Positions 1 to 64,000 of a stretch of 64,000 nt of DNA are shown here, piece by piece. The position numbers and the translations under genes were made by a program. Source of the stretch: Candidatus Woesebacteria bacterium RIFCSPLOWO2_01_FULL_44_24b (GTDB taxonomy: Bacteria; Patescibacteriota; Microgenomatia; UBA8517); the NCBI GenBank assembly GCA_001793235.1, contig MGHM01000014.1:3857-67856 (forward strand), in the 5' to 3' direction. Under the pieces are notes generated by a model. The model ran no database searches. It saw only the letters and a list, made by a program, of their open reading frames with translations, and was not told the DNA's origin. How positions within the stretch are numbered: the stretch's first letter is position 1; every line of letters starts with the position of its first letter.

Positions 1-220
1 CTTTATTTCTGCGATGGGAATGTTTCTCTTGGCAACTATTACTTTCTTACCCCTTTGCACGAGATCGAGATAATGTGATAGATTAGCCTTTGCCTCATGG
101 ATATTTATTATTAGCATATGTTTACATACTAGACTAACTATATGGTCAAGTCAACATTTAACGGTCTTTATGTTAATTGCAACTGGAAAGTTTCGGCTAA
201 TATGTATATATTGATATGTA

Positions 221-733
221 ATGGATTACCATTTTTTGCGCCCCAAACGGGTTCGCGAACAACCCGTTAATAGCTCTTATATTTTTAAACTTGTGGGCCG
301 GTTTTTACCAGTATTTTTGCTCGCGGCGATACTGCCTTTTTTGATAGGTTTTGTGGTAGCCCCGCCTGATATTTCTTTTTTAACCCGCGCGGACGCAACT
401 TCCGAGCTTCGTGTGTGGGTGGAACCGGCAAATGTTGTCATGTCTCCGGGCGGAACCACCGAATTCACCGTTCTTGCTCAGTTTGAAGGGGAGGAAAAGT
501 TAATACCCGAGATAACCCTTACATTGACTGCCAGTAGTGGCTTGGTGCTCGAGAACAAGAGTGTTACCTATAAAGTTCCATTCAATGGAAGAGTAGAACT
601 CGGTCGGGTTGGTGTCCGGGCGGAAAGCGCGGGTGAGGCTATGGTTGATATATCCCGGGAAAGCATTAAAATTACAGCCTTTGAATGGCCACTTGAAGTT
701 TCAACTGCACCCGCGAAGGTAATTATAAGATAA
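221..733 (+). CDS. hypothetical membrane-anchored protein, first gene of the pseudopilin cluster
   Basis: 170 aa ORF with one N-terminal hydrophobic helix (LPVFLLAAILPFLIGFVVA). It lies directly upstream of three prepilin-type genes on the same strand. No recognisable catalytic motif. Confidence 0.4.
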   Translation: MDYHFLRPKRVREQPVNSSYIFKLVGRFLPVFLLAAILPFLIGFVVAPPDISFLTRADATSELRVWVEPANVVMSPGGTTEFTVLAQFEGEEKLIPEITLTLTASSGLVLENKSVTYKVPFNGRVELGRVGVRAESAGEAMVDISRESIKITAFEWPLEVSTAPAKVIIR

Positions 734-741
734 CTCGACTC

Positions 742-1194
742 ATGCAATTTTTTCCTGCCCGACACAAAGGATTGACTCTCATAGAGCTTCTTGTTGTGGT
801 TGTAATTATCGGGGTTATGGCAACGCCTCTTCTTTTGACATATCGAAGTCACCGCACAAGTCAAGCACTCCTTAGCTCAGCCGAGACGGTTGCCAACCAT
901 ACTCGCTCGGCGCATGTTTTTGCCCGAGAGGCACGCACTCAGCGCGGATGGGGCGTAAGAAGCACCGGGCAGACTTCTTATTCTATTTTTAGTTTGAGTA
1001 CGGCAGGCACACGCGATGAGCAAAAGTATGTGCTTGATTCAGGGGTGGCTTTTGAGGACGACTTCGAAATTTTATTTGAAATCGGTACAGGCGATACTGC
1101 GCGCGATGCCACCATTGTTTTGGTAAATGCCAATGGCAGAAAGTCAGTTGTGAACGTTGGCCGCTCCGGAGTAGTGGAGGTTATTCATGAGTAA
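742..1194 (+). CDS. type IV pilin-like / pseudopilin (prepilin-type N-terminal cleavage-methylation domain)
   Basis: N-terminus MQFFPARHKG|LTLIELLVVVVIIGV carries the class III signal: G at -1, E at +5 and a hydrophobic helix. Size of 150 aa is typical of minor pilins. Confidence 0.75.
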   Translation: MQFFPARHKGLTLIELLVVVVIIGVMATPLLLTYRSHRTSQALLSSAETVANHTRSAHVFAREARTQRGWGVRSTGQTSYSIFSLSTAGTRDEQKYVLDSGVAFEDDFEILFEIGTGDTARDATIVLVNANGRKSVVNVGRSGVVEVIHE

Positions 1195-1657
1195 AGGATA
1201 TTTTTTGATTGAAGCCTTACTCTCCATTGTTATATTTGCGGTGCTTATACTTTCGGTTTTTTCAATGATAAGCTTCTTGCAAAGGCGTACCATGCGATCC
1301 AGTTTTGAGGCGGAGGCCACGATATTGGTGCAGGATGCAATGGAAATAACCCACACTGTAATTCTTTCTGATTGGGCCGGGTACCCGGACGGCACTTATT
1401 ATCCGGTTTTTAATGCTGATTCTAATTCCTGGATTCTGTTCCCCGGGGAGGAGACAGAGCTTGAAGCCCGCTACAGCCGGAAAGTGGTTTTGCAAAGAGT
1501 GTGCAGGGACTCGCGCGGCGAGCGGATGGATACTTCTCCTTGTCTAGGAGCGCTTGACAACATGAGCCGTGAGGCAGAAGTAACTGTTTCCTGGATGGAG
1601 AGAGACGTAAGCCATGAAATAAGCGCCGAGCTTTTAATACTTAATACAAATGAATAA
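1187..1657 (+). CDS. pseudopilin / minor pilin (prepilin-type N-terminal domain)
   Basis: N-terminus MSKG|YFLIEALLSIVIFAVLIL has G at -1 and E at +5. It overlaps the upstream pilin gene by 8 nt, consistent with an operon. Confidence 0.7.
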   Translation: MSKGYFLIEALLSIVIFAVLILSVFSMISFLQRRTMRSSFEAEATILVQDAMEITHTVILSDWAGYPDGTYYPVFNADSNSWILFPGEETELEARYSRKVVLQRVCRDSRGERMDTSPCLGALDNMSREAEVTVSWMERDVSHEISAELLILNTNE

Positions 1658-2546
1658 GCATAGCTTGCTGTTTTACAGTAAAGCCTTTACTTTGATTGAA
1701 ATACTGGTGGGGCTTGCGCTCTCCGCTGCAATTTTTGTTGTGACAACAAGTCTGGTCGTCAATATCTTTAGTTCAAGCTTAAAAAGCAGGCAGGCAGAGC
1801 TCATGGAGCAGGTAAAAAATGACCTGAGCGCTGAGTTTGGCAATTCTGTGCGTTGGGCGGACTCGGTTTCTTTTGTTGGCGGCCTGCTTCAAATCGATGC
1901 CCTAAGTTACAAGCTTGATGGCGGCAGACTTTACAAGGGAAGTTCAGCGATTACTCCGGAGGAGGTTGAAATTACTAAATTTGAAATTACAAAATATGAA
2001 AGTCAGGGTTCTGCGGAGGGGAGTGGCTCAGGCTTGACCTCACAGTACTTTAATAATGAAGATTTTACAGCGCTCGCCTTTACCCAAAAAGATTTTAATA
2101 TTGATTTTGACTGGGGAGAGGGCTCACCCGACGATTTATTGGATATTGATACCTTTTCGGTCAGGTTTACCGGAGAGGTTTTAGCTCCGCGCGCCGGGGA
2201 TTATGTTTTTTATGTCGACTCTGACGATAGTGCCAGGCTTTGGGTTGACAGCAACCTGATTATTGATGACTGGGCAATACCCGGTTTTTCTGAAGTGTCT
2301 GAGAGGATAAGACTTACCGAAGGCCGCCACGATATCCGCCTTGATTATGTTGAAAATTTTGGTCCTGCTCGGTTGCGTCTAGCATGGAGTTATCCGGGAC
2401 AGGGAAAAGAAGCAATTCCTACTGTTAATCTCTTTCCAAAGTCAGGACCGGTAAGCATTAAAATTGCAGTGGAAATGAGAGTAAAAGTCAGTCAGTCGCA
2501 GGTGGACAGTCTTAGCCTGATATTGTCACCAAGAAGCGGGATATGA
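1650..2546 (+). CDS. pseudopilin with C-terminal PA14-like carbohydrate-binding domain
   Basis: N-terminus KA|FTLIEILVGLALSAAIF is prepilin-like. The C-terminal segment FSVRFTGEVLAPRAGDYVFYVDSDDSARLWVDSNLIIDDW...RLDYVENFGPARLRLAWSYPGQ matches the PA14/GLEYA consensus (G-Y-F, SDDG-like, L-W/IDG, ID-W). Confidence 0.7.
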   Translation: MNKHSLLFYSKAFTLIEILVGLALSAAIFVVTTSLVVNIFSSSLKSRQAELMEQVKNDLSAEFGNSVRWADSVSFVGGLLQIDALSYKLDGGRLYKGSSAITPEEVEITKFEITKYESQGSAEGSGSGLTSQYFNNEDFTALAFTQKDFNIDFDWGEGSPDDLLDIDTFSVRFTGEVLAPRAGDYVFYVDSDDSARLWVDSNLIIDDWAIPGFSEVSERIRLTEGRHDIRLDYVENFGPARLRLAWSYPGQGKEAIPTVNLFPKSGPVSIKIAVEMRVKVSQSQVDSLSLILSPRSGI

Positions 2547-3706
2547 GCAAAAAATTACAAAATGGGGCAATCACAGCGATATTTTTAGCGGTAGTTGCCT
2601 TGGTGCTGACGCTTATTTTGGCAGCAACACAATCTCAACTTCTCTTGTCTATTCGCCGAAGTCAGTCTGCGGCCGACATTTTAATAGCCACATATGGGGC
2701 TGAAAGTGAGGTAAACGATATTATGGCAAAGCTGAGTGGTGGCTACCTTGCCGATGCCGACATTGCCAGGACCACGAAAAACATAGGAGATACAACACTG
2801 ACAATTGAAGGGGAAGACCAGGGAGAAACTCAGATTGTAACGGTTACGGCCTCGCGGGGTTATGCTGTTGGCAAGGTGCAAGGGATTAGGAGAGTGCTTT
2901 CAGTTGAAGAGGTAGACGATGTGGAGTTAGTACTGACTCTGGACTGTACGAGCAGTATGGACGCTCGAGATGCATCCGCAAGCTGTACTGGCAGTAGTTG
3001 CCCCACAAGATTTAATGCACTGGAAGAGGCGGCCATAAATTTTGTGAATAATATTGAGAGGCAGGAAGATGCCGACAAGTTTAAACTGGGCGTTGCAATA
3101 TTTGGCAAGAGTTCGGCATGGCTTCAGTCAAACGGCCGGGACATTACACCGGAGTCGGGTATGAGTTTTAGTGAAATAAGGACGGCCATAGAGGCTGGTA
3201 TCAATACTGTTAGGCGTGGTGGCCAATGTGAAAGAGTGCTGGATGGCACGAGTATCGGCACAGCCTACAGGCATGGTCATAACTACTTGGTTACTACAAA
3301 AAACCCCGACACCAAGCAGATAGAAATTGTTATTACAGATGGCGAGCCGAATTCCAGAACTACTGATAGCGCTTGTCCACCCAGCATTGCCTGCGGCCCG
3401 AATTCCGCGTGTGAGCCAGCTGCAAAGAATTATTTGAGGTGTACCCTGGCGGACAATCTGACTTTTGTTCCGGAAATCAGCCAAAACGGTGCGAGGGACC
3501 CTGAAGTCGATGCCTATGCGGTGACCATTTTTGACAGGCCTCCAACGGACGTGGTTACCATTTTCAGAAATTATGCAACCGAGGATGGTTATTTTAATGC
3601 CAGTCGGGCATCTGAATTGACCAACATTTTGGAGGGAATTTTAGATAAGATATTAGAAGACCGCTCAACCGTGACTATCAAAAGAGTAATACCAACGCTT
3701 GAATAA
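2543..3706 (+). CDS. TadG-like pilus-associated protein with von Willebrand factor A (vWA) domain
   Basis: N-terminal hydrophobic TadE/G-like helix ITAIFLAVVALVLTLILAA. MIDAS motif DCTSS in VELVLTLDCTSSMD. Downstream vWA hallmarks GTSIG and IVITDGEPN. ATGA overlap with the upstream pseudopilin. Confidence 0.65.
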   Translation: MSKKLQNGAITAIFLAVVALVLTLILAATQSQLLLSIRRSQSAADILIATYGAESEVNDIMAKLSGGYLADADIARTTKNIGDTTLTIEGEDQGETQIVTVTASRGYAVGKVQGIRRVLSVEEVDDVELVLTLDCTSSMDARDASASCTGSSCPTRFNALEEAAINFVNNIERQEDADKFKLGVAIFGKSSAWLQSNGRDITPESGMSFSEIRTAIEAGINTVRRGGQCERVLDGTSIGTAYRHGHNYLVTTKNPDTKQIEIVITDGEPNSRTTDSACPPSIACGPNSACEPAAKNYLRCTLADNLTFVPEISQNGARDPEVDAYAVTIFDRPPTDVVTIFRNYATEDGYFNASRASELTNILEGILDKILEDRSTVTIKRVIPTLE

Positions 3707-4577
3707 TATGAATATAAGTTTATCTCTTGCCCATTTGCTGATTCCCAGGCACACCAACAATTATAAGGCTAAAGTTCTTACGACTTCATCGCTTTTGAGT
3801 TTGGCAACTCTTTTTGTACTGGTGCATACAATCCTTGGTATTTTGTCGGCCCCGCGGGTCGCAGTATTGGGTTATGCCTCGAGCATTTCGCCAGATAAAG
3901 TGATCGAGCTTACGAATGTCCAGCGTCTTGAGGCTGGGGTTGGCAAAGTTATTTACAGCCAGGAGCTTGAGAACGCAGCGAGGCTTAAAGCCGAGGACAT
4001 GCTCGCAAAAGACTATTGGGCGCATACAGCTCCGGATGGAACGGAGCCTTGGGATTTTTTTAAGTCGGTTGGCTACGTTTACCGCTTCGCCGGTGAGAAT
4101 CTTGCCCGTGATTTTTCAAATTCTGAGAGTGCAGTTGAGGCTTGGTTGGCCTCACCCTCACATCGCGAGAATATGCTCTCCGGCAAGTATACCGAAATTG
4201 GCGTGGCGGTTATTGAGGGGGACTTAAACGGTAAAGATACTACTTTGATTGTCCAGCTTTTCGGCACGCCAAGAACGGCAGCACCAGCAATCCCCGAGGT
4301 TGCAGCAGAAGTTGGGCTTCCAAGTGTAAATGCTGCCCCGCCGGTACTTGCCCAAAAGTCAGAACCTGCTCCAATAGTTGCGGCCAATAGTTTTGACTTG
4401 ATGAGGGCATTTACGGTCGGCGTGGTTGCGATTCTCCTTGTGGTTTTTGCCACGGATGTCGTGGTCATTAGTAGGCGCGGAATCACGAGGATGGGAGGCA
4501 AAACTCTGGCACATCTATCCTTTATGGTTATGATTTTGGTAATATTATTTATAGTTCGAGCAGGGGAAATTATATGA
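3699..4577 (+). CDS. CAP/SCP (PR-1-like) domain protein with C-terminal transmembrane anchor
   Basis: The central region (QRLEAG...DYWAHTAPDGTEPWDFF...GENLARDF...EAWLASPSHRENMLSGKYTEIGVAV) matches the CAP domain motifs, including the HxxxE-like HREN and the GENL/W signature. The C-terminal helices VGVVAILLVVFATDVVVI and LAHLSFMVMILVILFIV are hydrophobic. Confidence 0.65.
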   Translation: MNNMNISLSLAHLLIPRHTNNYKAKVLTTSSLLSLATLFVLVHTILGILSAPRVAVLGYASSISPDKVIELTNVQRLEAGVGKVIYSQELENAARLKAEDMLAKDYWAHTAPDGTEPWDFFKSVGYVYRFAGENLARDFSNSESAVEAWLASPSHRENMLSGKYTEIGVAVIEGDLNGKDTTLIVQLFGTPRTAAPAIPEVAAEVGLPSVNAAPPVLAQKSEPAPIVAANSFDLMRAFTVGVVAILLVVFATDVVVISRRGITRMGGKTLAHLSFMVMILVILFIVRAGEII

Positions 4578-4837
4578 ATAAAAAACACTTAAAACATCTT
4601 CCACATTTCGTTCCTCTTTTGGGCATATTCGGAGCGGGGATACTGGCGTTTTTGTTGTTTTCTTACGATAAACAATTTCAGATTGGAGTTGCCGTTTCAG
4701 TCGCCGCAGCCCACTTGACCTGGGGCATAGTTCACCATATGGTCCATGGAGACGTGACTCCCGAAATCATTCTGGAATATTTGGCGGTTTCTGTGCTTGG
4801 GCTTGCCGCCATTCTTTCGGTAATTCTTCACACGTAG
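4574..4837 (+). CDS. small two-TM membrane protein with His-rich loop
   Basis: 87 aa with two hydrophobic helices flanking HLTWGIVHHMVHGD. ATGA overlap with the upstream gene. Function unknown. Confidence 0.35.
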   Translation: MNKKHLKHLPHFVPLLGIFGAGILAFLLFSYDKQFQIGVAVSVAAAHLTWGIVHHMVHGDVTPEIILEYLAVSVLGLAAILSVILHT

Positions 4838-4854
4838 TGCTATAATTTCTGGGT

Positions 4855-5364
4855 ATGAAAAACTTAAATAGTAATGGTCATTTCGTGAGTCCTTCGGTGG
4901 GCGCCCTTTCGGTGCCAAGGATGATTAGTGAAATAACCAACTTTGTGAAAAGCGACCCGGGCAGCTACTACAAGCTCGTTATTGGAACGGACTCACAGGT
5001 GCGTCATACCAATGGTCTTGCCGAATGTGATTATGTGACGGCGATAATAATTCATAGGTTGGGCACAGGAGCGAAGTATTTTTGGAAGAAGGAGAAAGTC
5101 AAAATTGCCCCGGTTTTGAGAGATAAAATTTACAAAGAAACTACAATGTCCCTGAATGCAGCTGAGACCCTGGTGCCTGAAATCAGAAAAAGTATCAACG
5201 GAAGTGGTAAATATGAGCTGGAAATTCATATTGATGTGGGTAAGCAGGGCCCAACGCGTGAGATGATAAAAGAAGTTGTTGGTATGGTAACCGGTTCGGG
5301 CTATGTGGCCAAAACTAAACCAGATAGTTGGGGGGCGAGTTCAGTTGCCGACAAGCATACATAA
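4855..5364 (+). CDS. DUF458/YkuK-like (predicted RNase H-like fold) protein
   Basis: The KLVIGTDSQ motif and the ~170 aa size resemble the YkuK/DUF458 family. Assignment is from memory of the family signature, not from a search. Confidence 0.4.
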   Translation: MKNLNSNGHFVSPSVGALSVPRMISEITNFVKSDPGSYYKLVIGTDSQVRHTNGLAECDYVTAIIIHRLGTGAKYFWKKEKVKIAPVLRDKIYKETTMSLNAAETLVPEIRKSINGSGKYELEIHIDVGKQGPTREMIKEVVGMVTGSGYVAKTKPDSWGASSVADKHT

Positions 5365-5366
5365 AA

Positions 5367-6554
5367 ATGTCTGCAGAACAGGGATCATTTATACAAAGCC
5401 AGAAAGCACGGATAGATTCCTTGGTCAGGAGAAGAAAGTATGAGCGATTATTGGCTTTCCGCTTGGAAGAGCAGGATTTCGCTACTTCTATTTATCTGAG
5501 AGTCTTCGATGAAGTTCTTCAAGACCCGGATGTTGATCTAGCTGCCGTCAGAGAAGATATAAATAAATCTTGCAGCAGCTTAGAAGAAACGCGCTTTCTT
5601 AATCAATTTGTATACGACCTAGAGTTAACTCAACAAAAAGTGTTTCTTACCGAAGGACTGATTAAACATACTCTTGAAAGGAATTCATTACAACCGACGG
5701 GGGAGAGAATTGGGAAAGCACTTTTTCTTAGTGGCGTCGGAGCAGATCCGGTTGGAGAGGTAAAAGCGTCTGTTGGAATTGCTTCGTTAAAGATATATAT
5801 CGGAAGTCGCACCGACTACGTGAGGTTATATGGTAAGTTCTCTGTAGGTACTGGTTTCTTCAAGCCATATCAGAAAGTGATGCTACCTCTGGAAGGGACT
5901 CAATATGCTACCAGTATTCCCCTATCAGTTATATTTACAGGGGAAGGAAGGTCAGAGAATCAAATTCGTCAAACTGAAATGCATGAGGAGGCCCATGCAA
6001 TTAATCAAAGGCTTATAGTAACCCGTGCTACACTTTATAGTAAGGAAAGGAAACAATGGCAACTGTACCACGGTGGCAAAATAGAAGATTTAGTCAAGTC
6101 CTTCGACCGTGACCAAGAAATAGCAGAAGCAGGCATACCATTAATTTCAAGCCTTTTTGGTAGGAGGTCTGCGAGGTTAGCAACACTGGTCGAAGCGAGT
6201 TCGTATAAATTTGCCATGTCCCGCGCCCAGGATGAAATTATTGCCATGCAATCTTCGAACGGTTCATATTGGGAGTTTATATTCTCGTATGATCCTTATG
6301 ACTATTACCAAGGGGTGGGTTTAAGGTTGTCTCAATTGGGTTATTCCCATTTAGGTCAATGCGTAGATAAGTCCAGGGACAGATATTTGAAATCTTTAGA
6401 AAGTATTTTTGAGTATGTTGGTTTGGTTCGTTCGCAGATTGCAGAGGATGAGCAAGAGAAATTGACTCAATTACTTCGGGAAATCCCAATCAGCAGATGG
6501 AAAAGGGAATTGAGAAGGAGATATGGAGTATCAGTTATTGATGAGCGTATTTGA
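5367..6554 (+). CDS. hypothetical protein with HExxH (zincin-like) motif
   Basis: The ATG at 5367 follows the upstream stop by 2 nt; the listed ORF start at 5328 is a TTG. It contains EMHEEAHAINQ (HEEAH = HExxH). No other recognisable domain and no TM segment. Confidence 0.45.
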   Translation: MSAEQGSFIQSQKARIDSLVRRRKYERLLAFRLEEQDFATSIYLRVFDEVLQDPDVDLAAVREDINKSCSSLEETRFLNQFVYDLELTQQKVFLTEGLIKHTLERNSLQPTGERIGKALFLSGVGADPVGEVKASVGIASLKIYIGSRTDYVRLYGKFSVGTGFFKPYQKVMLPLEGTQYATSIPLSVIFTGEGRSENQIRQTEMHEEAHAINQRLIVTRATLYSKERKQWQLYHGGKIEDLVKSFDRDQEIAEAGIPLISSLFGRRSARLATLVEASSYKFAMSRAQDEIIAMQSSNGSYWEFIFSYDPYDYYQGVGLRLSQLGYSHLGQCVDKSRDRYLKSLESIFEYVGLVRSQIAEDEQEKLTQLLREIPISRWKRELRRRYGVSVIDERI

Positions 6555-6576
6555 TGTATAATTTAACTCTCAGTTT

Positions 6577-7434
6577 ATGAAGGGCATAATTCTTTCGGGT
6601 GGGAATGGAACGAGACTTTATCCGTTAACCAAAGCTATCAGTAAGCAGTTGATGCCTATTTTTGACAAGCCGATGATTTATTATCCCCTTTCAACTCTTC
6701 TTCAGGCCGGCATCTGTGAAATACTAATTATTTCGACTCCAAAGGACCTTCCAAAATTTGTGGAACTGCTTGGCGACGGCTCGCAAATAGGCTGCGAGTT
6801 CAGTTACAAAATTCAGGAGTCTCCCCGGGGACTTGCGGACGCCTTCATAGTTGGAGAAGAATTTATCGGCAAAGACAAAGTCGCCATGATTTTGGGAGAT
6901 AATATATTTTACGGTGCTCAGATCGATAAACAGACTAGGAAATTTCTCGACGTAGATGGAGCGGTTGGTTTTGCTGCACATGTTCATGACCCCGAGCGTT
7001 ACGGCGTTTACGAGTTTGATGAAGACATGAATGTGCTTTCAATTGAAGAAAAGCCGGCTCGTCCAAAATCTAATTATGCCAATGCCGGGCTTTATTTTTG
7101 CGATAATGAGGTTACCCAAATCGCAAAAAAAGTTAAGCCTTCGGCCCGGGGTGAGCTTGAAATTACGTCGGTTTTGGAAGCTTATCGAAAGCGGGGAAAG
7201 CTGAAGGTTTGTTTGCTAGACAGGGGTTCTGCGTGGCTTGATACCGGAACTTTTGATTCCATGATGAAAGCCTCCCAGTTCGTTCAGGTTGTTGAAGAAA
7301 GACAAGGCCTTAAAGTAGGCTGTATTGAAGAGATTGCCTACCGTAAAGGGTATATCACGAAAAAGCAGCTTCAAAAATTGGCAGAGGGACTCCTGAAAAG
7401 CGGATATGGAAAATATTTAATGGAGATTACATGA
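6577..7434 (+). CDS. rmlA: glucose-1-phosphate thymidylyltransferase
   Basis: N-terminus [18 protein letters not shown]...[19 protein letters not shown] is the canonical RmlA/RfbA G-x-G-T-R-L nucleotidyltransferase signature. It is followed by rmlB, rmlC and rmlD. Confidence 0.9.
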
Positions 7435-8441
7435 GCAATGTTCTGGTTACAGGCGGCTGCGGCTTTATTGGTAGTAATTTTATTCGCTCTTGGCTCAAGA
7501 GTTACCCTAAGGACAAAATAATCAATTTGGACAAGCTCACTTACGCGGGGCACATTTCGTCGCTTCGCGATGTTGAAAAAGACAAAAATTACAAATTCGT
7601 AAAAGGGGATATTTGTGATTCAAAATTAGTGGCGAAAGTGGTGAATGAAGTCGAAACCGTTGTGCATTTTGCAGCAGAGAGCCACGTTGACCGCTCAGTT
7701 GTGGGCCCTGCAGTTTTTGTAAAGACAAATGTTTTGGGAACGCAGGTGCTACTGGATGCAGCTGTAAAGTATAAAGTTAAGCATTTTCATCACATTTCTA
7801 CAGATGAAGTGTTCGGGGCACTTCCTCTAAGCTCCGGTGAAAAATTCCGTGAAAATACTAATTATGACCCCAGAAGTCCGTATTCGGCTTCAAAAGCCGC
7901 TTCAGATCACTTAGTGCGGGCCTACTTTCATACTTTTAATTTGCCAACAACCATTACAAATTGCGCCAATAATTATGGTCCTTATCATGATCCGGAGAAA
8001 CTTTTTCCTCGGATGATTACGGATCTTATCGACGGGAGCCCAGTAAAAATATATGGAGATGGAAAGTATGTTCGCGATTGGCTCCATGTAGAGGACCACA
8101 TTAGAGCCATTGATTTGGTTATTAAAAAGGGAAAGATTGGGGAAACTTATCTGGTCGGGAGCACAATAAAGGAAATTAACAATCTAGCGGTTGCCAGAAA
8201 GCTGATAAAGCTATTTGGGAAAAGTGAGAAAGAATATATAAAGTTTGTCAAAGACCGCCCCGGGCATGACAGAAGATATGCAATTGACTGGAGCAAACTC
8301 GCGCGCCTGGGTTGGAAGCCGAAGTATGACCTTGATACCGGGCTCAATGAGACAGTAGAATGGTACAGGCAAAACGAATGGTGGTGGAGGCTGCTAAAAG
8401 CGCGAGCTGAGAAGCTATATGAAAAAACCGGGCAAAAATAA
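7431..8441 (+). CDS. rmlB: dTDP-glucose 4,6-dehydratase
   Basis: [17 protein letters not shown] Rossmann motif, the [10 protein letters not shown] catalytic YxxxK and the conserved NNYGPY motif. ATGA overlap with rmlA. Confidence 0.9.
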
Positions 8442-9006
8442 CTTTTTAGATATAAAATTGGAAAGTCATCCCAAGAATGTTACCGTTGATTGGCTTCAAG
8501 AACTTGAGAAGTCAGGTAAATTTGCTGTGCAGGGTATTTATAAGTCCCCGACAATAGAAGGCGTGATACTAAAAGAGTTGAATGTACTAGTAGACGGAAG
8601 AGGAGACGTTATCGAATTGTGGAGCAGGCCTTGGGTTGAAAAAGAAGGTTTTGTGGTGCCCGAACATTGTTATCAAAGCGCGACCGACTTCGGTGTTACA
8701 AAATGCTGGCATCTGCATGCAATTCACACCGATCAATTCACTGTTACGAGAGGTAAACTGCAGGTACTACTTGTTGACATAAGAGAAAAGTCTCCGACCT
8801 TTGGCCACGTAAACTCTGTATTCTTGGGGACACAAAAGCCCAGGCTTCTAAAAATTCCACCCGGTATTATGCATGGATGGAAAGCATTAACCCGACCCGA
8901 AGTCATCGTGGTAAATTTTCAATCTCATGTTTATTTGGCGGAAGATGAATTTAAGTATCCCTGGAATTGTGTTTTAGAACATGCCTGGGAGCCTAATAAT
9001 GGCTAA
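8419..9006 (+). CDS. rmlC: dTDP-4-dehydrorhamnose 3,5-epimerase
   Basis: Cupin-type RmlC core: LVDGRGDVIELWS (compare FGDERGFFMETF) and a downstream histidine-containing strand. The N-terminus is uncertain; the true start may be the in-frame GTG near 8527 rather than 8419, which would give a 45 aa extension and a 23 nt overlap with rmlB. Confidence 0.7.
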   Translation: MKKPGKNNFLDIKLESHPKNVTVDWLQELEKSGKFAVQGIYKSPTIEGVILKELNVLVDGRGDVIELWSRPWVEKEGFVVPEHCYQSATDFGVTKCWHLHAIHTDQFTVTRGKLQVLLVDIREKSPTFGHVNSVFLGTQKPRLLKIPPGIMHGWKALTRPEVIVVNFQSHVYLAEDEFKYPWNCVLEHAWEPNNG

Positions 9007-9892
9007 AATTATAACCTTTGGTGCAAAAGGAATGGTTGGTTCACGAGTTCTAGAGCTTCTTGGTAAGGACTTTGAGTTCGTGGCTCCCGACGAGAGAGAA
9101 GTGGATATAACCAAAGGCGAGAAGCTCAAAGCATATTTGGGTAAAGAAAAACCTCAAGTTATTATTAATTTCGCTGCGATTACGGATGTCAACACCTGTG
9201 AAACGGAGCGTGAAAATAAAGAAGGCATTGTTTGGAAAGTCAACGCTCTTGCCCCCGGGTATCTTTCAGAACTTTCTCACAAAAATAATTTTTTTATGGT
9301 TCAGATTTCTACTGACATGGTATTTCCGGGCTCAGAAGAAGACTCCGGGCCATATGACGAGTCGCACAAAACCGGGAACGACCAAAATTTAGCCTGGTAT
9401 GGGGCCAGTAAAGCCGAGGGCGAAGCCGCATCCCTTGGCGAAGAAGGCAATGCCGTCGTTCGAATAATTTACCCGGCTCGAGCGCACTTCCCCCAAAAGT
9501 TGGACTATGCAAGGAAGATTTTGGCGCTTCATGACGAGGGCAAGCTTTACCCTATGCTTATTAATCAACAAATGAATATCACTTACATCGATGAGCTGGC
9601 AGAAGCTTTGAAAGTTATAGCTTCAAGGCGGCTCAGTGGAATATACCATGTTGCCTCGGCTGATTTAACTACTCCGTATGAATTTGCATCTTATTTAATA
9701 GAAAAAGCGCGTGGGGTAAAGAATGTGGTACAAAAAAACACTTTTGACGAGTTTATTAAAGGCCGAGATAGACGGCGCTACCCTCAATTTGGCGGGTTAA
9801 AGGTTGAAAAAACTCAATTAACTCTGGGTGTACAGTTTTCTTCCTGGAGGGAAATAGTTGATAGCCTCATTTCCAGCTTGCAATTTGAGTAA
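8981..9892 (+). CDS. rmlD: dTDP-4-dehydrorhamnose reductase
   Basis: MAKIITFGAKGMVGSRV Rossmann N-terminus, YGASKAEGE (YxxxK) and ~300 aa length. It lies immediately after rmlC. The probable start is the ATG at 8999. Confidence 0.8.
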   Translation: MPGSLIMAKIITFGAKGMVGSRVLELLGKDFEFVAPDEREVDITKGEKLKAYLGKEKPQVIINFAAITDVNTCETERENKEGIVWKVNALAPGYLSELSHKNNFFMVQISTDMVFPGSEEDSGPYDESHKTGNDQNLAWYGASKAEGEAASLGEEGNAVVRIIYPARAHFPQKLDYARKILALHDEGKLYPMLINQQMNITYIDELAEALKVIASRRLSGIYHVASADLTTPYEFASYLIEKARGVKNVVQKNTFDEFIKGRDRRRYPQFGGLKVEKTQLTLGVQFSSWREIVDSLISSLQFE

Positions 9893-9931
9893 TCCTCTAA
9901 TATAATACTATATCCCAGTTTACCTGCTCAT

Positions 9932-11401
9932 TTGTTGCGTGGGGAAAACAATATTATGGGCATATTCAAAAAGTACACCAAGAAGATAACAATACTGGTT
10001 TTGCTGATTGCAATTATTTTAGCCTCACTAGCGGTGAAAGTTGTAAATCTAAATTACAATTCACCTTTTAATGATGAGGCTATTTATGTAGTAGTTGGCA
10101 AATTGGGTGTATTTGAGAAAGACTGGGAAACATTGGTTCCCTTTGAATGGATGGCAGGGGTGCCTTATTTTTATCCAAGTATTTCAGCTTTTGCATATGA
10201 GCTTGGTGGCATAGAAGCATCAAGATTTTTAAATGTAGTGTTTTTTGCGCTCACTGCGTTTCTGGTTTATAAAATTGCTTATTTACTGAGTGAAGGAAAA
10301 GACAAAGTAAAAGAGAAGGCCGGCTGTTTAGCTGCGGCAATTTTTGCCGGCTCTTCGGTAGGCTATTACGTTTCTCGGCTTGCTACTTATGATATGCCAA
10401 GCTTTTTCTTCTTTGCGTTGAGTTTATATTTTTTTATATTAGCTGAGCAAGCACGCAGGCTCCCGGGCAGGAAATATATTCTTTCTGCAATATTTTTAGT
10501 AGTGGCTTTCTTTTTTAAATATATAATCGCACTATATGTACCTATTTTATTGGCTTTTTCCTTTTTCGTCCAGAAAACAAGTTATCGTAAACGGGCAACT
10601 TTAGTGTATTTTGCACTGCCTTTGGTTATGGCGTTTTTTGTTTTTGGTATTACCCAGTTTAAAAGCCTTGGTATATACATTAGTGTACAAACTGAACTCG
10701 AGATAAAATCTCCTCTTGTAGACATGTTAGTTTTTGTAGTTAACCAGATTGGTTTAATATTGCCGTTTTGGGTCGTCGGTAGTTATTGGTTCTATAAAAA
10801 AGAAAAACTTAGAGTCTGGGCATTCTTTACTTTCTTTTCATTTATTATTATTTTGTTCCATGTTCTTAATCAGCGGCTACATACTCTCGATAAACACATA
10901 TTGTTAGCAATTGGAGGATTAGCCGTTTCAGCAGGTATTGGTGTAAGCAATATGATAAAGCACAAGGTTCACGATCGTATTTTATTATTGGGGATTGGTG
11001 TTTTTTGGGTATTATCATTTGTTGTCTCCCTGAAATACAATAGCGCCTGGGTTAATGCGTATTCGGTTATGGATTTCGTTGGGAAAAACAGTCACTCTGA
11101 AGATGTAGTCCTAAGTGAAATTGGCGCGATAACACAGCTGGACCTTTATGAAAAAGTTAATCCACTGAGGGTGTTTACGTTTGATTGGATTTATTACGAT
11201 GAGCACGAAGGCGAGGAAGCGCTTGTGAATGGCGTAAGCGATGGCTATTTCAACACTATTATCCTTGAAACACAAGAGGATGGTAAATCAGATTTTAATT
11301 CTGCTTATCATGAGCTCATAGTTGAAAATCGGGAGTTCAACAGAATTTATTCAAACATATATAGTGACGATCATTTTGAGGTGTATCGGAGGAACTATTA
11401 A
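9932..11401 (+). CDS. polytopic membrane protein, GT-C-type glycosyltransferase-like (PMT/ArnT-like DE loop motif)
   Basis: At least 10 predicted TM helices. The first extracytoplasmic loop carries FNDEAIYV (an Asp-Glu pair as in GT39/GT83 loop 1). There is a large C-terminal soluble region. It is a distant relative of the 47130-56694 paralog family. Confidence 0.5.
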   Translation: MLRGENNIMGIFKKYTKKITILVLLIAIILASLAVKVVNLNYNSPFNDEAIYVVVGKLGVFEKDWETLVPFEWMAGVPYFYPSISAFAYELGGIEASRFLNVVFFALTAFLVYKIAYLLSEGKDKVKEKAGCLAAAIFAGSSVGYYVSRLATYDMPSFFFFALSLYFFILAEQARRLPGRKYILSAIFLVVAFFFKYIIALYVPILLAFSFFVQKTSYRKRATLVYFALPLVMAFFVFGITQFKSLGIYISVQTELEIKSPLVDMLVFVVNQIGLILPFWVVGSYWFYKKEKLRVWAFFTFFSFIIILFHVLNQRLHTLDKHILLAIGGLAVSAGIGVSNMIKHKVHDRILLLGIGVFWVLSFVVSLKYNSAWVNAYSVMDFVGKNSHSEDVVLSEIGAITQLDLYEKVNPLRVFTFDWIYYDEHEGEEALVNGVSDGYFNTIILETQEDGKSDFNSAYHELIVENREFNRIYSNIYSDDHFEVYRRNY

Positions 11402-11402
11402 C

Positions 11403-12245
11403 ATGGCAAGGAAAAAACTAAACAGAGCATACACGAATTTATTGTGGCTGGTGATACCGATGGCTGTCTTTGCGCTGTTTGCAAAATATTTAGTGACCGA
11501 GTCCCCCATAGAAAAATATGAAGATGATACGCTCAGTTTGAAATCCGGCGAACCATCGAAGCCTGTCATCTCTGAGTACAATTGGCATGGCGAAGCTCTC
11601 GTAACTTTTTGGTTTGACGATGGGTGGAGGTCTCAATATTCAGAGGGATTTAGAATCTTAGATAATTATGGTTATAAAGCAGCATTGGCGGTACCAATTG
11701 AACCTATTGGGTATGAGGCTTACATGAACTGGCATCAGATACGAAAGCTGCATTATCTAGGGTGGGAAATAGCTTCGCACAGTAGGTCTCATGATTGTGA
11801 CCTGGTTTATAAAGGGGAGCCTGCATTTGAATATGAAATCTTTGGAGGAAAACAGGATTTGGAGAACTATGGTATTTTGACCGACATTTATGTGGCTCCC
11901 TGTGGAGAGAATACGCCGGAGGCAACTGAATATGTAAAAAGACACTTTTTGTCTCAGAGGATAGTAGAGCCGGGGCTAAACCCTCTGCCAGTTACGGATA
12001 ATTACGGTCTTATGGTTAAACAAGTCAGCAGAGATATTGATATTGAAGAAATAAAAGGTTGGATTAATGAGGCGATAAGTAAAAAACAATGGATAATTTT
12101 GATGTTACATCAAATCGACGACGAAGATACCGAATACGGTACGACCCCGGATAATTTGGAGCAAGTTGTTGATTTTGTCAATCACTCTAATATATCAGTT
12201 GTACTACCTTCCCAGGCACTTGGAGTAGAAAGGCGAAATGAATAA
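11403..12245 (+). CDS. polysaccharide deacetylase (CE4 / NodB-homology domain), membrane-anchored
   Basis: N-terminal TM helix. TFWFDDGW (the TFDDG motif 1 of CE4), a metal-binding His-containing SHSRSHD, and the AALAVPI and YVAPCGE segments. The start is taken at the ATG right after the upstream stop. Confidence 0.7.
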   Translation: MARKKLNRAYTNLLWLVIPMAVFALFAKYLVTESPIEKYEDDTLSLKSGEPSKPVISEYNWHGEALVTFWFDDGWRSQYSEGFRILDNYGYKAALAVPIEPIGYEAYMNWHQIRKLHYLGWEIASHSRSHDCDLVYKGEPAFEYEIFGGKQDLENYGILTDIYVAPCGENTPEATEYVKRHFLSQRIVEPGLNPLPVTDNYGLMVKQVSRDIDIEEIKGWINEAISKKQWIILMLHQIDDEDTEYGTTPDNLEQVVDFVNHSNISVVLPSQALGVERRNE

Positions 12246-13314
12246 AGTAGCAATAATAATGCCGGCACACAATGAAGAGAAAGTGATAAAAATGACCATT
12301 CAATCGGCCATCTCTGCTGTGGGCAAATTGAATGTGTATTTGGTGGACGATGGGTCGAGCGATAAGACAAGTCAGGTTGCACAGAAATTCCTCAAGAATG
12401 TCCTGGTAAAGAAACAAAATGGCGGGAAAGCAAATGCTATAAATTCTGGAATATCTAAGTTTGAGCTGACAAAAAGATATGAATTTATAATGCCGATAGA
12501 TGCAGACACCATATTGGCGGATGACTTTTTCAAGAATATTTTTAATGTTTTTGCTAAGGACAAGAAGAAGAAAATTGCTGCTGTTGTAGGGAAAGTAACG
12601 GGAAGAAATAAGAAATGGATTACTACTTACAGGTTGTGGGAGTATGAGATAAACCAGTCCGTACACAAGGCCGCTCAATCCATGTTGGGGGCTATAACCG
12701 TCTGCCCCGGCCCTTCTACAGTGTATAGATCAAAAGTATTTAAAAGAATTAAGTATTCTGAGGATACCCAAACCGAGGATATGGACTTTACATTCAGAAT
12801 TCACAGGCTTAATCTTGGCCGAATAGTATATGAGCCATCAGCTGTTGTTTCAACTCAAGACCCGGCCACCATCACTGCTTATATCAAGCAGGTCAAGAGG
12901 TGGTACATAGGTTTTTGGCAATGTATTCTTAAACATAAAGTACCCTGGGGCGGGCAAAAATTGGATGCTGAGGCTGGGCTTCTGGCGACCGACGCGCTAC
13001 TGAATGTTCTTTTGGCTGCCTTGTTCGTCGTTTTGGTTCCTGCATCACTTTTTGTAGATCCGATAGTATTGATATCTCCCGCTCTTGCCGACCTTTTTAT
13101 TTTTATGCTGCCTTCAATACTGTACGTTAGCATTAGACGCAAAATTTACGGCCTCATTTTGTTTTTGCCGCTTTTCTATTTTTTGAGGGTTATCGGTAGT
13201 TTTACATTCTTTTACAGTTTCTTAAAAGTTACTCTTGGCCTTAGGGCTAAGATGTCGAACGTTTGGAATACACAAAGGTATAGAGTAATGAAGGAGGAAA
13301 TATGGGTCAGCTAG
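12238..13314 (+). CDS. processive family-2 glycosyltransferase (NodC/IcaA/chitin-synthase-like) with C-terminal TM helices
   Basis: MPAHNEEKVI...VYLVDDGSSDKT (DXD region), QTEDMDFTFRIH, and KQVKRWYIGFWQ (the QxxRW processivity motif). Four C-terminal TM helices. 8 nt overlap with the upstream CE4 gene. Confidence 0.7.
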   Translation: MNKVAIIMPAHNEEKVIKMTIQSAISAVGKLNVYLVDDGSSDKTSQVAQKFLKNVLVKKQNGGKANAINSGISKFELTKRYEFIMPIDADTILADDFFKNIFNVFAKDKKKKIAAVVGKVTGRNKKWITTYRLWEYEINQSVHKAAQSMLGAITVCPGPSTVYRSKVFKRIKYSEDTQTEDMDFTFRIHRLNLGRIVYEPSAVVSTQDPATITAYIKQVKRWYIGFWQCILKHKVPWGGQKLDAEAGLLATDALLNVLLAALFVVLVPASLFVDPIVLISPALADLFIFMLPSILYVSIRRKIYGLILFLPLFYFLRVIGSFTFFYSFLKVTLGLRAKMSNVWNTQRYRVMKEEIWVS

Positions 13315-13393
13315 GAAGCATATCTTTAGTATTTCACTTATTTGTACTTATAGTCGGTAAAGTGTATATTTACCTGAGGTCAAAACTCAGGAG

Positions 13394-14470
13394 ATGAAGT
13401 ACGCATTACCATCATTCTTTCTTTTAACATCATTTTTTACGGTTGTTTTTGTGCTGGTTGCAAATAGTATTAACTTATCACCTTCAAGGGCAGTGGATAA
13501 TATCAAGAAGAGCCTCGCTTACAGTACATCGGATATTGAGTCGGAATACTCCGCTTGGGTGCCTTGGTGGGATGAGCCGGCCTCTATCAATTCTTTGAAG
13601 AACTCAAATAATCAAGTTAAAACGATACTGCCTGTTTGGTATCAGATAAACGAGGCTGGAAAGCTTATTGAGACAGATAGTAAGCTCAAAGAAGAAGTGT
13701 TAAAGGTTGCAAAAGAGCTTAACATTAGTGTTGTCCCTACCATTAGTAATGCCAGTGGTTACGATTTTGACGGTGAAAGAATTTCCAAGTTGCTTGGAAG
13801 CGAAGAACTGCGCGAAGGGTTGGTTGCAAACTTATTGGAACTGGCTCAAAAAAATGCCTTTCGTGGGTGGGATCTTGATTGGGAGCAGGTGAAAAAGGAG
13901 GACAGAGAAGCTTATTCTTCTTTTGTTGATTTATTGGGCAAAAGACTCAATAGTAAAAATTTGAAACTGTCGGTAACTGTGCATGCGCAGGCTGGTAAGG
14001 TTTCGGATTGGGATGGTACAAGCGGCCAAGACCTTAAGGCAATAGGTAATAGTGCGAATTATGTTCGGGTAATGGCCTATGATTTTCATCATTCGAAATC
14101 TTCTCCCGGCTCGGTAACACCGATGGATAGACTTTCCGAAACGCTGGAATACTCGGCAAAAGTAATCCCCTTGGATAAATTGGTATTGGGGCTCCCTTCA
14201 TATGGTTACGATTGGATTGGAGATGAGGGGACAGCAATGCAGTATGAAAAAATAGTTGATTATCTCGGTAAAAATGGAATTCAAAGCCAAAGAGATTCAG
14301 AAACTTATTCATTGTATGCCAATTTTGATTTGGAGGGAGCGGAGCATGCTTTGTGGTATGAGGACGCTGAGAGTTTTCATGAAAAGGTCAAACTTGCCAA
14401 GTCATACGGAGTTTACCAAGTGACGTTATGGCACCTTGGTGGTGAGGATCCTCGCATTTGGGCTTACTGA
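13394..14470 (+). CDS. glycoside hydrolase family 18 (chitinase-like) with N-terminal signal/anchor
   Basis: FRGWDLDWEQ matches the GH18 catalytic DxxDxDxE motif. The N-terminal hydrophobic segment and the ~340 aa TIM-barrel-sized body fit the family. A RBS-like AGGAG lies 5 nt upstream. Confidence 0.65.
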   Translation: MKYALPSFFLLTSFFTVVFVLVANSINLSPSRAVDNIKKSLAYSTSDIESEYSAWVPWWDEPASINSLKNSNNQVKTILPVWYQINEAGKLIETDSKLKEEVLKVAKELNISVVPTISNASGYDFDGERISKLLGSEELREGLVANLLELAQKNAFRGWDLDWEQVKKEDREAYSSFVDLLGKRLNSKNLKLSVTVHAQAGKVSDWDGTSGQDLKAIGNSANYVRVMAYDFHHSKSSPGSVTPMDRLSETLEYSAKVIPLDKLVLGLPSYGYDWIGDEGTAMQYEKIVDYLGKNGIQSQRDSETYSLYANFDLEGAEHALWYEDAESFHEKVKLAKSYGVYQVTLWHLGGEDPRIWAY

Positions 14471-15145
14471 TTAGCTAATTTTTTTGAGCTCTGTCTTTTT
14501 ATTTGCCTTTTCAGCTCGCCATTCAGTGATTTTTTTGTGATCTCCTGTACGTAAGATGTCAGGTACTTTCCAACCTTTGAAGTCTTCCGGTCTGGTGTAA
14601 ACCGGGTAGTCTAGGTTTTCCCCGCTTGAGAAGCTTTCGTTTTCCCTTGCTTCTTCTTCCAAAACGCCCGGCAAGAGCCTGACAACAGCGTCAGTAATAA
14701 CCATCGCCGGAAGCTCACCCCCGGTTAAAACGTAGTTTCCGATTGAAATCTCCTCGTCTACTAAATGTTCATGAATTCGCTCGTCAAATCCCTCATAATG
14801 CCCGGCTAAGAGAATTATATGTTCGAGCTTAGAAAGCTCTCGTGCTTTAGCTTGATCAAAAGTCTTGCCTTGAGGGCTTAGGAGTATGATTTTGGATTTC
14901 TTTTTATTGAAAATTGATAATTGTAAATTGGAAATTGCGCGTTGTACTACATCAACGCGTATTACCATTCCAGGGCCTCCACCATATGGTCTGTCGTCAA
15001 CGGTTTTGTGCTTATCTTCTGCCCAATCACGGAGGTTATGAATATTGATTTCAACAAGAGCCTTGTCCTTTGCTTTTTTAAGCATAGAGGTATCAAAAGG
15101 CCCCTCAAACATGCTCGGGAATAAGCTGACTATATCAATTCTCAT
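14471..15145 (-). CDS. trmD: tRNA (guanine37-N1)-methyltransferase
   Basis: MRIDIVSLFPSMFEGPFDTSMLKKA...DDRPYGGGPGMV carries the canonical TrmD SPOUT signature. Convergent with the GH18 gene, with stop codons abutting. Confidence 0.9.
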   Translation of the reverse strand: MRIDIVSLFPSMFEGPFDTSMLKKAKDKALVEINIHNLRDWAEDKHKTVDDRPYGGGPGMVIRVDVVQRAISNLQLSIFNKKKSKIILLSPQGKTFDQAKARELSKLEHIILLAGHYEGFDERIHEHLVDEEISIGNYVLTGGELPAMVITDAVVRLLPGVLEEEARENESFSSGENLDYPVYTRPEDFKGWKVPDILRTGDHKKITEWRAEKANKKTELKKIS

Positions 15146-15165
15146 ATGTGTAGTATACTAAATTT

Positions 15166-15747
15166 ATGGAATTGACGATTGATGTAAAAGAAATTATGGC
15201 TCGGGTGCGCGAGGTGCTAACTGCCCCCAAAAAGTTTTTTGGCAAGGCAAAAAAAGAACATGGCTGGAAAAAGGCTTTTTCGTTCGTGCTGGTGGTAGCC
15301 GGAGCTGGCCACATTTTGACAGCCCTCTACAATATCCTCATCTACCCCTTAGTATCGCCTACATTCGCAGAATTATTTGGAATACCCGCTGTTCAGTTAA
15401 ATGCCGGACAAGTAGCGGGCGCCACGCTTGTGAGCTTCATCGTGACACTTGGCATGAGTTTTATCTGGGGAGCAGCTCTGAAAGTCTGGCTGGCCATTTT
15501 TAAGGTCAAATCAAATTTCGACTCAAGCTATCGGGTGATGGCATATTCGAGGACTCCGAATTATTTATTTAGCTGGCTTCCGCTTGTCAATATCCTAATA
15601 GCAATATATAGTTTTTATCTTTTGGTGCTGGGACTCGAAAATGAATATGGTATACCCAGAGGAAAAGCTATTCTTATAATTGTTACCTCAGTTGTCGTAA
15701 TTTTTGTAGTCTCAATTCTCGCGGTCTCCTTAATTCCCACAATATAG
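15166..15747 (+). CDS. Yip1-family-like integral membrane protein
   Basis: 193 aa with 5 predicted TM helices and an N-terminal soluble segment. The topology and size resemble the Yip1 domain. Weak assignment. Confidence 0.4.
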   Translation: MELTIDVKEIMARVREVLTAPKKFFGKAKKEHGWKKAFSFVLVVAGAGHILTALYNILIYPLVSPTFAELFGIPAVQLNAGQVAGATLVSFIVTLGMSFIWGAALKVWLAIFKVKSNFDSSYRVMAYSRTPNYLFSWLPLVNILIAIYSFYLLVLGLENEYGIPRGKAILIIVTSVVVIFVVSILAVSLIPTI

Positions 15748-15749
15748 CC

Positions 15750-16925
15750 ATGGATAAAGTAGTAATAGTCATGCCTACATATAAGGAAAAAGATAACATC
15801 GAGCGGATGATTACTGAACTTTTTGAGAAGGAATTCCCAAAAATAAGAAACGTAAGCATGCACCTTTTGGTTGTCAATGATTTGCCCTCGGATGGCGGTC
15901 CTGATGACGGCACGGGGGATATTGTAAAAAAATATGCTAAGAAATTCGACAACCTTCACATTATTGAGGATAAAAAACAAGGTCTTGGTTGGGCTTATGT
16001 TCGCGGCATGAAGTACGCCATGGAGAGGCTCCATGCCGACGCAGTAATGGAGATGGATGCTGACTTTCAGCACCCGCCGCGCTTTGTGGCACCAATGGTC
16101 GCGGCGTATTTGGATGGCGCGGACTATGCAATAGGCTCGCGCTACATTAAAGGCGGCTCCGTTCCCAAAGAGTGGGCGATGCACCGCAAAGCCGTTAGTT
16201 TTTTTGGCAACCTTTTTATTAGAATTGCCTTGGTTAAGCCAAAAATTCATGACTTAACCACCGGTTTCAGACTCACAAGAGTAAAAGGAGTATTAGATAA
16301 AATTAAGCTCAATGAGTTGATGGAGCTTAGCCGTTTTGCCTATAAAGTTGATTTGCTTTATCAAAGCATTAAAAATTCCAAAAAAGTGGTCGAAGTTCCT
16401 CTGGAGTTTGCCCCAAGAACTGAGGAAGTTTCCAAATTTTCAATGCAGGAAATGGTTTCAACTTTCAAAGTTGCGATTATTTTGGGGATTAAGGACAAAC
16501 AAAGATTTATCAAGTACGGCGCTGTCGGCCTTATCGGCTACGCTATCAACGCAGTTGGGCTTGAGGTTTTTTATCGCCTTGGCTTTTCCACCGGCGTTGC
16601 CGCGGCAATTGGAGCCGAGTTTGCAATAGTTTCAAACTTTATTTTGAATAATTTCTGGACTTTTAAAGAGGAAAAAATTACCAGTCTTGCAAAAGTTGTG
16701 AGCAAATTTGTTCAGTTTAATTTGAGCTCGGTGGGCGCAGTGGTTATACAAGCTATAGTGGTGGCGGTGGGAACCGGTATTTTTGGAGTGGGCACCCGCC
16801 AGATAATGCTGATTATCGCTGTGGGCTTTTTCGTAATTCCATACAATTACGCAATGTACAATCTTTTTATATGGAAGACTTGGAAGGTACCCGCACTTGA
16901 GAAAATTCAAAAGTTACTGGGATAG
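15750..16925 (+). CDS. GT2 polyprenyl-phosphate sugar synthase (DPM1/GtrB-like) fused to C-terminal GtrA-like membrane domain
   Basis: N-terminal VVIVMPTYKEKDNIERMI...LLVVNDLPSDG...MEMDADFQHPP (DXD and the DPM1-type DAD...QHP motif). The C-terminal 120 aa carry 4 TM helices with the GtrA-family signature FIKYGAVGLIGYAINAVGLEVF...NNFWTFK. Confidence 0.75.
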   Translation: MDKVVIVMPTYKEKDNIERMITELFEKEFPKIRNVSMHLLVVNDLPSDGGPDDGTGDIVKKYAKKFDNLHIIEDKKQGLGWAYVRGMKYAMERLHADAVMEMDADFQHPPRFVAPMVAAYLDGADYAIGSRYIKGGSVPKEWAMHRKAVSFFGNLFIRIALVKPKIHDLTTGFRLTRVKGVLDKIKLNELMELSRFAYKVDLLYQSIKNSKKVVEVPLEFAPRTEEVSKFSMQEMVSTFKVAIILGIKDKQRFIKYGAVGLIGYAINAVGLEVFYRLGFSTGVAAAIGAEFAIVSNFILNNFWTFKEEKITSLAKVVSKFVQFNLSSVGAVVIQAIVVAVGTGIFGVGTRQIMLIIAVGFFVIPYNYAMYNLFIWKTWKVPALEKIQKLLG

Positions 16926-17175
16926 CATTTTTCTCTGCTTCAACACGAGGGTCTATTTGAGTGTGAACAAATTCCTTTTTTCCACCCAGAAGCTTGTATG
17001 GGAACTCAGCTCCCATTCTGCTTGCTAACGCAGTCCAGAGTTTTTGTTGTTGTTCGTTAAGTTGTGAGTACATACTCAAGGCGTCACTTATGGCGCCCAA
17101 GTCTCTTGGTCCGAGGCCGTTGTTCAGTAATATATGATTGTTTCGCCACCCGCGTACATGTTCTTTCATAATCAA
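16867..17175 (-). CDS. small hypothetical protein (uncertain)
   Basis: 102 aa ORF that mostly occupies the otherwise empty 16926-17212 gap. Its composition is not obviously antisense-like. Its 3' end overlaps the upstream + gene by 59 nt. No motif. Confidence 0.25.
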   Translation of the reverse strand: MIMKEHVRGWRNNHILLNNGLGPRDLGAISDALSMYSQLNEQQQKLWTALASRMGAEFPYKLLGGKKEFVHTQIDPRVEAEKNAIPVTFEFSQVRVPSKSSI

Positions 17176-17212
17176 AGTGTATGTTTAGAAGCCTTCCAAA
17201 TGCTCTCAAGAA

Positions 17213-18103
17213 ATGCAGGATAACTTTGTTTTGCGAGAGCAGCTTGCTAAAATAAAGAGCATGCAAAAATTCTCGGACGCGTGGTTTACTGAGCTTTACC
17301 TCAAATACGGCTCGGTGGAGGAGGCAATCAGAAGCTATCCGGATAGTCTCCCAATTTCTATCGCTAATTACCACAGGCTGGTTAAAAAGTATGGTTTGAT
17401 TAAGTCCGCCGGCCGTCATGTAAGCTTGCCTGAAACTCTTCATTTTTTTCGCGAGAAAGCATTCGAACCCGGAACACCCCTTGAGCGGATTTATGCCCAA
17501 ATGCCGCCAAGCTTCCAAACTTCGCTTTCGACTCTTCATAGAATTTACCAATATATGGAGAAAGCAGTTGTCAGGCGACACGCTGCGGCCTTAATTGCTA
17601 CAGCTGGCAATAGCGGAGAGGTTTTGGTGGGCAGAGAAGTGTTTGGCAACAGTAGATATGGCAAGAAAGTCGGAGATATTTCGCTTCCCATGAGTTTTGC
17701 CAAAAAAGACGAAAGCAATTTTGACTCAGCCCTTCGAGTCCTTCAGCAGGAAGTATTTGCGCATCTTGCCGCTTCTGGGGAGCTCAAGAGAGACTCAACT
17801 TTGGTAAAGCGAATTTTATCCAAAAATATTGAGCCTGTTTTTTATTTTGATATTGTAGATGTTCGCGTCCAAGTTTATGAAATAATATTGCCCACGCAAG
17901 CTTCTGAGTTCTCGAGCTTTAAGCTGGTTGAACACAAGTATGAAAACTTACACACTCTCTCGGTAATGCCAAATTTGCGCACCGGAATCGGCGAAATACT
18001 AAAGCTTTATGGAGACTATTTATATAAGCCTCTCACACTCAAAGTTCCTACATATCATGTATCAAGCATTAACTTGGCGCTTGCTTGGCGAGAGTCAGAG
18101 TAA
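17213..18103 (+). CDS. hypothetical soluble protein
   Basis: 296 aa with protein-like composition. It is the longest ORF in the region; the antisense ORF 17084-17581 is rejected. No recognisable domain. Confidence 0.5.
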   Translation: MQDNFVLREQLAKIKSMQKFSDAWFTELYLKYGSVEEAIRSYPDSLPISIANYHRLVKKYGLIKSAGRHVSLPETLHFFREKAFEPGTPLERIYAQMPPSFQTSLSTLHRIYQYMEKAVVRRHAAALIATAGNSGEVLVGREVFGNSRYGKKVGDISLPMSFAKKDESNFDSALRVLQQEVFAHLAASGELKRDSTLVKRILSKNIEPVFYFDIVDVRVQVYEIILPTQASEFSSFKLVEHKYENLHTLSVMPNLRTGIGEILKLYGDYLYKPLTLKVPTYHVSSINLALAWRESE

Positions 18104-19252
18104 CGGCCCCCAATCGGAGATCGGCATCACGTTATTTGCAATAAAGGCCAAAGAAAAGAGGTAAACCGGGATTATTATTATGGCCATAATAATTTTGAAC
18201 TCACGCGATGCGAGCTCTTTGGAAAAAGCTACGAAAATAAATGGCAATATTGGCAGAGCATAGCGTACAATGTCACGGTGCGAAACAAAAAATACACTTA
18301 CAATAAATATACCCGTAAACCAGGCAAGAACTGTCTGTTTTTTCTTTATGAGTTTAAGTAAGCCGAATAAGCACAACACATAAACAAAGATTATTTCTTC
18401 CAGCCAGTGTGTATTCACCCATGGTTGGGAGTAGTTAAAAATCTGAAATGGCGGAAATAACAGGTGAATATTGTCCCCTGAGTTAAAATAGGCTAAGAAG
18501 TTACCGAATTTTAGGTAATAAAAATAAAAAAGACTCAACAACGAGAGCGGAATCAGGATAATCGGGTAAGCTTTATATTCTATACTTTTCACCCATTTCA
18601 CGAAATTATGATTAGTGGCTAAACCGGCTAATTTTGGAATAATTAATGCTCCAATATATGCAATAAATAACAGTATTCCGGGAGATTTTGTTAGCTGCGC
18701 GACTACTCCCCATATTGCAGCCAGCCAGAATTGCTTTTTGCCGAAATGGTAGACCGAAGCAAGTATTGCGCCAACAAACAATGGTTCCGGGGAACCAACC
18801 GTACGCACTATGAGCCAACGAGCGGGGAATATAGAGAACACTGCCACAAGCCACAATGCGTCCTTTTTTGAAACATACCGCTTAATAAACATATAGAAGT
18901 AATAAATTGTGATGGTTGAGCCCGCTAGAGTGGCCAATAACATGCCCCAGGGGTACCCCACAAGAGAAGCAAAAAGCCTGATAATCATGGGATAAACTGG
19001 AAAATGGGCTGCGTAGTACTCTAAAGGGAGTGAGAAAGAAAAGTTTTCTGCGATGTAGGGGAGATTATATAGGCTTTTAGCGACTGCAATATAGAGTGGC
19101 CCGTCGTAGTTAGCGGCTATTATCTGCATACCCCCTTCAGGAATTTGGACACCAAGTACTTCCGGAGTTCTGGAGAAAAATGGGAACCACAGACAAACTA
19201 CAGGCACAACAGCCAGCGCTATCAAGTAGATTGCGAGCTTAAAGGTCTTCAT
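18095..19252 (-). CDS. polytopic membrane protein, possible GT-C-type glycosyltransferase
   Basis: 385 aa with about 11 TM helices. Divergently arranged 22 nt from the GT2 gene at 19275. Family is uncertain. Confidence 0.45.
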   Translation of the reverse strand: MKTFKLAIYLIALAVVPVVCLWFPFFSRTPEVLGVQIPEGGMQIIAANYDGPLYIAVAKSLYNLPYIAENFSFSLPLEYYAAHFPVYPMIIRLFASLVGYPWGMLLATLAGSTITIYYFYMFIKRYVSKKDALWLVAVFSIFPARWLIVRTVGSPEPLFVGAILASVYHFGKKQFWLAAIWGVVAQLTKSPGILLFIAYIGALIIPKLAGLATNHNFVKWVKSIEYKAYPIILIPLSLLSLFYFYYLKFGNFLAYFNSGDNIHLLFPPFQIFNYSQPWVNTHWLEEIIFVYVLCLFGLLKLIKKKQTVLAWFTGIFIVSVFFVSHRDIVRYALPILPFIFVAFSKELASREFKIIMAIIIIPVYLFSLAFIANNVMPISDWGPLL

Positions 19253-19274
19253 TTATGATAACATTGGTCAATAT

Positions 19275-19976
19275 ATGGTGCTCACGAGTTTATCCGTATT
19301 TTTTCCAGCTTACAACGAGGAAGGCCGTATTGCAATGACCGTGGAGCATGCACTCAAAACTATCCCGAGAATTGCCAAAAAATGGGAAGTACTTTTAATT
19401 GATGATGGTTCATCCGACAGTACGGGCAAAATAATTGACAAACTTGCAAAAAACAAGAACGTACGGGCCATTCATCACATGATCAATAGAGGATATGGGG
19501 GTGCCTTTAAAAGCGGACTCTACGGCGCAAAGTATAGCTGGATAGCTTTTACAGATTCTGATGGGCAATTTGATTTTTCTGAAATTAAGAATTTCATAAA
19601 AAAACAAAAGGAGTCCAACGCCGACATAGTAATTGGGTACTACAAAAAACGTCAGGTCGGTAAAGTCAAAATAATCACCTCCAAAATGTGGGAATACCTG
19701 GTTTTTATACTGTTTGGCCTTAAAGTTCGGGATATTGATTGTGGTTTTAAGTTGATTTCTAAAAAAGTTGTTGACGGGATTCCTGACCTGGAAAGTGAGC
19801 GGGGGGCTTTTATTTCAAGCGAGTTTCTGATAAAGGCAAAAAAGAAAGGTTTTAAAATTGTAGAGATCCCGGTTACTCATTACCCGAGAGAAGTCGGAGT
19901 TGGAACCGGGCGCAACCTCAAGGTAATTGTTGGCAGTTTTAAAGATTTATTCAGACTTTGGGTAAAGTTACAGTAG
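19275..19976 (+). CDS. GT2 polyprenyl-phosphate hexose synthase (DPM1/GtrB/ArnC-like)
   Basis: VFFPAYNEEGRIAMTV...WEVLLIDDGSSDSTGKII...IHHMINRGYGGAFKSG...AFTDSDGQFD (DXD). About 230 aa with no TM domain. Confidence 0.8.
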   Translation: MVLTSLSVFFPAYNEEGRIAMTVEHALKTIPRIAKKWEVLLIDDGSSDSTGKIIDKLAKNKNVRAIHHMINRGYGGAFKSGLYGAKYSWIAFTDSDGQFDFSEIKNFIKKQKESNADIVIGYYKKRQVGKVKIITSKMWEYLVFILFGLKVRDIDCGFKLISKKVVDGIPDLESERGAFISSEFLIKAKKKGFKIVEIPVTHYPREVGVGTGRNLKVIVGSFKDLFRLWVKLQ

Positions 19977-19977
19977 C

Positions 19978-21519
19978 ATGCAGAATGTAGTAAGTAGACT
20001 GGGTGAATGGATTAAGAAAAACAAAGTTGAGTTTATAATTCTTACCGTAATTCTCATTTTGGGAGCGTTTTTGCGTCTCTTTAAGATTGACGAATATATG
20101 ACCTTTTTAGGTGATGAAGGCCGGGATGTAATAATCGTTCGGCGCTTCTTGGTTTATGGTGACATATTCTTAATTGGCCCTGGGACTTCAATTGGGAATA
20201 TGTATCTGGGGCCATTGTATTACTATTTGATGGCTCCGGTCTTGTGGCTCGGAAATTTCTCGCCCGTTGCGCCGGCGGCTATGATTGCGCTCCTGGGGGT
20301 GACGACTGTTGCCTTTGTTTGGTATATAGCCCGGGAGTGGTTTGGAAAAAATGCTGCCTTCATCGCTGCTTTACTTTATGCTATTGCCCCAACAGTAATT
20401 ATTTACTCCCGCTCTTCCTGGAACCCAAACATCATGCCGTTTTTCTCGTTGTTGTGCATTTTTGCCATCTGGCGGGTTGTTACAACTAAAAAACTTTTTT
20501 GGCTACCAATTCTTGGCATCTCTTATGCTTTCGTTTTACAGTCCCACTACCTGGGGTTGCTTTTAGCTCCAACTCTCGCCGTTTTTTGGCTGTATGCTTT
20601 CTGGCTATTTAGGAAAGATAAGAAATTAAGAAGCTATATACTATATACAATATTCGCTATACTACTTTTTGCAGGTTTAATGTCCCCGCTTGTGATCTTC
20701 GACTCTCGCCACGACTGGCGCAATTTTGATGCCATTAAGAAGTTTTTTACCGAGCGCCAGGCCACCGTTTCCGCACGACCATGGAACGCTTTTCCGAGCC
20801 TCTGGCCGCTAACGCAGGAAATTTCCGCGCGCCTCCTTGCAGGCAGAAATGAAATTTTAGGTTCGTGGGCGGCTCTTGCGGTTTTGGGTGGGGTCACACT
20901 TGTCATGAAAGAGGCAAGGAAGCTTAACAAGACCACTTTTCTTGCGTTTACACTTCTCATTCTGTGGCTTGCAACCGCTCTGGTCGGTTTAGGACTTTAT
21001 AAACAGGAAATTTATGATCATTATTACGGGTTTTTCTTTGCAGCCCCGTTTATTCTTTTGGGGGGTTTGGCGGGGCATTTGATAAATAAAGCCAAGATTC
21101 GCGGTTGGTGGATAGTGGGTTTTTTCCTAGTGTTTCTCGTTTATTTCAACTTTTTAGATAATCCGCTGAACTACCCACCCAACAGACAACTGGCGCGGAC
21201 CATGGAAGTCGCTCGAAAAATTGAAGTTGAGTCCGCGGGAAATAAATTTAATTTAGCCGTGATTGCTGAGCGAAATTATGAAGATGCTTATCAGTATTTC
21301 CTTGAGGCTTGGGGTACGGGAGTTACCGACATCGACCCGTTGAAATATCAAGAAACTATTACCAAGCAACTTTTCGTAGTTTGCGAGTTGTCCGAGGAGA
21401 AATGCGACCCGACACATAACTCAAAGACAGAAGTTGCGAATTTTGGCTGGAGTGAAATTGCAGAAAAATGGGAGATATCTGGGGTAATATTGTATAAGCT
21501 GGTGCATGTCGAAATCTAA
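19978..21519 (+). CDS. GT-C-type membrane glycosyltransferase-like protein (subfamily 2, GDEGRD motif)
   Basis: At least 11 TM helices. The loop-1 motif FLGDEGRDVIIVRRFLVYGDIFLIGPGTSIGNMYLGPLYYYLMAP is shared with the ORFs at 25483, 42494 and 45721. The C-terminal soluble domain is about 130 aa. It directly follows a DPM1-like GT2 gene. Confidence 0.6.
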   Translation: MQNVVSRLGEWIKKNKVEFIILTVILILGAFLRLFKIDEYMTFLGDEGRDVIIVRRFLVYGDIFLIGPGTSIGNMYLGPLYYYLMAPVLWLGNFSPVAPAAMIALLGVTTVAFVWYIAREWFGKNAAFIAALLYAIAPTVIIYSRSSWNPNIMPFFSLLCIFAIWRVVTTKKLFWLPILGISYAFVLQSHYLGLLLAPTLAVFWLYAFWLFRKDKKLRSYILYTIFAILLFAGLMSPLVIFDSRHDWRNFDAIKKFFTERQATVSARPWNAFPSLWPLTQEISARLLAGRNEILGSWAALAVLGGVTLVMKEARKLNKTTFLAFTLLILWLATALVGLGLYKQEIYDHYYGFFFAAPFILLGGLAGHLINKAKIRGWWIVGFFLVFLVYFNFLDNPLNYPPNRQLARTMEVARKIEVESAGNKFNLAVIAERNYEDAYQYFLEAWGTGVTDIDPLKYQETITKQLFVVCELSEEKCDPTHNSKTEVANFGWSEIAEKWEISGVILYKLVHVEI

Positions 21520-21549
21520 GAACAAAAGTGCTATTATACTCCGAATGTC

Positions 21550-22533
21550 ATGACGTACAAGCAGTCTTTGGAAATACTGGATAAAATCAAGGCGGCCAGG
21601 CGGGTTTTGGTTAATTGCCATCAAAGGCCGGACGTGGACTCTATTAGTAGCGCCCTTTCGATGTGTGTGGCACTCAAACAAATGGGCAAGGAAGTCAAGG
21701 TGATTTGCCCGGATGATAAACTCCCTGAACTAAGCTTTCTCTCCTGCTTTAATGAATTTGAGAAAATTGACTATAACACTTTTGATTTTTCCAAGTACGA
21801 TCTGTTTATGGTTCTCGACTCCGCTTCCCCGGAAGTTGTCACCGGGAGCAAAACCATACCCCTGCCGGAAATCGAGACAGTTGTTATTGACCACCATCAT
21901 ACAAGCATTGAGTTTGGAAAGATCAACTTGATAGATGCTGAGCGCTCTGCCACGACTGAGCTTCTTTATCTTCTTTTTGAGGATTGGAACATTGATATCA
22001 CCAAGGAACTTGCAACATCGCTTTTGACCGGAATTCTTGGGGATACTGGTGCATTCGAGTACCACAACACTACTCCAAGAACTCTCCAGATTGCAGCCGA
22101 CTTAATGAGCCTCGGGGCAGATAAAGATGGGATTCTTCTTAAGATATTCAGGAGCAAACAGATGAACCTTCTTAAGTTTTGGGGCAAGGTGCTTGATAAG
22201 CTTGAGGTTGACGCGAGTGGAAAGTTCACCTGGTGCGCAATTCCTTATAGTGTTTATAGTGCGTTGGGGGAGCCGCAAACCGCTCGCGAGTCCGCAAGTT
22301 CACTATTCAGCCGAATGATTGAAGGAACGGAGTTTGGCATTGTCATGCTTGAAGAGTCACCCGGGGAACTCAGGGCGTCATTTCGTGCCAGAAGCACGGG
22401 CTTTGATGTTTCAAAAATTGCGACAGCACTTGGAGGAGGTGGACATGCCGGTGCCGCAGGAGTAACAGTTATAAACGGCAGCTTTGGTGATTCTGTAAAG
22501 AAGGTTGTCGAAACTGCAAGAAGATTTGTATGA
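21550..22533 (+). CDS. DHH/DHHA1 phosphoesterase (NrnA-like nanoRNase / pAp phosphatase)
   Basis: DHH motifs CHQRPDVDSISS and VIDHHHTS, the GDTGAF motif, and the DHHA1 GGGGHAGAAG motif near the C-terminus. About 325 aa. Confidence 0.8.
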   Translation: MTYKQSLEILDKIKAARRVLVNCHQRPDVDSISSALSMCVALKQMGKEVKVICPDDKLPELSFLSCFNEFEKIDYNTFDFSKYDLFMVLDSASPEVVTGSKTIPLPEIETVVIDHHHTSIEFGKINLIDAERSATTELLYLLFEDWNIDITKELATSLLTGILGDTGAFEYHNTTPRTLQIAADLMSLGADKDGILLKIFRSKQMNLLKFWGKVLDKLEVDASGKFTWCAIPYSVYSALGEPQTARESASSLFSRMIEGTEFGIVMLEESPGELRASFRARSTGFDVSKIATALGGGGHAGAAGVTVINGSFGDSVKKVVETARRFV

Positions 22534-23510
22534 TTTACAAAGAATCCAAAGCCATACTTCAGTCTATTAAACAGGCTAAAAAAATATTAATCACAAGTCA
22601 TAAGGAGCCAGATGAAGATTCGACTGGGTCGATTCTAGCCCTTAATTTGGCGCTTAAGAAGATGGGGATTTCCTCTGGCTTAATTTGCAAAGATAAGGCT
22701 CCAGAGAATTTAGAATTTCTTCCAAATATTAAGAAAATTGAATTGGTTAATTTCAAAACATTTGACTTTTCTCGATATGATTTAATGATAATACTCGATT
22801 CTTCTTCTTGGGGAATGGTGGTGGGTAGCGAGCTGAAGGACAAAAGCCCGAATATCCCAACAATAGTGATTGATCATCACGCTTCGAACCAGGCATATGG
22901 CAAATTGAATCTGATAGATATAAATGCGACTTCGGTATGCGAGATAGTTTATAAAATATTGTTTGACTGGGGTGTAAAACTTGATAAAGACATCGCGGGT
23001 AATTTGTTAGCAGGCATAACTGGTGACACTGGAAGTTTTAGATATCCATTTGTGTCTGCAGAGACATTTGAAATTGCAGCTAAGTTAATGAAAGCCGGTG
23101 CCGATCGCGACAAAATAATTTACAACTTGCTTTTTAGTGTTGAGCTTAAGGAACTGAAGTATTTATCTGAAGTTTTGAAAGAGGCGACAATCGATAAAAA
23201 AAATAAAATTATTTGGGCAGCTATACCATACAGTAAGTATGTAAAGCTCGGCAAACCGGAAGGTTCCGGGTTTGCTGGTGCATTCTTTCAAACTGTAAAA
23301 GGCACTAAGATTGGTGTTTTTATGGTTGAGAAAGAAAAGGATGTTGTTGATGTTAGTTTTCGAGCAAGGGACAAAATTGACGTTTCTAAAATTTCTGTTT
23401 CTCTCGGCGGCGGCGGGCATAAAAAGGCGGCCGGTGTGACTATTAGAAGTATGAAATTTGAGGAAGCAGTGGAGCTGGTTCTTGCAACTGCAAGAAAATA
23501 TGTAAAATAA
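22530..23510 (+). CDS. DHH/DHHA1 phosphoesterase (NrnA-like), paralog 2
   Basis: SHKEPDEDSTGS, VIDHHASN, GDTGSF and GGGGHKKAAG. ATGA overlap with paralog 1. Confidence 0.8.
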   Translation: MIYKESKAILQSIKQAKKILITSHKEPDEDSTGSILALNLALKKMGISSGLICKDKAPENLEFLPNIKKIELVNFKTFDFSRYDLMIILDSSSWGMVVGSELKDKSPNIPTIVIDHHASNQAYGKLNLIDINATSVCEIVYKILFDWGVKLDKDIAGNLLAGITGDTGSFRYPFVSAETFEIAAKLMKAGADRDKIIYNLLFSVELKELKYLSEVLKEATIDKKNKIIWAAIPYSKYVKLGKPEGSGFAGAFFQTVKGTKIGVFMVEKEKDVVDVSFRARDKIDVSKISVSLGGGGHKKAAGVTIRSMKFEEAVELVLATARKYVK

Positions 23511-23527
23511 GCGATATAATTGTTCTA

Positions 23528-23923
23528 ATGAAGAGCAACAGGCTAACAGCGCAAATAATTAAGCCAATTGCGGAAGTTTTTGCTTTTACAATTGAGCCCA
23601 AGAATGCTTCAAGATGGATGCCCGATGTAGTAGCCGGGGATAGAAGCGACTGGCAGCTTAAAGCCGGGAGCACGTATAGGTTGCAATATAAAAACGGTGA
23701 GTGGAAAGATTTTGATGTAGTTGATTCAGATCTAAATAAGATCTTTGAACTCCAGTCACGGGATGGGAATTACCATATACGTTACTCCTTCAAACCAATA
23801 AATAGTTTTAAGACAGATATGGAATTTTTTGAGTGGGTTGATGATGGTGACATCGAGGTTCCCTTGACTAACCAAATCCTTACCAAGTTAAGGATGGCAA
23901 TAGAGCTCAAGAATATAAAATGA
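23528..23923 (+). CDS. hypothetical small protein (possibly SRPBCC/Bet v1-like fold)
   Basis: 131 aa with no TM segment. The alternating beta-like pattern and size suggest an SRPBCC fold. Weak. Confidence 0.3.
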   Translation: MKSNRLTAQIIKPIAEVFAFTIEPKNASRWMPDVVAGDRSDWQLKAGSTYRLQYKNGEWKDFDVVDSDLNKIFELQSRDGNYHIRYSFKPINSFKTDMEFFEWVDDGDIEVPLTNQILTKLRMAIELKNIK

Positions 23924-24555
23924 TAAATCCAAATTTTGTTATCGTTGGAGTAATTCTTCAGGTTGTCGGGAGCTATTCATATTTAGTTGACACCTTAAAG
24001 GGTAAAGTAAAACCCAATCGAGTATCCTGGCTTTTATGGTCTATTGCTCCATTGGTTGCCTTCGCCGCCGAGATTTCCCGAGGGGTTGGAATTCAGTCCT
24101 TAACAACATTCGTGGTAGGTTTTGTTCCGTTAATAATTTTTATCGCTTCGTTTGTTAACAAAAAATCTGAATGGCAACTGACACGTTTTGATATTATTTG
24201 TGGAGCACTGTCAACCCTAGGTATAATCCTTTGGTTTATTACAAAAGACGCGAACATTGCGATCTTGTTTGCGGTATTGGCAGATGGCTTGGCAGCCCTT
24301 CCGACAATAGTTAAGTCCTATGAGTACCCTGAATCTGAAAATTCAACCATATTTTTGTTTGGTGCAGTAAATGCGGCAATTGGCTTACTTGCAATCCAAA
24401 TTTGGAACTTTGAGCATTTCGCGTTCCCCTTATATCTTTTGGTAGTTAATTCTGTTCTTGTTCTTTTAATTAAGTATAAATTCGGCAAATCTAAGTTTCT
24501 TCTACCATTAGATTCATATATTAGAGAGATTTACGGGAAAAGAAATAGAATTTAA
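23920..24555 (+). CDS. integral membrane protein (5-6 TM)
   Basis: 211 aa and mostly hydrophobic helices. ATGA overlap with the upstream ORF. No motif. Confidence 0.4.
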   Translation: MINPNFVIVGVILQVVGSYSYLVDTLKGKVKPNRVSWLLWSIAPLVAFAAEISRGVGIQSLTTFVVGFVPLIIFIASFVNKKSEWQLTRFDIICGALSTLGIILWFITKDANIAILFAVLADGLAALPTIVKSYEYPESENSTIFLFGAVNAAIGLLAIQIWNFEHFAFPLYLLVVNSVLVLLIKYKFGKSKFLLPLDSYIREIYGKRNRI

Positions 24556-24560
24556 CTATA

Positions 24561-25553
24561 GTGAATTATCCAGAATCCCAGGCCATAAAGCAAAAGATTG
24601 ATTCCTCACAAAAAATCTTAGTGAATATGCACCACAATTCGGATGCGGACTCTGTGGGAAGTGCTGTTGCTATGGCGAGGGTACTTAAATATTTTAAGAA
24701 AGATGTAAAGATAATTGCTCCAACTGAAATCCCCAAGAATTTAGAGTTCTTGTTGACGGAACAAGCGGTCAATGTAGTTAATTTTAGTGAGTTTGATTTT
24801 TCTATTTATGATTTATTTATAACACTTGATTCTTCAAGCTTTAGTCGCGTTGCCGGCTCACACAGCGTAAAACAGCCCGAACTTTCACTGATAAATATTG
24901 ATCATCATGTGAGTAACCAAAAGTTTGGGGAAATAAACTTGGTTGTTCCTGATGCCGCCGCCAACTGCGAGGTTTTATTTTATTTATTTAAAGATTGGGG
25001 AGTGGAAATAAAAGACGCCGAGGAGGCTTTGCTTACCGGAATTATAGGAGACACAGGAGCTTTTCGCTTTCCTGAGGCTGGTGGGTCCACTTTTGAAGCC
25101 GCAAGTCAGCTTATGAAGTTTGCTGATAAAAATAAAATTATATTCAATTTATATCAGTCTTTTGAGGAAAATCATGTTATGGTTTGGAAGGGGATTCTTG
25201 ATAACTTAAAAATTGACCACGAGCACCGGTTTGTTTATTCATTTGTTCGAAAGGAAGTTTTGGAGAAATATGGCAAGCCCTTTAACGCCAAAAGCGAGCT
25301 TGCAGATATGATTTTCCAGTCAATTGAAGGTACTGACTTTGGCTTGGTCGGAGCCGAAGATGAAGGTTATATTTCGGTAAGTTTTAGAAGCAGGACAGGC
25401 GTGGACGTGAGCCGTCTTGCAGGAATGCTGGGTGGCGGCGGGCACGCGTGGGCAGCGGCAGCGAGGGTAGATGTAGTAAACTATGATAATGCGGTTGAGC
25501 AAATACTTGGAGAAGCTAGGGAGTTCGCTAAGGGCGGAAGTACTAAGCCATAA
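24561..25553 (+). CDS. DHH/DHHA1 phosphoesterase (NrnA-like), paralog 3
   Basis: MHHNSDADSVGS, NIDHHVSN, GDTGAF and GGGGHAWAAAA. Confidence 0.8.
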   Translation: MNYPESQAIKQKIDSSQKILVNMHHNSDADSVGSAVAMARVLKYFKKDVKIIAPTEIPKNLEFLLTEQAVNVVNFSEFDFSIYDLFITLDSSSFSRVAGSHSVKQPELSLINIDHHVSNQKFGEINLVVPDAAANCEVLFYLFKDWGVEIKDAEEALLTGIIGDTGAFRFPEAGGSTFEAASQLMKFADKNKIIFNLYQSFEENHVMVWKGILDNLKIDHEHRFVYSFVRKEVLEKYGKPFNAKSELADMIFQSIEGTDFGLVGAEDEGYISVSFRSRTGVDVSRLAGMLGGGGHAWAAAARVDVVNYDNAVEQILGEAREFAKGGSTKP

Positions 25554-27012
25554 ATTCGTATATCTTCTTCTTGGAGTAATTTTAGTTTTAGCCTTATTTA
25601 TCAGAGTTTATAACACTGGCAAAATTCTTGGTTTTTACTACGATCAAGGCCGAGACGCTTTGGAAATATGGGAACTGCTTCATAAAGGTGACGTTTTCCT
25701 CATTGGCCCGACAACCGGTATTGCCGGCATTTTTAGGGGGCCATATTATTACTACTTGATTGCGCCTCTATATTTACTCGGTGGGGGGGACCCGGTGCTT
25801 CCCGCAAATTTTCTCGCGTTTACTACTGTAATTGCCATCGCGTTAATTTATTATCTTGGCTTTAAGTTAAAAGACAGAACAACGGGGTTGTTTGCGGCTG
25901 CTATCGCCTCGTTTTCGTTTTATATAATGCTTGCATCCCGATGGCTGAGTAACCCCACGCCCATGCTATTACTCAGCATGTTGCTTCTTTGGGCACTTTT
26001 TGCAGTCAGTGAAGGAAAGAAATATGCTTGGATAGCGGTGTCGTTGCTGGCCGGGCTCTCCCTTTTCCACTTTGGCAGCTCCGGCGAGTTCTTCTATTTT
26101 CCAGCTATAGCTCTTTTTGCCGTTTGGCAAAAGAAACATTTTCCAAATGGGAAAATCATATTTTATTCAATAGTTGCCTTTGGCTTTACCGCAGCGCCTC
26201 TAATTTTATTCGATTTTAAGAATGACCATTTATTGTCAAGAAATATTTACTCATTTATCTTTGAAAAAGAAAGTTTTAAGACTAGTTTCATGCAAGTTCT
26301 GAGTGATCGCATTGACTTTTATCAATCAGTCTTTTGGGGTAGGTTATTTCCGGGTACAAGCAGATTAATTACTTTTAGTCTATTGACTGTAGGAGTTGGC
26401 TTTTTCTTGTATCTGCCTGATTTACTCAAAAATACGAAAGCTAAAATTCTAATGCTTATGTTGTTGTCCCCGATTGTAGGACTTTTGTTTTTCCAAGGAA
26501 ATGAAGGCAATATTTATGACTACTACATGACCGGATACTATTTGATATTTATATTACTTTTTGCGGTGATATTGGGTCATCTGTGGGGGAGTGTTGCAGG
26601 CAAGATCGTGGTTTTTATATTCTTTTATGCTTTCTTTACCATGAACCTGCCGATTGTGAAGGCTAAAATTACCGACAATGCAGATGGGCCAAATACAATT
26701 CTGTTTAGAAATCAGAAGCAGGCAATTGAATGGGTGTATGGGGACGCGAAGGAAGAGTTTAATGTTGACGTTTATGTGCCGCCAGTCATTCCATATGCAT
26801 ATGATTATTTGTTCACTTGGTATGAAGGCAAACCCGAGTATTCGGGCAAAGTGAGCGACAATCGCGAATTGTTGTATACACTTTACGAGGAGGACCCGCC
26901 TCATCCGGAGAGACTGGAAGCCTGGCTTGCCCGCCAGAAGGGCATAGCCGAGGTGGAATATGCCCAAAAGTTTGGGGGTATTACAGTGGAGAGGAGAAAG
27001 AGGGTAAAATAG
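25483..27012 (+). CDS. GT-C-type membrane glycosyltransferase-like protein (subfamily 2)
   Basis: YYDQGRDALEIWELLHKGDVFLIGPTTGIAGIFRGPYYYYLIAP is a paralog of the 19978 motif. More than 10 TM helices. The start is uncertain: the ATG at 25483 overlaps the upstream gene by 71 nt. Confidence 0.55.
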   Translation: MIMRLSKYLEKLGSSLRAEVLSHKFVYLLLGVILVLALFIRVYNTGKILGFYYDQGRDALEIWELLHKGDVFLIGPTTGIAGIFRGPYYYYLIAPLYLLGGGDPVLPANFLAFTTVIAIALIYYLGFKLKDRTTGLFAAAIASFSFYIMLASRWLSNPTPMLLLSMLLLWALFAVSEGKKYAWIAVSLLAGLSLFHFGSSGEFFYFPAIALFAVWQKKHFPNGKIIFYSIVAFGFTAAPLILFDFKNDHLLSRNIYSFIFEKESFKTSFMQVLSDRIDFYQSVFWGRLFPGTSRLITFSLLTVGVGFFLYLPDLLKNTKAKILMLMLLSPIVGLLFFQGNEGNIYDYYMTGYYLIFILLFAVILGHLWGSVAGKIVVFIFFYAFFTMNLPIVKAKITDNADGPNTILFRNQKQAIEWVYGDAKEEFNVDVYVPPVIPYAYDYLFTWYEGKPEYSGKVSDNRELLYTLYEEDPPHPERLEAWLARQKGIAEVEYAQKFGGITVERRKRVK

Positions 27013-27015
27013 GGC

Positions 27016-27597
27016 ATGGCGAAGATTACAAGGCCTGCTCCCAAAAGAGCGATTCCACTTGAGGCGAAGCTAGTGTTTAAAGGCATTATTTATGAAGTTT
27101 ACCACTGGGAACAAGAGCTCTTTGATGGCACGAAGACCACTTTTGAAATGCTCAAACGCCCGGATACGGTTGAGATAATACCAATTACAAATGAAGGCAA
27201 AATCTTGATAAATTATGAGGAGCAGTCTGGCCTTGCACCGTTTATTTGTGTTCCTGGTGGGCGAGTGGATTATGGCGAAGACCCTGAGGCTGCAGCTAAA
27301 AGGGAGTTGTTGGAGGAGACCGGTTATGAAACCCATGACTTAGTATTGTGGAATGCAGCTCAACCCATGGAAAAGATTGATTGGGCGATATATATTTTTA
27401 TAGGTAAAAATTGCACAAAAGTTAATGATCCGACGTTGGAAGCGGGGGAGAAAATAGGAACGAAAGAAGTAAGTTTTGAAGAATTTGTGGAAATAGTACA
27501 GGATGATAATTTTCGAGACGAAGAAATATCACTAAGGATTTTGAAAGCGAAAGATAAGGGTAAACTAGATGAAATTAAAAGACTGTTTTTTGGTTAA
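27016..27597 (+). CDS. NUDIX hydrolase
   Basis: Nudix box GGRVDYGEDPEAAAKRELLEETGYE (Gx5Ex7REUxEExGU). Confidence 0.8.
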   Translation: MAKITRPAPKRAIPLEAKLVFKGIIYEVYHWEQELFDGTKTTFEMLKRPDTVEIIPITNEGKILINYEEQSGLAPFICVPGGRVDYGEDPEAAAKRELLEETGYETHDLVLWNAAQPMEKIDWAIYIFIGKNCTKVNDPTLEAGEKIGTKEVSFEEFVEIVQDDNFRDEEISLRILKAKDKGKLDEIKRLFFG

Positions 27598-28320
27598 ATG
27601 AGAAATCCATATCTGTCTATTATAATCCCGGCGCATAATGAGGAGCGGAGGCTCCCTAAGGCTTTTCTTGCAATTGACGATTTTTTGAAAGGGCAGAAAT
27701 ATGCGGCGGAGGTTATAGTTGTAGAAAACGGCAGTCATGATGCTACCTCACAGGTAACTAGAAAGTTTGCCAAAAAATACAAATATATAAAACTTATTGA
27801 GGTTAGCACGCGTGGCAAAGGGCTTGCCGTAAAAGCCGGCATGCTTGCGGCAAAAGGGGAGTATAGGTTTATTTGCGATGCGGATTTATCGATGCCCATA
27901 GAAGAATTGCCTAAGTTTTTGCCTCCGGAGACAAAAGGTGTGGATGTTGCGATTGGAGTGAGGGAGGGGAAAGGGGCAAATAGAGTCGGCGAGCCCTTCA
28001 AGCGGCACCTAGTGGGTAGAGCTTTTAATTTGATTATTAAGCTGACTATTTTGCCAAGTTTTGAAGACACCCAATGCGGGTTTAAGATGTTTACAGCTGG
28101 TGCCGCAAAAGAGCTCTTTAGCATTCAGAAGTTGTCCGGAATTGGTTTTGATATAGAGCTTTTATATTTGGCTCGCAAGAAAAAATTAAAAGTAAAAGAA
28201 GTGCCAATCACTTGGTATTTTGATGCAGACAGCAGGATGAGGCTTATACAGGATTCCCTTAAAGCGCTTCTTGAAATCTGGCAAATCAGAAAAGCCTGGT
28301 GGACTGGGGGGTACAAGTGA
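27598..28320 (+). CDS. GT2 polyprenyl-phosphate hexose synthase (DPM1/GtrB-like)
   Basis: LSIIIPAHNEERRLPKAF...EVIVVENGSHDATSQV...FICDADLSMP...FEDTQCGFKMF. About 240 aa, soluble. TAAATG junction with the NUDIX gene. Confidence 0.8.
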   Translation: MRNPYLSIIIPAHNEERRLPKAFLAIDDFLKGQKYAAEVIVVENGSHDATSQVTRKFAKKYKYIKLIEVSTRGKGLAVKAGMLAAKGEYRFICDADLSMPIEELPKFLPPETKGVDVAIGVREGKGANRVGEPFKRHLVGRAFNLIIKLTILPSFEDTQCGFKMFTAGAAKELFSIQKLSGIGFDIELLYLARKKKLKVKEVPITWYFDADSRMRLIQDSLKALLEIWQIRKAWWTGGYK

Positions 28321-29834
28321 CCAAAAAGTGGACACGGACAATAGTCGGACTGGTTTTAATTCTTCTGTGCGCGTTTTTGTTAAGAATTTATCAGCTTAAT
28401 TTAATTCCGGTTTTTGTGGATGAAGCAATTTATGTCCGCTGGGCGCAAGTAATGCGAGCCGAGCCATCCTTGCGGTTTTTGCCGCTTTCGGACGGCAAGC
28501 AGCCCTTGTTTATGTGGGCAGTCATTCCTTTCTTCAAGTTTATTGCTGATCCCTTGATAGCGGGGAGGGTAGTGTCTGTGTTAACTGGTCTTGGCACGAC
28601 GGCGGGCGTTGCGGCACTAGGCTACCTTTTATTTAAATCAAGAAAAGTGGCGCTCTTGGCTTCTCTACTCTATGCCCTATCCCCTTTCGCGGTGTTTTTT
28701 GACAGGATGGCACTCGTTGACTCTATGCTTTCTTTTTTTGGCGTCTGGACTTTAGTTTTTTTAATATTGGCCACGAAAAAGCTCAGTTTGGGTTTTGCCT
28801 TTTTAGCAGCTTTCGCCCTTGGAGGAGCATTATTGACCAAGTCGCCTGCCTTATTTATTGCACTCCTTTCCCCATTAGCCTTAGTTTTCACCCAAAAGGC
28901 TAAAGTAAAAAAGATTCAGAGTTTAAATTATTTTAAATCTATAGGGCTTCTTTTGGCTGTTTTCGCGGTTGCGTTCGCAATGTATAACATTCTTCGGCTT
29001 GGGGAAAATTTCCATATGATTGGTTCAAGAAACATGGACTATGTTTTCCCCTACAGCCGAATTTTAGAAAGTCCGCTGGACCCTTTATTGCCGTACCTGG
29101 ACAGGGCGGTTGAGTGGCTGGTAATTATGGGACCAGTTGCACTTTTGGGGCTCGCTGCCACTGGTTTTTTTGGCAATTTCCGGAAATACAAAATCGAAGT
29201 GTTGGTACTTTTTGCTTTTGCGGCTTTACCCATAGTTGTTCAAGCCGAGTACGCCCGGGTTTTTACTTCCAGGTACATTTTTTTTACACTCCCTGCCTTG
29301 GTGGTTCTTGCTGCTGCCAGTTTGAAAAAATTTAATAAACCTGCTGGTCTTTATGGAGTCTCTGTTTTGGTCGCCGTTTTTTTGGTGCAGTCACTTTTAT
29401 TTTATGTTGAGTTTTTCAAAAACCCAGAGAAAGCCAACTGGCCTGAGCATGATGGCTACCTTGCCGATTGGACTGCAGGGACCGGAATTAAGGAAGCAGC
29501 AGAAATTATAAAAGCCGCGCGTGATGTAAATCCGGGCAAAGATATCGTTGTGGGGACAGAGGGTTATTTTGGGACACTTCCGGACGGCCTCCAGATTTAT
29601 CTTGAAAAAGAACCCAATATAACAGTAATCGGAGTGGGGCTTGATATAAGTCATGTTCCAGATAGCCTTTCGGAGTCGGCTAAGGCGGGTAATATTACTT
29701 ATTTGGTGGCCAACTCTTCCAGGCTAGCATTTGTACGGCCGTTTGAAGAATATGGCCTGAAAATCATAAAGTCTTGGGAAAAAGCAGAAAACCGGCTCGG
29801 CAAGCGGGATGTGTTTTATATGTTTGAATTATGA
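28299..29834 (+). CDS. GT-C-type membrane glycosyltransferase (PMT/ArnT-like, loop-1 DE motif)
   Basis: PVFVDEAIYVRWAQVM carries the DE motif. About 12 TM helices and a C-terminal soluble domain. The probable start is the GTG at 28317, which forms a GTGA overlap with the GT2 stop. Confidence 0.6.
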   Translation: MDWGVQVTKKWTRTIVGLVLILLCAFLLRIYQLNLIPVFVDEAIYVRWAQVMRAEPSLRFLPLSDGKQPLFMWAVIPFFKFIADPLIAGRVVSVLTGLGTTAGVAALGYLLFKSRKVALLASLLYALSPFAVFFDRMALVDSMLSFFGVWTLVFLILATKKLSLGFAFLAAFALGGALLTKSPALFIALLSPLALVFTQKAKVKKIQSLNYFKSIGLLLAVFAVAFAMYNILRLGENFHMIGSRNMDYVFPYSRILESPLDPLLPYLDRAVEWLVIMGPVALLGLAATGFFGNFRKYKIEVLVLFAFAALPIVVQAEYARVFTSRYIFFTLPALVVLAAASLKKFNKPAGLYGVSVLVAVFLVQSLLFYVEFFKNPEKANWPEHDGYLADWTAGTGIKEAAEIIKAARDVNPGKDIVVGTEGYFGTLPDGLQIYLEKEPNITVIGVGLDISHVPDSLSESAKAGNITYLVANSSRLAFVRPFEEYGLKIIKSWEKAENRLGKRDVFYMFEL

Positions 29835-30547
29835 CAACCCCCCACCTATCACTAGTAATCCCCGCCTACAACGAAGAGGGGATAATAAAAAGTAATTTAG
29901 AGAAAGTATTAAAATTTCTTTCTAAAAAGAGTTATTTGTGGGAGATAGTGGTTGTAGATGACGGCAGCCGTGATAATACCCCGGACATTGTTAATAGTTT
30001 AAAGAAAGTTAGACTTGTTAAATTACCGGAAAATATGGGTAAGGGTGCGGCGGTGAAAGCTGGCATGCTTAAAGCTCGTGGCAAGCTAATTATTTTTATG
30101 GACGCGGATTTGTCAGTTCCACTTAATTATATTGACGTCGTTGTGAGGGCGTTGCACAGTAGCGACGTGGCTATAGGCTCAAGGAGAGTGAAAGGGTCGG
30201 TCATCAAAAAACACCAACCATTCTTACGTGAAAATATGGGCAGGGTTTTTACCAAGTTGACCCAAATAATCATCGGGAGCAAGATTGCCGATTTTACCTG
30301 CGGGTTTAAAGGTTTTACGAAGGAGGCGGCAAGCAAGGTTTTTGCGCACGGCGTAATAGATCGCTGGGCTTATGATGCTGAAATTATTTTCTTGGCGGAA
30401 AAATTTGGGCTTAAAATTACTGAAGTTCCGGTTGAGTGGATAAACAGGGAAGAGACCAGAGTAAAAGTTGGGCGTGCCACAATTGAGTCGTTAATCGACT
30501 TGGTTAAGATCAGATTTTTTGGATTGGCGGGGAAGTATGAAGACTAA
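29831..30547 (+). CDS. GT2 polyprenyl-phosphate hexose synthase (DPM1/GtrB-like)
   Basis: LSLVIPAYNEEGIIKSNL...EIVVVDDGSRDNT...IIFMDADLSVP...IADFTCGFKGF. ATGA overlap with the upstream GT-C gene. Confidence 0.8.
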   Translation: MTTPHLSLVIPAYNEEGIIKSNLEKVLKFLSKKSYLWEIVVVDDGSRDNTPDIVNSLKKVRLVKLPENMGKGAAVKAGMLKARGKLIIFMDADLSVPLNYIDVVVRALHSSDVAIGSRRVKGSVIKKHQPFLRENMGRVFTKLTQIIIGSKIADFTCGFKGFTKEAASKVFAHGVIDRWAYDAEIIFLAEKFGLKITEVPVEWINREETRVKVGRATIESLIDLVKIRFFGLAGKYED

Positions 30548-32135
30548 AATACTGCTTCTTTTGCTGACAATTCCGGCAATTATCGCATTACTTAAACCGG
30601 GCTATTTCCCGATGCATGATGACATTCAGGGAATGCGGGTCTACCAGATGTATAAGTGCGTGTTAGACCTTCAAATCCCCTGCCGTTGGGTGCCCGATAT
30701 GGGCTTTGGTTATGGCTACCCGCAATTTAATTTCTATTCCCCCCTCCCCTATTATTTGATGGAAATTCCGGTCCTTTTTGGCGGCTCAATTCTTGCAAGC
30801 GTCAAACTTGGGTTTTTGGCAAGTCTGGTTCTCTCGGCGTGGAGCATGTATCTTCTGGGCTCTTTTTTGTGGGGCAAAAAAGGCGGGGTAATTAGTGCGC
30901 TTTTTTACACTTACGCACCATATAGGGCAGTGGATATTTATGTTCGGGGAGCAATGGGCGAAGCCTGGGCCTTTGTTTTTTTGCCACTGATTTTATTGTT
31001 TACTCTAAAGCCAAAGTCCACCATTCCCCTGGCACTATCGATCGCCGGATTATTCTTGACACACAACATAACAGTTATCATGTTTTCCCCCTTTTATGTT
31101 ACCTTTGTCCTCTTCTTTAGAAAAAATCACGGTAATGATTTAAAAAATATTTTGAAGTCAGGTATTTTGGGCTTTGCCCTATCTGCCTTTTTTACTCTGC
31201 CCGCTTTCTTGGAAAAAAATTATACCCATGTTGAGTCGGTCCTCATGGGTTATTTTAATTATCTCGCGCACTTTGTTGGAGTCGGTCAGCTATTTTTGTC
31301 CACTCACTGGGGCTATGGCGTATCCTCACTTGGGGAACTGGATGGGATGTCCTTATCGGTTGGAGTTCTGCACTGGAGCATTCCTCTTTTGGTTCTTATC
31401 CTTCTTTTTTACTTAAAGAAGATCGAGGAATTTCGCAAAGTTTTAATTTTCGTGATTCTGGGTTTTCTTGCACTATTTCTTATTCATCCAAGGTCTCAAT
31501 TTATCTGGGACAACGTTTCACTGCTTTCATATATCCAGTTTCCATGGCGGTTTCTGGGTATTGCCGTCTTTTGTTTTTCACTAGCCAGTGGAGCACTGAT
31601 TAAATTAACCAACAGAAAGCTGTTAATGGTTATAACAATCTTTGTAATTCTGATTCTTATGAACGGTTCGTTTTTCAAACCGGAGAGATATGTTTACATT
31701 ACTGATGGTGAAAAGTTTTCTGGGGACAGTTGGTTGAAACAACAAACAATAAGTATCTTGGATTATTTGCCGGCAGGAGCCCAGCACCCGCCGACTTCAC
31801 CGGCTTCAAATGGGCCGAAGTTTTCAGGCGAAGTGATTTCTGGCCAAAAGGGCACGAACTGGCAGACTTGGGAACTAAATGTATATGATGAAGACAATAA
31901 GCTTGAGCTTCCTCTGTTTTATTTTCCGGGTTGGGAAGTGAAAGTGGACGGGGAGCCAGTGAAAATTGACAGCGCCAACGAACTTGGTTTAATAACTGTT
32001 GATGTCCCGTCTGGCCAACACTTGGTTGAAGCCAGACTTAAAGATACAAATTTAAGATTAATCGCGAATTTAGTAAGCTTGATTGGTCTTGGTGCTCTAG
32101 TGTTATATAGAAAAATAAAATGGTTATCGCACTAA
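30537..32135 (+). CDS. polytopic membrane protein, GYFPMHDD-family (paralog 1 of 3), putative novel GT-C-like transferase
   Basis: Conserved blocks shared with the next two ORFs: GYFPMHDDIQGMRVY, QIPCRWVPDMGFGYG, FNFYSPLPYY, YAPYRAVDIYVRGAMGEA and QFPWRFLGIAVF. About 13 TM helices and a C-terminal beta-rich soluble domain of about 140 aa. The probable start is the ATG at 30537; the listed 30519 is a TTG. Confidence 0.55.
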   Translation: MKTKILLLLLTIPAIIALLKPGYFPMHDDIQGMRVYQMYKCVLDLQIPCRWVPDMGFGYGYPQFNFYSPLPYYLMEIPVLFGGSILASVKLGFLASLVLSAWSMYLLGSFLWGKKGGVISALFYTYAPYRAVDIYVRGAMGEAWAFVFLPLILLFTLKPKSTIPLALSIAGLFLTHNITVIMFSPFYVTFVLFFRKNHGNDLKNILKSGILGFALSAFFTLPAFLEKNYTHVESVLMGYFNYLAHFVGVGQLFLSTHWGYGVSSLGELDGMSLSVGVLHWSIPLLVLILLFYLKKIEEFRKVLIFVILGFLALFLIHPRSQFIWDNVSLLSYIQFPWRFLGIAVFCFSLASGALIKLTNRKLLMVITIFVILILMNGSFFKPERYVYITDGEKFSGDSWLKQQTISILDYLPAGAQHPPTSPASNGPKFSGEVISGQKGTNWQTWELNVYDEDNKLELPLFYFPGWEVKVDGEPVKIDSANELGLITVDVPSGQHLVEARLKDTNLRLIANLVSLIGLGALVLYRKIKWLSH

Positions 32136-33784
32136 TTATTTCGGTTCTGACAGCACTCAGGCTTTTTGGGCCTGGGTACTTTCCAATGCATGACGATCTT
32201 CAGGTAATGCGGCTATATGAACTGGAAAAATGCTTCGCGGACGGCCAAATCCCCTGCCGCTGGGTGCCGGACATGAATTTCGGTTTTGGCCAGGCAATGT
32301 TTAATTTTTATAGTACCTTGCCATATTATCTCGGGGTTCTTATTCGTATAGTTTTGCCAATTTCAATTCTCACCACTGTTAAGATTCTTTTTGCGATTAG
32401 TCTTGTCGGTGGCGCATTGGGGATGTATTCCCTCTCAAGAGAATTTTTCGGGCATAGGGGAGCGATTATTGCCTCAGCCCTGTACGCGCTTGCACCATAC
32501 AGAGCGGTTAACGTTTATGTACGGGGAGCCATGGCGGAATCTTTTTCACTTGCGATACTCCCCTTTTTGTGGCTTTCAATTTATAAGGTGATTAAGGAGC
32601 CCAATTTCAAAAATTCTGCATTTGTAGCCTTGGCAGTCTGTGCACTTCTTATGACTCACAATATCTCGACATTCGTGTATTTCGGTTTTACTGCCGTGTG
32701 GACTTTGTTTTGGCTTTTTCAGAAATGTAAAACCAAAAATCTCCGGGCGCTTATTTTTAGTTCAGTCTTGGGCGTGGCGTTGGCTGGCTTTTTCATAGTT
32801 CCGGTTGCTATTGAGCAAAGCCTTGTCCAAGGCGAGCTTTTTATTTCCGATTATTCTAATTATACCGGGCACTTTACTACATTAAACCAATTATTCATAA
32901 GCCGTTTTTGGGGCTATGGGGGCTCAATTTTTGGTGAGAACGACGGCATGGCTTTTCAAGTCGGCTGGCCGCATTGGTGGGCGGCAATTTTAGTTGGTAT
33001 TTCGGCGCTTTCTCAACTAACTCGAAAAAATAGACAGAGTATTATGGTTTTGGGGTTATTGGCACTTTCCTTATTTTCTTTGTTTATGACTCACAATAAA
33101 AGCACTTTCTTGTGGGAAACTCTTCCCATGATTGCCTTTGTTCAGTTTCCATGGCGGTTTCTGGGCATTGCCGTATTTTTGCTCTCACTTGCTTCCGGCG
33201 GAATTTCAAACTTTCCGGGAAAAGTCTTTAAAAAATTACTATTTATTGCTGTCGTTATTACGGCATTAGTTTTTAATTTCGCTTATTTTAAACATGAAAG
33301 AACATATGACTGGTTGACTGATGAAATCAAGCTTTCTGGAGCCGATTTACTTGTCCAACAAGGCGCAGCTGCGCAGGATTATTTACCCGTAACAGTTGAA
33401 AGCCCGCCTCTAAACACCGCACCGGGAAAGCCTGTTTTAGTTAACGGCGAGGCAGAGCTGCCCAATCTCACTAAAACATCCAGCACCTTTTTCTTTGATG
33501 CAAACGTATCCCGGGAATCTGAGGTTGATGTCCCCATAATTTATTTTCCTAACTGGGAGGTCTATTTACTTGAGGGCCAAGGCAAGCGAATTGATGCCGC
33601 TCCCAGTGAAATCGAGGGTTTGATTAGAATTAGTCTCCCTGCGGGTAAGCACATGGTTTATGGCAAATTCGTGAGTACTCCCGCAAGAATCTTGGGTAAT
33701 GCTTTAAGTGCTAGTGCCTTTTTCATTTTAATTGCCGGCGCTGTCATTACCAATAATAAAAGAAAGTTTCTGGGGCTTGAATGA
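32120..33784 (+). CDS. polytopic membrane protein, GYFPMHDD-family (paralog 2 of 3)
   Basis: GYFPMHDDLQVMRLY, QIPCRWVPDMNFGFG, FNFYSTLPYY, APYRAVNVYVRGAMAES and QFPWRFLGIAVF. Confidence 0.55.
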   Translation: MVIALIISVLTALRLFGPGYFPMHDDLQVMRLYELEKCFADGQIPCRWVPDMNFGFGQAMFNFYSTLPYYLGVLIRIVLPISILTTVKILFAISLVGGALGMYSLSREFFGHRGAIIASALYALAPYRAVNVYVRGAMAESFSLAILPFLWLSIYKVIKEPNFKNSAFVALAVCALLMTHNISTFVYFGFTAVWTLFWLFQKCKTKNLRALIFSSVLGVALAGFFIVPVAIEQSLVQGELFISDYSNYTGHFTTLNQLFISRFWGYGGSIFGENDGMAFQVGWPHWWAAILVGISALSQLTRKNRQSIMVLGLLALSLFSLFMTHNKSTFLWETLPMIAFVQFPWRFLGIAVFLLSLASGGISNFPGKVFKKLLFIAVVITALVFNFAYFKHERTYDWLTDEIKLSGADLLVQQGAAAQDYLPVTVESPPLNTAPGKPVLVNGEAELPNLTKTSSTFFFDANVSRESEVDVPIIYFPNWEVYLLEGQGKRIDAAPSEIEGLIRISLPAGKHMVYGKFVSTPARILGNALSASAFFILIAGAVITNNKRKFLGLE

Positions 33785-35436
33785 GAAAAATTTTACTAGT
33801 TCTATTTTGTGCTTCCATACCTGCTATTTGGTATTTGGTTGCTCCGGGCGGCTATGAGCCACATGACCTTCACCATTTGGCGGATATTTATGAGATGCGA
33901 GCGGCAATATTGTCAGGGCAAATTCCACCCCGCCTAGGCCCAGATTATTTGTTTGGCATGGGTTACCCCTTATTTAATTTTTACTATGTTTTGCCTTTTT
34001 ATCTTGGAGCCTTTTTTTACGCTCTCACGGGGAGCTTGATGGCAGGCTTTAAACTCGTGTTTTTAGCATCAGTATTCGTGTCGTTAACAGGAATGTATTT
34101 TCTCCTTAGAAAGTTTTTTGGAACTTGGGCGTCCACTGCAGGCGCGATACTCTATCTATATACCCCGTTTCGTGCAGTCGAGATTTATGTCAGAGGAGCG
34201 ATAGGGGAGGCCTTGGCGCTCGCAATTCTCCCTTGGGTTTTATATTTTTTGGTTACTTTAGTCCTGCCTGCGCAGTCAGGTAAACAAACCAGCAAAAGAA
34301 ATATTGCCATATCGGCTTTCGTGTTGGTACTGTTTTATTTAGCACACAATTATTTCTTTTTATTGACCGCGCCGTTTATATTATTTTTTGTAGCAATTCT
34401 TATTTATTTTGATAAAAAGAGAAGTAAAAAAATAAAAGCAATTCTTATGACAGGAGCATTGTCTGCCGGACTTTCGGCTTTCTGGTGGCTGCCTGCATTT
34501 GCCGAATATAAATTAGTTGCATCGGGAACGCCCTTTGTCCTGATCGACCACTTCCCTTTTTTGAAACAATTAATAGTGCCGAGCTGGGGTTATGGAAGTT
34601 CGGTCTGGGGGCCATACGACGAGATCTCCTTTCAAATTGGCATAGCAAATCTGGCTGTTCTTGCTTTGGTCGTTGTAATATTCCTTAAACAAAGAAAAAG
34701 CAAAAACATTAATTTCAAAATTTCTTTATTAGCATTGCTTTCGTTTTTGGTTGTTGTGTTTATGATGAACATCCGCTCACTTTTTATTTGGAACCTGATT
34801 CCCTTCACTAACTTTATTCAGTTTCCCTGGAGGCTTCTAACACTAACTACATTTTTTACAGCATTTCTAGCAGGTTTTGTAGTTGATAATTTAGGGCCGA
34901 AGAAGCTATCAGCCATTCTACTTGCTACTTGCTCCATGCTACTTGTTTTCTTCTATTTCCGGCCAAGCAAAGTGACAAATAAAAGTGACGAAGAATATGT
35001 GAAACACTTCTTTTCAAATCCTCAGTATAGCGAGGATTATTTACAGCTACCGTTGTCGGCCTCTGAGAGATCAACAAATGCTATTACACAGAGATTTGCA
35101 ATCGAAAAGGGGCAAGTTGTCTTTGAAAATGAAATATCAAAAGTTCGCTGGAAGGCTGAGATAAGTGCAGATGAAAAGTCTGAAGTTACGGCCAGTGTTC
35201 TCAACTTCCCCGGCTGGTATGTGAAAGTGGACGGAAATACGGTCGAGACCTACCCGAGCGACCCTTACGGACAATTAACTTTTGGAGTTGACAAGGGAAC
35301 TCACGAAATCGAGCTCTATTGGGCAGAAACCAACTTGAGATTGTTGGCAGATATTATCAGTTTACTGTCGCTGGGGGTAGTTTTGATACTTATTTTACCT
35401 CGGGGTATTTATCGGGGTGCTCCAGATAAGACTTGA
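33781..35436 (+). CDS. polytopic membrane protein, GYFPMHDD-family (paralog 3 of 3, divergent motif)
   Basis: The same block order, but the first motif has degenerated to GGYEPHDLHH and the CRW block to PPRLGPDY. It retains FNFYYVLPFY, TPFRAVEIYVRGAIGEA and QFPWRLLTL. Confidence 0.5.
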   Translation: MRKILLVLFCASIPAIWYLVAPGGYEPHDLHHLADIYEMRAAILSGQIPPRLGPDYLFGMGYPLFNFYYVLPFYLGAFFYALTGSLMAGFKLVFLASVFVSLTGMYFLLRKFFGTWASTAGAILYLYTPFRAVEIYVRGAIGEALALAILPWVLYFLVTLVLPAQSGKQTSKRNIAISAFVLVLFYLAHNYFFLLTAPFILFFVAILIYFDKKRSKKIKAILMTGALSAGLSAFWWLPAFAEYKLVASGTPFVLIDHFPFLKQLIVPSWGYGSSVWGPYDEISFQIGIANLAVLALVVVIFLKQRKSKNINFKISLLALLSFLVVVFMMNIRSLFIWNLIPFTNFIQFPWRLLTLTTFFTAFLAGFVVDNLGPKKLSAILLATCSMLLVFFYFRPSKVTNKSDEEYVKHFFSNPQYSEDYLQLPLSASERSTNAITQRFAIEKGQVVFENEISKVRWKAEISADEKSEVTASVLNFPGWYVKVDGNTVETYPSDPYGQLTFGVDKGTHEIELYWAETNLRLLADIISLLSLGVVLILILPRGIYRGAPDKT

Positions 35437-35779
35437 TCTCCGGGGCATCATCCTTTACTTCAACAGTGCCAATATACTGTCTTTTTTTGAATGACCCTCT
35501 TTCTTGATTTTTCTTATTTTGTACTTCTAATAACTTTTCTTTTGAAACTTGAAGTGCCAAAAGTAAGTTGTCAATTATTTCCTGAATATCGACGAGTTCT
35601 TTTAGGAGTTCTTCACCTTCAGAATTAATCAGTTCCGATGCCTCTTCTATAATTTTCTTTTTGAGCTCATCAATATATTCTTTGTCTGAAAGCGTTTTCC
35701 AATTTGGATGGTTGCCGTTTGCGATTATCGCGTCTACAATTTTATCTCGAACAAGCTTCTCAAACTTAAACTTACGCAT
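35390..35779 (-). CDS. MazG-like all-alpha nucleoside triphosphate pyrophosphohydrolase (small)
   Basis: 129 aa. FEKLVRDKIVD...EEASELINSEGEELLKELVDIQEIID is EExxE/D-type helical metal-binding signature. Confidence 0.45.
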   Translation of the reverse strand: MRKFKFEKLVRDKIVDAIIANGNHPNWKTLSDKEYIDELKKKIIEEASELINSEGEELLKELVDIQEIIDNLLLALQVSKEKLLEVQNKKNQERGSFKKRQYIGTVEVKDDAPEIKSYLEHPDKYPEVK

Positions 35780-35816
35780 ACGATATTATATCACCAAGCT
35801 TTCATGCTACAATTTG

Positions 35817-37286
35817 AGTGTGGAAGAAGCTTTTGAGGTCCCTTTGGAGGAAGTTAAAGCTCGGGCTGTCCGTGGAGTAGTGGCTATCATGGGGCGAGGC
35901 TTTTTCATCCAGTTTGTAGCTCAAATCTCGCAATTTTTTCTTCTGGCGTTTTTGTCAGTTGAGCAAATGGGGGTTTTTTGGATAGTCTCGGCTGCAGTTG
36001 GTTTTTTAGTGTTTTTTAGCGACATTGGCCTTGCCGCGGCGCTTATTCAAAAGAAAGAAAGACCGACCAAAGAAGACTTGAGAACTACTTTTACCGTTCA
36101 ACAGGTTTTGATTATTTCACTACTTGTAATTCTCTATCTCCTTACTCCACAGCTTAGGAATCTTTATAACTTAAGCAGCGAGGGAGTGATTCTCCTTTAT
36201 GCCTTGGGCTTTTCACTTTTTCTATCTTCCTTGAAAAGCATTCCTTCGGTGCTACTTGAGCGGAAGCTTGAGTTTTCCAAGTTTATTATTCCTGATCTTC
36301 TGGAAAGTTTGGTTTATAGCTTAGTGGTGGTTTTTTTGGCTTGGAAGGGCTTTGGGATTATGAGCTTTGCTTATGCGGTAGTCGCTAGAGGGATTGTGGG
36401 AGTTGTTACTATTTATTTGCTGGAGCCATGGAGACCCGGATTTGCTTTTTCAAGAAGTTCTCTTGGGGGATTATTTAAGTTTGGAGTACCGTACCAGATA
36501 AACCAGCTTATTGCAGTTGTCAAAGACCGCGGTGTTACTCTTGCCTTGGGAGCCGTTGTTGGCACATCAGGAGTTGGCTATTTGGGAACTGCGGAGCGGG
36601 CGAGTCAGATTTCGCTGCGCCAATTTCTTGATCCTATCACCAAAGTCACTTTCCCGGCCTTTGCCCGTATGCAGGGCCATCGTGATGAGCTTGCAAATAG
36701 TGTCACCAGATCCTTGATGGTAATTACTTTCTTTGTGTTTCCCTCCGCTGTCGGCATATGGCTTACTGCGCCCTTAATAATTAAAGTCATCCCCAATTAT
36801 GCAAAATGGGAGCCGTCTTTAGTTCCTCTTGGATTTATGACGGTTAATGTTTTGTTTGCAGCTGTCACCACGCAGCTTACTAATATGCTTTCGGCAATTG
36901 GCAAAATTAAAACCGTCTCCAAGCTCATTGCCATGTGGGCAATCCTCACAATTTTATTAGTTCCAGGACTTGGGCATTTGTACGGAATAAACGGGGCAGC
37001 ACTTGGGTATGCCTTGGTCTCGTCGACTTCGGTAATCGCGATAGCCATAGCCAAGACTTATGTTAACTTTTCCCTTTCGCAAAGTGTACTAAAAACCGGG
37101 GTAGCCACTTTGGTGATGGGAGCCGTAGTTGCCGTTTCGCGGCTGTTCGCACCACCTACGCTTCCGGCATTGGTAGTTGTTATCACGATGGGAGCGATTA
37201 GCTACCTAGCCACTTCATATGCGCTACTGGGCAACGCTCTAATTTTAGATGCTAGAAAATTTGCGAAAAACTTTTTCAATAGGTAG
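35817..37286 (+). CDS. polysaccharide biosynthesis protein / oligosaccharide flippase (MOP superfamily, Wzx-like)
   Basis: 12-14 TM helices. The N-terminal KARAVRGVVAIMGRGFFIQFVAQISQFFLLAFLSVEQMGVF is typical of Wzx/PST family openings. The start is taken at the in-frame GTG at 35817, because the listed 35661 start would overlap the divergent minus-strand gene. Confidence 0.6.
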   Translation, partial: SVEEAFEVPLEEVKARAVRGVVAIMGRGFFIQFVAQISQFFLLAFLSVEQMGVFWIVSAAVGFLVFFSDIGLAAALIQKKERPTKEDLRTTFTVQQVLIISLLVILYLLTPQLRNLYNLSSEGVILLYALGFSLFLSSLKSIPSVLLERKLEFSKFIIPDLLESLVYSLVVVFLAWKGFGIMSFAYAVVARGIVGVVTIYLLEPWRPGFAFSRSSLGGLFKFGVPYQINQLIAVVKDRGVTLALGAVVGTSGVGYLGTAERASQISLRQFLDPITKVTFPAFARMQGHRDELANSVTRSLMVITFFVFPSAVGIWLTAPLIIKVIPNYAKWEPSLVPLGFMTVNVLFAAVTTQLTNMLSAIGKIKTVSKLIAMWAILTILLVPGLGHLYGINGAALGYALVSSTSVIAIAIAKTYVNFSLSQSVLKTGVATLVMGAVVAVSRLFAPPTLPALVVVITMGAISYLATSYALLGNALILDARKFAKNFFNR

Positions 37287-38913
37287 AAAAGCACTTCTCT
37301 TAATAGTCGCTGGAAGCTTGGCTTGGGCTTTGACTATGGTTAAAAGCGGTCTTCGATATGATTACGGCGTTGGTTTTTGGGGACCGAATGGTCATGATGG
37401 AGTATGGCACTTGTCCCTTGCTCGTTCTCTGGCAAGCGGCAGCCTTGAAATGCCGATATTTGCGGGGGAGCAAATAAAAAATTATCACTTAGGGTTTGAC
37501 CTGTTACTTGCTTTAGTTAATAGAATTACCGCACTACCGGTTTCAGTTTTATATTTCCAAATATTCCCACCGATTATGGCAATATTTATTGGTTTCTTAA
37601 CTTATAAGTTTGTTTTGAATTGGAAAAAGTCCCAAGCCGCTGCTTTTTGGAGTACTTTTTTTGTTTATTTTGGAGGAAATTTGGGGTGGATTTTAACACT
37701 ATTGAAAGGTGGGGGACTTGGAGGTGAATCAGTTTTCTGGGCCCAGCCTGCAATTCTGACTTTAATAAATCCGCCATACGCGATGTCTTTGGTATTTATT
37801 CTTTTGGGTTTAAACTTGATGATTAGGTTAAAAATAATTCCTTCGGCAATTGTTTTTGGTCTTCTGATACAAATCAAAGCTTACGCCGGAATTATTTTAC
37901 TTGGGGCACTGTTACCCCTGGCTTTATATGAGTATTGGAAAAAGCACACTTTTAATTATCTAAAACTGTTAGTAATTTCTTGTGTAATATCTTTTGTGAT
38001 TTTCCTACCAAACCTTACTTCAGGATCACTTTTGGAATTTAAACCTTTCTGGTTTTTGGAAACCATGATGAGTTTTCCTGATAGGGTTGGCTGGAGCCAG
38101 TTCGGTGAAGCAATGGTGAATTACCGACTCGGGGGTCAATGGTTGAAAGCATTTGCTGCTTATGGAATTGCACTCTTAATTTTTTGGTATGGCAATTTGG
38201 GGACTAGATTTGTTGACGAATTTTACTGGGTAAAAATTATTAAGAGTAAAAAACTGGAGCTCATAGATGTATTTATTGGCTCGGCGATAGTCATTGGTTT
38301 ACTTGGGGCGATGCTTTTTGTTCAAAAGGGAACAGCGTGGAACACGATACAGTTTTATTATTATTCACTCTTTTTTGTGTCAATTATAGCCGGAGTAGTC
38401 TTTGCCAAGATTAAGACTAATTTATTAGTCGCTGGGGCCTTAATTTTTATGCTTCCGACTACTGTTGGGGCACTTAAGCACTATCTGCCCTCTCGCCCGC
38501 CGGCTATGATATCAAACGACGAGCTTGATGCATTGGAGTTTTTATCGAATCAGCCAAAGGGAGTGGTTTTGGTTATGCCGTTTGACCGCCAAGCGGCGTC
38601 AGACGCTGCCGACAATCCTCCACGGCCACTTTATTTATACGAGTCCACTGCTTATGTTTCAGCCTATTCCAGCCAACCGGTTTGGCTTGAAGATGAGGTT
38701 AATTTGGACATCACAGGCTACGACTGGCAAGCCCGCCGTAAAAAACTTGTGGGGATGTTAAAAAGGAATAATCAAAGTGAAATGAAAGAGTTTTTGCGAG
38801 AAGAGAATATTTCCTACGTATATGTGGTTGAGCCTGGCAATATCGTTTTCGAGGGTCTCACCAAGCAGTATAGCGAGAATGGTGTGAGAATATACAAATT
38901 AGGCTACAATTGA
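37249..38913 (+). CDS. polytopic membrane protein (possible oligosaccharide polymerase / GT-C-like)
   Basis: About 14 TM helices in the first 400 aa and a C-terminal soluble domain of about 150 aa. It sits between a flippase and a run of GT2 genes. No definable motif. Confidence 0.45.
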   Translation: MLENLRKTFSIGRKALLLIVAGSLAWALTMVKSGLRYDYGVGFWGPNGHDGVWHLSLARSLASGSLEMPIFAGEQIKNYHLGFDLLLALVNRITALPVSVLYFQIFPPIMAIFIGFLTYKFVLNWKKSQAAAFWSTFFVYFGGNLGWILTLLKGGGLGGESVFWAQPAILTLINPPYAMSLVFILLGLNLMIRLKIIPSAIVFGLLIQIKAYAGIILLGALLPLALYEYWKKHTFNYLKLLVISCVISFVIFLPNLTSGSLLEFKPFWFLETMMSFPDRVGWSQFGEAMVNYRLGGQWLKAFAAYGIALLIFWYGNLGTRFVDEFYWVKIIKSKKLELIDVFIGSAIVIGLLGAMLFVQKGTAWNTIQFYYYSLFFVSIIAGVVFAKIKTNLLVAGALIFMLPTTVGALKHYLPSRPPAMISNDELDALEFLSNQPKGVVLVMPFDRQAASDAADNPPRPLYLYESTAYVSAYSSQPVWLEDEVNLDITGYDWQARRKKLVGMLKRNNQSEMKEFLREENISYVYVVEPGNIVFEGLTKQYSENGVRIYKLGYN

Positions 38914-39818
38914 TGTGTATGGGCAAGATTTCGGTGGTTATTAATACCCTAAATGAAGAGGAGAACTTGCCACGAGCTTTGAAGTCAGTTAAAGACTGGG
39001 CAGGCGAGATTGTGGTCGTGGATATGCACTCTGACGACAAAACCGTAGAAATAGCCAAAAAGTATGGAGCTAGGGTGTTTACTCATAAAAAAACCGGCTA
39101 TGTTGAGCCCGCAAGGAACTACGCGATAACAAAAGCCACCTGTGAGTGGATATTGGTTTTAGATGCCGACGAGGAAATCCCTGACAGTTTGGCGAGAAAA
39201 CTAACTGAGCTAAAAGATAATGATAGTATCTCATATTATGCAGTCCCGCGGAAGAATATAGTTTTTGACAAATGGCTTACCCACTCTAGATGGTGGCCGG
39301 ATCGAAACATTCGGTTTTTCAAAAAGGGTGCAGTTGAGTGGGCACGCGAAATTCATTCGGTTCCCCTGACTCATGGAAAAGGTGCGGACATTGACGCCAT
39401 TGAGGATTTGGCAATAGTTCATCATCACTACAGTTCAGTATCTCAATATATTAAGCGGCACGACAGATACTCAACGATTATGGCAAAGGAGAAATATAAA
39501 AACGGTGAGAAATTCAATTGGAAACTGCTTATTTCCAAACCGGTAGGCGAGTTTTTGAGCCGGTACTTTGCCGGCGAAGGTTATAAAGATGGCGTGCATG
39601 GTTTGGTGCTCTCAACCCTTCAGGCTTTTGTAGAATTTCTGATCTACGTCAAGCTCTGGGAAATGCACAAGTTTCCTGAAAGGGAAATCTCTTTAGTTGA
39701 AATTATTAATGAGTTAAAAACATCGCAAAAAGAGATTAACTATTGGACAGCGGACACGATGGTTCGTGAAAATGGAGGCTTAGTTAATCAAATCAAAAGG
39801 AAGTTTAAGCTCCCATGA
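38910..39818 (+). CDS. family-2 glycosyltransferase (paralog group with 40705 and 56696)
   Basis: ISVVINTLNEEENLPRALKSVKDWAGEIVVVDMHSDDKTVEIAKKYGARVF...LVLDADEEIP (DXD). ATGA overlap. Confidence 0.75.
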   Translation: MMCMGKISVVINTLNEEENLPRALKSVKDWAGEIVVVDMHSDDKTVEIAKKYGARVFTHKKTGYVEPARNYAITKATCEWILVLDADEEIPDSLARKLTELKDNDSISYYAVPRKNIVFDKWLTHSRWWPDRNIRFFKKGAVEWAREIHSVPLTHGKGADIDAIEDLAIVHHHYSSVSQYIKRHDRYSTIMAKEKYKNGEKFNWKLLISKPVGEFLSRYFAGEGYKDGVHGLVLSTLQAFVEFLIYVKLWEMHKFPEREISLVEIINELKTSQKEINYWTADTMVRENGGLVNQIKRKFKLP

Positions 39819-40726
39819 CAAACCGAAGAGTCTTCGTGATAATTCTTAATTGGAATAGAAAAGAAGATACTGTCGAATGTCTCAAGAGCATTCGAAAATT
39901 ACAAATTACAAATTATAAATTACAAATTTTAGTGGTTGATAATGGCTCTACTGACGGGTCAGTCGATGCTTTTAGAAAAATTAAAGATGTTGTTTTGATA
40001 GAGAACAAAAAAAATTTGGGTTTTGCAGAGGGGAATAATGTTGGTATTAAGCATGCCATAAAAAACGGCGCCGACTATGTTTTGGTATTAAACAACGACA
40101 CGATATTGGATAAAGACATGCTTGTTCAATTGATTAAAGCAGCGGAAAAATACAGAGACGGCGGTGTGTTTTGCCCTAAAATATATTTTGCCAAGGGCTT
40201 TGAGTTCCACAAAGGTAAATATAAAAAAAGCGACCCAGGAAAAGTTATTTGGGCGGCTGGAGGCCAGATTGATTGGGACAATGTGTATGGCACAAACCGA
40301 GGAGTAGATGAAGTGGACCATGGGCAATATGAACGGGTAGAAAAAATAGATTTTGCGTCAGGGGCTTGTGTGCTCTATAGAGTGGATGCTCTAAAAAGAG
40401 CCGGTTTGTTCAACGATAGTTATTTTATGTACATTGAGGACTTGGAACTTTCCACAAGAATGGCTAAAAAAGGCTGGAAAACTTATTACATCCCCAAGGC
40501 AGTTTTATGGCACAAAGTTGCCCAAAGTAGCGCTATAGGAAGCTCGCTAAACGACTATTTCATAACAAGAAACAGAATGCTCTTTGGGATGAAATACGCA
40601 CCCCTGAGGGCCAGGTTTGCACTATTAAGAGAGGCCTTAAAGTTTTTACTTTATGGCCGTAACTGGCAAAGAATTGGAGTAATAGATTATATAACCGGAA
40701 ACCTTTGGAAAGGATCATGGAAGTAA
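39815..40726 (+). CDS. family-2 glycosyltransferase (rhamnosyltransferase-like GT2)
   Basis: VFVIILNWNRKEDTVECLKSI...ILVVDNGSTDGS...VLVLNNDTIL...GGQIDW...ASGACVLYR. The GT2_2 architecture is typical of rhamnosyl/galactofuranosyl transferases. Confidence 0.75.
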   Translation: MTNRRVFVIILNWNRKEDTVECLKSIRKLQITNYKLQILVVDNGSTDGSVDAFRKIKDVVLIENKKNLGFAEGNNVGIKHAIKNGADYVLVLNNDTILDKDMLVQLIKAAEKYRDGGVFCPKIYFAKGFEFHKGKYKKSDPGKVIWAAGGQIDWDNVYGTNRGVDEVDHGQYERVEKIDFASGACVLYRVDALKRAGLFNDSYFMYIEDLELSTRMAKKGWKTYYIPKAVLWHKVAQSSAIGSSLNDYFITRNRMLFGMKYAPLRARFALLREALKFLLYGRNWQRIGVIDYITGNLWKGSWK

Positions 40727-41478
40727 AAATTAGCGCAATAATTATCGCCAAAGATGAGGAGGCAATGTTGCCTGATTGCCTTAAGTCCTTGGATTGGGTA
40801 GACGAAATATTGGTTGTAGACACCGGCTCTTTTGATAAAACAGTTGAGATTGCTAAAAGACATAAAGCCAGAGTAGTGGAATATAGAAATGGAAAGAATT
40901 ATTCGGATTGGAGAAACAAGGGTTTGGAAGAAGCGAAAGGCGAGTGGATTTTTTACGTTGATGCCGACGAGCGCATACCAATAAACCTTGAAAAAGAAAT
41001 TTCAACGATACTAAAAAACAAAAACAGTTTGAATGCATATGCTGTTGCGAGACGCAATTTTGTTTTAGGGAAGGAATTAAAGCATGGCAGTCTTTATCCT
41101 GATTATCAAAAGCGGCTCTTTAAAAAGTCTGCTCTTAAAAATTGGAAAGGCGAGGTTCATGAAGAGCCTGAGTTTATCGGTGAGCTTGGCCATCTAGAAA
41201 ATCCAATGATTCATTATAAACATGAAACATTTTCCGAAATGGTGAAAAAAACAAATAAGTGGAGTGAGATAGAAGCCAAGCTTATGTTTGATGCCAATCA
41301 CCCACCAATGAATATTGCTCGGTTTTTATCTGCAATGGGCCGTGAGTTTTGGCAGAGGATGGTAGTTCACAAAGCATTTTTGGACGGAAAAATCGGGCTT
41401 ATTTATGGGCTTTACCAAGTATTTAGCAGATTTGTGAGTTACGCAAAGCTCTGGGAAATGCAACTGACGAAAAAATGA
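40705..41478 (+). CDS. family-2 glycosyltransferase (paralog of 38910)
   Basis: ISAIIIAKDEEAMLPDCLKSLDWVDEILVVDTGSFDKTVEIAKRHKARVV...FYVDADERIP. It shares the block order and C-terminal KLWEM with the 38910 gene. Confidence 0.75.
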   Translation: MERIMEVKISAIIIAKDEEAMLPDCLKSLDWVDEILVVDTGSFDKTVEIAKRHKARVVEYRNGKNYSDWRNKGLEEAKGEWIFYVDADERIPINLEKEISTILKNKNSLNAYAVARRNFVLGKELKHGSLYPDYQKRLFKKSALKNWKGEVHEEPEFIGELGHLENPMIHYKHETFSEMVKKTNKWSEIEAKLMFDANHPPMNIARFLSAMGREFWQRMVVHKAFLDGKIGLIYGLYQVFSRFVSYAKLWEMQLTKK

Positions 41479-42497
41479 AAGCAGCAATTTATAATCCTTA
41501 TCTGGATACACTCGGCGGCGGAGAAAGGTATACCGTTGGAGTTATTCAATCTTTTATAGCCAAAGGTTACAAGGTGTATGTTGAATGGCAGGATAAAGCG
41601 ATTATTGAAAAGTTGGAAAAACGCTTTGGTGTTTCTCTAAATGGCACCAGTGTAGTCGACAACATCGAAAGAGGGGATGGCTATGACGCTTGTTTTTGGA
41701 TTTCGGACGGGAGCATCCCCACCCTTCGTGCAAGAAAAAACATTCTGCATTTTCAAGTGCCGTTTACAAACACTAACGGCAAAACACTTATGAATAAGAT
41801 GAAATTGTTTCGTATCAAGCATGTTGTCGTAAACTCTGAATTTACAAAACGATTCATTGATAGGGAGTATGGTGTTAGCAGCAAAGTGATTTATCCGCCG
41901 GTCTCGGTGCGCGAGTTTAAACCAAGACGAAAACAAAACGTAATTTGCTACGTCGGCCGTTTCTCAAACTTAACCCAGCAAAAAAGGCAAGATGTTTTAG
42001 TGAGTGTCTTCAAAAAATTTTACAAGCTTAATAAGGATTGGAAATTAGTACTTGCCGGTGGAGTGGAAGTGGGCAACGGTAACTATACTGGAAGTCTCCG
42101 TGAGCTAGCTAAAGGGTACCCGATAGAGATTTTAGAGAGCCCTAGTTTTCGCGAGATCAAAGAATTATTGGGAGTTTCGAAGATGTTTTGGTCGGCAGCC
42201 GGCTATGGTGTTGATGAGCTTAAGGAGCCCGAAAAGGTGGAGCACTTTGGCATCACAGTAGTTGAAGCAATGGCCGCGAAGGCAGTGCCTTTAGTTTTGG
42301 CGAGAGGCGGGCCAAAAGAAATCATCCAGAACGGTAAAAACGGTTTCTTGTGGAGTAAAAAAGACGAGCTTTTGGAATATGCAAACAAACTTGTTGGAGA
42401 CTACGAGCTAGTTCGTGTTTTGGGTAGGGCTGCAAATGAAGCAAGTGTCAAGTACTCTCAGGACAATTTTATAGCAAATTTTTCAAAATTAATATGA
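41475..42497 (+). CDS. family-4 glycosyltransferase (GT-B, retaining)
   Basis: EHFGITVVEAMAAKAVPLVLARGGPKEII is the EX7E GT4 motif. About 340 aa. Confidence 0.8.
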   Translation: MKAAIYNPYLDTLGGGERYTVGVIQSFIAKGYKVYVEWQDKAIIEKLEKRFGVSLNGTSVVDNIERGDGYDACFWISDGSIPTLRARKNILHFQVPFTNTNGKTLMNKMKLFRIKHVVVNSEFTKRFIDREYGVSSKVIYPPVSVREFKPRRKQNVICYVGRFSNLTQQKRQDVLVSVFKKFYKLNKDWKLVLAGGVEVGNGNYTGSLRELAKGYPIEILESPSFREIKELLGVSKMFWSAAGYGVDELKEPEKVEHFGITVVEAMAAKAVPLVLARGGPKEIIQNGKNGFLWSKKDELLEYANKLVGDYELVRVLGRAANEASVKYSQDNFIANFSKLI

Positions 42498-44017
42498 AAC
42501 GGGAATATATGATTTTACTTTTTATTATGATTGTGGCTTTTGTTTTACGTAGTTTGTATATACGCGAAGGCGCCATAACTTTTACATATGACCAAGCCAG
42601 AGACGCATTTGTGGCAAGAGAGATAATAAATGGGGACTTAAAAATTCTCGGCCCTTCTGCCAACTCTTCCGGGCTTTACCATGGGGTAGCATATTTTTAT
42701 TTTGTCGCATTGGCTTACTTTTTGGGTGGTGGGAGCCCAATAAACGCGAGTTACTTATTGGTAATCTTCAGCTTACTGAGTATTCTTGTTGTTTTTTATT
42801 TTGCGAAAAACATTACAGGAAAAGTGGGTGTCGCTCTTCTGGCATCATTATTTTCTGCCGTATCATTCGAGTTTTCACAATATTCAACTTGGCTTTCTAA
42901 TCCATCGTTGGCAATCGTCACGGTCCCCGCACTTTACTTATCTGTTTGGATGTGGACCCGGAAGCAAGAAAACAAATGGAAATTTTGGGAAGTAGTTGCC
43001 GGCCTTACACTAGGGCTTTCAGTTCAAGCGGACGTTTTTCTCTTGTATCATATTGTGCCTGTGGTTGTTTGGCTTTGGCTAAATAAAAATAAGATTAAAA
43101 TCGTGCAAATCGGAAGGTTTATTGCTTCATCACTCATTGCTTTATCTACTATGATTTTGGTTGAGTTGAAATTTGGATTTCAAGGGGTGAAAGGGGCACT
43201 CGCCCTTGCAGGCGGAGGGGAAACAATGGCACAAGGAAAGAGATTTGGTGACTATGTTCTCTTATATCTTAACCAGTTAGGTGATATTTTCGCAAATAAT
43301 ATTTTTCCAATTAATATTTCTTATGGATCGTTAGTAGTATTTGCAATGGTTGTCTGGCTGGTGATTAGTTGGCTAAAGGCGAAAACCAAGGTTGACTTGA
43401 GATTGTTTTTGCTTTTATTTATCTTTTCGCACTCACTAGCTCTCCCGTTTGGAGGGGACAGTACACCATATTTAGGAGTGGGAATCGGGGCATCTGTGGC
43501 AGTACTTTCGGCTGTTGCTATGGTTGAATTTTCTAATCGAAATAAAATTCTAAGCTATACAATAATTTCGGTGATAATACTTGCCAATATTTTCGCGATA
43601 GTAACCAAAAACAACAAAGGTCAGGTAATATTTGCCGTGCAGGGGTCAAAACTCTTGCGTGATGAGCTGAAACTCGTGGACTATACGTATTCCGAAATGA
43701 ATAGTGAGCCGTTTGCTATTAATTCTCTTACAACTCCGTTGTATTTTAATACCCTTTGGTCTTATCTTTATAGTTGGTACGGCATGGAAAAATATAGCTA
43801 TGTTCCGACTTGGTACGGCAGAGACCAGACGGGGGCACCCGGTAACTTATTGGCCACAGATAAAATCAACAAAGCCCGTTTTTTCATAAAAGAAACCACG
43901 GAGTTTATTCCGTTTCAGTTTGTTGATGAGGCTCAGAATGAAGAGAGCGGAACATCGGAATTAATAGAGGAGCTTGCGTTTAACGGGATTGTTGTTCAAA
44001 AAAGAATATTAAAATGA
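42494..44017 (+). CDS. GT-C-type membrane glycosyltransferase-like protein (subfamily 2)
   Basis: FTYDQARDAFVAREIINGDLKILGPSANSSGLYHGVAYFYFVA is a paralog motif of 19978 and 25483. More than 11 TM helices. ATGA overlap. Confidence 0.55.
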   Translation: MKREYMILLFIMIVAFVLRSLYIREGAITFTYDQARDAFVAREIINGDLKILGPSANSSGLYHGVAYFYFVALAYFLGGGSPINASYLLVIFSLLSILVVFYFAKNITGKVGVALLASLFSAVSFEFSQYSTWLSNPSLAIVTVPALYLSVWMWTRKQENKWKFWEVVAGLTLGLSVQADVFLLYHIVPVVVWLWLNKNKIKIVQIGRFIASSLIALSTMILVELKFGFQGVKGALALAGGGETMAQGKRFGDYVLLYLNQLGDIFANNIFPINISYGSLVVFAMVVWLVISWLKAKTKVDLRLFLLLFIFSHSLALPFGGDSTPYLGVGIGASVAVLSAVAMVEFSNRNKILSYTIISVIILANIFAIVTKNNKGQVIFAVQGSKLLRDELKLVDYTYSEMNSEPFAINSLTTPLYFNTLWSYLYSWYGMEKYSYVPTWYGRDQTGAPGNLLATDKINKARFFIKETTEFIPFQFVDEAQNEESGTSELIEELAFNGIVVQKRILK

Positions 44018-44916
44018 GCAAAAGCATAACAGTGTCTGTTGTAATTCCCAACTGGAATGGGGCTCAGCTTCTGGCTAAGAATTTGCCCAGTGTTCTTAAA
44101 GCTAAAGAGAACCTTAAGAACAAAATAGTAGAGGTGATAGTTGTCGATGATGGCTCAGCCGATAACTCAATCGAAATTCTCAAGCAAAGCTTTAAAGATG
44201 TGAAGTTGGTTCAACACACGGCAAATCGGGGTTTCTCCGCGGCGGTAAACACCGGTGTTAGGTTTGCAAAGGGTACACACGTTTGCCTTTTAAACACCGA
44301 CGTGATTCCCTCACACTCTTTTCTGGACTCGGCTATAAATTGTTTCCGCGATGAGAAAGTGTTTGGAATCACTCTTCACGAAGAAGGTTACGGTCCTGCT
44401 GTGGGTTATTTTGATGGTTACTTCAAGCATAGTGGAGGTTCAGAGAGCGATGAAATCCAGGAGACTTTTTGGGCCAATGGTGGCTCAAGTATTTTCTCTA
44501 AAGCTATTTGGAAGGAGCTAAAAGGACTCGATGGTGAGCTTTATGACCCGTTTTATTGGGAAGATGTTGATTTGGGTTACCGCGCTCGCAAGAGGGGTTA
44601 CACACTGTTCTGGGTTCCGGAGGCAAAAGTTGTCCACGCTCACGAATCTGTTATTAACCAAAATAACTTCAGGAAAAAATACTTAAACATAATAAAAGAA
44701 AGAAATGAACTTCTTTTTATCTGGAAAAACATAACGAGCAAGAGACTTTTTAAGCTTCATCTTAAGGAGCTCTTCAATAGATTAAAGCGGCACCCGGGCT
44801 ACATCAGAGTTGTTTTCGCAGCAGCTTTGAAATGTGGGCTTGTAAGGAGAAGAAGAAACAGAGAAAAGCTTGAGGCAGTGGTTTCAGATGAGGCGGTTTT
44901 TGCAAAATTTTCGTGA
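44014..44916 (+). CDS. family-2 glycosyltransferase
   Basis: VSVVIPNWNGAQLL...EVIVVDDGSADNSIEIL...CLLNTDVIP...FWANGGSSIF...YWEDVDLGYRARKRGY. Confidence 0.75.
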   Translation: MSKSITVSVVIPNWNGAQLLAKNLPSVLKAKENLKNKIVEVIVVDDGSADNSIEILKQSFKDVKLVQHTANRGFSAAVNTGVRFAKGTHVCLLNTDVIPSHSFLDSAINCFRDEKVFGITLHEEGYGPAVGYFDGYFKHSGGSESDEIQETFWANGGSSIFSKAIWKELKGLDGELYDPFYWEDVDLGYRARKRGYTLFWVPEAKVVHAHESVINQNNFRKKYLNIIKERNELLFIWKNITSKRLFKLHLKELFNRLKRHPGYIRVVFAAALKCGLVRRRRNREKLEAVVSDEAVFAKFS

Positions 44917-44920
44917 GGTT

Positions 44921-45724
44921 ATGAAGTTATCGATAATAATCGTCAACTACAATACCAAAGATATAACGCTTGATTGTTTAATATCAATTGATAGATTTCC
45001 AGTTGATGGAAAGTTTGAAGTAATTGTCGTTGACAACGCTTCAACAGATAATTCCATAGATTCATTCGAAAAACTACGAGTTAAGAATTATAAATTGAAA
45101 GTAATCAAAAACGATTACAATTCGGGTTTTTCTAAAGCCAACAATATCGGAATTAAAAGCGCAAGTGGGGAGTATATATTTCTTCTAAATTCGGACACGA
45201 GGGTCCTGAAAAACAGTATTAACGAACTTATGGACTTTGCACAAACGCACAAAAATGTTGGCATAGTTGCGCCAAAACTCTTGAATGGAGATAATACCGC
45301 CCAGCCGTCGGTGTTTAAGTTACCCACACTTGCCCGGACCATTAGGCAATATTGGCTGGGAGAGGCGAAGCTGACGGATAAATATGTTCCGCAAGATTCC
45401 TCTCCCGTGAGTATTGAAGCGGCAGTTGGCGCAGCCCTTCTATTTACGCCGGCTGGTAGAAAAAAGGCCGGGCTATTAGATGAGCGCTATTTTATGTATT
45501 TTGAAGATCTGGACTATTGCAGGAAAGCGAGAGCTAAAGGACTTAAGATTTACTATCTGCCAAGTGCAAAAATAATCCATATTCATGGAGCAAGCGGTGT
45601 GAGTAGTTTGGCTCAGCGAGATAGATTAATTGCCTCGAGTAAAATTTATCATGGTGTTTTGGGTTATTATCTTTTGACCCTGATTATTAAAATCGGCTCA
45701 AAACTTGGCCTCGTCACCAAATGA
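44921..45724 (+). CDS. family-2 glycosyltransferase
   Basis: MKLSIIIVNYNTKDITLDCLISI...EVIVVDNASTDNS...IFLLNSDTRV...YFEDLDYCRKARAKGLKIYY. The ATG at 44921 follows the upstream stop and has GAGG 4 nt upstream. Confidence 0.75.
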   Translation: MKLSIIIVNYNTKDITLDCLISIDRFPVDGKFEVIVVDNASTDNSIDSFEKLRVKNYKLKVIKNDYNSGFSKANNIGIKSASGEYIFLLNSDTRVLKNSINELMDFAQTHKNVGIVAPKLLNGDNTAQPSVFKLPTLARTIRQYWLGEAKLTDKYVPQDSSPVSIEAAVGAALLFTPAGRKKAGLLDERYFMYFEDLDYCRKARAKGLKIYYLPSAKIIHIHGASGVSSLAQRDRLIASSKIYHGVLGYYLLTLIIKIGSKLGLVTK

Positions 45725-47133
45725 AAATCCTTCTGATAATTTTAACAATTACATTATTCGTGAGGGTGTTGTATCTCGGAGATAACTTATTTTTCGGATA
45801 TGAGCAGGGGAGAGACTTTTTAAAGCTCACCGAAATTGCTTCAGGAGACCCGGCTTTAATAGGGCCTAAGACTGATATTGACGGGCTTTTCCATGGTGCT
45901 TTTTCGTACTATAGCCTTTTACCATCCTTTATAATTTTCGGTGGCAACCCATATTTGGTCCTACTTTCTTTGATTCTCATTCATGTTGTCTCGGTGTACT
46001 TTCTTTATAAATTCGCCAAAGAGCTGAAGGGAAAAAAGTTTGCACTTTTGACCACCTTTGTATATGCAATTTCATACTCATCGGTAGTTTATGCTAGGTG
46101 GCTTAGTAACCCAAACTTAGTGCCGGCACTTGCAATATTTTTTCTATACTTTTTGCAAAGGGCAAAAAATAACAAAATGCTATTGGCGTTTGTAGCCCTA
46201 TTTTGGGCACTTATTTTTCACTTGCAAGTTATTGCATCGTTAATTTTACTATTGCCGGGGGCATATTTTGTCGTCACTAATAAATTATTAACCAAGCGCA
46301 ATCTCGTGCCCGTGGCCCTAGTTATTATCGGAGTACTAAACACATACTTGATCTTTAATTTCAAAAACGACAATATTCTATTAAATGGTTTAACCAACTA
46401 CTTGGATGGACCGGCACCAATAGTTCACGATGTCAAATTAGACGAGCTTAACAATGAAATTGTTGATGATTTTTTCCCTCAAAATAGAACCATGGCATTT
46501 GTATTGTTTTGGCTGGTGGTTGGAGTAAACATTATTGCAAGCAGACAGGATTTTGGCTCGCGCTTTATTTTAGTCTTGAGTTTTGCTGCGCCTTTTGTGT
46601 TTATTCTGCTGGGAGTCTCGCCACTTCGGCATCTTTTTATATTAAATCCTTTATTCACTTCACTGCTCATTGCCAATGCAGCATACTTTCTGTTTTCCAA
46701 GAGGCTAGCGGCATTGGCATTAATCACAATATTAATAGCATTTGCTGCTAATTTGACTACTATCTTTGCAAGACTTCCGGAAAGTAACAGGAATTTTATT
46801 TATCATGCCCAAAGTACATATCTTTCTGATATGGAAAATCTCGTTGATTATGCTTATAAAGATGCGGGTGGCGCGCAGTTTAGCTACGACTATTTTTCCG
46901 TGCCGTATTGGCATAACGATGCTTGGGAGTATATGTTTATGTGGTATGGGCAATGGCGATATGGCTTCCTGCCCGCTAAAAATAGGACAAAGGTGTACTA
47001 TGTATTTATTGAACCGGATGAAACCCAGCCGAAATATCAGGAAGATTGGTATGCTAAGTTATCCGCGGGAAGTGTGTTGCTTGACGAATATACTTCTGGC
47101 AAACTTAAAGTAGAAAAGCGAGGAGAAAAGTGA
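45721..47133 (+). CDS. GT-C-type membrane glycosyltransferase-like protein (subfamily 2)
   Basis: FFGYEQGRDFLKLTEIASGDPALIGPKTDIDGLFHGAFSYYSLLP. More than 11 TM helices. ATGA overlap. Confidence 0.55.
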   Translation: MKILLIILTITLFVRVLYLGDNLFFGYEQGRDFLKLTEIASGDPALIGPKTDIDGLFHGAFSYYSLLPSFIIFGGNPYLVLLSLILIHVVSVYFLYKFAKELKGKKFALLTTFVYAISYSSVVYARWLSNPNLVPALAIFFLYFLQRAKNNKMLLAFVALFWALIFHLQVIASLILLLPGAYFVVTNKLLTKRNLVPVALVIIGVLNTYLIFNFKNDNILLNGLTNYLDGPAPIVHDVKLDELNNEIVDDFFPQNRTMAFVLFWLVVGVNIIASRQDFGSRFILVLSFAAPFVFILLGVSPLRHLFILNPLFTSLLIANAAYFLFSKRLAALALITILIAFAANLTTIFARLPESNRNFIYHAQSTYLSDMENLVDYAYKDAGGAQFSYDYFSVPYWHNDAWEYMFMWYGQWRYGFLPAKNRTKVYYVFIEPDETQPKYQEDWYAKLSAGSVLLDEYTSGKLKVEKRGEK

Positions 47134-48827
47134 AAAAGAAAAGTGTAACAATATTTGTTGTCATAATTTTGGTTGCTTCATTTTTGAGGCTTTATAAATT
47201 GGATTCGTTCCCGGTTAGTATGTTCGGCGACGAAATGGATGTTGGCTATCAGGCTTACTCTGTTCTTAAAACAGGAAATGATTATTATGGTAATTTTATG
47301 CCATTGCATTTTCACTCACTGGCCGAATGGCGTACGCCGCTTTATATCTATTCTGTGGTTCCAACAGTAGCAATTTTTGGAATTTCACCTCTTGGAGTCC
47401 GCCTGCCTGCAGCCGTTTTTGGAATATTGGGAATTGTCGCCTTTTACTTTTTAGTCTCAGAGATTTCTAAAAAGTACCTAAATACTGACTACAAACTACT
47501 GGCTACTGTCGCAAGCTTCTTGCTTGCGATTAACCCTTGGCATATTCAGTACAGTAGGGCCGCGTTTGAAGTTACTGAGCTATTGTTTTTTCTAATTCTT
47601 GGTCTCCTTTTCCTTTTTAGAAGTTTTAAAAATGGCAAATTACTTTGGATTTCGGCTTTAGCCTTCGCACTTACCCCGTGGGTTTATAGCACTGCAAAGT
47701 TATTCACTCCACTGCTATTAGCCTTTTTAGTATTTGTTTTTAGGAAGGAAGTTTTTAGACTGCCGCGCAAATATTTAGTCTATGCTGTTTGTGCTTTAGC
47801 TCTTGTTGGTGGGCCAATCGCCTATAGCACGGTGTTTGGAGGGGGAGGACAGCGCTTTAGTTATATCAGTGTTTTTAGCGATCCTACAATTGAACACGAA
47901 GTTGGAGTTGCAAGGGATATAGACAGCTGGGGAAACTCACTTCCTTCACGCGCTTTACATAATAAGTTTGTTATTTGGTCAGAGGCAATTGCCGGAAATA
48001 TTCTCCAAAGTTACTCCACAAGTTTTTTGTTTGTTGATGGGGACCTGAATTTGCGTCATTCAATAGAGGATATGGGAATGTTTTATAAGCCTGAATTTTT
48101 TGCTTTACTTCTCGGAATTGTTTATTTCTTTAGCAGAAAGGCGGATAGTAAAATAAAATTGTTTTTCCTTTTCTGGCTTGTCGCTGGAGTTTTGCCTTCA
48201 GCGATAACGCGCGACGGAGGAAATCATGCTACTCGATTAATCCTTATCCTTCTTCCTCTCGTGTTCCTTATATCAAGTGGTGCGGTGTTTCTTTCAAAAA
48301 ATCGCGTTATCTTTTTCGCATACTCAATGTTGCTCCTTTTATTTTTTATTATCTATCAACACCAGTACTGGGTTCATAATCCCACTTATTCAGAGCGTTG
48401 GTGGCATTACGGTTGGGAAGAAGCGGTGGAGGCTATTAAATCAGTTGAGCAAGACTTTGATAAAGTCGTAATTTCTACCGCGGATGAGCCGCCATGGATA
48501 TTTTTTGCCGGAGCATATGAATACCCACCCGAAAAATGGCAGGCACAATTTCCATTGGAGCAAAAAGTAACTTTAGAGGGGTTTGGTGAGGTGTCGCACA
48601 TTGATAAGTTTTATTTCGGGAGCCCTGCCGGCTTACAAATGTATGATTGGGGAAAAGTGCTTGACAAGGAGATGCTCTATTTGGCTTCAATAAAGGAAGT
48701 TGGAGTGAACTTAATTCGCGAGCCCGAAAGAACTCCTGGAGACTTGGTGCTTTTAAAGTCGATTGCGTTCCCTTCAGGTGAACCAGCTTTCTACCTGTTT
48801 ACTGGAAGAAGAAGCGATGAAAATTAA
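47130..48827 (+). CDS. GT-C membrane glycosyltransferase, PMT_2/ArnT-like (tandem paralog A of 5)
   Basis: Loop-1 MFGDEMDVGYQAYSVLKTGNDYYGNFMPLHFHS with the DE motif, followed by RLPAAVFGILGIVAFYFLVSEI. About 12 TM helices and a C-terminal soluble domain of about 150 aa. ATGA overlap. Confidence 0.65.
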   Translation: MKKKSVTIFVVIILVASFLRLYKLDSFPVSMFGDEMDVGYQAYSVLKTGNDYYGNFMPLHFHSLAEWRTPLYIYSVVPTVAIFGISPLGVRLPAAVFGILGIVAFYFLVSEISKKYLNTDYKLLATVASFLLAINPWHIQYSRAAFEVTELLFFLILGLLFLFRSFKNGKLLWISALAFALTPWVYSTAKLFTPLLLAFLVFVFRKEVFRLPRKYLVYAVCALALVGGPIAYSTVFGGGGQRFSYISVFSDPTIEHEVGVARDIDSWGNSLPSRALHNKFVIWSEAIAGNILQSYSTSFLFVDGDLNLRHSIEDMGMFYKPEFFALLLGIVYFFSRKADSKIKLFFLFWLVAGVLPSAITRDGGNHATRLILILLPLVFLISSGAVFLSKNRVIFFAYSMLLLLFFIIYQHQYWVHNPTYSERWWHYGWEEAVEAIKSVEQDFDKVVISTADEPPWIFFAGAYEYPPEKWQAQFPLEQKVTLEGFGEVSHIDKFYFGSPAGLQMYDWGKVLDKEMLYLASIKEVGVNLIREPERTPGDLVLLKSIAFPSGEPAFYLFTGRRSDEN

Positions 48828-50094
48828 TCTTCGATATGTATTTATTGCGGCAATCATCTTTAGATTAATTTTAGCGCCTTTAGCCAACCATCCCGATGTC
48901 GGTAACCACATAGATTGGGGGATAAAATTTTGGGAATATGGGGCGAGTAAATTTTATGCTCCGGAAAGTAATGTTTGGGCGTTCACTTGGCCAAACCAGC
49001 CCCCGGGAACAATCCTTATTTTTGCAATTATTCGAAAAGTTTATGAGCTGATTTTTGGAATTTTCTGGGGTATAAATGTTGCTGTTCCGGCATTTCCTTC
49101 AGGGGTAGTTACTGCAATTGACAAGCATTTATACCTCATACTCCTCAAGTTGCCGGCAATACTCGCAGACCTTGGGATTGCCCACTTGATTCATCAGTTT
49201 CTTGCCAAAGGCAAATATTCTAAAGTTGCCAAATTTGGAGCAATATTATTTTTAGTTAATCCGGTTATCTGGTATAACTCATCAGTTTGGGGGCAGACCG
49301 ACTCAGTCATTAACTTCTTTGTAATTTTGAGTTTGTGGTTGTTGTTTAGGAATAAGCCTGTGCTTGCCACATTGAGTTTTGCTGTCAGCTTGTATATAAA
49401 AGTTTCACTGGTTATTTTTATTCCGATATTCTTGATTTTGTTTATTAAGAAATTTTCAGTAAAACAAGCCATTGTTTCACTAGTGCCCCCTTTGGCGGTT
49501 TTTGCTCTGCCAACCCTCCTTTTCTCTTTCCCCCACGAGCCGTTTTCATGGCTTTTGGAAATTTATAAAGTAAAGGTGTTAACAAATCAGCTTCAGGTGA
49601 TAACCGCAAATGCCTTTAATTTTTGGGGCATTTTTGAAGGACTTGCCCAGCGGCCTCACAGCCTCTCCCTCGGGCCGGTTAGTTACCAGACGTGGGGATT
49701 GGCCGCTTTTTTATTAGGTTATATACCACTTTTATATTGGTTGTGGAAAAATCCCAAAGCTAAAACTGCAATATGGGTATTGGCGCTTGCCTCTTTTGGC
49801 TCTTTCATGTTTTTGACCAACATGCACGAGCGCTACCTCTACCCGCTGTTTCCTTACTTAACAATTCTTACCGCCATGAGTCCAAGACTGCTACCGCTTT
49901 ACGCGGGCATCAGCGGTGTTAGTTTAATTAATCTTTATAATCTCTGGTTTGTGCCGAGGTTTGAGTTTATCGTTATCTTGCTTTCAGCTGGAAAGGGAGT
50001 GGCTGTCAAGCTTTTGTCGGCTGTCAATACCGCACTTTTTCTAATTATATATCAAAACTTTTTAAAGGCGCGCCAAAAACGTATAATTAGTTAA
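48817..50094 (+). CDS. polytopic membrane protein (DUF2029/GT87-like mannosyltransferase-type topology, uncertain)
   Basis: About 11 TM helices. It lacks the DE loop motif of its neighbours. It is inserted within the tandem PMT_2 array. ATG at 48817. Confidence 0.4.
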   Translation: MKINLRYVFIAAIIFRLILAPLANHPDVGNHIDWGIKFWEYGASKFYAPESNVWAFTWPNQPPGTILIFAIIRKVYELIFGIFWGINVAVPAFPSGVVTAIDKHLYLILLKLPAILADLGIAHLIHQFLAKGKYSKVAKFGAILFLVNPVIWYNSSVWGQTDSVINFFVILSLWLLFRNKPVLATLSFAVSLYIKVSLVIFIPIFLILFIKKFSVKQAIVSLVPPLAVFALPTLLFSFPHEPFSWLLEIYKVKVLTNQLQVITANAFNFWGIFEGLAQRPHSLSLGPVSYQTWGLAAFLLGYIPLLYWLWKNPKAKTAIWVLALASFGSFMFLTNMHERYLYPLFPYLTILTAMSPRLLPLYAGISGVSLINLYNLWFVPRFEFIVILLSAGKGVAVKLLSAVNTALFLIIYQNFLKARQKRIIS

Positions 50095-51740
50095 TGAGGA
50101 ACTGGAAACTCGTAGTTGTTGTGTTGTTGGCGTTTTTATTGAGGTTTGTAAATTTAGCTTCGTATCCAGCCGGTTTTTCCGCCGATGAGGTGAATCAAGG
50201 CTATACAGCCTATTCAATTTTGAAAACGGGCAAGGATGAGTGGGGTGAGCCCTTTCCTGTTGCCCCGCGCTCCTACGGTGATTACCGCGCACCACTTTAC
50301 ACTTATTTGACAGTTCCCTCAGTTGGCATTTTTGGCTTAAATGAATTCGCGACCCGCCTGCCGGCTGTAATTTTCGGCACCTTGTCAGTTGCAGTTGTTT
50401 ATTTTCTGGTGCGTGAGTTATTTAAGGAAAAGGGCGAAAAATTGGCAGTCATTGCATCATCTTTGCTTGCGATTTCCCCATGGCATGTTGCCTTGTCCCG
50501 GGGAGCATTTGAGCCCAATTTACCGACTTTGATTATTCCTCTTGGAGTTTTGTTCTTTTTGAAAGGCAGAAAGCAAAAAAATTATATGTTAGCTGCAGCT
50601 CTTAGTTTGGGCTTAGGGCTATTTTCTTACTATTCATTCAGGCTGCTTTTCCCCGGAATTTTATTTCTACTCTACATTTGTTTCAGGTCAAATATTCTCA
50701 GGTATAAATTGCCTCTTGTAGTACTTGGCCTGTTCACTGCGATTGCCATCTACACTATGTTTGTAGGCGCATCTTCGCGCCTGCTGGATGTGTCTATTGC
50801 AGGGGAGTCCTCGTGGCACGCTGTTTCTGAGGCCCGGTATAATGCGGTTTTAATGGGTCTTCCCGATTTGCTAGCGAGGGTGTTTAACAATAAATTAACT
50901 TATTTGGCGAGTTTGTTTACCAAAAATTATTTAAGTTATTTTTCTCCTCAGTTTTTATTTACCAGTGGAGCAGGGGAGGCGACATATGGCATGGCTCCTG
51001 GGATGGGACTCATGTACCCACTTGAACTCCTGTTTATAGCTGCTGCATTAGTTCACACAATAGTTGGTAAGCTTTACAAAAAAACTTCTATAAAATTAAC
51101 TTTTGCGATGCTCATTATTGCGCCCATTCCGGCGGCGCTAGCCACGGGGCCCGGGATGGCCGCGAACAGGGCAGCGGTCATGTTACCATGGCTCACGATT
51201 ATTTCAGCAATCGGGATTTATGCAATCTTGAAAACTTTTTCTAAAAAATATATAGCCGTTTCCGTACTCCTCTATTTTATTGTTTCTCTGGTCTTTTTTT
51301 TGGAAAGTTATTATTACCACTCACCCCGTGACAACGCTCGATCTATGAGCTATGGCTGGCGGCAAGCTTCGGAGTACATAAGAAATGTTTACGATTCATA
51401 CGACAAGATTGTTGTAAGTGGAAATTTTTCAGAGCCACAGATGTTTGCAGCTTTTTTCATGGAAATTAATCCAGGAGTTGTTCAAGCCCAGTCCCTAGAT
51501 TGGCTAAGGTACGAATCTCAGGGGCTCAAATTTGTTGATCAATTGGGTGAATATAAATTGGATAAATTTGTTTTTAAGGGTATTGATAAAAGTGTTGATA
51601 CTAAGACTCCAAATACGCTAATCATGGGCAGGCCTGAAGATTTTATTGGCGTTACACCCGATCATGTTATTAACTATCCGGACGGCGAGGCAGCTATTTA
51701 TTTTGTTTCTTCGCGCGAAGTCTATGCAAAAGAAATATAA
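50094..51740 (+). CDS. GT-C membrane glycosyltransferase, PMT_2/ArnT-like (tandem paralog B)
   Basis: FSADEVNQGYTAYSILKTGKDEWGEPFPVAPRSYGDYRAPLYTY and RLPAVIFGTLSVAVVYFLVRELF. TAATG junction. Confidence 0.65.
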   Translation: MRNWKLVVVVLLAFLLRFVNLASYPAGFSADEVNQGYTAYSILKTGKDEWGEPFPVAPRSYGDYRAPLYTYLTVPSVGIFGLNEFATRLPAVIFGTLSVAVVYFLVRELFKEKGEKLAVIASSLLAISPWHVALSRGAFEPNLPTLIIPLGVLFFLKGRKQKNYMLAAALSLGLGLFSYYSFRLLFPGILFLLYICFRSNILRYKLPLVVLGLFTAIAIYTMFVGASSRLLDVSIAGESSWHAVSEARYNAVLMGLPDLLARVFNNKLTYLASLFTKNYLSYFSPQFLFTSGAGEATYGMAPGMGLMYPLELLFIAAALVHTIVGKLYKKTSIKLTFAMLIIAPIPAALATGPGMAANRAAVMLPWLTIISAIGIYAILKTFSKKYIAVSVLLYFIVSLVFFLESYYYHSPRDNARSMSYGWRQASEYIRNVYDSYDKIVVSGNFSEPQMFAAFFMEINPGVVQAQSLDWLRYESQGLKFVDQLGEYKLDKFVFKGIDKSVDTKTPNTLIMGRPEDFIGVTPDHVINYPDGEAAIYFVSSREVYAKEI

Positions 51741-53385
51741 CCACTATCTCTTGTTATTGATTTTACTGTTCAGTTTTTTTATCCGCATATGGAAAATCGA
51801 TGCTGCCCCGGCTTCGCTTAATTGGGATGAAGTGAGCCATGGCTTTAACGCCTATTCTATTCTCACAACAGGAAAGGATGAGTGGAGCGAGAGTTTCCCT
51901 GCAATCTTTCGAGCATACGGCGACTACAAGCTTCCGGTTTATGTTAACTTAGTTGCGATTTCTGAAAGTCTGTTTGGTCTTAACCCGTTTTCGGTGAGAC
52001 TGCCTTCGATATTGGCCGGTTGCATCACAGTTTTGTTTTCTTATCTTTTGGTGAAAAAACTATTTAAAAAAGAAGAAATTGCACTTCTTACAGCGCTTTT
52101 GGTAGCTATTGAACCCTGGAACCTGTTTTTGTCGCGCGCCGCGCTCGAAGCAAATGTTGCACTGGCATTGATTGTCTCTGGAGTATATTTTTTGTTATCA
52201 GGATTAGAAAAGAAAAATTGTTCTCTACTTTTGGGAATAGCATTGTTTGGCTTATCAGTCTGGACTTATAACTCTGCTCGTATTTTTATTCCTTTGTTGT
52301 TAATCGCTTTAACGTTAATTCATAAAACTGAATTCTATAAGATCGTAAAAAGTAGTAAATCCCTTGCTACATTCTACATGCTACTTGCTATTGTATTTTT
52401 AGTGCCAATGTTCATTCAAGTCAGTAGTGGAGTCGGATTGGCTAGATATGAAAGTGTTCAAATCTTAAACGACACCGCGATTGGCAGAATCGGGGAGTTA
52501 AGAAGTAATCTTAGTTTTGATGAGTCTGTAGAGAGATTGTTGTTTAATAAAGCTACATACTTTGCTGGCCAGTTTACGGTAAATTATTTAAAGCACTTCT
52601 CACCGGAATTTTTGTACTTAAAGGGCGGCGACAATTATCAGTTTAATATCCCGAATATTGGCCTTTTATATCTTGTGAATGCACCGTTTTTAGTTTTGGG
52701 TATTTGGAGACTTTTCAAACAGCATGGAGGAAAAAAGTACGGCAAATTAATTATTGCATGGCTTCTTATTGCACCAGTGGCTTCCAGTCTTACCGAGGGG
52801 GCTCCCCATACTTTACGGAGTATTGTGATGCTCCCAATTCCCATGATACTCACTGCCTTGGGTGCATCGTACGTCTTTAGTAGACTGGCAAAGTTTAGGT
52901 GGCTCTTTGTTGTTTTTGCGCTCCTGCTATTTGTGAGCTTTGCAGACTATTTTAATATTTATTTGAGTAGCTACAGAGTTAATTATTCATGGGTCTGGCA
53001 ATATGGGTACAGGCAAGCTGTTGACTTTATAAAAACGAATTACAATAAATATGAAAAGATAGTTATTACTAAAAAATATGGCGAGCCGCACGAGTTCGTA
53101 CTCTTTTACTGGCCTTGGGACCCTTCTCGCTTCCAAAATCAGGACAAGACCAGGTATTACCAGTCAAATTGGTATTGGGTGGATAAGTTCGATAAATTCT
53201 ATTTTGTGAATGATTGGGATATTCCAAAGGTTGGTTCAGAGTTTGCACTGGAAAGTGGTGGCACCTTTGATTGCGCCAGTTGTTTACTTGTGACAAGTCC
53301 TGGGAATGCGCCTGAAAACTGGAAGAAAATTGAGACGATAAATTTTTTAGACGGTAAAATCGCTTTTGAAATATATGAACACTAA
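51724..53385 (+). CDS. GT-C membrane glycosyltransferase, PMT_2/ArnT-like (tandem paralog C)
   Basis: NWDEVSHGFNAYSILTTGKDEWSESFPAIFRAYGDYKLPVYVN and RLPSILAGCITVLFSYLLVKKLF. ATG at 51724, with a 17 nt overlap. Confidence 0.65.
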   Translation: MQKKYNHYLLLLILLFSFFIRIWKIDAAPASLNWDEVSHGFNAYSILTTGKDEWSESFPAIFRAYGDYKLPVYVNLVAISESLFGLNPFSVRLPSILAGCITVLFSYLLVKKLFKKEEIALLTALLVAIEPWNLFLSRAALEANVALALIVSGVYFLLSGLEKKNCSLLLGIALFGLSVWTYNSARIFIPLLLIALTLIHKTEFYKIVKSSKSLATFYMLLAIVFLVPMFIQVSSGVGLARYESVQILNDTAIGRIGELRSNLSFDESVERLLFNKATYFAGQFTVNYLKHFSPEFLYLKGGDNYQFNIPNIGLLYLVNAPFLVLGIWRLFKQHGGKKYGKLIIAWLLIAPVASSLTEGAPHTLRSIVMLPIPMILTALGASYVFSRLAKFRWLFVVFALLLFVSFADYFNIYLSSYRVNYSWVWQYGYRQAVDFIKTNYNKYEKIVITKKYGEPHEFVLFYWPWDPSRFQNQDKTRYYQSNWYWVDKFDKFYFVNDWDIPKVGSEFALESGGTFDCASCLLVTSPGNAPENWKKIETINFLDGKIAFEIYEH

Positions 53386-55039
53386 CCGTTGGTTATTAGT
53401 TGTTATTTTAGTGTTAGCCGCAGTTTTGAGACTATGGCAATTGGGCGAGTATCCGATTCGCTTGACCAATGATGAAGCTGCGATTGGCTATAACGCATAT
53501 TCGATTTTAAAAACCGGCAAAGATGAACATGGAGCGGTATTGCCGGTTATTTTTAAATCGTTTGGTGACTGGAAGCCGGGACTTTATATTTATCTTACTG
53601 TGCCGTCGGTAGCAGTTTTTGGACTTTCAGAATTTTCAGTAAGATTGCCCTCGGCGCTGTTGGGAGTTCTGACGATACTATTGATTTATGAGTTGGCCAA
53701 AGAACTTTTTGATAAAAAGGTGGCCATATTTTCAGCCTTTTCACTTGCAGTGTTGCCTTGGCATATTCATTTTTCCAGAGGTGCCTGGGAGGCAAACTTG
53801 GCGTTAACTTTGTTGGTGGCCGGGACTTTGTTCTTTTTCAAGTCCTTTAAAAGTAAAAAAAATATTATCCTGTCTGCACTCTTTTTTGCCTTCTCCCTAT
53901 GGGCATATCAGAGTGCCAAGTTGGCGAGCCTGATAGTTTTGATAGGTTTGGGCATCTTCTACTATAAAGAAATTCTGAAGCTTGATAGAAAAAATCTTAT
54001 CATATCGGCTGTTCTTGGAATATTGATCTCTTTGCCAATTATAACCTCATTATTTACTGGTAAGACGGGAAGAGTGGAAGTAATGAGTGTTTTTTCCTAT
54101 ACACGCCCTCTGGAATATATCGAGAGTACTATCTTTGAGCAAGAAAATATTACGAGCCAGGACCCGGTTTATATTTTGTTTCATACAGAAGCCTTAAACC
54201 TTTTTAGAGGTGTAGCGGGAAGGTATTTAAACTACATTAGCGGCGATTTTTTATTTTTCAAGGGAGACTGGGCAAACCCCCGGCACACCTCTGTGGATAT
54301 GGGCTATTTGTTGTTCGTTAGTGTCGTTCCTCTTTTGCTTGGGCTTTATGTATTGTTTAAGTCAAAAGTTACTAAGGAAATCGGATTTGTGTTATTTTTG
54401 CTCGCTTTATCGCAAATACCTGCGGCCTTAACCCGGGACAGCGCGCATGGAGTGAGGTCTTTAGGAATGATTCTGCCCGTGTGCATTATATTGGGCTTGG
54501 GGTTAGCTAGACTGTATGATTTTATACTGAAGCAAAAGCGTATCGTTGGTTTGACTATAATATCCTTAACGTTTGCAGCGTATTTGTATAGTATGTGCCT
54601 TTACCTCGATGCTTACTTCGTTCAGAATAAGTATTCTGAACCCAAAGATTATTTTTACGGCTATAAGCAAGTGGTCGAAAGAGTTTTTGAGAGGGAAAAA
54701 GACTACAAAAGAATTATTTTTTCCCAGAGTTATGACCAGCCGTATATGTTCTTTTTATTTTATGGAGTAGGGCACGATGCTCGGTTCGCGCCAGAGGTGT
54801 TTCAAGGAAACACCACTTTTCAGGAAAGTCCAAGCGGCGACGTCGGCCTAATAACTCATCTGGGTGGTATTGAATTTATGCCGACTAATTGGTATGAAGA
54901 CCGTGGTGAAGAAAATACATTGTTTATAGGCCGACAAGAAGACTTTCCCCAAAGTGACATTGCGAGCGGTGAGTTTAATGTGGAATATATTAATTACCCG
55001 GATGATAAACCAGCCTTTGTATTATTAGACAGAAAATGA
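53366..55039 (+). CDS. GT-C membrane glycosyltransferase, PMT_2/ArnT-like (tandem paralog D)
   Basis: LTNDEAAIGYNAYSILKTGKDEHGAVLPVIFKSFGDWKPGLYIY and RLPSALLGVLTILLIYELAKELF. Confidence 0.65.
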   Translation: MKYMNTNRWLLVVILVLAAVLRLWQLGEYPIRLTNDEAAIGYNAYSILKTGKDEHGAVLPVIFKSFGDWKPGLYIYLTVPSVAVFGLSEFSVRLPSALLGVLTILLIYELAKELFDKKVAIFSAFSLAVLPWHIHFSRGAWEANLALTLLVAGTLFFFKSFKSKKNIILSALFFAFSLWAYQSAKLASLIVLIGLGIFYYKEILKLDRKNLIISAVLGILISLPIITSLFTGKTGRVEVMSVFSYTRPLEYIESTIFEQENITSQDPVYILFHTEALNLFRGVAGRYLNYISGDFLFFKGDWANPRHTSVDMGYLLFVSVVPLLLGLYVLFKSKVTKEIGFVLFLLALSQIPAALTRDSAHGVRSLGMILPVCIILGLGLARLYDFILKQKRIVGLTIISLTFAAYLYSMCLYLDAYFVQNKYSEPKDYFYGYKQVVERVFEREKDYKRIIFSQSYDQPYMFFLFYGVGHDARFAPEVFQGNTTFQESPSGDVGLITHLGGIEFMPTNWYEDRGEENTLFIGRQEDFPQSDIASGEFNVEYINYPDDKPAFVLLDRK

Positions 55040-56694
55040 AATTCCTTAATAAAAACACTCTATTAATTTTGATATTGGCTCTTGCCGCGGTGTTGCGGTT
55101 TTATAAACTTGACACCTACCCGGCGTTAAATGCGGATGAGGCGGCAATTAGTTATAACGTTTATTCATTAATTCAAACGGGCCAAGACGAGCACGGCAAT
55201 CCCTGGCCAATTCACTTCCAGTCATTTAATGATTACAAGCCGGGCGGATATTTTTACATTGTTCTGCCGTTTGTATGGGCGTTCGGCTTAAATGAATGGA
55301 GTGTCAGGCTGCCAGGGGCAATATTTGGAGTACTGACTGTACTATTTGTTTATCTTCTTGTGAAGGAATTGCAAAAATGGCAGCAATTTAAAATTTTAAA
55401 TTATAAATTTGAAATTATAGCTAGCTTCTTGCTAGCTATTTCTCCTTGGCATATCCATTTTTCCCGCGGAGGCTGGGAAGTAAATGCCGCGACTTTCTTT
55501 ATTGTTGTCGGCGTATATTTCTTTTTGCGGGCAATTCGCAATAACAAATATTTTGCTTTGAGCGCAATATTTTTTGTCCTGAGTTTATACACTTACCATG
55601 CGGCGCGAATAGTAACCCCGCTTCTCGGGGTGGTACTTTTGATTATCTACAGGAAGGACTTATTTTCAAGTGCCAATCGAAAGCTATTTTTGGGTTCAGT
55701 GATTTTAGGCGCTGTTCTTTTGGTTCCACTACTCACTAGTTTTGTTGGTGAAGCAAGCGCTCGAGCTTCAGGTGTGAGCATATTCTCTGACCGTGGATAT
55801 ATCGACAGGATAGAGGAAAAGCGAGCCAGGCACGAAGACCCTTTTTCGGTTCTCAATAGAATTCTTTATAATAAACCAAAAGAACTCGCCATTGAATTCA
55901 GCAAGAATTATTTCGAACATTTCAAAGGGGAATTTTTGTTTATATCTGGAGATGACATCGAGCGTAATAAAGTGCCGGAGTTGGGACAACTATATTTATG
56001 GCAATTTCCGATTCTGATTATTGCCTTGTATGCTATAAGCAAAAAAAGTAAGGGGTGGGGTTTGGTTTTGGCTTGGCTTGTTATTTCTCCAATTCCCGCG
56101 GCGCTGACTTTTCAGTCACCTCACGCACTTCGCGCTCAAAGCATGATTATCCCCCTAACTATTTTATCTGCATATGGTCTGACTGTCATACTGAAATTTT
56201 TAAATGAAAATATTCGCAAGAGAGGCATACTTACTACATGCTATATACTACTTACTACAGTATTAGGTTGGAGTTTTGCCCACTATCTTCACCAATATTA
56301 TGTTCACATGGCAAAAACGTATCCCTATTCCTCTCAATATGGGGTAAAAGAATTGGTGGAATATATGAACGAAAACGTAAACAACACTGAACCAATAGTG
56401 GTCACAACAAGATATGATCAGCCTTATATTTTATTCCTTTTTTACACTAAATTTGACCCTAAGCAGTTTCAAGGGCATCATATACTTACCGCACGAGATA
56501 AATATGGTTTCTCGACGGTACCTGCTTTTAATAATTACATTTTTAAGTCTATTAACTATAAAGATGAGGACAGAGATAAGTTCCCCGGCGCGATATTAGT
56601 GGGGACAGATGAGGAGATTCCGGACGCGGCTAATGTAATTAAGAATATTTATGGGAGCAATAATTATTTATATTTTCAAGTAGTTGCTAACTAG
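55036..56694 (+). CDS. GT-C membrane glycosyltransferase, PMT_2/ArnT-like (tandem paralog E)
   Basis: LNADEAAISYNVYSLIQTGQDEHGNPWPIHFQSFNDYKPGGYFY and RLPGAIFGVLTVLFVYLLVKELQ. ATGA overlap. Confidence 0.65.
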   Translation: MKFLNKNTLLILILALAAVLRFYKLDTYPALNADEAAISYNVYSLIQTGQDEHGNPWPIHFQSFNDYKPGGYFYIVLPFVWAFGLNEWSVRLPGAIFGVLTVLFVYLLVKELQKWQQFKILNYKFEIIASFLLAISPWHIHFSRGGWEVNAATFFIVVGVYFFLRAIRNNKYFALSAIFFVLSLYTYHAARIVTPLLGVVLLIIYRKDLFSSANRKLFLGSVILGAVLLVPLLTSFVGEASARASGVSIFSDRGYIDRIEEKRARHEDPFSVLNRILYNKPKELAIEFSKNYFEHFKGEFLFISGDDIERNKVPELGQLYLWQFPILIIALYAISKKSKGWGLVLAWLVISPIPAALTFQSPHALRAQSMIIPLTILSAYGLTVILKFLNENIRKRGILTTCYILLTTVLGWSFAHYLHQYYVHMAKTYPYSSQYGVKELVEYMNENVNNTEPIVVTTRYDQPYILFLFYTKFDPKQFQGHHILTARDKYGFSTVPAFNNYIFKSINYKDEDRDKFPGAILVGTDEEIPDAANVIKNIYGSNNYLYFQVVAN

Positions 56695-56695
56695 C

Positions 56696-57574
56696 ATGAC
56701 TAAACTTTCTGTGGTCCTTGCGACAAAAAATGAACAAGAAAATATTGGGCGGTGCCTTAAGTCGGTTAGAAGTATTGCCAATGAAATAATCGTGTTTGAT
56801 GAGTATTCAACTGATAAAACTCGCGAGATTGCGAAGAGCTTCGGCGCAAGAGTTTTTAAAGTTTCTCATGAGCCGATATTTCATATTACCAAACAGAAGG
56901 CAATTGATAAGGCCACCGGAGATTGGATTCTTCAGTTAGACGCGGACGAAGTAGTGACTCCTGAGTTGGCCAATGAAATAAAAGAAGTCTTAAGGATGTC
57001 CGATAGTGAGATCCTGAAACGAAAAGTGCCAGAGCTATTTATGCGGCACCAGAGGCTATTAGAAAGAGAGGGAAGCTTGCCCCAAGCGAAGTCCCGCCAA
57101 GCGGGACGAAGTGGGGTTGTGGCATTTTTTATTCCAAGACGCAATATGTTTCTGGGAAAACCCTTAATTCATGCAGGAGTTTACCCCGATCCTTCAATTA
57201 GATTGATTAAAAGAGGTAAGGCAAGGCTTCCCGGCAAGTCAGTCCACGAGATAATGGAGGTTGATGGGCAAGTTTCGTGGCTCGTGAACGATATGTTGCA
57301 CTACGACTCCCCCACTTTAGAGAGGTATTTAAATAGATTGAACAGGTATACTGATTTGCATGCAGAGGAGCTGAAAAGCAAAAAAGTAAAATTAAATTTC
57401 TTTAGTCTATTGAACTACTCTTTCGTTAAACCTACGATTGTTTTCTTTAAGTTGTATTTTCGGCACAGGGGATACCTGGATGGCATGAGAGGCTTTGTGT
57501 GGTGTCTGTTTTCTAGTCTGCATTTCCCGATTGCTTATTTTAAATATTATTCCAATGAAAAAAATCGCAGTTGA
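56696..57574 (+). CDS. family-2 glycosyltransferase (paralog of 38910 and 40705)
   Basis: LSVVLATKNEQENIGRCLKSVRSIANEIIVFDEYSTDKTREIAKSFGARVF...LQLDADEVV. The ATG at 56696 is 2 nt after the upstream stop. Confidence 0.75.
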   Translation: MTKLSVVLATKNEQENIGRCLKSVRSIANEIIVFDEYSTDKTREIAKSFGARVFKVSHEPIFHITKQKAIDKATGDWILQLDADEVVTPELANEIKEVLRMSDSEILKRKVPELFMRHQRLLEREGSLPQAKSRQAGRSGVVAFFIPRRNMFLGKPLIHAGVYPDPSIRLIKRGKARLPGKSVHEIMEVDGQVSWLVNDMLHYDSPTLERYLNRLNRYTDLHAEELKSKKVKLNFFSLLNYSFVKPTIVFFKLYFRHRGYLDGMRGFVWCLFSSLHFPIAYFKYYSNEKNRS

Positions 57575-58589
57575 CACACTACCTTTGGTTTCGGGGCATG
57601 CGGCACGGGGAATGGGTGTGTATGTCCGAAACCTCCTAAAGCACTTGAACAAAAAAGTAGACAGTTTCTTGTTTTTGGAAAACATGGATAAGCTTCACGA
57701 TTACGACGTTATCCATTACCCATACTTTGATCTTTTCTATCACACTTTGCCGATTGCGAAACAGGCAAAAACTGTTGTGACCATTCCGGATGTGACACCG
57801 CTTTTGTACCCCAAGTACTATCCACCGGGCTTAAAAGGGAGTATTAATTTCATCTTTCAGAAAATTGCTTTGAGAAATATAAATGCGGTGATTACCATAT
57901 CCGAAACTTCAAAAAAAGATATTGTTCGTTTTCTTAATATTTCAGCCGACAGAGTATTTGTAACCAAGTTGGCAAGTAATTTTAAAATAGTTAAGAAACC
58001 CGAGCAGTTTATATCTAAAGTTAAGTTACGATATAAATTACCAGATGAGTTTGTTTTATATATTGGGGATGTAAATTGGAATAAAAACCTGCTTCGATTG
58101 ATTAAAGCGGTTAAAAAAATAAATAGAACACTTGTGATAGTGGGTAAGAGTGCAGTGAACATAGATTACGATAAAAATCACATTGAAAATGCTCCTTTGC
58201 GGGAGATTCAGGAAAAATATGGGAAAGATAAAGAAGTCATGAGGCTTGGTTTTGTGCCGGACGAAGATTTAAATGCAATTTGGCAATTGGCCACGGTTTA
58301 CTGCATGCCTTCTTTATATGAAGGTTTCGGGCTTTCAGTAGTTGAGGCCATGGATGCGGGAGTGCCCTTGGTGTGCTCAAGAACTCAAGCTCTAGTGGAA
58401 GTTGCAGGTGACGCGGCCGAGTATTTTGATCCGTATTCTGTGGATGATATTGCGAGAAAACTTGCGAAAGTTATTTCAGATAAACAGCTACAAAAGGAAC
58501 TTGTTTTAAAAGGTAAAAGTATGGCAAAAGATTATTCCTGGCAAAAAACCGCAAAACAAACTTTAGAAGTATATGAAAGCTTACGCTAA
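57555..58589 (+). CDS. family-4 glycosyltransferase (GT-B)
   Basis: EGFGLSVVEAMDAGVPLVCSRTQALVEVAGD is the EX7E motif. ATG at 57555, with a 20 nt overlap. Confidence 0.8.
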   Translation: MKKIAVDTLPLVSGHAARGMGVYVRNLLKHLNKKVDSFLFLENMDKLHDYDVIHYPYFDLFYHTLPIAKQAKTVVTIPDVTPLLYPKYYPPGLKGSINFIFQKIALRNINAVITISETSKKDIVRFLNISADRVFVTKLASNFKIVKKPEQFISKVKLRYKLPDEFVLYIGDVNWNKNLLRLIKAVKKINRTLVIVGKSAVNIDYDKNHIENAPLREIQEKYGKDKEVMRLGFVPDEDLNAIWQLATVYCMPSLYEGFGLSVVEAMDAGVPLVCSRTQALVEVAGDAAEYFDPYSVDDIARKLAKVISDKQLQKELVLKGKSMAKDYSWQKTAKQTLEVYESLR

Positions 58590-59814
58590 GAAAGTCATTA
58601 CCAATCCTTTATTTTCCGGCAGCGCCATAATGGTTTTTGGAAGCAATTTGGGAAACTTCTTTGCCTATATTTATCATTTTGTCATCGGGCGGTTACTTTC
58701 TCCCGCAGAATATGGAGAAGTTGGTGCGATATTATCATTCTTAGGATTGTTATCTGTTCTGATCTCTTTCATGGGTCTTGTCATTGTAAAATTTGTATCT
58801 TCCGCAAAAGAGAACGAGCTAGATGGTGTATTTTCCTGGTTTTATAAGGCAAGTGTAAAATTTGCAATCCTTGTTGCAGTGTTAATCATGCTTATGAGCC
58901 CATTAATTTCACAATTTTTACATATAGACATTTTAATCATTGCCTTGATGGGACCTATTTTTTTGATTTCCACTTTAACTTTTATATTAAAATCTTTTCT
59001 GCAGGGGCTGCTACGATTTAAAATTCTGGTTATTTCAACCAATATTCAAATTATTATGAGATTGTTGTCAGGGGCAATGCTGATACTGTTGGGCTTTTCT
59101 GTGTTTGGGGCAATAATGGGTTACCTTTTGGCCGGCCTTATAGACTTCTTTTTTGTAAGGTGGATATTAAAGGAGTTTAGGACTAAGAAAGCAAAAAATT
59201 TGTTCAAAAAAAACCGAGAGGTGTTTCTCTATGCCATCCCCATATTTATTTCGTCGTTCTTTACTTACGCTCTCATTTCTATTGATGTGATTGTAGTTAA
59301 ACACTACTTTTCGGCAGATGATGCAGGAGTCTATATTGTGTTGTCTACCCTAAGTCGCATAGTCTTTTTTGCGGTAGCACCAATTTCCGGTGTGATGTTT
59401 CCCATAATTGCAAAAAGAAAAGCTTCCGGCCTTGCTTATAAGTCTGTCTTTAGACTGAGTGTTTTATTATCTTCCGCAGTGATTGTTGGACTATTAATAA
59501 TTTACAAACTGCTCCCGACTTTGGTTGTTGGCATACTTTATGGACCAGGGCGTTATTCAGAAGCATATCCACTTCTTCCATGGGCAGGGCTTTTTGTCGC
59601 TCTTTTTGCATTGGCATCATTGGTAACAAATTATTGTCTTTCTTTGAATATGACCAAAGTGGTTGTCTTGTTGCCTTTTGCTCTCTTGACCCAGATTATT
59701 GGCTTTGTTTTGTTCCACGAGACGCTAATGAGTATCATACTTGTGTCAATCGTAGCAACCGGGGCCTTACTGCTTACGCTGTTAGGAAGAATTGCTTATG
59801 AGAGGGAAATCTGA
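58573..59814 (+). CDS. oligosaccharide flippase / polysaccharide biosynthesis protein (MOP superfamily, Wzx-like)
   Basis: 413 aa with about 12 TM helices. The N-terminal AKKVITNPLFSGSAIMVFGSNLGNFFAYIYHFVIGRLLSPAEYGEVGAI is characteristic of Wzx/PST proteins. Confidence 0.65.
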   Translation: MKAYAKKVITNPLFSGSAIMVFGSNLGNFFAYIYHFVIGRLLSPAEYGEVGAILSFLGLLSVLISFMGLVIVKFVSSAKENELDGVFSWFYKASVKFAILVAVLIMLMSPLISQFLHIDILIIALMGPIFLISTLTFILKSFLQGLLRFKILVISTNIQIIMRLLSGAMLILLGFSVFGAIMGYLLAGLIDFFFVRWILKEFRTKKAKNLFKKNREVFLYAIPIFISSFFTYALISIDVIVVKHYFSADDAGVYIVLSTLSRIVFFAVAPISGVMFPIIAKRKASGLAYKSVFRLSVLLSSAVIVGLLIIYKLLPTLVVGILYGPGRYSEAYPLLPWAGLFVALFALASLVTNYCLSLNMTKVVVLLPFALLTQIIGFVLFHETLMSIILVSIVATGALLLTLLGRIAYEREI

Positions 59815-60613
59815 GAACATAAAAATTTCTGTAATCATGCCGGCATACAAGACAGAGAAGGTAATCAAAGAGTCATTGCTTCGTGCTAAAGATGTGCTAG
59901 AAGGAATGGGCTATGATTATGAAATAATTTGTGTGGTTGATGGCAGGCTCGACAAAACTTGGGAGGTCGGGAAGAAAATGGCAAAGAAATATTCAAGGAA
60001 AATTAAGGTAGTTGGTTATAAAAACAACTTGGGCAAAGGACATGCGGTTCGCTATGGTATGGCTAGAAGCAGTGGCGATATTGTTGGATTTCTAGATGTT
60101 GGTTTGGATTTAAAAACCGAAAGTCTCAAAATGCTGCTTTCCCACTTTGAATGGTATGAGGCAGATATTATCGTTGGTTCTAAACGCCATCCGGTATCTA
60201 AGGTTACATATCCCTGGCAGAGAAAAATAATGTCTTACGCTTATCAGTTGTTGGTGCGAGTTCTTTTCGGCTTGAAAATAAAAGACACGCAAGTGGGTAT
60301 GAAGTTTTTCAGGAGAGAAGTTTTAGAGCGCACTCTGCCCAGGCTTTTGGTTAAAACCTTTGCGTTTGATGTTGAAATGTTGGCTGTTGCAAATTACCTT
60401 GGTTTTACCAGAATTTACGAAGCCCCAATCGATTTAAAGATGGACTTTAAATCTTCAAGTATTGTATCGAAGGGCTTTGCAAACACAATATTTCTGATGC
60501 TAATGGACACACTAGCCGTCTTTTATAGACTTAGAATACTCGATTATTACAACACTAAAAACAAAAAAAATTGGATTACTTCTGATCATCTGACAATCAA
60601 GAACTCCATATGA
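59798..60613 (+). CDS. GT2 polyprenyl-phosphate hexose synthase (DPM1/GtrB-like)
   Basis: ISVIMPAYKTEKVIKESL...EIICVVDGRLDKT...GFLDVGLDL...IKDTQVGMKFF. ATG at 59798. Confidence 0.75.
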   Translation: MRGKSENIKISVIMPAYKTEKVIKESLLRAKDVLEGMGYDYEIICVVDGRLDKTWEVGKKMAKKYSRKIKVVGYKNNLGKGHAVRYGMARSSGDIVGFLDVGLDLKTESLKMLLSHFEWYEADIIVGSKRHPVSKVTYPWQRKIMSYAYQLLVRVLFGLKIKDTQVGMKFFRREVLERTLPRLLVKTFAFDVEMLAVANYLGFTRIYEAPIDLKMDFKSSSIVSKGFANTIFLMLMDTLAVFYRLRILDYYNTKNKKNWITSDHLTIKNSI

Positions 60614-62547
60614 AGAAGTTGGTAATTGCTGTTTTTACGGCGATTAGCATAGCTCTACTTATAGTAAAAGTTGCTAGCGCTCAAGAAAATAAATTTATAA
60701 CAGTTGTGAATCCTGTGCGTGTTGCGCCTTATACCGCCGCAGTTTCAGAGAATCTTGCCGCACAGTATAAACTCACCGGTGGATTGGGAATCCCAGCAAC
60801 TTGGCTTGTAACCTATGATGTATTGGAAGACGAAAGTGCAGTTAACGTATTATTGAATTTCGACAAGTCCCATGAAATTGGTTTATTTCTTGAAGTTACC
60901 AAGGGACTTGCTGCCGACTCGGGCATATCATACCCGGAAGGTGCATGGCATTTTTCGAACATTGTATTTCTAAGCGGTTATATTCAGGACGAGAGAGTTA
61001 AATTAATAGACACTCTTTTTGAGAAATACTACGAGATTTTTGGCACTTATCCGAAATCAGTAGGCTCATGGTGGACGGATAGTTTCTCACTAAAATATAT
61101 ACATGAGAAATATGGGGTGATAGCAAACTTGACTGTAGCCGACCAGTTTTCAACTGATAGATATCAGGTTTGGGGGCAGTATTGGGCAATGCCATATTAC
61201 CCCTCGAAATTTCATTCTGCGATTCCAGCTTCCAGCACTGAGAATAGGCTTCCGGTAGTTATGCTTCAATGGGCGCCGCGCGACCCGATAAGTGGTTATT
61301 ACAGTAGTCTTTATAGTACACAGGATTATTATACCGGGGAAGTAGATGGGGATATTTCTTATTTTAAAAAGCTAATGTCGCTTTACTTGAACGAGGCTGG
61401 TGAATTCGGCCAAGTGACCATAGGCTTAGAGGGGGATTTAACTCCAGATGTATATAGTGGTCTCTATAAAACGTGGCTCGAAACTGCCAAGGAGTTTGTT
61501 GATAGCGGAGAGACAAGGACTATAACCATGAGTGGTTTCAGTGACTGGTATCGTGCTAATTATCCCATACTATCCCCGGCGCATCTTATTTATGCTAAGG
61601 ATTTGCTTGGTAAAAACAGAGAAATTATTTGGTACCAGAATCCAAAATATAGGGTAGCGATCCTGTCGGATAACAAAGTTAATGAAATAAAAATATTTGA
61701 CCTAAGAATTTATTTGGAGGGCTTTTATGAACCATATTATCACTGGCCAAACAGAAGTTTTGATTTGGCTATCAATGTGCCTTCTGTTTATGATGAAGTG
61801 AGTAATGAGCAAAGTGTGCTGGTACTTAGAAACGACAGTTTTAAAAATATTTCCAGAGAATCAGGCGAAGTAGTAGTTGAGCTGTCGTCCAGAAAAAAAA
61901 TTAATTTACATGATGATAAGCCTGAGATCGTTAATGAAGATGGCTCGGTAGTTCAATTGATTAAACCAGTAAACTTGGACGCTTACAGCTTTCGCGACTT
62001 AACTCCCGAGGCTAGTCATTTAGTAAAATCCAAAAAGTTATTGCTGGGTCTTGTATTAGTTATGATTATAATTGTTTATTTATTGTATAGACTTAGGTCT
62101 AAGAAGATATTGGTATTCATCCTGTCAATAGTCGTTGCCTTGGGTGTTTATTTATACTTTAATAATACGGAAGAATATTTGGTTAGCCAAGCTGAAATGG
62201 ATGTTTTGAGAAAACTAAGCGAAGAGAAAGGAAAAGCGGTGCTTGTGTACGATAAGGAATGCCTTCAATGTGAGTGGTATGGGGATGTAAAACCAGCGGT
62301 TTTTGCAAATAAAAGAAAATATGTGGAAAAGCTCAGCGGGCATAAGGTAGTATTGAATAAGGCCTTTTTTGAAGAAAAGGATCTAGAGAAAGCTAAAAGC
62401 GCATTTACCAAACTTAAAATCGATTACATTTATTTAGTAAGCTACGGATATTATATAGAGAAATTGCCGGTGTCTCCTGGAGATATAAACGTAGAGAAAG
62501 TTTACGCTAACGCTAACGCCGAGCTTTGGAGAGTAAAAAATGATTAA
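60610..62547 (+). CDS. large secreted protein with N-terminal signal peptide and C-terminal TM anchor (possible glycan-processing enzyme)
   Basis: MKKLVIAVFTAISIALLIVKVASA|QEN is signal-peptide-like. About 430 aa are extracytoplasmic and rich in W, Y and D. The hydrophobic helix LLLGLVLVMIIIVYLLY lies near residue 480, followed by a cytoplasmic tail of about 150 aa. ATGA overlap with the DPM1-like GT2 gene. Confidence 0.45.
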   Translation: MKKLVIAVFTAISIALLIVKVASAQENKFITVVNPVRVAPYTAAVSENLAAQYKLTGGLGIPATWLVTYDVLEDESAVNVLLNFDKSHEIGLFLEVTKGLAADSGISYPEGAWHFSNIVFLSGYIQDERVKLIDTLFEKYYEIFGTYPKSVGSWWTDSFSLKYIHEKYGVIANLTVADQFSTDRYQVWGQYWAMPYYPSKFHSAIPASSTENRLPVVMLQWAPRDPISGYYSSLYSTQDYYTGEVDGDISYFKKLMSLYLNEAGEFGQVTIGLEGDLTPDVYSGLYKTWLETAKEFVDSGETRTITMSGFSDWYRANYPILSPAHLIYAKDLLGKNREIIWYQNPKYRVAILSDNKVNEIKIFDLRIYLEGFYEPYYHWPNRSFDLAINVPSVYDEVSNEQSVLVLRNDSFKNISRESGEVVVELSSRKKINLHDDKPEIVNEDGSVVQLIKPVNLDAYSFRDLTPEASHLVKSKKLLLGLVLVMIIIVYLLYRLRSKKILVFILSIVVALGVYLYFNNTEEYLVSQAEMDVLRKLSEEKGKAVLVYDKECLQCEWYGDVKPAVFANKRKYVEKLSGHKVVLNKAFFEEKDLEKAKSAFTKLKIDYIYLVSYGYYIEKLPVSPGDINVEKVYANANAELWRVKND

Positions 62548-63001
62548 TGATTTTTTTCTTGCCTTTACTAACTCAGTTCAGAGTGGTCTATTTCTAGACG
62601 AAATATTGCATGGAGTCGTTACCCTTCCGTTCGTAGCTTTTCTATATTACAAAACCAAATCAATAAAATATTCTCTGATTCCGCTTGCAGTTACATATTT
62701 AATAGATATGGACCATTGGGTAGATTATTTCTTGTTTTATGGAGCAAATCCAAGTCTCGCTCGATTTGTATCCGGAACTTATTTTGAAGTAACCAAGCGA
62801 GCCATTGTTCCCCTGCATGCTTGGGAATGGTTATTAGGAATAATTGCGCTTTCACTGGAGCAAAAAAAATGGCAAAGCATTTATGTTGCCGTGGCGTTGG
62901 GAATGCTGGCTCATTTCTTGTGGGATAGTCACACGATTGGGAATCCGATTTTTTATTCGATCCTTTACCGGATTTACTATGGATTTATAATTATTACATG
63001 A
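62540..63001 (+). CDS. small integral membrane protein (4 TM)
   Basis: 153 aa and hydrophobic. 8 nt overlap with the upstream gene. Confidence 0.35.
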   Translation: MINDFFLAFTNSVQSGLFLDEILHGVVTLPFVAFLYYKTKSIKYSLIPLAVTYLIDMDHWVDYFLFYGANPSLARFVSGTYFEVTKRAIVPLHAWEWLLGIIALSLEQKKWQSIYVAVALGMLAHFLWDSHTIGNPIFYSILYRIYYGFIIIT

Positions 63002-63167
63002 ATATTTTGATCTTGTCCTGGAGGGGACTAGGCCACCCAAATGCAGGTGGGGCAGAGGCTGCAACTTATGAACATGTAAGGGCTTAGATTAGTGCTGGGC
63101 ACAATGTTACTCTTTTTACAGCTTATTTTGAATGCTCAATATGCGTCAGTTTTATAGAAAGTTTCAT

Positions 63168-64000
63168 ATGAAGAGAGATAAAAAGCAAAAAATAGCCTTT
63201 ATAACAGGAGTCACGGGGCAAGACGGCTCATATTTAGCCGAACTTCTTCTTCGCAAAAATTATGAAGTGCACGGAATGGTAAGAAGAAGCAGCACATTTA
63301 ACACCACTAGAATTGATCACCTTTACAAAGACCCGCATAAAAAAGGTGTTAATCTTTTTCTTCATTATGGAGATGTAACAGATTCAAATACTGTTTATAA
63401 GCTTTTGGGGGAAATTAGACCAGATGAAATTTACAATCTTGCGGCGCAGAGCCATGTCCGGGTTAGTTTCGACCTGCCTGAATATACTGTGAACACCGTA
63501 GCTATCGGAACGCTCCGATTACTTGAGGTTATTCGAGATCTGAAATTAGAATCCAGATTTTATCAAGCTTCCAGTAGCGAGATGTTTGGGGACGCTAAGC
63601 CACCTCAAAGTGAATGGACACCCTTTCAGCCAAGAAGTCCTTATGCGGCGGCAAAAGTATTAGCCCATCAGCTGGTTGGTGTTTATAGAGATGCATATGG
63701 AATTTTTGCATGCGGCGGGATACTTTTTAATCATGAGTCTCCGCGGCGAGGCGAGACTTTTTTAACGAGAAAAGTAACTTTGGGAGTTGCTAATATCTTG
63801 GCAAAGAAGCAGGATAAGCTTTATCTTGGAAACATGGATGCAAAGCGCGACTGGGGTTTTGCACCAGAATACGTTCGCGCCATGTGGATGATGATGCAGA
63901 AAAAGAAAGCAGATGATTTTGTGATCGCAACTGGAGAAAGCCACAGCGTTTCCGAATTTGTGGAACTGGCATTTGGTCTAGTGGGGTTAAATTGGAAGAG
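63168..64000 (+). CDS. gmd: GDP-mannose 4,6-dehydratase (3' partial, runs off the window)
   Basis: [21 protein letters not shown] (Rossmann TGxxGQDGSYL), SSSEMFG, and [20 protein letters not shown] (the YxxxK motif, here YAAAK). The [13 protein letters not shown] motif is exactly Gmd-type. No stop before position 64000. Confidence 0.9.

Follow-up and report, generated by a model that had tools for sequence, protein, structure and literature searches.

Putative lipid-sugar synthase and GT-C transferase modules in a dense, conserved glycosylation cluster of a Candidatus Woesebacteria genome

Our analysis of a 64-kb stretch of DNA (hereafter the window) from the genome of a Candidatus Woesebacteria member, an uncultured groundwater bacterium of the CPR, indicates that it probably encodes three modules for two-step transmembrane glycosylation, each combining a lipid-sugar synthase with a GT-C transferase. 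According to the mechanism proposed here, a small GT2 at the cytoplasmic face would draw on a nucleotide sugar to load a single sugar onto polyprenyl (undecaprenyl) phosphate, the lipid-linked monosaccharide would be flipped across the membrane, and the adjacent GT-C would deliver the sugar to an acceptor at the outer face, which is likely to be a wall polymer containing rhamnose and/or proteins of the cell surface. A first-pass annotation of this DNA had already recognised in these genes the two-step logic of ArnC/ArnT, GtrB/GtrC and Ppm1/Pmt, and the type of the GT2s, the predicted GT-C fold of their partners, the synteny and the occurrence of natural fusions all speak in its favour: the best matches of the GT2s are polyprenyl-phosphate sugar synthases and not polymer-type GT2s, and each of the three membrane partners bears signs of a GT-C fold.

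As previously described, three GT2 genes lie directly before a gene encoding a polytopic membrane protein on the same (+) strand, at 19275/19978, 27598/28299 or 28317, and 29831/30537. The GT2s, predicted to be soluble proteins of about 235 residues, comprise 233, 240 and 238 aa, respectively, with no predicted transmembrane (TM) helix in any of them, and their partners are 505–532 aa long and contain 10–12 hydrophobic segments. The TAG stop of the first GT2 (19974–19976) is separated by a 1-nt gap from the ATG of its partner at 19978, while in the third pair the ATG at 30537 leads to an 11-nt overlap with the end of the GT2 gene (TAA at 30545–30547). The claim that two of the pairs are joined by ATGA/GTGA overlaps holds in part. 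A GTGA overlap does occur within pair 2, where a GTG at 28317 lies over the TGA stop at 28318–28320 (an in-frame GTG at 28299 offers an alternative start), but the ATGA overlap at 29831–29834 joins the membrane protein of cassette 2 to the GT2 of cassette 3 and not the two members of a pair. Likewise, the three pairs were confirmed, but a total of three cassettes is an undercount, since the window holds five such DPM1-like GT2s and 13 further GT-C-like genes, and in cassette 3 a single GT2 precedes a tandem array of three GT-C paralogues.

GT2#1, GT2#2 and GT2#3 match PF00535 strongly, and their attribution to the DPM1/GtrB/ArnC type has been borne out, the closest solved structures being ArnC, GtrB and PfDPMS over residues ~5–215, that is, the whole catalytic domain. 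The best PDB match of GT2#1 (19275..19976) is ArnC (1e-15), followed by GtrB and DPMS, over residues 5–211; that of the DPMS-like GT2#2 (27598..28320) is PfDPMS (9e-24, residues 5–220), and that of GT2#3 (29831..30547) is also PfDPMS (9e-16), followed by GtrB and ArnC. The GT2 at 44870 of the window, which served as a control, gave its best matches to TarS and chondroitin synthase. The five DPM1-like GT2s can be aligned to each other over their full length, and the other GT2s of the window only over ~100 N-terminal residues. The top NCBIfam models were ArnC for GT2#1 and PgfS, ArnC and PpgS for GT2#3, the set across the three proteins also including a haloarchaeal Dol-P-hexose transferase and AglJ; none of GT2#1–3 reached an NCBIfam equivalog cut-off that would assign its sugar.

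Both aspartates of the DXD motif, which is defined as being of the DADLQ type (D89 and D91 of PfDPMS; PMC12690121), are kept in the three proteins. GT2#1 carries D94-S-D96-G-Q98 (DSDGQ), the DAD of GT2#2 aligns with D89-A-D91 of PfDPMS, and both GT2#2 and GT2#3 read DADLS, with S in place of the Q of DADLQ. The arginines R117 and R131 of PfDPMS bind the acceptor phosphate and R202 the donor phosphate (PMC12690121); their equivalents in a six-sequence MAFFT alignment, in which small register shifts are possible, are Y/K/R in GT2#1, R/R/D in GT2#2 and R/R/R in GT2#3. A hydrophobic-segment scan detected no TM anchor after the juxtamembrane helices in GT2#1–3, which end right after a C-terminal amphipathic segment. 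Polyprenyl-phosphate glycosyltransferases devoid of TM helices are known, such as human DPM1 and PpgS, so this feature places GT2#1–3 in a TM-less subclass and does not exclude them from the family. Anchors amount to two TM helices per protomer in the tetrameric GtrB and ArnC (PMC12690121), and to four in PfDPMS. Taken together, these comparisons support GT2#1–3 as polyprenyl-phosphate glycosyltransferase-like enzymes, and we infer that their acceptor would be a lipid phosphate.

GT-C enzymes are defined by 7–13 TM helices and a small extracytoplasmic domain after TM1 (PMC11127046), and the partners, in addition to their 10–12 hydrophobic segments, show one or more acidic residues in the first external loop, after TM1, kept across orthologues. 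Their proposed GT-C nature stood up to scrutiny, partners 1 and 2 scoring above the Pfam PMT_2/PMT gathering thresholds and partner 3 being recognised through AlphaFold and Foldseek; they fall in three subfamilies. GT-C#1 (19978..21519, 513 aa, ~11 hydrophobic segments), a PMT_2/ArnT-like polytopic transferase (PMT_2 43.7 bits, cut-off 26.1), also matches the Pfam families PMT and, weakly, STT3, and its motif FLGDeGRD (43–50) after TM1 is kept in 71 orthologues. GT-C#2 (28317..29834, or from the GTG at 28299) appears to be a PMT-family transferase (PF02366 41.8 bits, cut-off 22.7; PMT_2 33.8 bits), whose 'DE' motif VDEAIY (41–46) after TM1 is kept in 22 sequences. PDB sequence searches with these two proteins, profile searches included, gave no match to solved structures, and hence their GT-C assignment is based on the Pfam profiles and motifs.

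The third partner, GT-C#3 (30537..32135), matches PF09586 (YfhO) through its C-terminal 58 residues alone (profile positions 764–820 of 835; 36.6 bits, cut-off 28.5), and its paralogues match PF10131 (PTPS_related) instead; a full-length match to YfhO was not obtained, and from its sequence the protein is best called YfhO/PTPS_related-like. Its AlphaFold model (pLDDT 86.8, pTM 0.90) comprises TM1 (residues 2–19), a ~50-residue loop and a helical bundle; at the C-terminus the protein forms a beta-sandwich and closes with one more TM helix. GT-C enzymes occupied each of the first 18 places in the Foldseek ranking at probability 1.0 (AftA, ArnT, AglB, STT3, PglB, ALG12 and AftD), with weak E-values (~1e-3) and TM-scores of 0.4–0.46. 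Residues H27 and D28 after TM1 are invariant (H27-D28-(D29)), and an HMM of the GT-C#3 family detects GT-C#1 at E=7e-8. Two tandem paralogues follow on the + strand, GT-C#3b (32120..33784; 38% identity), matching PF10131, with full-length paralogy and conserved after GT-C#3 in relatives, and GT-C#3c (33781..35436; 29–33% identity), assigned by PF10131, paralogy and conserved order. On the − strand, divergent from GT2#1, lies a gene for a 385-aa membrane-only protein of predicted GT-C fold (18095..19252; AlphaFold pLDDT 85.8, pTM 0.88). A Pfam search returned no match of its own, and its top 36 Foldseek matches in the PDB are all GT-C, among them STT3, ArnT (TMq 0.53), ALG9, PglB, Pmt4, GPI-MT-I, ALG6 and PimE. 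N48, D50 and G51 after its TM1 are invariant, and the gene adjoins GT2#1 in 49 loci. Some of its homologues have been named 'Gpi18-like mannosyltransferase' by JGI.

In a region so densely packed with glycosyltransferase genes, the neighbourhood of GT2 and GT-C genes might be incidental. Within the window, 16 of ~58 genes are GT-C-like, accounting for 39% of the bases, and three of the five DPM1-like GT2s have a GT-C gene after them (binomial p ~0.13), an adjacency not significant alone because GT-C genes are so common there. However, the arrangement is conserved elsewhere: GT2#1 is directly followed by a GT-C#1 orthologue in 71/71 loci with downstream DNA, a GT2#2/3-like gene by a GT-C#2-type gene in 21/24, and GT2#3 by GT-C#3 in 6/6. 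Moreover, among the 150 cluster representatives nearest to GT2#1, 29 carry a fused domain of six or more TM helices, and in 8 of these 29 the membrane part is a full-length GT-C#1 homologue. Gene fusions thereby occur in no fewer than 8 independent clusters defined at 50% identity. Fusions of GT2#1 type and GT-C#1 type are P0367, P0376, P0377, P0393, P0422, P0442 and P0484; P0388 unites GT2, GtrA and PMT_2 in one chain, and P0391 joins GT2 to YfhO. Synteny and fusions, which provide independent support, effectively refute an incidental adjacency, whose probability we regard as negligible, and they show that the genes for synthase and GT-C are linked and inherited together.

A rival reading assigns the genes other biochemical roles. 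The GT2s could be ordinary nucleotide-sugar glycosyltransferases extending an Und-PP-oligosaccharide or another cytoplasmic acceptor, and the GT-Cs could act as polymerases, ligases or oligosaccharyltransferases, with Und-PP-glycans in place of Und-P-monosaccharides as their substrates. Such roles would suit the TM-less GT2#1–3, the replacement of the R117 and R131 equivalents in GT2#1 and the weak STT3 match of GT-C#1, as well as the arrangement at 44870, where a PMT_2 gene (45721) comes after a polymer-type GT2 gene. In addition, the natural fusions P0157 and P0217 combine a domain of GT-C#3 type with a GT2 that is rhamnosyltransferase-like and orthologous to 44870, implying that a GT2 beside a GT-C need not be its donor synthase. 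Nevertheless, the similarity of GT2#1–3 to polyprenyl-phosphate synthases extends over the full domain, whereas polymer-type GT2s match only in the N-terminal nucleotide-binding half, and the GtrA-domain fusions among close relatives of GT2#1 (P0361, P0388 and P0409) have the architecture of a lipid-phosphate sugar synthase; we consider these roles quite improbable. A different acceptor with the same mechanism is somewhat easier to envisage, though still unlikely in our estimation, with the modules devoted to Ppm1/Pmt-type O-glycosylation of secreted or surface proteins, for instance pilins, and not to a wall polysaccharide. The PMT-family match and PMT-type 'DE' motif of GT-C#2, the proximity of GT2#2 to DPMS and the pilin-like genes with a PA14 domain at 742–2546 of the window favour proteins. 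On the other hand, the co-directional cluster also holds RmlABCD, two Wzx-like flippases, GT4s and many polymer-type GT2s along with other glycosyltransferases, a content that points to a polysaccharide product, and module 3 is YfhO-like, YfhO acting on teichoic acids (PMC8035078).

In the lipid-linked two-step mechanism that we favour, each GT2 would work in a docked state on the GT-C with which it is translationally coupled, a complex that we infer from the lack of the GtrB/ArnC membrane anchor in GT2#1–3; in the single-polypeptide relatives, the GT-C carries the GT2 at its cytoplasmic N-terminus. Module 1 (18095(−)/19275/19978) belongs to the core features of Microgenomates and module 2 (27598/28317) most resembles Ppm1/Pmt; in module 3 the synthase 29831 would feed three tandem YfhO-like transferases (30537, 32120 and 33781). 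It is reasonable to expect three different sugar or acceptor specificities, as the GT2s share 25–35% identity with each other and ~60–70% with their own orthologues and the partners belong to three GT-C subfamilies.

Gram-positive bacteria possess comparable multi-component systems, namely CsbB/GtcA/YfhO in B. subtilis, S. aureus and Listeria and CsdAB, CsdCD and CsdEF with CflA in Lactococcus lactis, with three synthase/GT-C pairs per genome in B. subtilis and three sharing one flippase in L. lactis (PMC8035078). As in those systems, a GT-A (GT2) synthase gene adjoins a GT-C gene here, several pairs occur, and the GT-C of module 3 is YfhO-type. Unlike CsbB-type synthases, which carry C-terminal TM helices, GT2#1–3 have none; no stand-alone GtrA/GtcA flippase gene was found in the 64-kb window, one synthase precedes three tandem GT-Cs, and the genes reside in a CPR bacterium whose genome measures ~0.8–1 Mb. 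The same three-step logic operates in GtrA/GtrB/GtrC (Shigella/Salmonella O-antigen glucosylation) and ArnC/ArnT (lipid A aminoarabinose). The alignments of GT2#1 and GT2#3 to ArnC and GtrB span both the catalytic domain and the juxtamembrane region, and Pfam places GT-C#1 in the PMT_2/ArnT-like family, but GT2#1–3 differ in lacking TM helices, an equivalog-level match and an LPS context. Module 2 recalls Ppm1/Pmt (actinobacterial O-mannosylation) and DPM1/PMT in both of its components, although identity is low and GT-C#2 has no match to solved Pmt sequences; human DPM1 and the catalytic domain of mycobacterial Ppm1 have no TM helices and rely on a membrane partner.

A short GT2 synthase is also combined with a GT-C in PpgS (Rv3631)/Rv3779 of Mycobacterium tuberculosis, where PpgS requires the separate membrane protein Rv3632, and in GacI/GacJ/GacL of Streptococcus pyogenes, a polyprenyl-phosphate amino sugar decorating the wall polysaccharide in these systems. 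The PpgS NCBIfam model aligned with GT2#3 over positions 4–206 of 226, but the score lay far under the equivalog cut-off (66 vs 370 bits). GacI requires the separate membrane protein GacJ (PMC8035078), whereas beside the GT2s of the window no gene for a small membrane protein of GacJ type could be recognised. Finally, mycobacterial arabinan/mannan assembly (Emb, Aft, PimE, Mpt) likewise employs many GT-Cs and few polyprenyl-phosphate sugar donors, and AftA, AftD and PimE appear among the structural matches; unlike in mycobacteria, the 16 GT-C-like genes are gathered in 64 kb of a tiny genome, and they show no sequence-level orthology to the mycobacterial enzymes.

CPR/Patescibacteria are uncultured organisms with tiny genomes that live attached to other cells, and to our knowledge their envelope chemistry is essentially unknown. 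The cluster is unusually dense and strongly conserved, glycosyltransferases and flippases making up 63% of the window, a share equivalent to roughly 7% of the genome. The conservation of GT2#1 and of its partner across at least 585 species-level genomes (59–73% and 35–61% identity, respectively) speaks for a core glycan of the cell surface, one that could play a part in attachment to the host. The mechanism class is already well known, and the gain lies in breadth and testable detail and not in a new principle; in particular, the GT2+GT-C and GT2+GtrA+GT-C fusions offer a concrete, testable model for the coupling of TM-less synthases to transferases. More speculatively, and with considerable doubt, the main surface glycoconjugates of Microgenomates might be assembled for the most part outside the membrane, in the manner of mycobacterial arabinan and mannan, by a relay of at least 16 GT-Cs fed by only four or five polyprenyl-phosphate sugar donors. 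Each TM-less synthase would then form an obligate complex with its cognate GT-C, as suggested by the natural fusions, that would anchor the synthase and hand over the lipid-linked sugar, or even flip it, without a separate GtrA.

Several other genes of the window bear on this network, and those at 35661, 15750, 59792 and 25483 lie on the + strand. A Wzx/MOP-type polysaccharide flippase (35661..37286; PF13440 at 4e-50) is a candidate exporter for the lipid-linked glycans of the cluster, and a second Wzx-like gene is located at 58573. The single GtrA-like domain detected in the window is fused to a GT2 (15750..16925; PF00535 and PF04138, the latter a GtrA/DPMS-type 4-TM domain); judged by its domains and residues, this protein can be classed as a polyprenyl-phosphate sugar synthase resembling type-III DPMS, with the GtrA-like domain as candidate flippase. 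It carries the motif DADFQH and keeps the equivalents of R117, R131 and R202 in an alignment to PfDPMS, and genes of this type are conserved upstream in most Woesebacteria loci. The fifth GT2, of DPM1-like subtype (59792..60613, 273 aa), has its best PDB matches in PfDPMS, GtrB and ArnC and a degenerate DXD motif (D-V-G) in the alignment; the gene that follows, in place of one for a GT-C, encodes an unassigned protein of 645 aa (60610–62547) with no match in a Pfam search. An additional PMT_2 GT-C without a GT2 of its own (25483..27012) is distantly paralogous to GT-C#1, with 25% full-length identity, and its position after GT-C#1/DHH is conserved in Woesebacteria loci.

Almost all genes of the window are co-directional on the + strand, and three DPM1-like GT2s, GT2#1 (19275-19976, 233 aa), GT2#2 (27598-28320, 240 aa) and GT2#3 (29831-30547, 238 aa), are each directly followed in the 3' direction by a gene whose product has 505-532 aa and 10-12 hydrophobic segments, hereafter GT-C#1, GT-C#2 and GT-C#3. 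Reading of the ORFs, hydrophobic segments and junctions confirmed these three pairs, which the first-pass annotation had proposed. In pair 1, a single base separates the TAG stop of GT2#1 from the ATG of GT-C#1, at 19978, while in pair 3 the genes overlap by 11 nt (GT-C#3 ATG at 30537; GT2#3 TAA at 30545-30547). Two of the pairs had been described as joined by ATGA or GTGA overlaps. The GTGA does join pair 2, provided that GT-C#2 starts at GTG 28317, but the ATGA at 29831-29834 is the junction between GT-C#2 and GT2#3, bridging cassettes 2 and 3. Between 17000 and 36900, scans for promoters and terminators found no excess over shuffle expectation (counts equal or lower) and were uninformative on operon structure. 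A 'hypothetical protein' of Candidatus Woesebacteria bacterium RIFCSPHIGHO2_01_FULL_44_21 has the same sequence as GT2#1 (100% identity), which places the window in a CPR/Microgenomates genome; complete genomes of relatives measure 0.80-0.98 Mb.

The three GT2s appeared to be of the polyprenyl-phosphate synthase type rather than of the polymer type. Among all solved structures, the top matches were ArnC (1e-15), followed by GtrB and the Pyrococcus DPMS (PfDPMS), for GT2#1; PfDPMS (9e-24) for GT2#2; and PfDPMS (9e-16), GtrB (2e-14) and ArnC (1e-13) for GT2#3, that is, the three structurally known polyprenyl-phosphate glycosyltransferases. Their alignments span residues ~5-215, the whole catalytic domain, whereas polymer-type GT2s align over the first ~100 residues only. 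The top-ranked NCBIfam models were likewise ArnC, PgfS, PpgS, the haloarchaeal Dol-P-hexose transferase and AglJ; none of the three proteins approached an equivalog cut-off, and for this reason the sugar cannot be named. A control, the rhamnosyltransferase-like GT2 at 44870-45724, behaved differently, with TarS and chondroitin synthase as best matches, and the GT2s at 38910, 39815, 40705, 44014 and 56684 retrieved SunS-, rhamnosyltransferase- or MftF-type NCBIfam models. Within the window, the GT2s at 15750, 19275, 27598, 29831 and 59792 align with each other along their whole length (25-35% identity), and the remaining GT2s align to these five at the N-terminus only. No TM helix was predicted in GT2#1, GT2#2 or GT2#3, whose C-termini fall just past the segment preceding TM1 in GtrB and ArnC, and they belong to the TM-less subclass, as do human DPM1 and mycobacterial PpgS. 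A six-sequence alignment with a PfDPMS fragment, in which slight shifts of register may occur and with residue roles as in PMC12690121, located both aspartates of the DXD motif in all three proteins, the acceptor-phosphate residues R117 and R131 (PfDPMS numbering) in GT2#2 and GT2#3, replaced by Y and K in GT2#1, and R202 in GT2#1 and GT2#3. The GT2 at 59792-60613 is overall DPMS/GtrB/ArnC-like, yet its DXD reads D-V-G, and it may be inactive or use another metal or donor geometry. Directly 3' of it lies 60610-62547 (645 aa, ~3 hydrophobic segments), which, like 37249-38913 (554 aa, ~11 hydrophobic segments), gave no family match even at E≤10.

The three membrane partners were assigned to the GT-C type by different routes. 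GT-C#1 matched Pfam PMT_2 (43.7 bits against a gathering score of 26.1), as well as PMT and STT3, and GT-C#2 matched PMT (41.8 against 22.7) and also passed PMT_2. Directly after TM1, GT-C#1 carries FLGDeGRD and GT-C#2 a PMT-style DE motif (VDEAIY), both kept across orthologues; PDB sequence searches with GT-C#1, GT-C#2 and a 22-sequence GT-C#2 profile returned no relevant match. Since the only Pfam match of GT-C#3 was YfhO, over its C-terminal part, it was modelled with AlphaFold from a 32-sequence alignment (pLDDT 86.8, pTM 0.90). The top Foldseek matches of this model were AftA, ArnT, AglB, STT3, PglB, ALG12 and AftD, at probability 1.0 and TM-scores of 0.38-0.46 with weak E-values (~1e-3). 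In the GT-C#3 family H27 and D28, after TM1, are invariant, and the family HMM picks up GT-C#1 at 7e-8.

The count of three cassettes turned out to be too low, even though the three pairs exist. Transcribed divergently from GT2#1, 18095-19252 encodes a 385-aa protein for which Pfam and a PDB profile search gave no match and hhalign against the GT-C#3 family only 3% probability; its fold was settled by AlphaFold and Foldseek only, and the model (pLDDT 85.8), whose top 36 matches are all GT-C enzymes, predicts a GT-C fold. An orthologue adjoins GT2#1 in 49 loci. Upstream, the product of 15750-16925 joins a GT2 to a 4-TM domain of the GtrA/DPMS type, the sole GtrA-like domain of the window, and cassette 3 comprises one GT2 followed by three tandem GT-C paralogues (GT-C#3, GT-C#3b at 32120 and GT-C#3c at 33781) with 29-39% identity. 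Altogether, 16 GT-C-like genes occupy 24.9 kb, 39% of the bases, and jointly with 12 GT2s, 2 GT4s and 2 Wzx-like flippases make up 63% of the window, which also contains RmlABCD (6577-9892). Putative donor synthases and transferases stand in a ratio of about 1:3-4. Five PMT_2-type GT-Cs (47130, 50094, 51646, 53366 and 55036) form a run at 47130-56694, with a mutual identity of 28-36% over their full length; it is broken at 48763 by a weak GT87/ALG-like membrane protein, and none of its PMT_2 genes has a DPM1-like GT2 neighbour.

With GT-C-like genes so common (16 of ~58), three adjacencies out of five have a p of ~0.13 by our own calculation, and the pairing inside the window, taken alone, is therefore not meaningful. 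Strong evidence for a meaningful pairing came from other genomes. When a single genome was scanned for each species, at least 585 loci proved to encode a relative of GT2#1 (59-73% identity), and among 80 loci fetched, the GT-C#1 orthologue was the next gene in all 71 with downstream DNA, nearly always overlapping or a few bases apart. In 21 of 24 loci, the gene behind a GT2#2/3-like gene is of the GT-C#2 type, and on metagenome contigs whose GT2#3 orthologues are 59-62% identical, the order GT2#3, GT-C#3, GT-C#3b (then GT-C#3c) recurs in 6/6 loci with downstream DNA. Shapirobacteria-like loci show the compact order GT2#1, GT-C#1, GT2#2, GT-C#2, GT-C#3, with a single putative synthase ahead of two different GT-Cs. 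Many public MAGs with the Microgenomates-type locus (L006, L008, L014 and many others) bear the title 'uncultured Gammaproteobacteria bacterium', and a single one that of 'Clostridia bacterium'; given gene content and synteny, these titles look like mislabels.

Functional coupling of GT2 and GT-C is further supported by natural fusions. An exhaustive search of GT2#1 against 1.84 billion cluster representatives gave 645 matches at E≤1e-30, the best 150 of which comprise 105 TM-less proteins, 16 with 2-5 TM helices and 29 fused to a domain with six or more TM helices. Eight of these 29 (P0364, P0367, P0376, P0377, P0393, P0422, P0442 and P0484) have as their membrane part a full-length GT-C#1 homologue (30-45% identity over ~500 residues), whose TM1 and FLGDEGRD motif come straight after the GT2 C-terminus. 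Pfam confirmed the architectures GT2+PMT_2 (P0367, P0376), GT2+YfhO (P0391), PMT_2+GT2 (P0380), GT87+GT2 (P0408), an ArnB/ArnC-like fusion of DegT aminotransferase, GT2 and GtrA (P0409), and GT2+GtrA+PMT_2 (P0388), which holds all three system components in one chain of 923 aa. Such arrangements suggest that the split TM-less GT2s might dock at the cytoplasmic N-terminal side of their own GT-C. Two ~830-aa GT-C#3 homologues, P0157 and P0217, were rejected as support for pair 3, since the GT2 fused to their GT-C#3-type domain is rhamnosyltransferase-like, not DPM1-like; it is 47-51% identical to its orthologue at 44870-45724, behind which the window has a PMT_2 gene (the two span 44870-47133). 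Here GT2 and GT-C are paired in a second way, without a DPM1-like GT2, which indicates that a GT2 beside a GT-C is not always a donor synthase.

Taken together, every computational test applied supported the proposed two-step reading of lipid-linked sugar synthesis and GT-C transfer. Sugars, acceptors, the flippase and complex formation are inferences. The modules share the logic of three- or multi-component transmembrane glycosylation systems such as GtrABC, ArnC/ArnT, CsbB/GtcA/YfhO, GacI/J/K/L and Ppm1/Pmt. Several GT-A/GT-C pairs per genome are already documented, with three in B. subtilis, while CsdAB, CsdCD and CsdEF of L. lactis have one flippase in common and GacI depends on a separate small membrane protein (PMC8035078; PMC11127046). 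Unlike the known systems, the putative synthases are TM-less, the window holds no stand-alone GtrA gene, and cassette 3 has a single putative synthase for three GT-Cs; for a minimal CPR genome, both density and conservation are also unusual. Our literature search retrieved no paper that treats such systems in CPR/Patescibacteria, which is not proof of absence.

Other genes accompany the glycosylation modules. At 742-3706, a VWA-domain protein comes after three proteins that resemble pilins and bear N-terminal methylation motifs, one of them with a PA14 domain; these may be surface adhesins and are candidate targets of glycosylation. The genes in a row at 11322-14470 encode a polysaccharide deacetylase, a GT2 similar to chitin synthase (3 TM helices) and a glycosidase of family GH18, which suggests that a polymer like chitin or PNAG is made and trimmed. 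A membrane protein with a Yip1 domain and 4 TM helices (15166-15747) immediately precedes the GT2-GtrA fusion gene and is kept at that site in some relatives (L005, L007, L043, L050, L058). The NUDIX hydrolase gene at 27016-27597 ends one base ahead of the GT2#2 start, and its best NCBIfam model is NudE, far under cut-off; a NUDIX protein in a glycan cluster brings to mind WcaH, a GDP-mannose hydrolase. Between the glycosylation modules lie three DHH/DHHA1 (NrnA-like) paralogues (21550-22533, 22530-23510 and 24561-25553; 38-41% mutual identity), and at least one DHH gene is found directly 3' of GT-C#1 in most Woesebacteria loci.

Follow-up and report, generated by a model that had tools for sequence, protein, structure and literature searches.

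The locus described here raises two questions: what three adjacent genes for similar membrane proteins of about 540 aa do directly after a GT2 gene of the DPM1 type, and whether the third of them still encodes an enzyme. The genes lie in a stretch of 64,000 nucleotides from Candidatus Woesebacteria bacterium RIFCSPLOWO2_01_FULL_44_24b, which we call the window, and we refer to them as C1, C2 and C3. A preliminary description took them for a tandem triplication of a candidate new GT-C-like family. Our reading, to which we give a probability of about 0.7, is that all three are catalytically competent, anciently diverged GT-C transferases of the PF10131/YfhO-like type, which use a polyprenyl-phosphate-sugar donor and differ in specificity. 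Their most likely role is to transfer lipid-carried sugars to a glycan of the cell surface.

The three genes and their neighbourhood

All three genes are on the forward strand, C1 at 30537-32135 (532 aa), C2 at 32120-33784 (554 aa) and C3 at 33781-35436 (551 aa). The C1 open reading frame opens at a TTG at 30519, and the Shine-Dalgarno-like GGGGAAG immediately 5' of the ATG at 30537 makes the start originally chosen a reasonable one. C1 overlaps the preceding GT2 gene by 11 nt, and the C1/C2 and C2/C3 overlaps are 16 and 4 nt. Between 27000 and 39000 a scan for promoters and terminators gave fewer sites than shuffled sequence does and is thus uninformative on operon limits.

The blocks GYFPMHDD[IL]Q, QIPCRWVPDM.FG[YF]G, FNFY, APYRAV..YVRGA..E and QFPWRFLG follow each other in this order in the three consecutive reading frames, as had been reported. 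The HDD of the first block is at 30615-30623 in C1 and 32189-32197 in C2; C3 has EPHDLHH at 33856-33876 and lacks a pair of Cys residues in the first loop. By pairwise BLASTP C1 and C2 are 38% identical (E 2e-120), C1 and C3 33% (E 8e-79) and C2 and C3 29% (E 3e-63), and on these alignments the similarity is far above chance. C3 is 100% identical to "hypothetical protein A2803_02635" of Candidatus Woesebacteria bacterium RIFCSPHIGHO2_01_FULL_44_21.

The GT2 gene directly before the array (29831-30547, forward strand, 238 aa without a TM tail) matches Pfam Glycos_transf_2 at 2e-34, and its nearest solved relatives are DPMS (5mlz, 9e-16), GtrB (5ekp) and ArnC, in agreement with the description of it as DPM1-like. 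It is presumed to be the polyprenyl-phosphate-sugar synthase that supplies the donor, and fusions of such a GT2 with members of the array family occur in P0282, L054 and L071. The other neighbours, all on the forward strand, were compared over a synteny sample of 79 fetched loci. The gene most often next to the array on its upstream side (49/79 loci) is a homolog of the PMT/PMT_2-type GT-C gene at 28299-29834 (Pfam PMT/PMT_2), which has VDEA in its first loop; here the GT2 gene lies between this GT-C gene and C1. A second DPM1-like GT2 gene (27598-28320) is by synteny also a conserved member of the cluster.

Downstream is a Wzx/MOP-family flippase gene (35661-37286; Polysacc_synt_3 4e-50, NCBIfam MOP flippase), which probably starts 3' of the listed TTG; it is conserved in this position in 48 of the 79 loci. 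Its conserved partner, at 37249-38913, has no match in Pfam or NCBIfam. The AF2 model of this protein (pLDDT 90.7) has a GT-C fold resembling oligosaccharyltransferases, with Foldseek matches to STT3 (6e-8), AglB, PglB, DPY19 and AftA, and hhalign relates it to the PMT_2 paralogs of the window at 94.8%. There is no stand-alone GtrA gene near the array, and a GtrA_DPMS_TM domain occurs only as a fusion with the GT2 at 15750-16925. The gene context, which includes neighbouring cytoplasmic GT2 and GT4 genes, is all glycosylation, and the 64 kb hold at least 16 GT-C-fold genes, at least 10 of them PMT_2/ArnT-type genes outside the array.

Fold and family

C2 was chosen for modelling, and its AF2 model has a pLDDT of 94.5 and a pTM of 0.94. 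Foldseek matched it with a probability of about 1 to more than 30 PDB structures, all of them GT-C enzymes (AftD, AglB, STT3, Emb, ArnT, PglB, Pmt4, ALG9/12 and DPY19; TMq 0.27-0.47), the best being AftD (6w98, E 8e-6, TMq 0.47). Comparison of the array family with the PMT_2 paralogs of the window by hhalign gave a probability of 98.2% (E 2.9e-14) from TM1 to about TM7. In that alignment the HD falls two columns from the DE of PMT, which supports the proposal that the HDD occupies the site of the GT-C catalytic acid, and R135 falls on the conserved Arg of PMT_2. Judged on the model, the array proteins have the GT-C fold, as first suggested.

These results also bear on whether the proteins might be transporters, or have some other function of many-TM membrane proteins, and not be glycosyltransferases. 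Weak Foldseek matches to the MFS transporters GLUT3 and YajR point that way, but their probabilities are 0.2-0.47 and TM-scores about 0.1, against more than 30 GT-C structures near 1. The Pfam matches moreover fall in the GT-C clan, and the PMT_2 homology and the gene context agree with them. A transporter fold is excluded by Foldseek, all transporter matches having probabilities below 0.5, and we give a non-glycosyltransferase function almost no chance.

From the helices of the model we read about 11 TM helices, an external domain and then one further TM helix, which in each protein lies beyond the beta-rich domain (521-545 in C2). The C-terminal beta-rich domain of the preliminary description is thus present, and its count of about 13 TM helices has to be revised. 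The topology would be N-in/C-in.

The family is not new, and it can be placed in a named Pfam family. C2 and C3 match PF10131 (PTPS_related) at 44.3 and 60.6 bits, against a gathering score of 26.4, over the TM domain (residues about 61-400). C1 gave no match to this model at E <= 0.01, and is a member by transitive homology, being 38% identical to C2. PTPS_related stands for 6-pyruvoyl-tetrahydropterin synthase-related membrane protein. Nearly all homologs carry the PF10131 label in precomputed Pfam annotation, some NCBI names follow suit, and the profile recovers 21,305 clusters at 50% identity, so that the family is very large. PF10131 is listed in the Pfam GT-C clan CL0111 as "function unknown" (PMC7801869). 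Both fold class and family are therefore already catalogued, and the family itself is ordinary.

The guess that the proteins are YfhO-like is supported: the C-terminal beta domain of C1 (residues 447-504) matches Pfam YfhO at 36.6 bits (gathering score 28.5), and the TM domain of the homolog P0241 also matches it. NCBIfam gave no match for C1, C2 or C3, and a search of PDB sequences with C2 and with the family profile gave no meaningful sequence match. Our literature searches found no functional study of PF10131 or PTPS_related, nor of GT-C enzymes in CPR bacteria or of Patescibacteria envelope glycosylation, and no description of the three-paralog array or the subfamily-specific first-loop motifs.

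Conserved residues and the status of C3

Residues are numbered as in C2, and conservation in the family was counted over 131 cluster representatives. The first Asp of the HDD (D25) is present in 129 of them and in every homolog of the C2 and C3 types; the second is present in 71, with HDN, HDE, HDF and HDY as variants. Conservation of the HDD across the family thus holds for its first Asp and not for its second. The corresponding counts are 129 for R47, 130 for R135, E140 and R346, and 131 for H180 and W345. Among the 119 homologs found with C2, all 117 full-length proteins carry HDD, and the remaining two are truncated at the N-terminus.

In the C2 model D25 is 9 residues past TM1, in the first external loop, and helix 344-364, TM10 by helix count, has R346 (of QFPWR) at its start. 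Of the EL1 pair, GT-C enzymes have in common at least the first Asp, together with an Arg before TM10 that binds the donor phosphate (PMC7801869). On our reading of the topology D25 and R346 would fit these features, and D25 is the first-loop acidic residue that characterises the superfamily (PMC7801869). R346, placed here by topology, is a candidate counterpart of PglB R375 and STT3 R404.

C3 had been said to have lost the HDD, but it keeps the family-invariant first Asp and drops only the second. The suggestion that followed, of a non-catalytic partner, would make C3 a dead pseudo-enzyme, perhaps a lectin-like holder of the acceptor. It could appeal to the 113 of 118 C3-type proteins with Leu for the second Asp, and to the missing first-loop Cys pair (C38 replaced by Ala, Ser or Gly; C46 by Pro in 116/118). 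However, the second Asp is variable throughout the family, only the first is common to all GT-C enzymes (PMC7801869), and the more distant position-3 orthologs have G-A-S-D-D with both Asp residues present. D25, R47, D51, R135, E140, W345 and R346 are found in 118/118 C3-type proteins, and H180 and H251 in 116/118; C3 itself keeps R47, D51, R135, E140, H180, H251, W345 and R346. As far as sequence can tell, it has not lost the invariant residues whose loss would mark a dead pseudo-GT-C. EPHDLHH is itself strongly conserved among C3 orthologs, an indication of selection on this loop and not of decay, and together with the retained core residues this rules out C3 as a decayed copy. We consider a dead C3 very improbable.

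Gene order and age of the array

In a neighbour-joining tree the proteins of positions 1, 2 and 3 form separate clades, with C1 in the position-1 clade, and the order C1-C2-C3 is repeated in many genomes across Microgenomates. Compared as DNA, the three genes align in nothing but their best-conserved motif segments (75-78% over 40-80 nt, with spacings of 1607 and 1676 nt), which indicates that the copies are old, and a DNA repeat search revealed no recent duplication and no gene-conversion tracts beyond these segments. A recent lineage-specific triplication is thereby excluded, and the term tandem triplication is appropriate for an ancient event only. The recurrent order is GT2, PMT, (GT2), C1, C2, C3, Wzx, OST-like GT-C, and it is seen in Woese-, Davies- and Collierbacteria and other Microgenomates.

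Such conservation raises the possibility that the paralogs (three, in some genomes four) form an obligate hetero-oligomeric GT-C machine like EmbA-EmbB or Pmt1-Pmt2, with C3 a specialised subunit, catalytic or not. The conserved order fits this, and the overlaps of 16 and 4 nt suggest coupled expression. Two public proteins, P0241 and P0242, are head-to-tail fusions of two family units, P0241 (1093 aa) with a C1/C2-like N-terminal half and a C3-like C-terminal half with SDD, and an N-in/C-in topology would permit such fusions. There is also a paralogous GT-C heteromer, EmbA-EmbB (7bvc), among the fold matches. However, 38 of the 79 loci have a single family gene, which implies that one copy can act alone. 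Array order and composition also vary (L018 and L021 have C1-C3-GT2-C2, other loci two or four copies), and the fusions are possibly gene-calling or assembly artefacts. We regard obligate assembly as unlikely, and prefer to see C1, C2 and C3 as three enzymes each competent in its own right.

Comparison with known systems

YfhO is the GT-C enzyme of the CsbB/GtcA/YfhO system, which adds GlcNAc to lipoteichoic acid in B. subtilis and S. aureus or to wall teichoic acid in Listeria, and this and related systems consist of a GT-A enzyme, a flippase and a GT-C enzyme (PMC8035078). YfhO and the array proteins end alike, in a TM helix that follows the external domain. YfhO is paired with a GT2 making a lipid-phosphate sugar (PMC8035078), and the GT2 beside the array is of the right class, with the same role predicted for it. 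However, the array proteins have about 540 aa against 835 positions in the YfhO model and lack the region of about 400-760, and the matches are partial (model positions 764-820 for C1 and 55-401 for P0241). We thus see them as a YfhO-like sister family and not as YfhO proper. Unlike YfhO, the array has no adjoining GtcA gene. The organism, a CPR bacterium, is not known to have teichoic acid.

In mycobacteria embCAB is also a set of three adjacent genes. Besides AftD being the best structural match to C2, the Emb proteins resemble the array proteins as paralogous GT-C enzymes with a polyprenyl-phosphate-sugar donor and C-terminal external carbohydrate-binding domains, and they form paralog complexes (EmbA-EmbB, and EmbC2 in 7bve). 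However, Emb and AftD have 1000-1400 aa, and the search of PDB sequences detected no similarity of the array to them. The PMT_2/ArnT-type enzymes resemble the array proteins in the acidic motif of their first loop and in a conserved Arg that follows TM3, and differ in the C-terminal half and external domain, and in their motifs, DE and SRxAxEPN as against HDD, PCRWxPD, YVRGAxxE and QFPWR in the array.

In the AglD/AglR/AglS step of N-glycosylation in Haloferax volcanii a GT2 charges a lipid phosphate with a single sugar, a Wzx-like protein assists in flipping it, and outside the cell a membrane transferase attaches the sugar to a glycan that an OST has already delivered (PMC3871713). The window likewise has GT2, Wzx and OST-like GT-C genes beside the array, a likeness that we offer as a functional analogy only.

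Proposed function

We propose a scheme of multi-component transmembrane glycosylation. A cytoplasmic DPM1-like GT2, that at 29831-30547, that at 27598-28320 or both, would charge polyprenyl phosphate with a monosaccharide, and the lipid-linked sugar would be flipped, with the GtrA-domain GT2 at 15750-16925 and Wzx as candidate flippases. At the outer face each paralog would pass the sugar to an acceptor. D25 may be the catalytic residue or bind acceptor or metal, R47, R135 and R346 could hold the donor phosphate, and binding of the glycan acceptor would fall to the C-terminal beta-sandwich domain. The first loops, with HDD and the Cys pair in C1 and C2 and EPHDLHH in C3, may set donor, acceptor or linkage specificity, and as their motifs differ, the three enzymes would supply a single cell-surface glycan with successive or with alternative sugars. 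This glycan would be assembled and exported by the neighbouring cytoplasmic GT2 and GT4 enzymes, Wzx and the OST-like GT-C. In this scheme paralogy, fold, family membership, conserved residues, synteny and fusions are results of the analysis; the acceptor, the roles of single residues and the sequence in which the enzymes act are inferred, and so is the lipid-linked donor, for which the adjoining DPM1-like GT2 and the GT2-GT-C fusions speak as context.

A more ambitious proposal is that array, PMT GT-C, Wzx and OST-like protein make up an envelope-glycosylation machine that is conserved in Microgenomates and defines this lineage, for general protein glycosylation or a secondary cell-wall polymer, in which the paralogs are a physically coupled hetero-oligomer and the HDLHH loop of C3 is a distinct metal or acceptor site. 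We put this forward tentatively, as doubtful in its full form.

Significance

The CPR/Patescibacteria are mostly uncultivated, and to our knowledge the chemistry of their envelopes is essentially unknown. The advance made here is modest. The three genes form an old set that is conserved from genome to genome. The window, whose 64 kb contain 16 or more genes of the GT-C fold, shows that much of a small CPR genome is devoted to extracytoplasmic glycosylation dependent on lipid carriers. The large PF10131 family, for which no function is on record, gains a set of residues (D25, R47, D51, R135, E140, H180, H251 and R346), and this natural set of diverged paralogs, with its conserved neighbourhood, may be a good place to seek donor and acceptor.

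Organisation and descent of the tandem array

The three tandem paralogs C1, C2 and C3 (30537-35436, + strand) were called as ORFs at 30519 (TTG) or 30537 (ATG) to 32135, at 32120-33784 and at 33781-35436 respectively. GGGGAAG lies just before the ATG at 30537, which makes the C1 start of the preliminary description plausible. C1 overlaps the preceding GT2 gene (29831-30547) by 11 nt, and the C1/C2 and C2/C3 overlaps are 16 and 4 nt. A 129-aa minus-strand ORF at 35390-35779, with no Pfam match, overlaps the final 47 nt of C3 and also the TTG listed as the start of the Wzx ORF. Minus-strand ORFs are few in this otherwise plus-strand region (14471-15145 and 18095-19252 are further examples), and this one, if real, marks where the C1-C3 transcription unit has its 3' end.

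In pairwise BLASTP C1 and C2 are 38% identical (E 2e-120), C1 and C3 33% (E 8e-79) and C2 and C3 29% (E 3e-63), and all of the motif blocks previously described for them were found, in unchanged order. At the DNA level similarity is confined to the best-conserved motif stretches (75-78% over 40-80 nt, at spacings of 1607 and 1676 nt), and the duplication is thus real but old. Among the loci of the best 79 of 552 relatives found by a scan of species-representative genomes, 38 have one family gene, 13 have two, 22 have three and 6 have four in tandem. Copies at positions 1, 2, 3 and 4 fall into separate clades of a neighbour-joining tree, and the same order recurs across genomes. The genes are therefore ancient orthologous groups kept in order, and the term tandem triplication holds for the presence of three tandem paralogs but not for a local event.

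The family is large, with 21,305 clusters matching its profile at E <= 1e-3 and 7,368 at E <= 1e-30. Titled records among the best 79 of 552 relatives are from Microgenomates (Woese-, Davies-, Collier-, Blackburn- and Shapirobacteria), and several "uncultured Gammaproteobacteria" titles among the relatives look like placeholder labels. Two proteins of Candidatus Woesebacteria bacterium RIFCSPHIGHO2_01_FULL_44_21, both annotated as hypothetical, match C3 and the ORF downstream with 100% identity.

Family and fold

C1-C3 are members of PF10131 (PTPS_related), a sister of YfhO. C2 and C3 score 44.3 and 60.6 bits against a gathering score of 26.4, and the C-terminal domain of C1 matches YfhO (PF09586) at 36.6 against 28.5; NCBIfam has no match for any of the three. 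Only parts of the YfhO model are matched, its central external region has no counterpart in these proteins, and they are therefore better not classed as YfhO proper. PF10131 is included in the Pfam GT-C clan CL0111 as a family of "function unknown" (PMC7801869). The proposal of a new GT-C-like transferase is thus correct as to fold class but not as to novelty, as the family is already in Pfam.

Searches of the PDB by sequence, with C2 and with the family profile, detected no solved structure. C2 was modelled with AlphaFold2 from an alignment of 121 sequences, with very high confidence (pLDDT 94.5, pTM 0.94), and the best Foldseek match of the model in the PDB is AftD (E 8e-6, TMq 0.47), with AglB, STT3, EmbA/B/C, ArnT, PglB, Pmt4, ALG9/12 and DPY19 also at probability near 1. 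On this model the nearest structural relatives are AftD and the OST/Emb/ArnT group. A transporter is in practice excluded, MFS matches having probability below 0.5 and a TM-score of about 0.1. Profile-profile comparison with the ten PMT_2 paralogs of the window gave 98.2% probability (E 2.9e-14) from TM1 to about TM7; in this alignment the His-Asp of the family lies two columns from the PMT "DE", and R135 (C2 numbering throughout) of YVRGAxxE aligns with a conserved PMT_2 Arg.

As read from model helices and charged residues, the predicted topology is N-in, with about 11 TM helices, an external domain and a last TM helix back to the cytoplasm, and the conserved polar residues would all be in external loops. 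The external domain of the C2 model is of 130 residues (390-520), two helices being followed by a beta-sandwich.

The first-loop motif and the status of C3

Across C2 homologs H-D-D is present in 117/119 matches, that is in every full-length one, the two exceptions being truncated at the N-terminus. We counted residues in 131 representatives of 50%-identity clusters, and separately in 118 C3-type proteins. The first Asp, D25, is present in 129/131 representatives and 118/118 C3-type proteins, and the second, D26, in 71/131 and 0/118 (Leu in 113 and Phe in 5), the commonest replacements among the representatives being HDN, HDE, HDF, HDY and HDA. H24 is found in 109/131 and 98/118, R47 in 129/131 and 118/118, H180 in 131/131 and 116/118, and W345 in 131/131 and 118/118, while R135, E140 and R346 are each in 130/131 and 118/118.

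C3 had been described as having lost the acidic HDD, and its lack of the second Asp might suggest a catalytically dead copy. However, of the two Asp residues only the second is replaced: the first Asp and the core residues are kept, C3 orthologs share their own conserved motif, G[GF]YEP[HQS]DLHH, and distant position-3 orthologs have both Asp residues (G-A-S-D-D). A published generalisation is that, of the EL1 pair, at least the first Asp is common to GT-C enzymes (PMC7801869), and the invariance of D25 beside a variable second Asp fits it. It is thus unlikely that C3 is dead, and its sequence conservation indicates a diverged but constrained enzyme subfamily rather than a decayed copy. Changes specific to C3 are Q28H, Y69F, F224Y and H325N, and it also lacks the two first-loop Cys residues, C38 and C46, that are found in C1, C2 and single-copy types.

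Conserved neighbourhood and gene fusions

The conserved gene order is (PMT_2), DPM1-like GT2, PMT-type GT-C, (second DPM1-like GT2), C1, C2, C3, (C4), then Wzx, an unannotated 554-aa protein, three GT2 genes and GT4. For the best 79 of 552 relatives the upstream neighbour is a PMT-type GT-C in 49/79 loci and a DPM1-like GT2 of the 29831 type in 11/79, and the downstream neighbour is Wzx in 48/79. The closest solved proteins to the GT2 at 29831-30547 are DPMS (5mlz), GtrB (5ekp) and ArnC, which are polyprenyl-phosphate sugar synthases.

Public data include putative fusions of family members with a GT2 of precisely the 29831-30547 type (P0282, L054, L071), with a second type resembling 44870-45724 (P0258, P0269, P0297, P0306, L034, L048), and head-to-tail between two family units (P0241, P0242). 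In the GT2 fusions the GT2 precedes the GT-C. P0244 and P0248 are also among the putative fusions; some fusions hold two or more GT-C units head to tail, among them a putative protein of 3329 aa that has six matched stretches.

Neither Pfam nor NCBIfam has a match for the 554-aa membrane protein (37249-38913, +). Its 1371 homologs show about 50% identity across Patescibacteria, and almost none has a Pfam label (one is labelled PF01757). First-loop GPNGHDG is invariant in this family, and its usual place is directly after Wzx. The AlphaFold2 model is confident (pLDDT 90.7) and is structurally most similar to oligosaccharyltransferases (STT3, AglB and PglB, E 6e-8 to 4e-5), with DPY19, AftA and ArnT next. 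On this model the protein seems to represent an OST-like GT-C family not yet catalogued, which may be more novel than the PF10131 array.

Other genes of the window

GT-C gene density is extraordinary across 9932-56694, with eleven PMT/PMT_2-type genes (9932, 19978, 25483, 28299, 42494, 45721, 47130, 50094, 51646, 53366 and 55036), a weak GT87/PIG-U-like gene (48763-50094), the three PF10131 genes and the OST-like gene. There are also about 12 GT2 genes, two GT4 genes, two Wzx-type flippases (35661 and 58573) and rmlABCD (6577-9892), and the glycosylation genes are nearly all on the plus strand. The sole GtrA-like element seen in the window is a GtrA/DPMS transmembrane domain (PF04138) joined to a GT2 in one protein (15750-16925, +), which is a candidate for flipping or handling polyprenyl-P-sugars.

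Three DHH/DHHA1 phosphoesterase paralogs (21550-22533, 22530-23510 and 24561-25553, all +) make up a second paralog cluster, closely spaced and just ahead of the glycosylation cluster; at the homologous locus L001 a homolog of 24561 is likewise upstream. ORFs lacking a Pfam match are at 5328-6554 (408 aa, +), 17213-18103 (296 aa, +), 18095-19252 (385 aa, -) and 60610-62547 (645 aa, +, also lacking an NCBIfam match). At the window start (742-1194 and 1650-4577, +) a protein resembling type IV pilins, in which an N-terminal methylation motif is present, is encoded near secreted-type proteins that carry PA14, VWA-like and CAP domains; these may be surface proteins and are thus candidate glycosylation targets.

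Proposed role

The fold class and PF10131 family of C1-C3 are already catalogued. Within the literature searched, three features may be new: a conserved array of three or four paralogs whose first-loop motifs are specific to the subfamily, the fusions of family members with GT2, and the conserved cluster including a Pfam-less OST-like GT-C.

From the fold, family, residue conservation, synteny and gene fusions described above we infer a pathway in which a cytoplasmic GT2 would make a polyprenyl-P-monosaccharide and the lipid-sugar would be flipped; outside, each PF10131 paralog would use its C-terminal beta domain to hold a glycan acceptor and would move the sugar onto it, with D25 as the key acidic residue and R47, R135 and R346 as putative phosphate ligands. 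A hetero-oligomer of C1-C3 resembling EmbA-EmbB is a less likely reading. The donor, acceptor or linkage probably differs from one paralog to the next, all three adding to a single surface glycan that the other genes of the cluster make.

Follow-up and report, generated by a model that had tools for sequence, protein, structure and literature searches.

Five plus-strand genes, here called A–E, lie in the window analysed (the whole stretch of 64,000 nucleotides, or 64 kb), which comes from a groundwater bacterium of the Woesebacteria, within the candidate phyla radiation. They probably encode ancient, fixed GT-C paralogs that carry out five non-redundant steps, on the outer face of the membrane, in the elaboration of one surface glycan. 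The argument for five non-redundant steps comes from the old duplication of these genes and from the collinear retention of A-B-C-D-E in one operon; the functions proposed for the encoded proteins are suggested by homology and genomic context.

A diverged family of class A GT-C enzymes

The original prediction described five adjacent ORFs of about 550 residues, and this arrangement stands with its coordinates unchanged and lengths of 548–565 aa. All are on the plus strand: A (47130–48827, 565 aa), B (50094–51740, 548 aa), C (51724–53385, 553 aa), D (53366–55039, 557 aa), and E (55036–56694, 552 aa). For C, position 51724, the start given originally, is the sensible ATG; the longest ORF begins at 51646. 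Over nearly their full lengths, the proteins share 28–36% pairwise identity (BLASTP E-values of 1e-56 to 1e-92), a similarity far beyond chance. They are old paralogs, as had been proposed, and not recent copies. With identity of only about 30%, recent tandem amplification was rejected as an origin of the array. The possibility that A–E are pseudogenes was also rejected, since all five ORFs are intact and retain the catalytic residues.

All five proteins reach the whole-protein gathering threshold of the Pfam family PMT_2 (PF13231, GT-C clan; 26.1 bits), which bears out the PMT_2/ArnT-like GT-C identity first suggested for them. Scores were 26.5 bits for A, a borderline match, 54.7 bits for B, 51.0 bits for C, 53.1 bits for D, and 30.7 bits for E. 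The Pfam PMT family (PF02366, threshold 22.7 bits) was additionally matched by C (42.9 bits) and E (28.3 bits), with no match reported for A, B, or D. No NCBIfam model reached its cut-off for any of A–E. The Pmt equivalog NF058602 (at least 800 bits) matched C alone, at 24.8 bits, and the ArnT equivalog NF009784 (at least 567 bits) matched only C (19.9 bits) and D (17.0 bits). The search for STT3-type proteins gave no Pfam STT3 match among A–E and a single TIGR04154 match, to D, at 21.7 bits against a cut-off of 450. A motif scan of the five sequences found no ‘WWD’, the core of the STT3-type WWDYG signature, and an STT3-type oligosaccharyltransferase identity was rejected on the absence of this motif.

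A fold comparison was needed because the family sequence profile gave only marginal matches when searched against PDB sequences (STT3, E = 0.025; ArnT, E = 0.086). The AlphaFold2 model of B has a pLDDT of 93 and a pTM of 0.91. A–E display the features of GT-C class A (STT3/PMT/ArnT type), namely a multi-helix core in which TM1 is followed by a long extracytoplasmic loop with juxtamembrane helices, and acidic catalytic residues within that first loop. Simple hydropathy segmentation was used for gross architecture only, as its transmembrane counts overlap and are unreliable. The expected C-terminal domain of about 150 residues is present as a soluble region extending some 135–155 aa past the last membrane helix; the model of B shows an alpha/beta domain there (residues ~416–548). 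Loop 233–305 and the C-terminal domain share only 23–27% identity between orthogroups and 36–42% within them, and class-specific residues occur at positions 49, 63, 67, 299, 303, and 354–358 (B numbering). From these sequence comparisons, the specialisation of A–E appears to be located in the extracytoplasmic parts of the proteins.

The predicted catalytic residues are strongly conserved. In the A–E alignment (A numbering), D34-E35, R91-L92-P93, W137, S142-R143, and E147 are invariant. The loop-1 Asp-Glu pair (D31 and E32, B numbering) is 96–100% conserved in all five orthogroups described below and in 26 further paralogs that fall outside them; the original prediction had named variation at this pair as evidence against itself. 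R88, R136, R229, R359, and Y179 are conserved at ~100% across the orthogroups. The presence of Asp-Glu in the first extracytoplasmic loop, together with the Arg and Tyr residues, suggests that A–E are catalytically competent. Two motif patterns had been put forward, one for loop 1 and one for a second conserved helix. The conserved motifs are real, but the literal patterns match none of the five proteins, as their spacing is one residue off. Once the spacing is corrected, B and D fit the strict loop-1 pattern, and a relaxed form, DE...[GS][YF].[AV]YS[ILV][LI].TG.D, matches 5/5 paralogs and 0/12 other large window proteins tested. The second ‘DE’ of the loop-1 signature is not constant (A has DY), and the window paralogs are 45% identical in loop 1, slightly less than the ~50–60% previously estimated.

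Conservation of the cassette across Microgenomates

We compared the array with 78 loci from other Microgenomates species, which were chosen by similarity to A and are therefore biased toward cassette-bearing genomes. More than 70 species representatives contributed these loci, drawn from Woese-, Blackburn-, Davies-, Collier-, Ames-, and Shapirobacteria, and the complete genomes among them are only 0.8–0.9 Mb in size. Each paralog has its own orthologs, with 40–49% identity within an orthogroup versus 29–35% between orthogroups. Orthogroup A contains 87 sequences from 73 loci, C 54 from 48, D 40 from 37, and E 29 from 28. In a neighbor-joining tree, each clade corresponds to one window paralog and mostly holds one member per locus, with a bootstrap best-match Jaccard index of 0.90–1.00. 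Exact-clade bootstrap support was 99/100 for E and low (17–24 of 100) for A, B, and C, because the 26 out-of-clade extra paralogs shift around the clade borders.

The order A-B-C-D-E was kept in 57/63 informative loci (those with two or more classes), and ABCDE was the commonest string. An identical array also occurs on 19 contigs from separate metagenome samples. Four-gene cassettes that lack one class also exist (for example, at loci L040, L045, L048, and L060), suggesting that the steps are separable, and some lineages have extra copies, such as another A-like gene or a paralog next to A on the minus strand.

Bacteria of the candidate phyla radiation have very small genomes, mostly uncharacterised surfaces, and a lifestyle thought to depend on cell-cell contact. 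That several candidate phyla have all retained this gene order implies that one elaborate, uncharacterised surface glycan is under strong selection. Full-text searches of the literature turned up no account of a GT-C array in either Microgenomates or Patescibacteria; Meheust et al. (2019) note only that membrane-protein families whose function is not known are enriched in Microgenomates. A GT-C subfamily that has no curated model or solved close relative also gains ~6,000 sequence clusters (50% identity). Glycan chemistry, cryo-tomography, and heterologous biochemistry could all be directed at the cassette, which is concretely defined by its five orthogroups, a donor-synthase candidate, and a partner resembling an oligosaccharyltransferase.

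Genomic context and proposed role

The A–E cassette is embedded in one long conserved operon of overlapping genes; every junction from 45721 to 62547 overlaps, by 1–80 nt. A motif scan showed that promoter and terminator motifs are not enriched in the window, which also has no tRNA or Rfam features. The conserved upstream block on the plus strand (35661–42497) comprises a Wzx flippase (35661–37286), an unannotated, oligosaccharyltransferase-like GT-C with an AglB-like C-terminal domain (37249–38913; no NCBIfam model reached its cut-off), three GT2 genes (38910–41478), and a GT4 gene (41475–42497). A further upstream block on the same strand (42494–47133) contains, by Pfam, a PMT_2-like GT-C (42494–44017), two GT2 genes (44014–44916 and 44870–45724) that lie immediately ahead of A in most of the related loci, and a second PMT_2-like GT-C (45721–47133). 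Directly 3' of E on the plus strand are a GT2 gene (56684–57574, Pfam Glycos_transf_2) that is syntenic in many loci, a conserved GT4 gene (57495–58589, Glycos_transf_1, 109.6 bits), a Wzx-type flippase (58573–59814, Polysacc_synt, 86.7 bits; syntenic in L035, L060, and L061), and a GT2 gene (59792–60613; syntenic in L061, L062, and L064). Both Polysacc_synt flippases, at 58573–59814 and 35661–37286, are syntenic in related loci, and the conserved gene order around the cassette reads Wzx, three GT2, GT4, two GT2, A–E, GT2, GT4, Wzx, GT2. The last of these GT2 proteins resembles polyprenyl-phosphate-sugar synthases. Its top NCBIfam matches (ArnC-type, PgfS, and PpgS) score 39–48 bits, far below cut-offs of 370–529, and it is a candidate for making the lipid-linked donor.

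The array had been described as interrupted once by a different membrane protein. There is indeed a single interruption, the gene X (48817–50094, plus strand, 425 aa), but its product is itself GT-C-like, of the PIG-M/ALG6/GT87 type (class B-like). A profile of 32 X homologs searched against PDB sequences retrieved GPI mannosyltransferase I (4e-10) and ALG6 (8e-8); the Pfam matches to GT87, PIG-U, ALG6_8, and ALG3 are weak, and no NCBIfam model reached its cut-off. X is found in most related loci, at varying positions. Three tandem YfhO/PTPS_related-type GT-C-like paralogs (Pfam) with 29–39% mutual identity lie at 30519–35436 on the plus strand; many of the related loci have a homolog placed between B and C. 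Glycan-related genes make up 71% of the window and GT-C enzymes 37%. By sequence, 15 ORFs are GT-C-like (36.7% of the window), and a sixteenth, 37249–38913, is recognisable by fold only, so the extraordinary density first noted (about 14 in 64 kb) holds.

We propose that the duplications giving rise to A–E took place before the Microgenomates group radiated. By analogy with ArnT and PMT, each enzyme would transfer a sugar from a polyprenyl-phosphate-linked donor to an acceptor at the outer face of the cytoplasmic membrane, and the five steps may differ in linkage, position, or donor. A lipid-linked precursor would be built by the cytoplasmic GT2 and GT4 enzymes; the Wzx flippases would export this precursor and/or lipid-phosphate-sugar donors; and GT-C enzymes would extend or decorate the glycan outside the membrane. 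This extracytoplasmic set would consist of A–E, the PIG-M/ALG6-like X, the YfhO-like proteins, and the oligosaccharyltransferase-like GT-C. A single donor-synthase-like GT2 is conserved next to the five GT-Cs, so A–E cannot each have a dedicated synthase as neighbour. Gram-positive bacteria (PMC8035078) and O-antigen modification (PMC11127046) provide established cases of the general route, in which a GT-A synthase is followed by a GtrA or Wzx flippase and then by a PMT_2-type GT-C. A fuller and distinctly tentative version is a two-sided assembly line in which A–E would act stepwise after GT2/GT4 synthesis and Wzx export, X and the YfhO-like proteins would contribute further, and the GT-C at 37249–38913 would then transfer the product en bloc to protein or wall. 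If this version were true, the ~30 kb conserved cluster, which fills much of the window, would encode a previously undescribed envelope glycoconjugate pathway with a logic like that of eukaryotic or archaeal N-glycan or mycobacterial arabinogalactan synthesis.

The original prediction suggested combinatorial surface or protein glycosylation. In a combinatorial system, A–E would form a variable toolbox of paralogs whose membership and specificities differ by lineage and diversify surface glycans, as do the GT-Cs of O-antigen seroconversion; gene number, content, and order would then be expected to vary from lineage to lineage. Such seroconversion is a known strategy (PMC11127046), the paralogs have diverged chiefly in the extracytoplasmic loop and C-terminal domain, and the extra copies in some lineages and the 26 sequences outside the five clades fit a diversifying system. 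The comparison of loci argues the other way: orthogroups are 1:1, their order persists across several candidate phyla, the same array recurs in separate metagenome samples, and orthologs resemble each other more than paralogs within a genome do. Collinearity largely refutes the combinatorial proposal, which we now regard as very unlikely. Conserved orthologs and order, within a conserved operon of cytoplasmic glycosyltransferases and Wzx, therefore point to five fixed, non-redundant functions. Least credible of all is the idea that A–E are degenerate enzymes or non-catalytic membrane proteins similar to Agl23-type flippase-associated factors. TIGR03663 (‘flippase activity-associated protein Agl23’) is the best NCBIfam match for all five; however, its scores of 29–47 bits fall far short of the 126.25-bit cut-off, and the near-complete conservation of the catalytic Asp-Glu and several Arg/Tyr residues in every orthogroup is at odds with loss of activity.

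Among the alternatives, the one we would least readily set aside, though it too is unlikely, is that A–E assemble, together or in pairs, into an obligate hetero-oligomeric GT-C complex; this would be compatible with five fixed glycan-elaborating steps. Strict co-occurrence, gene overlap, and apparent translational coupling would favour equal stoichiometry, the structural neighbours include the heterodimeric Pmt1-Pmt2 (6p25/6p2r) and EmbA-EmbB (7bvf), and the two most similar members are D and E (35% identity). Lineages with four-gene cassettes speak against an obligate assembly, as does the complete catalytic motif in all five proteins, none of which looks purely structural. Co-occurrence and translational coupling by themselves fit a hetero-oligomeric complex equally well. 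It is less probable again that A–E are five protein-specific O-glycosyltransferases, each modifying its own group of secreted or surface proteins (pilins, S-layer, or adhesins) in the manner of fungal PMT1/2/4 or animal TMTC1-4/TMEM260.

Comparison with known GT-C systems

The GT39 protein O-mannosyltransferases (fungal PMTs, actinobacterial Pmt, and Caldicellulosiruptor GT39) differ from A–E, which miss the Pmt equivalog widely, have no MIR domain, and carry a different, alpha/beta C-terminal domain. ArnT (GT83), the lipid A 4-amino-arabinose transferase, shares 12–15% identity with A–E, whose scores of at most 20 bits compare with the 567 bits of the equivalog; to our knowledge, lipid A, the usual ArnT acceptor, is not expected in this bacterial group. 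The eukaryotic ER-lumenal pathway of ALG3/ALG9/ALG12 and ALG6/ALG8/ALG10 followed by STT3 is unlike A–E in that its ALG genes are not clustered and fall in other GT families. The mycobacterial arabinosyltransferase gene array is ordered embC-embA-embB. Like A–E, the Emb and AftA-D proteins are GT-C paralogs in tandem that are conserved within a lineage and have a C-terminal extracytoplasmic domain. The Emb and AftA-D enzymes carry out distinct, non-redundant steps on an envelope glycan outside the membrane using a polyprenyl-phosphate sugar, as A–E are predicted to do.

The multi-component (three-component) transmembrane glycosylation systems of Gram-positive bacteria (GacL, GtlB/GttB, CsdD/CsdF, GtsC, and YkcB) share with A–E a PMT_2-domain GT-C bearing an acidic motif in an extracellular loop and a flippase of the Wzx or GtrA type, and they modify a glycopolymer outside the cell, the role proposed here for A–E (PMC8035078). 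The neighbouring C55-P-sugar synthase of these systems has a putative counterpart in the GT2 at 59792–60613, whose resemblance to such synthases lies far below the NCBIfam cut-offs. In contrast to these systems, A–E have no 1:1 synthase partner and reach no curated NCBIfam model. Whereas each Gram-positive module uses one GT-C to add a single side-chain sugar, the Microgenomates operon unites five paralogs with at least three other GT-C types.

Five tandem GT-C paralogs and an interrupting gene

The plus strand at 47130–56694 carries five ORFs of 548–579 aa, here called A to E (starting at 47130, 50094, 51724, 53366 and 55036), with an ORF of 443 aa after the first, that of gene X (48817–50094, 425 aa). 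The longest ORF for the third gene begins at 51646, giving a 95-nt overlap with its neighbour; the ATG at 51724, chosen in the original prediction, is the plausible start. The five proteins are 28–36% identical over nearly their full length (BLASTP E values of 1e-56 to 1e-92) and form a group of their own, set apart from all remaining membrane proteins of the window. Their alignment contains 45 invariant columns, including D34-E35 directly behind the first membrane helix, R91-L92-P93, W137, S142-R143 and E147, and a soluble C-terminal part of ~135–155 aa follows the last hydrophobic segment. These observations confirm the array as originally described. The two motifs proposed for it, in loop 1 and a second helix, had no literal matches, each being one position too long. 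Once relaxed and corrected in spacing, the loop-1 pattern was found in all five paralogs and in none of 12 other large window proteins tested. In its second "DE", the Asp is invariant and the Glu is not, A having DY.

All five proteins reached the Pfam PMT_2 gathering score, A barely (26.5 versus 26.1 bits), and C and E also reached Pfam PMT. No curated NCBIfam model was reached by any of them: the top match, TIGR03663 ("Agl23"), scored 29–47 bits (cut-off 126), the Pmt equivalog 24.8 (cut-off 800) and the ArnT equivalog at most 20 (cut-off 567). A profile of 64 family members gave only marginal matches to PDB sequences. An AlphaFold2 model of B, computed on the 64-member family alignment, was confident (pLDDT 93, pTM 0.91) and puts the Asp-Glu pair where the first helix beyond TM1 begins (model residues 30–45), the location of the catalytic acid in solved GT-C enzymes. 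On these grounds A–E almost certainly belong, as GT-C glycosyltransferases, to the structural class of PMT, ArnT and STT3, at about equal distance from the three families. The original prediction had staked this assignment on an invariant DE pair, and D31 and E32 (B numbering) are conserved at 96–100% in each group of homologs (see below), as are R88, R136, R229, R359 and Y179. The acidic motif and loop of GT-C enzymes have been described (PMC8035078, PMC11127046).

Gene X, originally set aside as a different membrane protein, is not unrelated. It has sub-threshold Pfam matches to GT87, PIG-U and ALG6_ALG8, and a profile of 32 homologs from related loci, run against PDB sequences, matched GPI mannosyltransferase I with an E value of 4e-10 and, nearly end to end, ALG6 with 8e-8; single homologs also match ALG3 and GT87. 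X is a further lipid-linked-sugar GT-C, of the second structural class.

Orthologous groups and gene order

B has a 100% identical counterpart, annotated "hypothetical protein A2803_02565", in Candidatus Woesebacteria bacterium RIFCSPHIGHO2_01_FULL_44_21 (Patescibacteria/Microgenomates group), and the identical array occurs on 19 metagenome contigs. Homologs bear automatic names only, such as "glycosyltransferase family 39 protein" or "phospholipid carrier-dependent glycosyltransferase". Searched with a profile, 1.84 billion cluster representatives yielded 6,173 matches at E ≤ 1e-30. Scanning one genome per species, we found at least 590 relatives and analysed the best 78 loci, all of Microgenomates type (Woese-, Blackburn-, Davies-, Collier-, Ames-, Shapiro-, Curtiss- and Levybacteria). 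Many public MAG records with such a cluster (e.g. loci L008, L009, L012, L015 and L017–L019) are titled "uncultured Gammaproteobacteria bacterium", evidently a placeholder or wrong taxonomy; their orthologs are 50–63% identical.

The 78 loci hold 325 family members, typically in runs of three to seven, and the top window match at each position is the same-letter paralog (35–70% identity), scoring well above the runner-up. Neighbour joining of 288 full-length homologs resolved five clades, each containing a single paralog of the window and, for the most part, one sequence per locus: A (87 sequences in 73 loci; exact-clade bootstrap 24/100, best-match Jaccard 0.95), B (57 in 56; 17/100, 0.95), C (54 in 48; 20/100, 0.90), D (40 in 37; 53/100, 0.93) and E (29 in 28; 99/100, 1.00). 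Mean identity is 40–49% inside clades and 29–35% between them. The low exact-clade bootstraps of A, B and C arise because 26 extra paralogs wander at clade borders, and the five orthogroups are well supported, if not proven. By clade label, the order A<B<C<D<E is kept in 57 of 63 loci with at least two classes; the commonest string is ABCDE, and 20 loci have all five within the 10-kb flank. Some lineages have extras (a second A-like copy, or a sixth paralog on the minus strand), and a few miss one class. Given the five clades and their collinear order, the duplications are probably older than the split between these candidate phyla, the order having been retained since.

Most divergence between orthogroups lies in the long loop 233–305 and the C-terminal domain (23–27% identity between, 36–42% within); loop 1 keeps 48% between orthogroups, and residues that distinguish the classes lie at positions 49, 63, 67, 299 and 358. 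Such a pattern would be expected from divergence that preserved a common chemistry with differing acceptor or linkage specificities.

Probable operon and surrounding loci

Matching every ORF of related loci to the window proteins delineated a conserved cluster. With window start coordinates in parentheses, it comprises Wzx (35661), an unknown membrane protein (37249), three GT2s (38910–41478), GT4 (41475), PMT_2 (42494, absent from many loci), two GT2s (44014, 44870), PMT_2 (45721, likewise absent from many), A, X (variable in position), B, a YfhO-like GT-C in many loci, C, D and E, then GT2 (56684), GT4 (57495), Wzx (58573) and GT2 (59792). All window junctions at 45721–62547 overlap by 1–80 nt, and promoter-like and terminator-like motifs show no enrichment in the window, consistent with one long operon. 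The GT2 at 59792 and the ~235-aa GT2s at 19275, 27598 and 29831, each directly ahead of a GT-C gene, most resemble polyprenyl-phosphate-sugar synthases (ArnC, PgfS, PpgS, dolichyl-P-hexose transferase), below cut-off; the remaining GT2s look like chain builders (rhamnosyltransferase-like or SunS/MftF-like). The rmlABCD genes are at 6577–9892. Glycan-related genes make up 71% of the window, and the 15 GT-C-like ORFs recognisable by sequence 36.7%.

The last operon gene in the window (60610–62547, plus strand) encodes a 645-aa protein with no Pfam or NCBIfam match: an N-terminal hydrophobic segment, a ~440-aa extracytoplasmic part, two more TM segments and 125 residues at the C-terminus. Related loci reaching that far, such as L061, showed no homolog behind the cassette.

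Other plus-strand loci add to this inventory. Three YfhO/PTPS_related-type membrane paralogs (30519–35436; 29–39% identity) make up another GT-C-like tandem array, in place of which many related genomes have a single such homolog between B and C. Three pairs of a ~235-aa polyprenyl-phosphate-sugar-synthase-like GT2 and a GT-C gene directly downstream (19275–21519, 27598–29834, 29831–32135) look like classical synthase/GT-C modules apart from the cassette. A second PMT_2-like subfamily (19978–21519, 25483–27012, 42494–44017, 45721–47133) is dispersed, 25–28% identical, and has [DE][EQ]GRD in loop 1 in three of four members (DQARD in 42494), where A–E have DE...GY. After rmlABCD, the locus at 6577–14470 continues with a PMT_2 GT-C and a polysaccharide deacetylase. 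Next come a processive GT2 resembling PgaC/NodC, which scores 112.7 bits with PgaC_IcaA and stays under the cut-off of that model, and a chitinase-like GH18 protein; the locus may serve a chitin- or PNAG-like oligomer. Three DHH/DHHA1 phosphoesterase paralogs (21550–25553; 327, 326 and 330 aa) include two adjacent copies and a third behind a 211-aa ORF without Pfam match. The window opens with small secreted or pilin-like proteins (221–4577), an N_methyl pilin motif protein (742–1194) being followed by proteins of PA14-domain, VWA-like and CAP-domain type; they may act at the surface or in adhesion, and their glycosylation is conceivable. On the minus strand, trmD and a 385-aa ORF without Pfam match (14471–15145, 18095–19252) are the sole ORFs treated as genes; the others lie on the plus strand, with mostly overlapping junctions. 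No tRNA or Rfam matches fell within the window.

A candidate pathway and known systems

For A–E, the analysis shows paralogy, fold, conserved motifs, orthogroups, collinearity and an operon context; their orientation, type of donor, action in sequence and acceptor are inferred. In the best-supported reading, cytoplasmic GT2/GT4 enzymes would assemble a lipid-linked oligosaccharide, and Wzx proteins would flip it and/or lipid-phosphate monosaccharide donors made by the ArnC/PpgS-like GT2s. At the outer face, each of A–E would add a defined residue or linkage, with other GT-C types giving further steps. The product would end on a wall polymer, lipid or protein, possibly transferred by the AglB-like protein, an unannotated oligosaccharyltransferase-like GT-C (37249–38913).

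We somewhat favour a single pathway in which A–E carry out five steps, all fixed and none redundant. The main rival is a hetero-oligomeric complex of paralogs, comparable to Pmt1-Pmt2 or EmbA-EmbB, which is compatible with five such steps. It is also possible that the paralogs are protein-specific O-glycosyltransferases, each acting on its own substrate. The combinatorial or variable glycosylation of the original prediction is unlikely for an array whose classes mostly occur once per locus and in one order, and non-catalytic paralogs are likewise unlikely, the Asp-Glu pair being retained in every orthogroup.

Full-text literature searches found no description of the five-gene cassette. Its interest lies chiefly in candidate-phyla-radiation cell-surface biology, the glycosyltransferase functions here being predicted. 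The mycobacterial embCAB genes are tandem, non-redundant GT-C paralogs, and the likeness is one of genetic logic; the ER ALG pathway shares the overall two-sided logic. In components and chemistry, the genes here match multi-component transmembrane glycosylation systems (PMC8035078, PMC11127046). Unlike all three, this system lacks a curated family model or solved close relative, combines five old paralogs of fixed order with several other GT-C classes in the same operon, and resides in Microgenomates, a lineage in which the complete genomes represented in the set of related loci measure 0.8–0.9 Mb.
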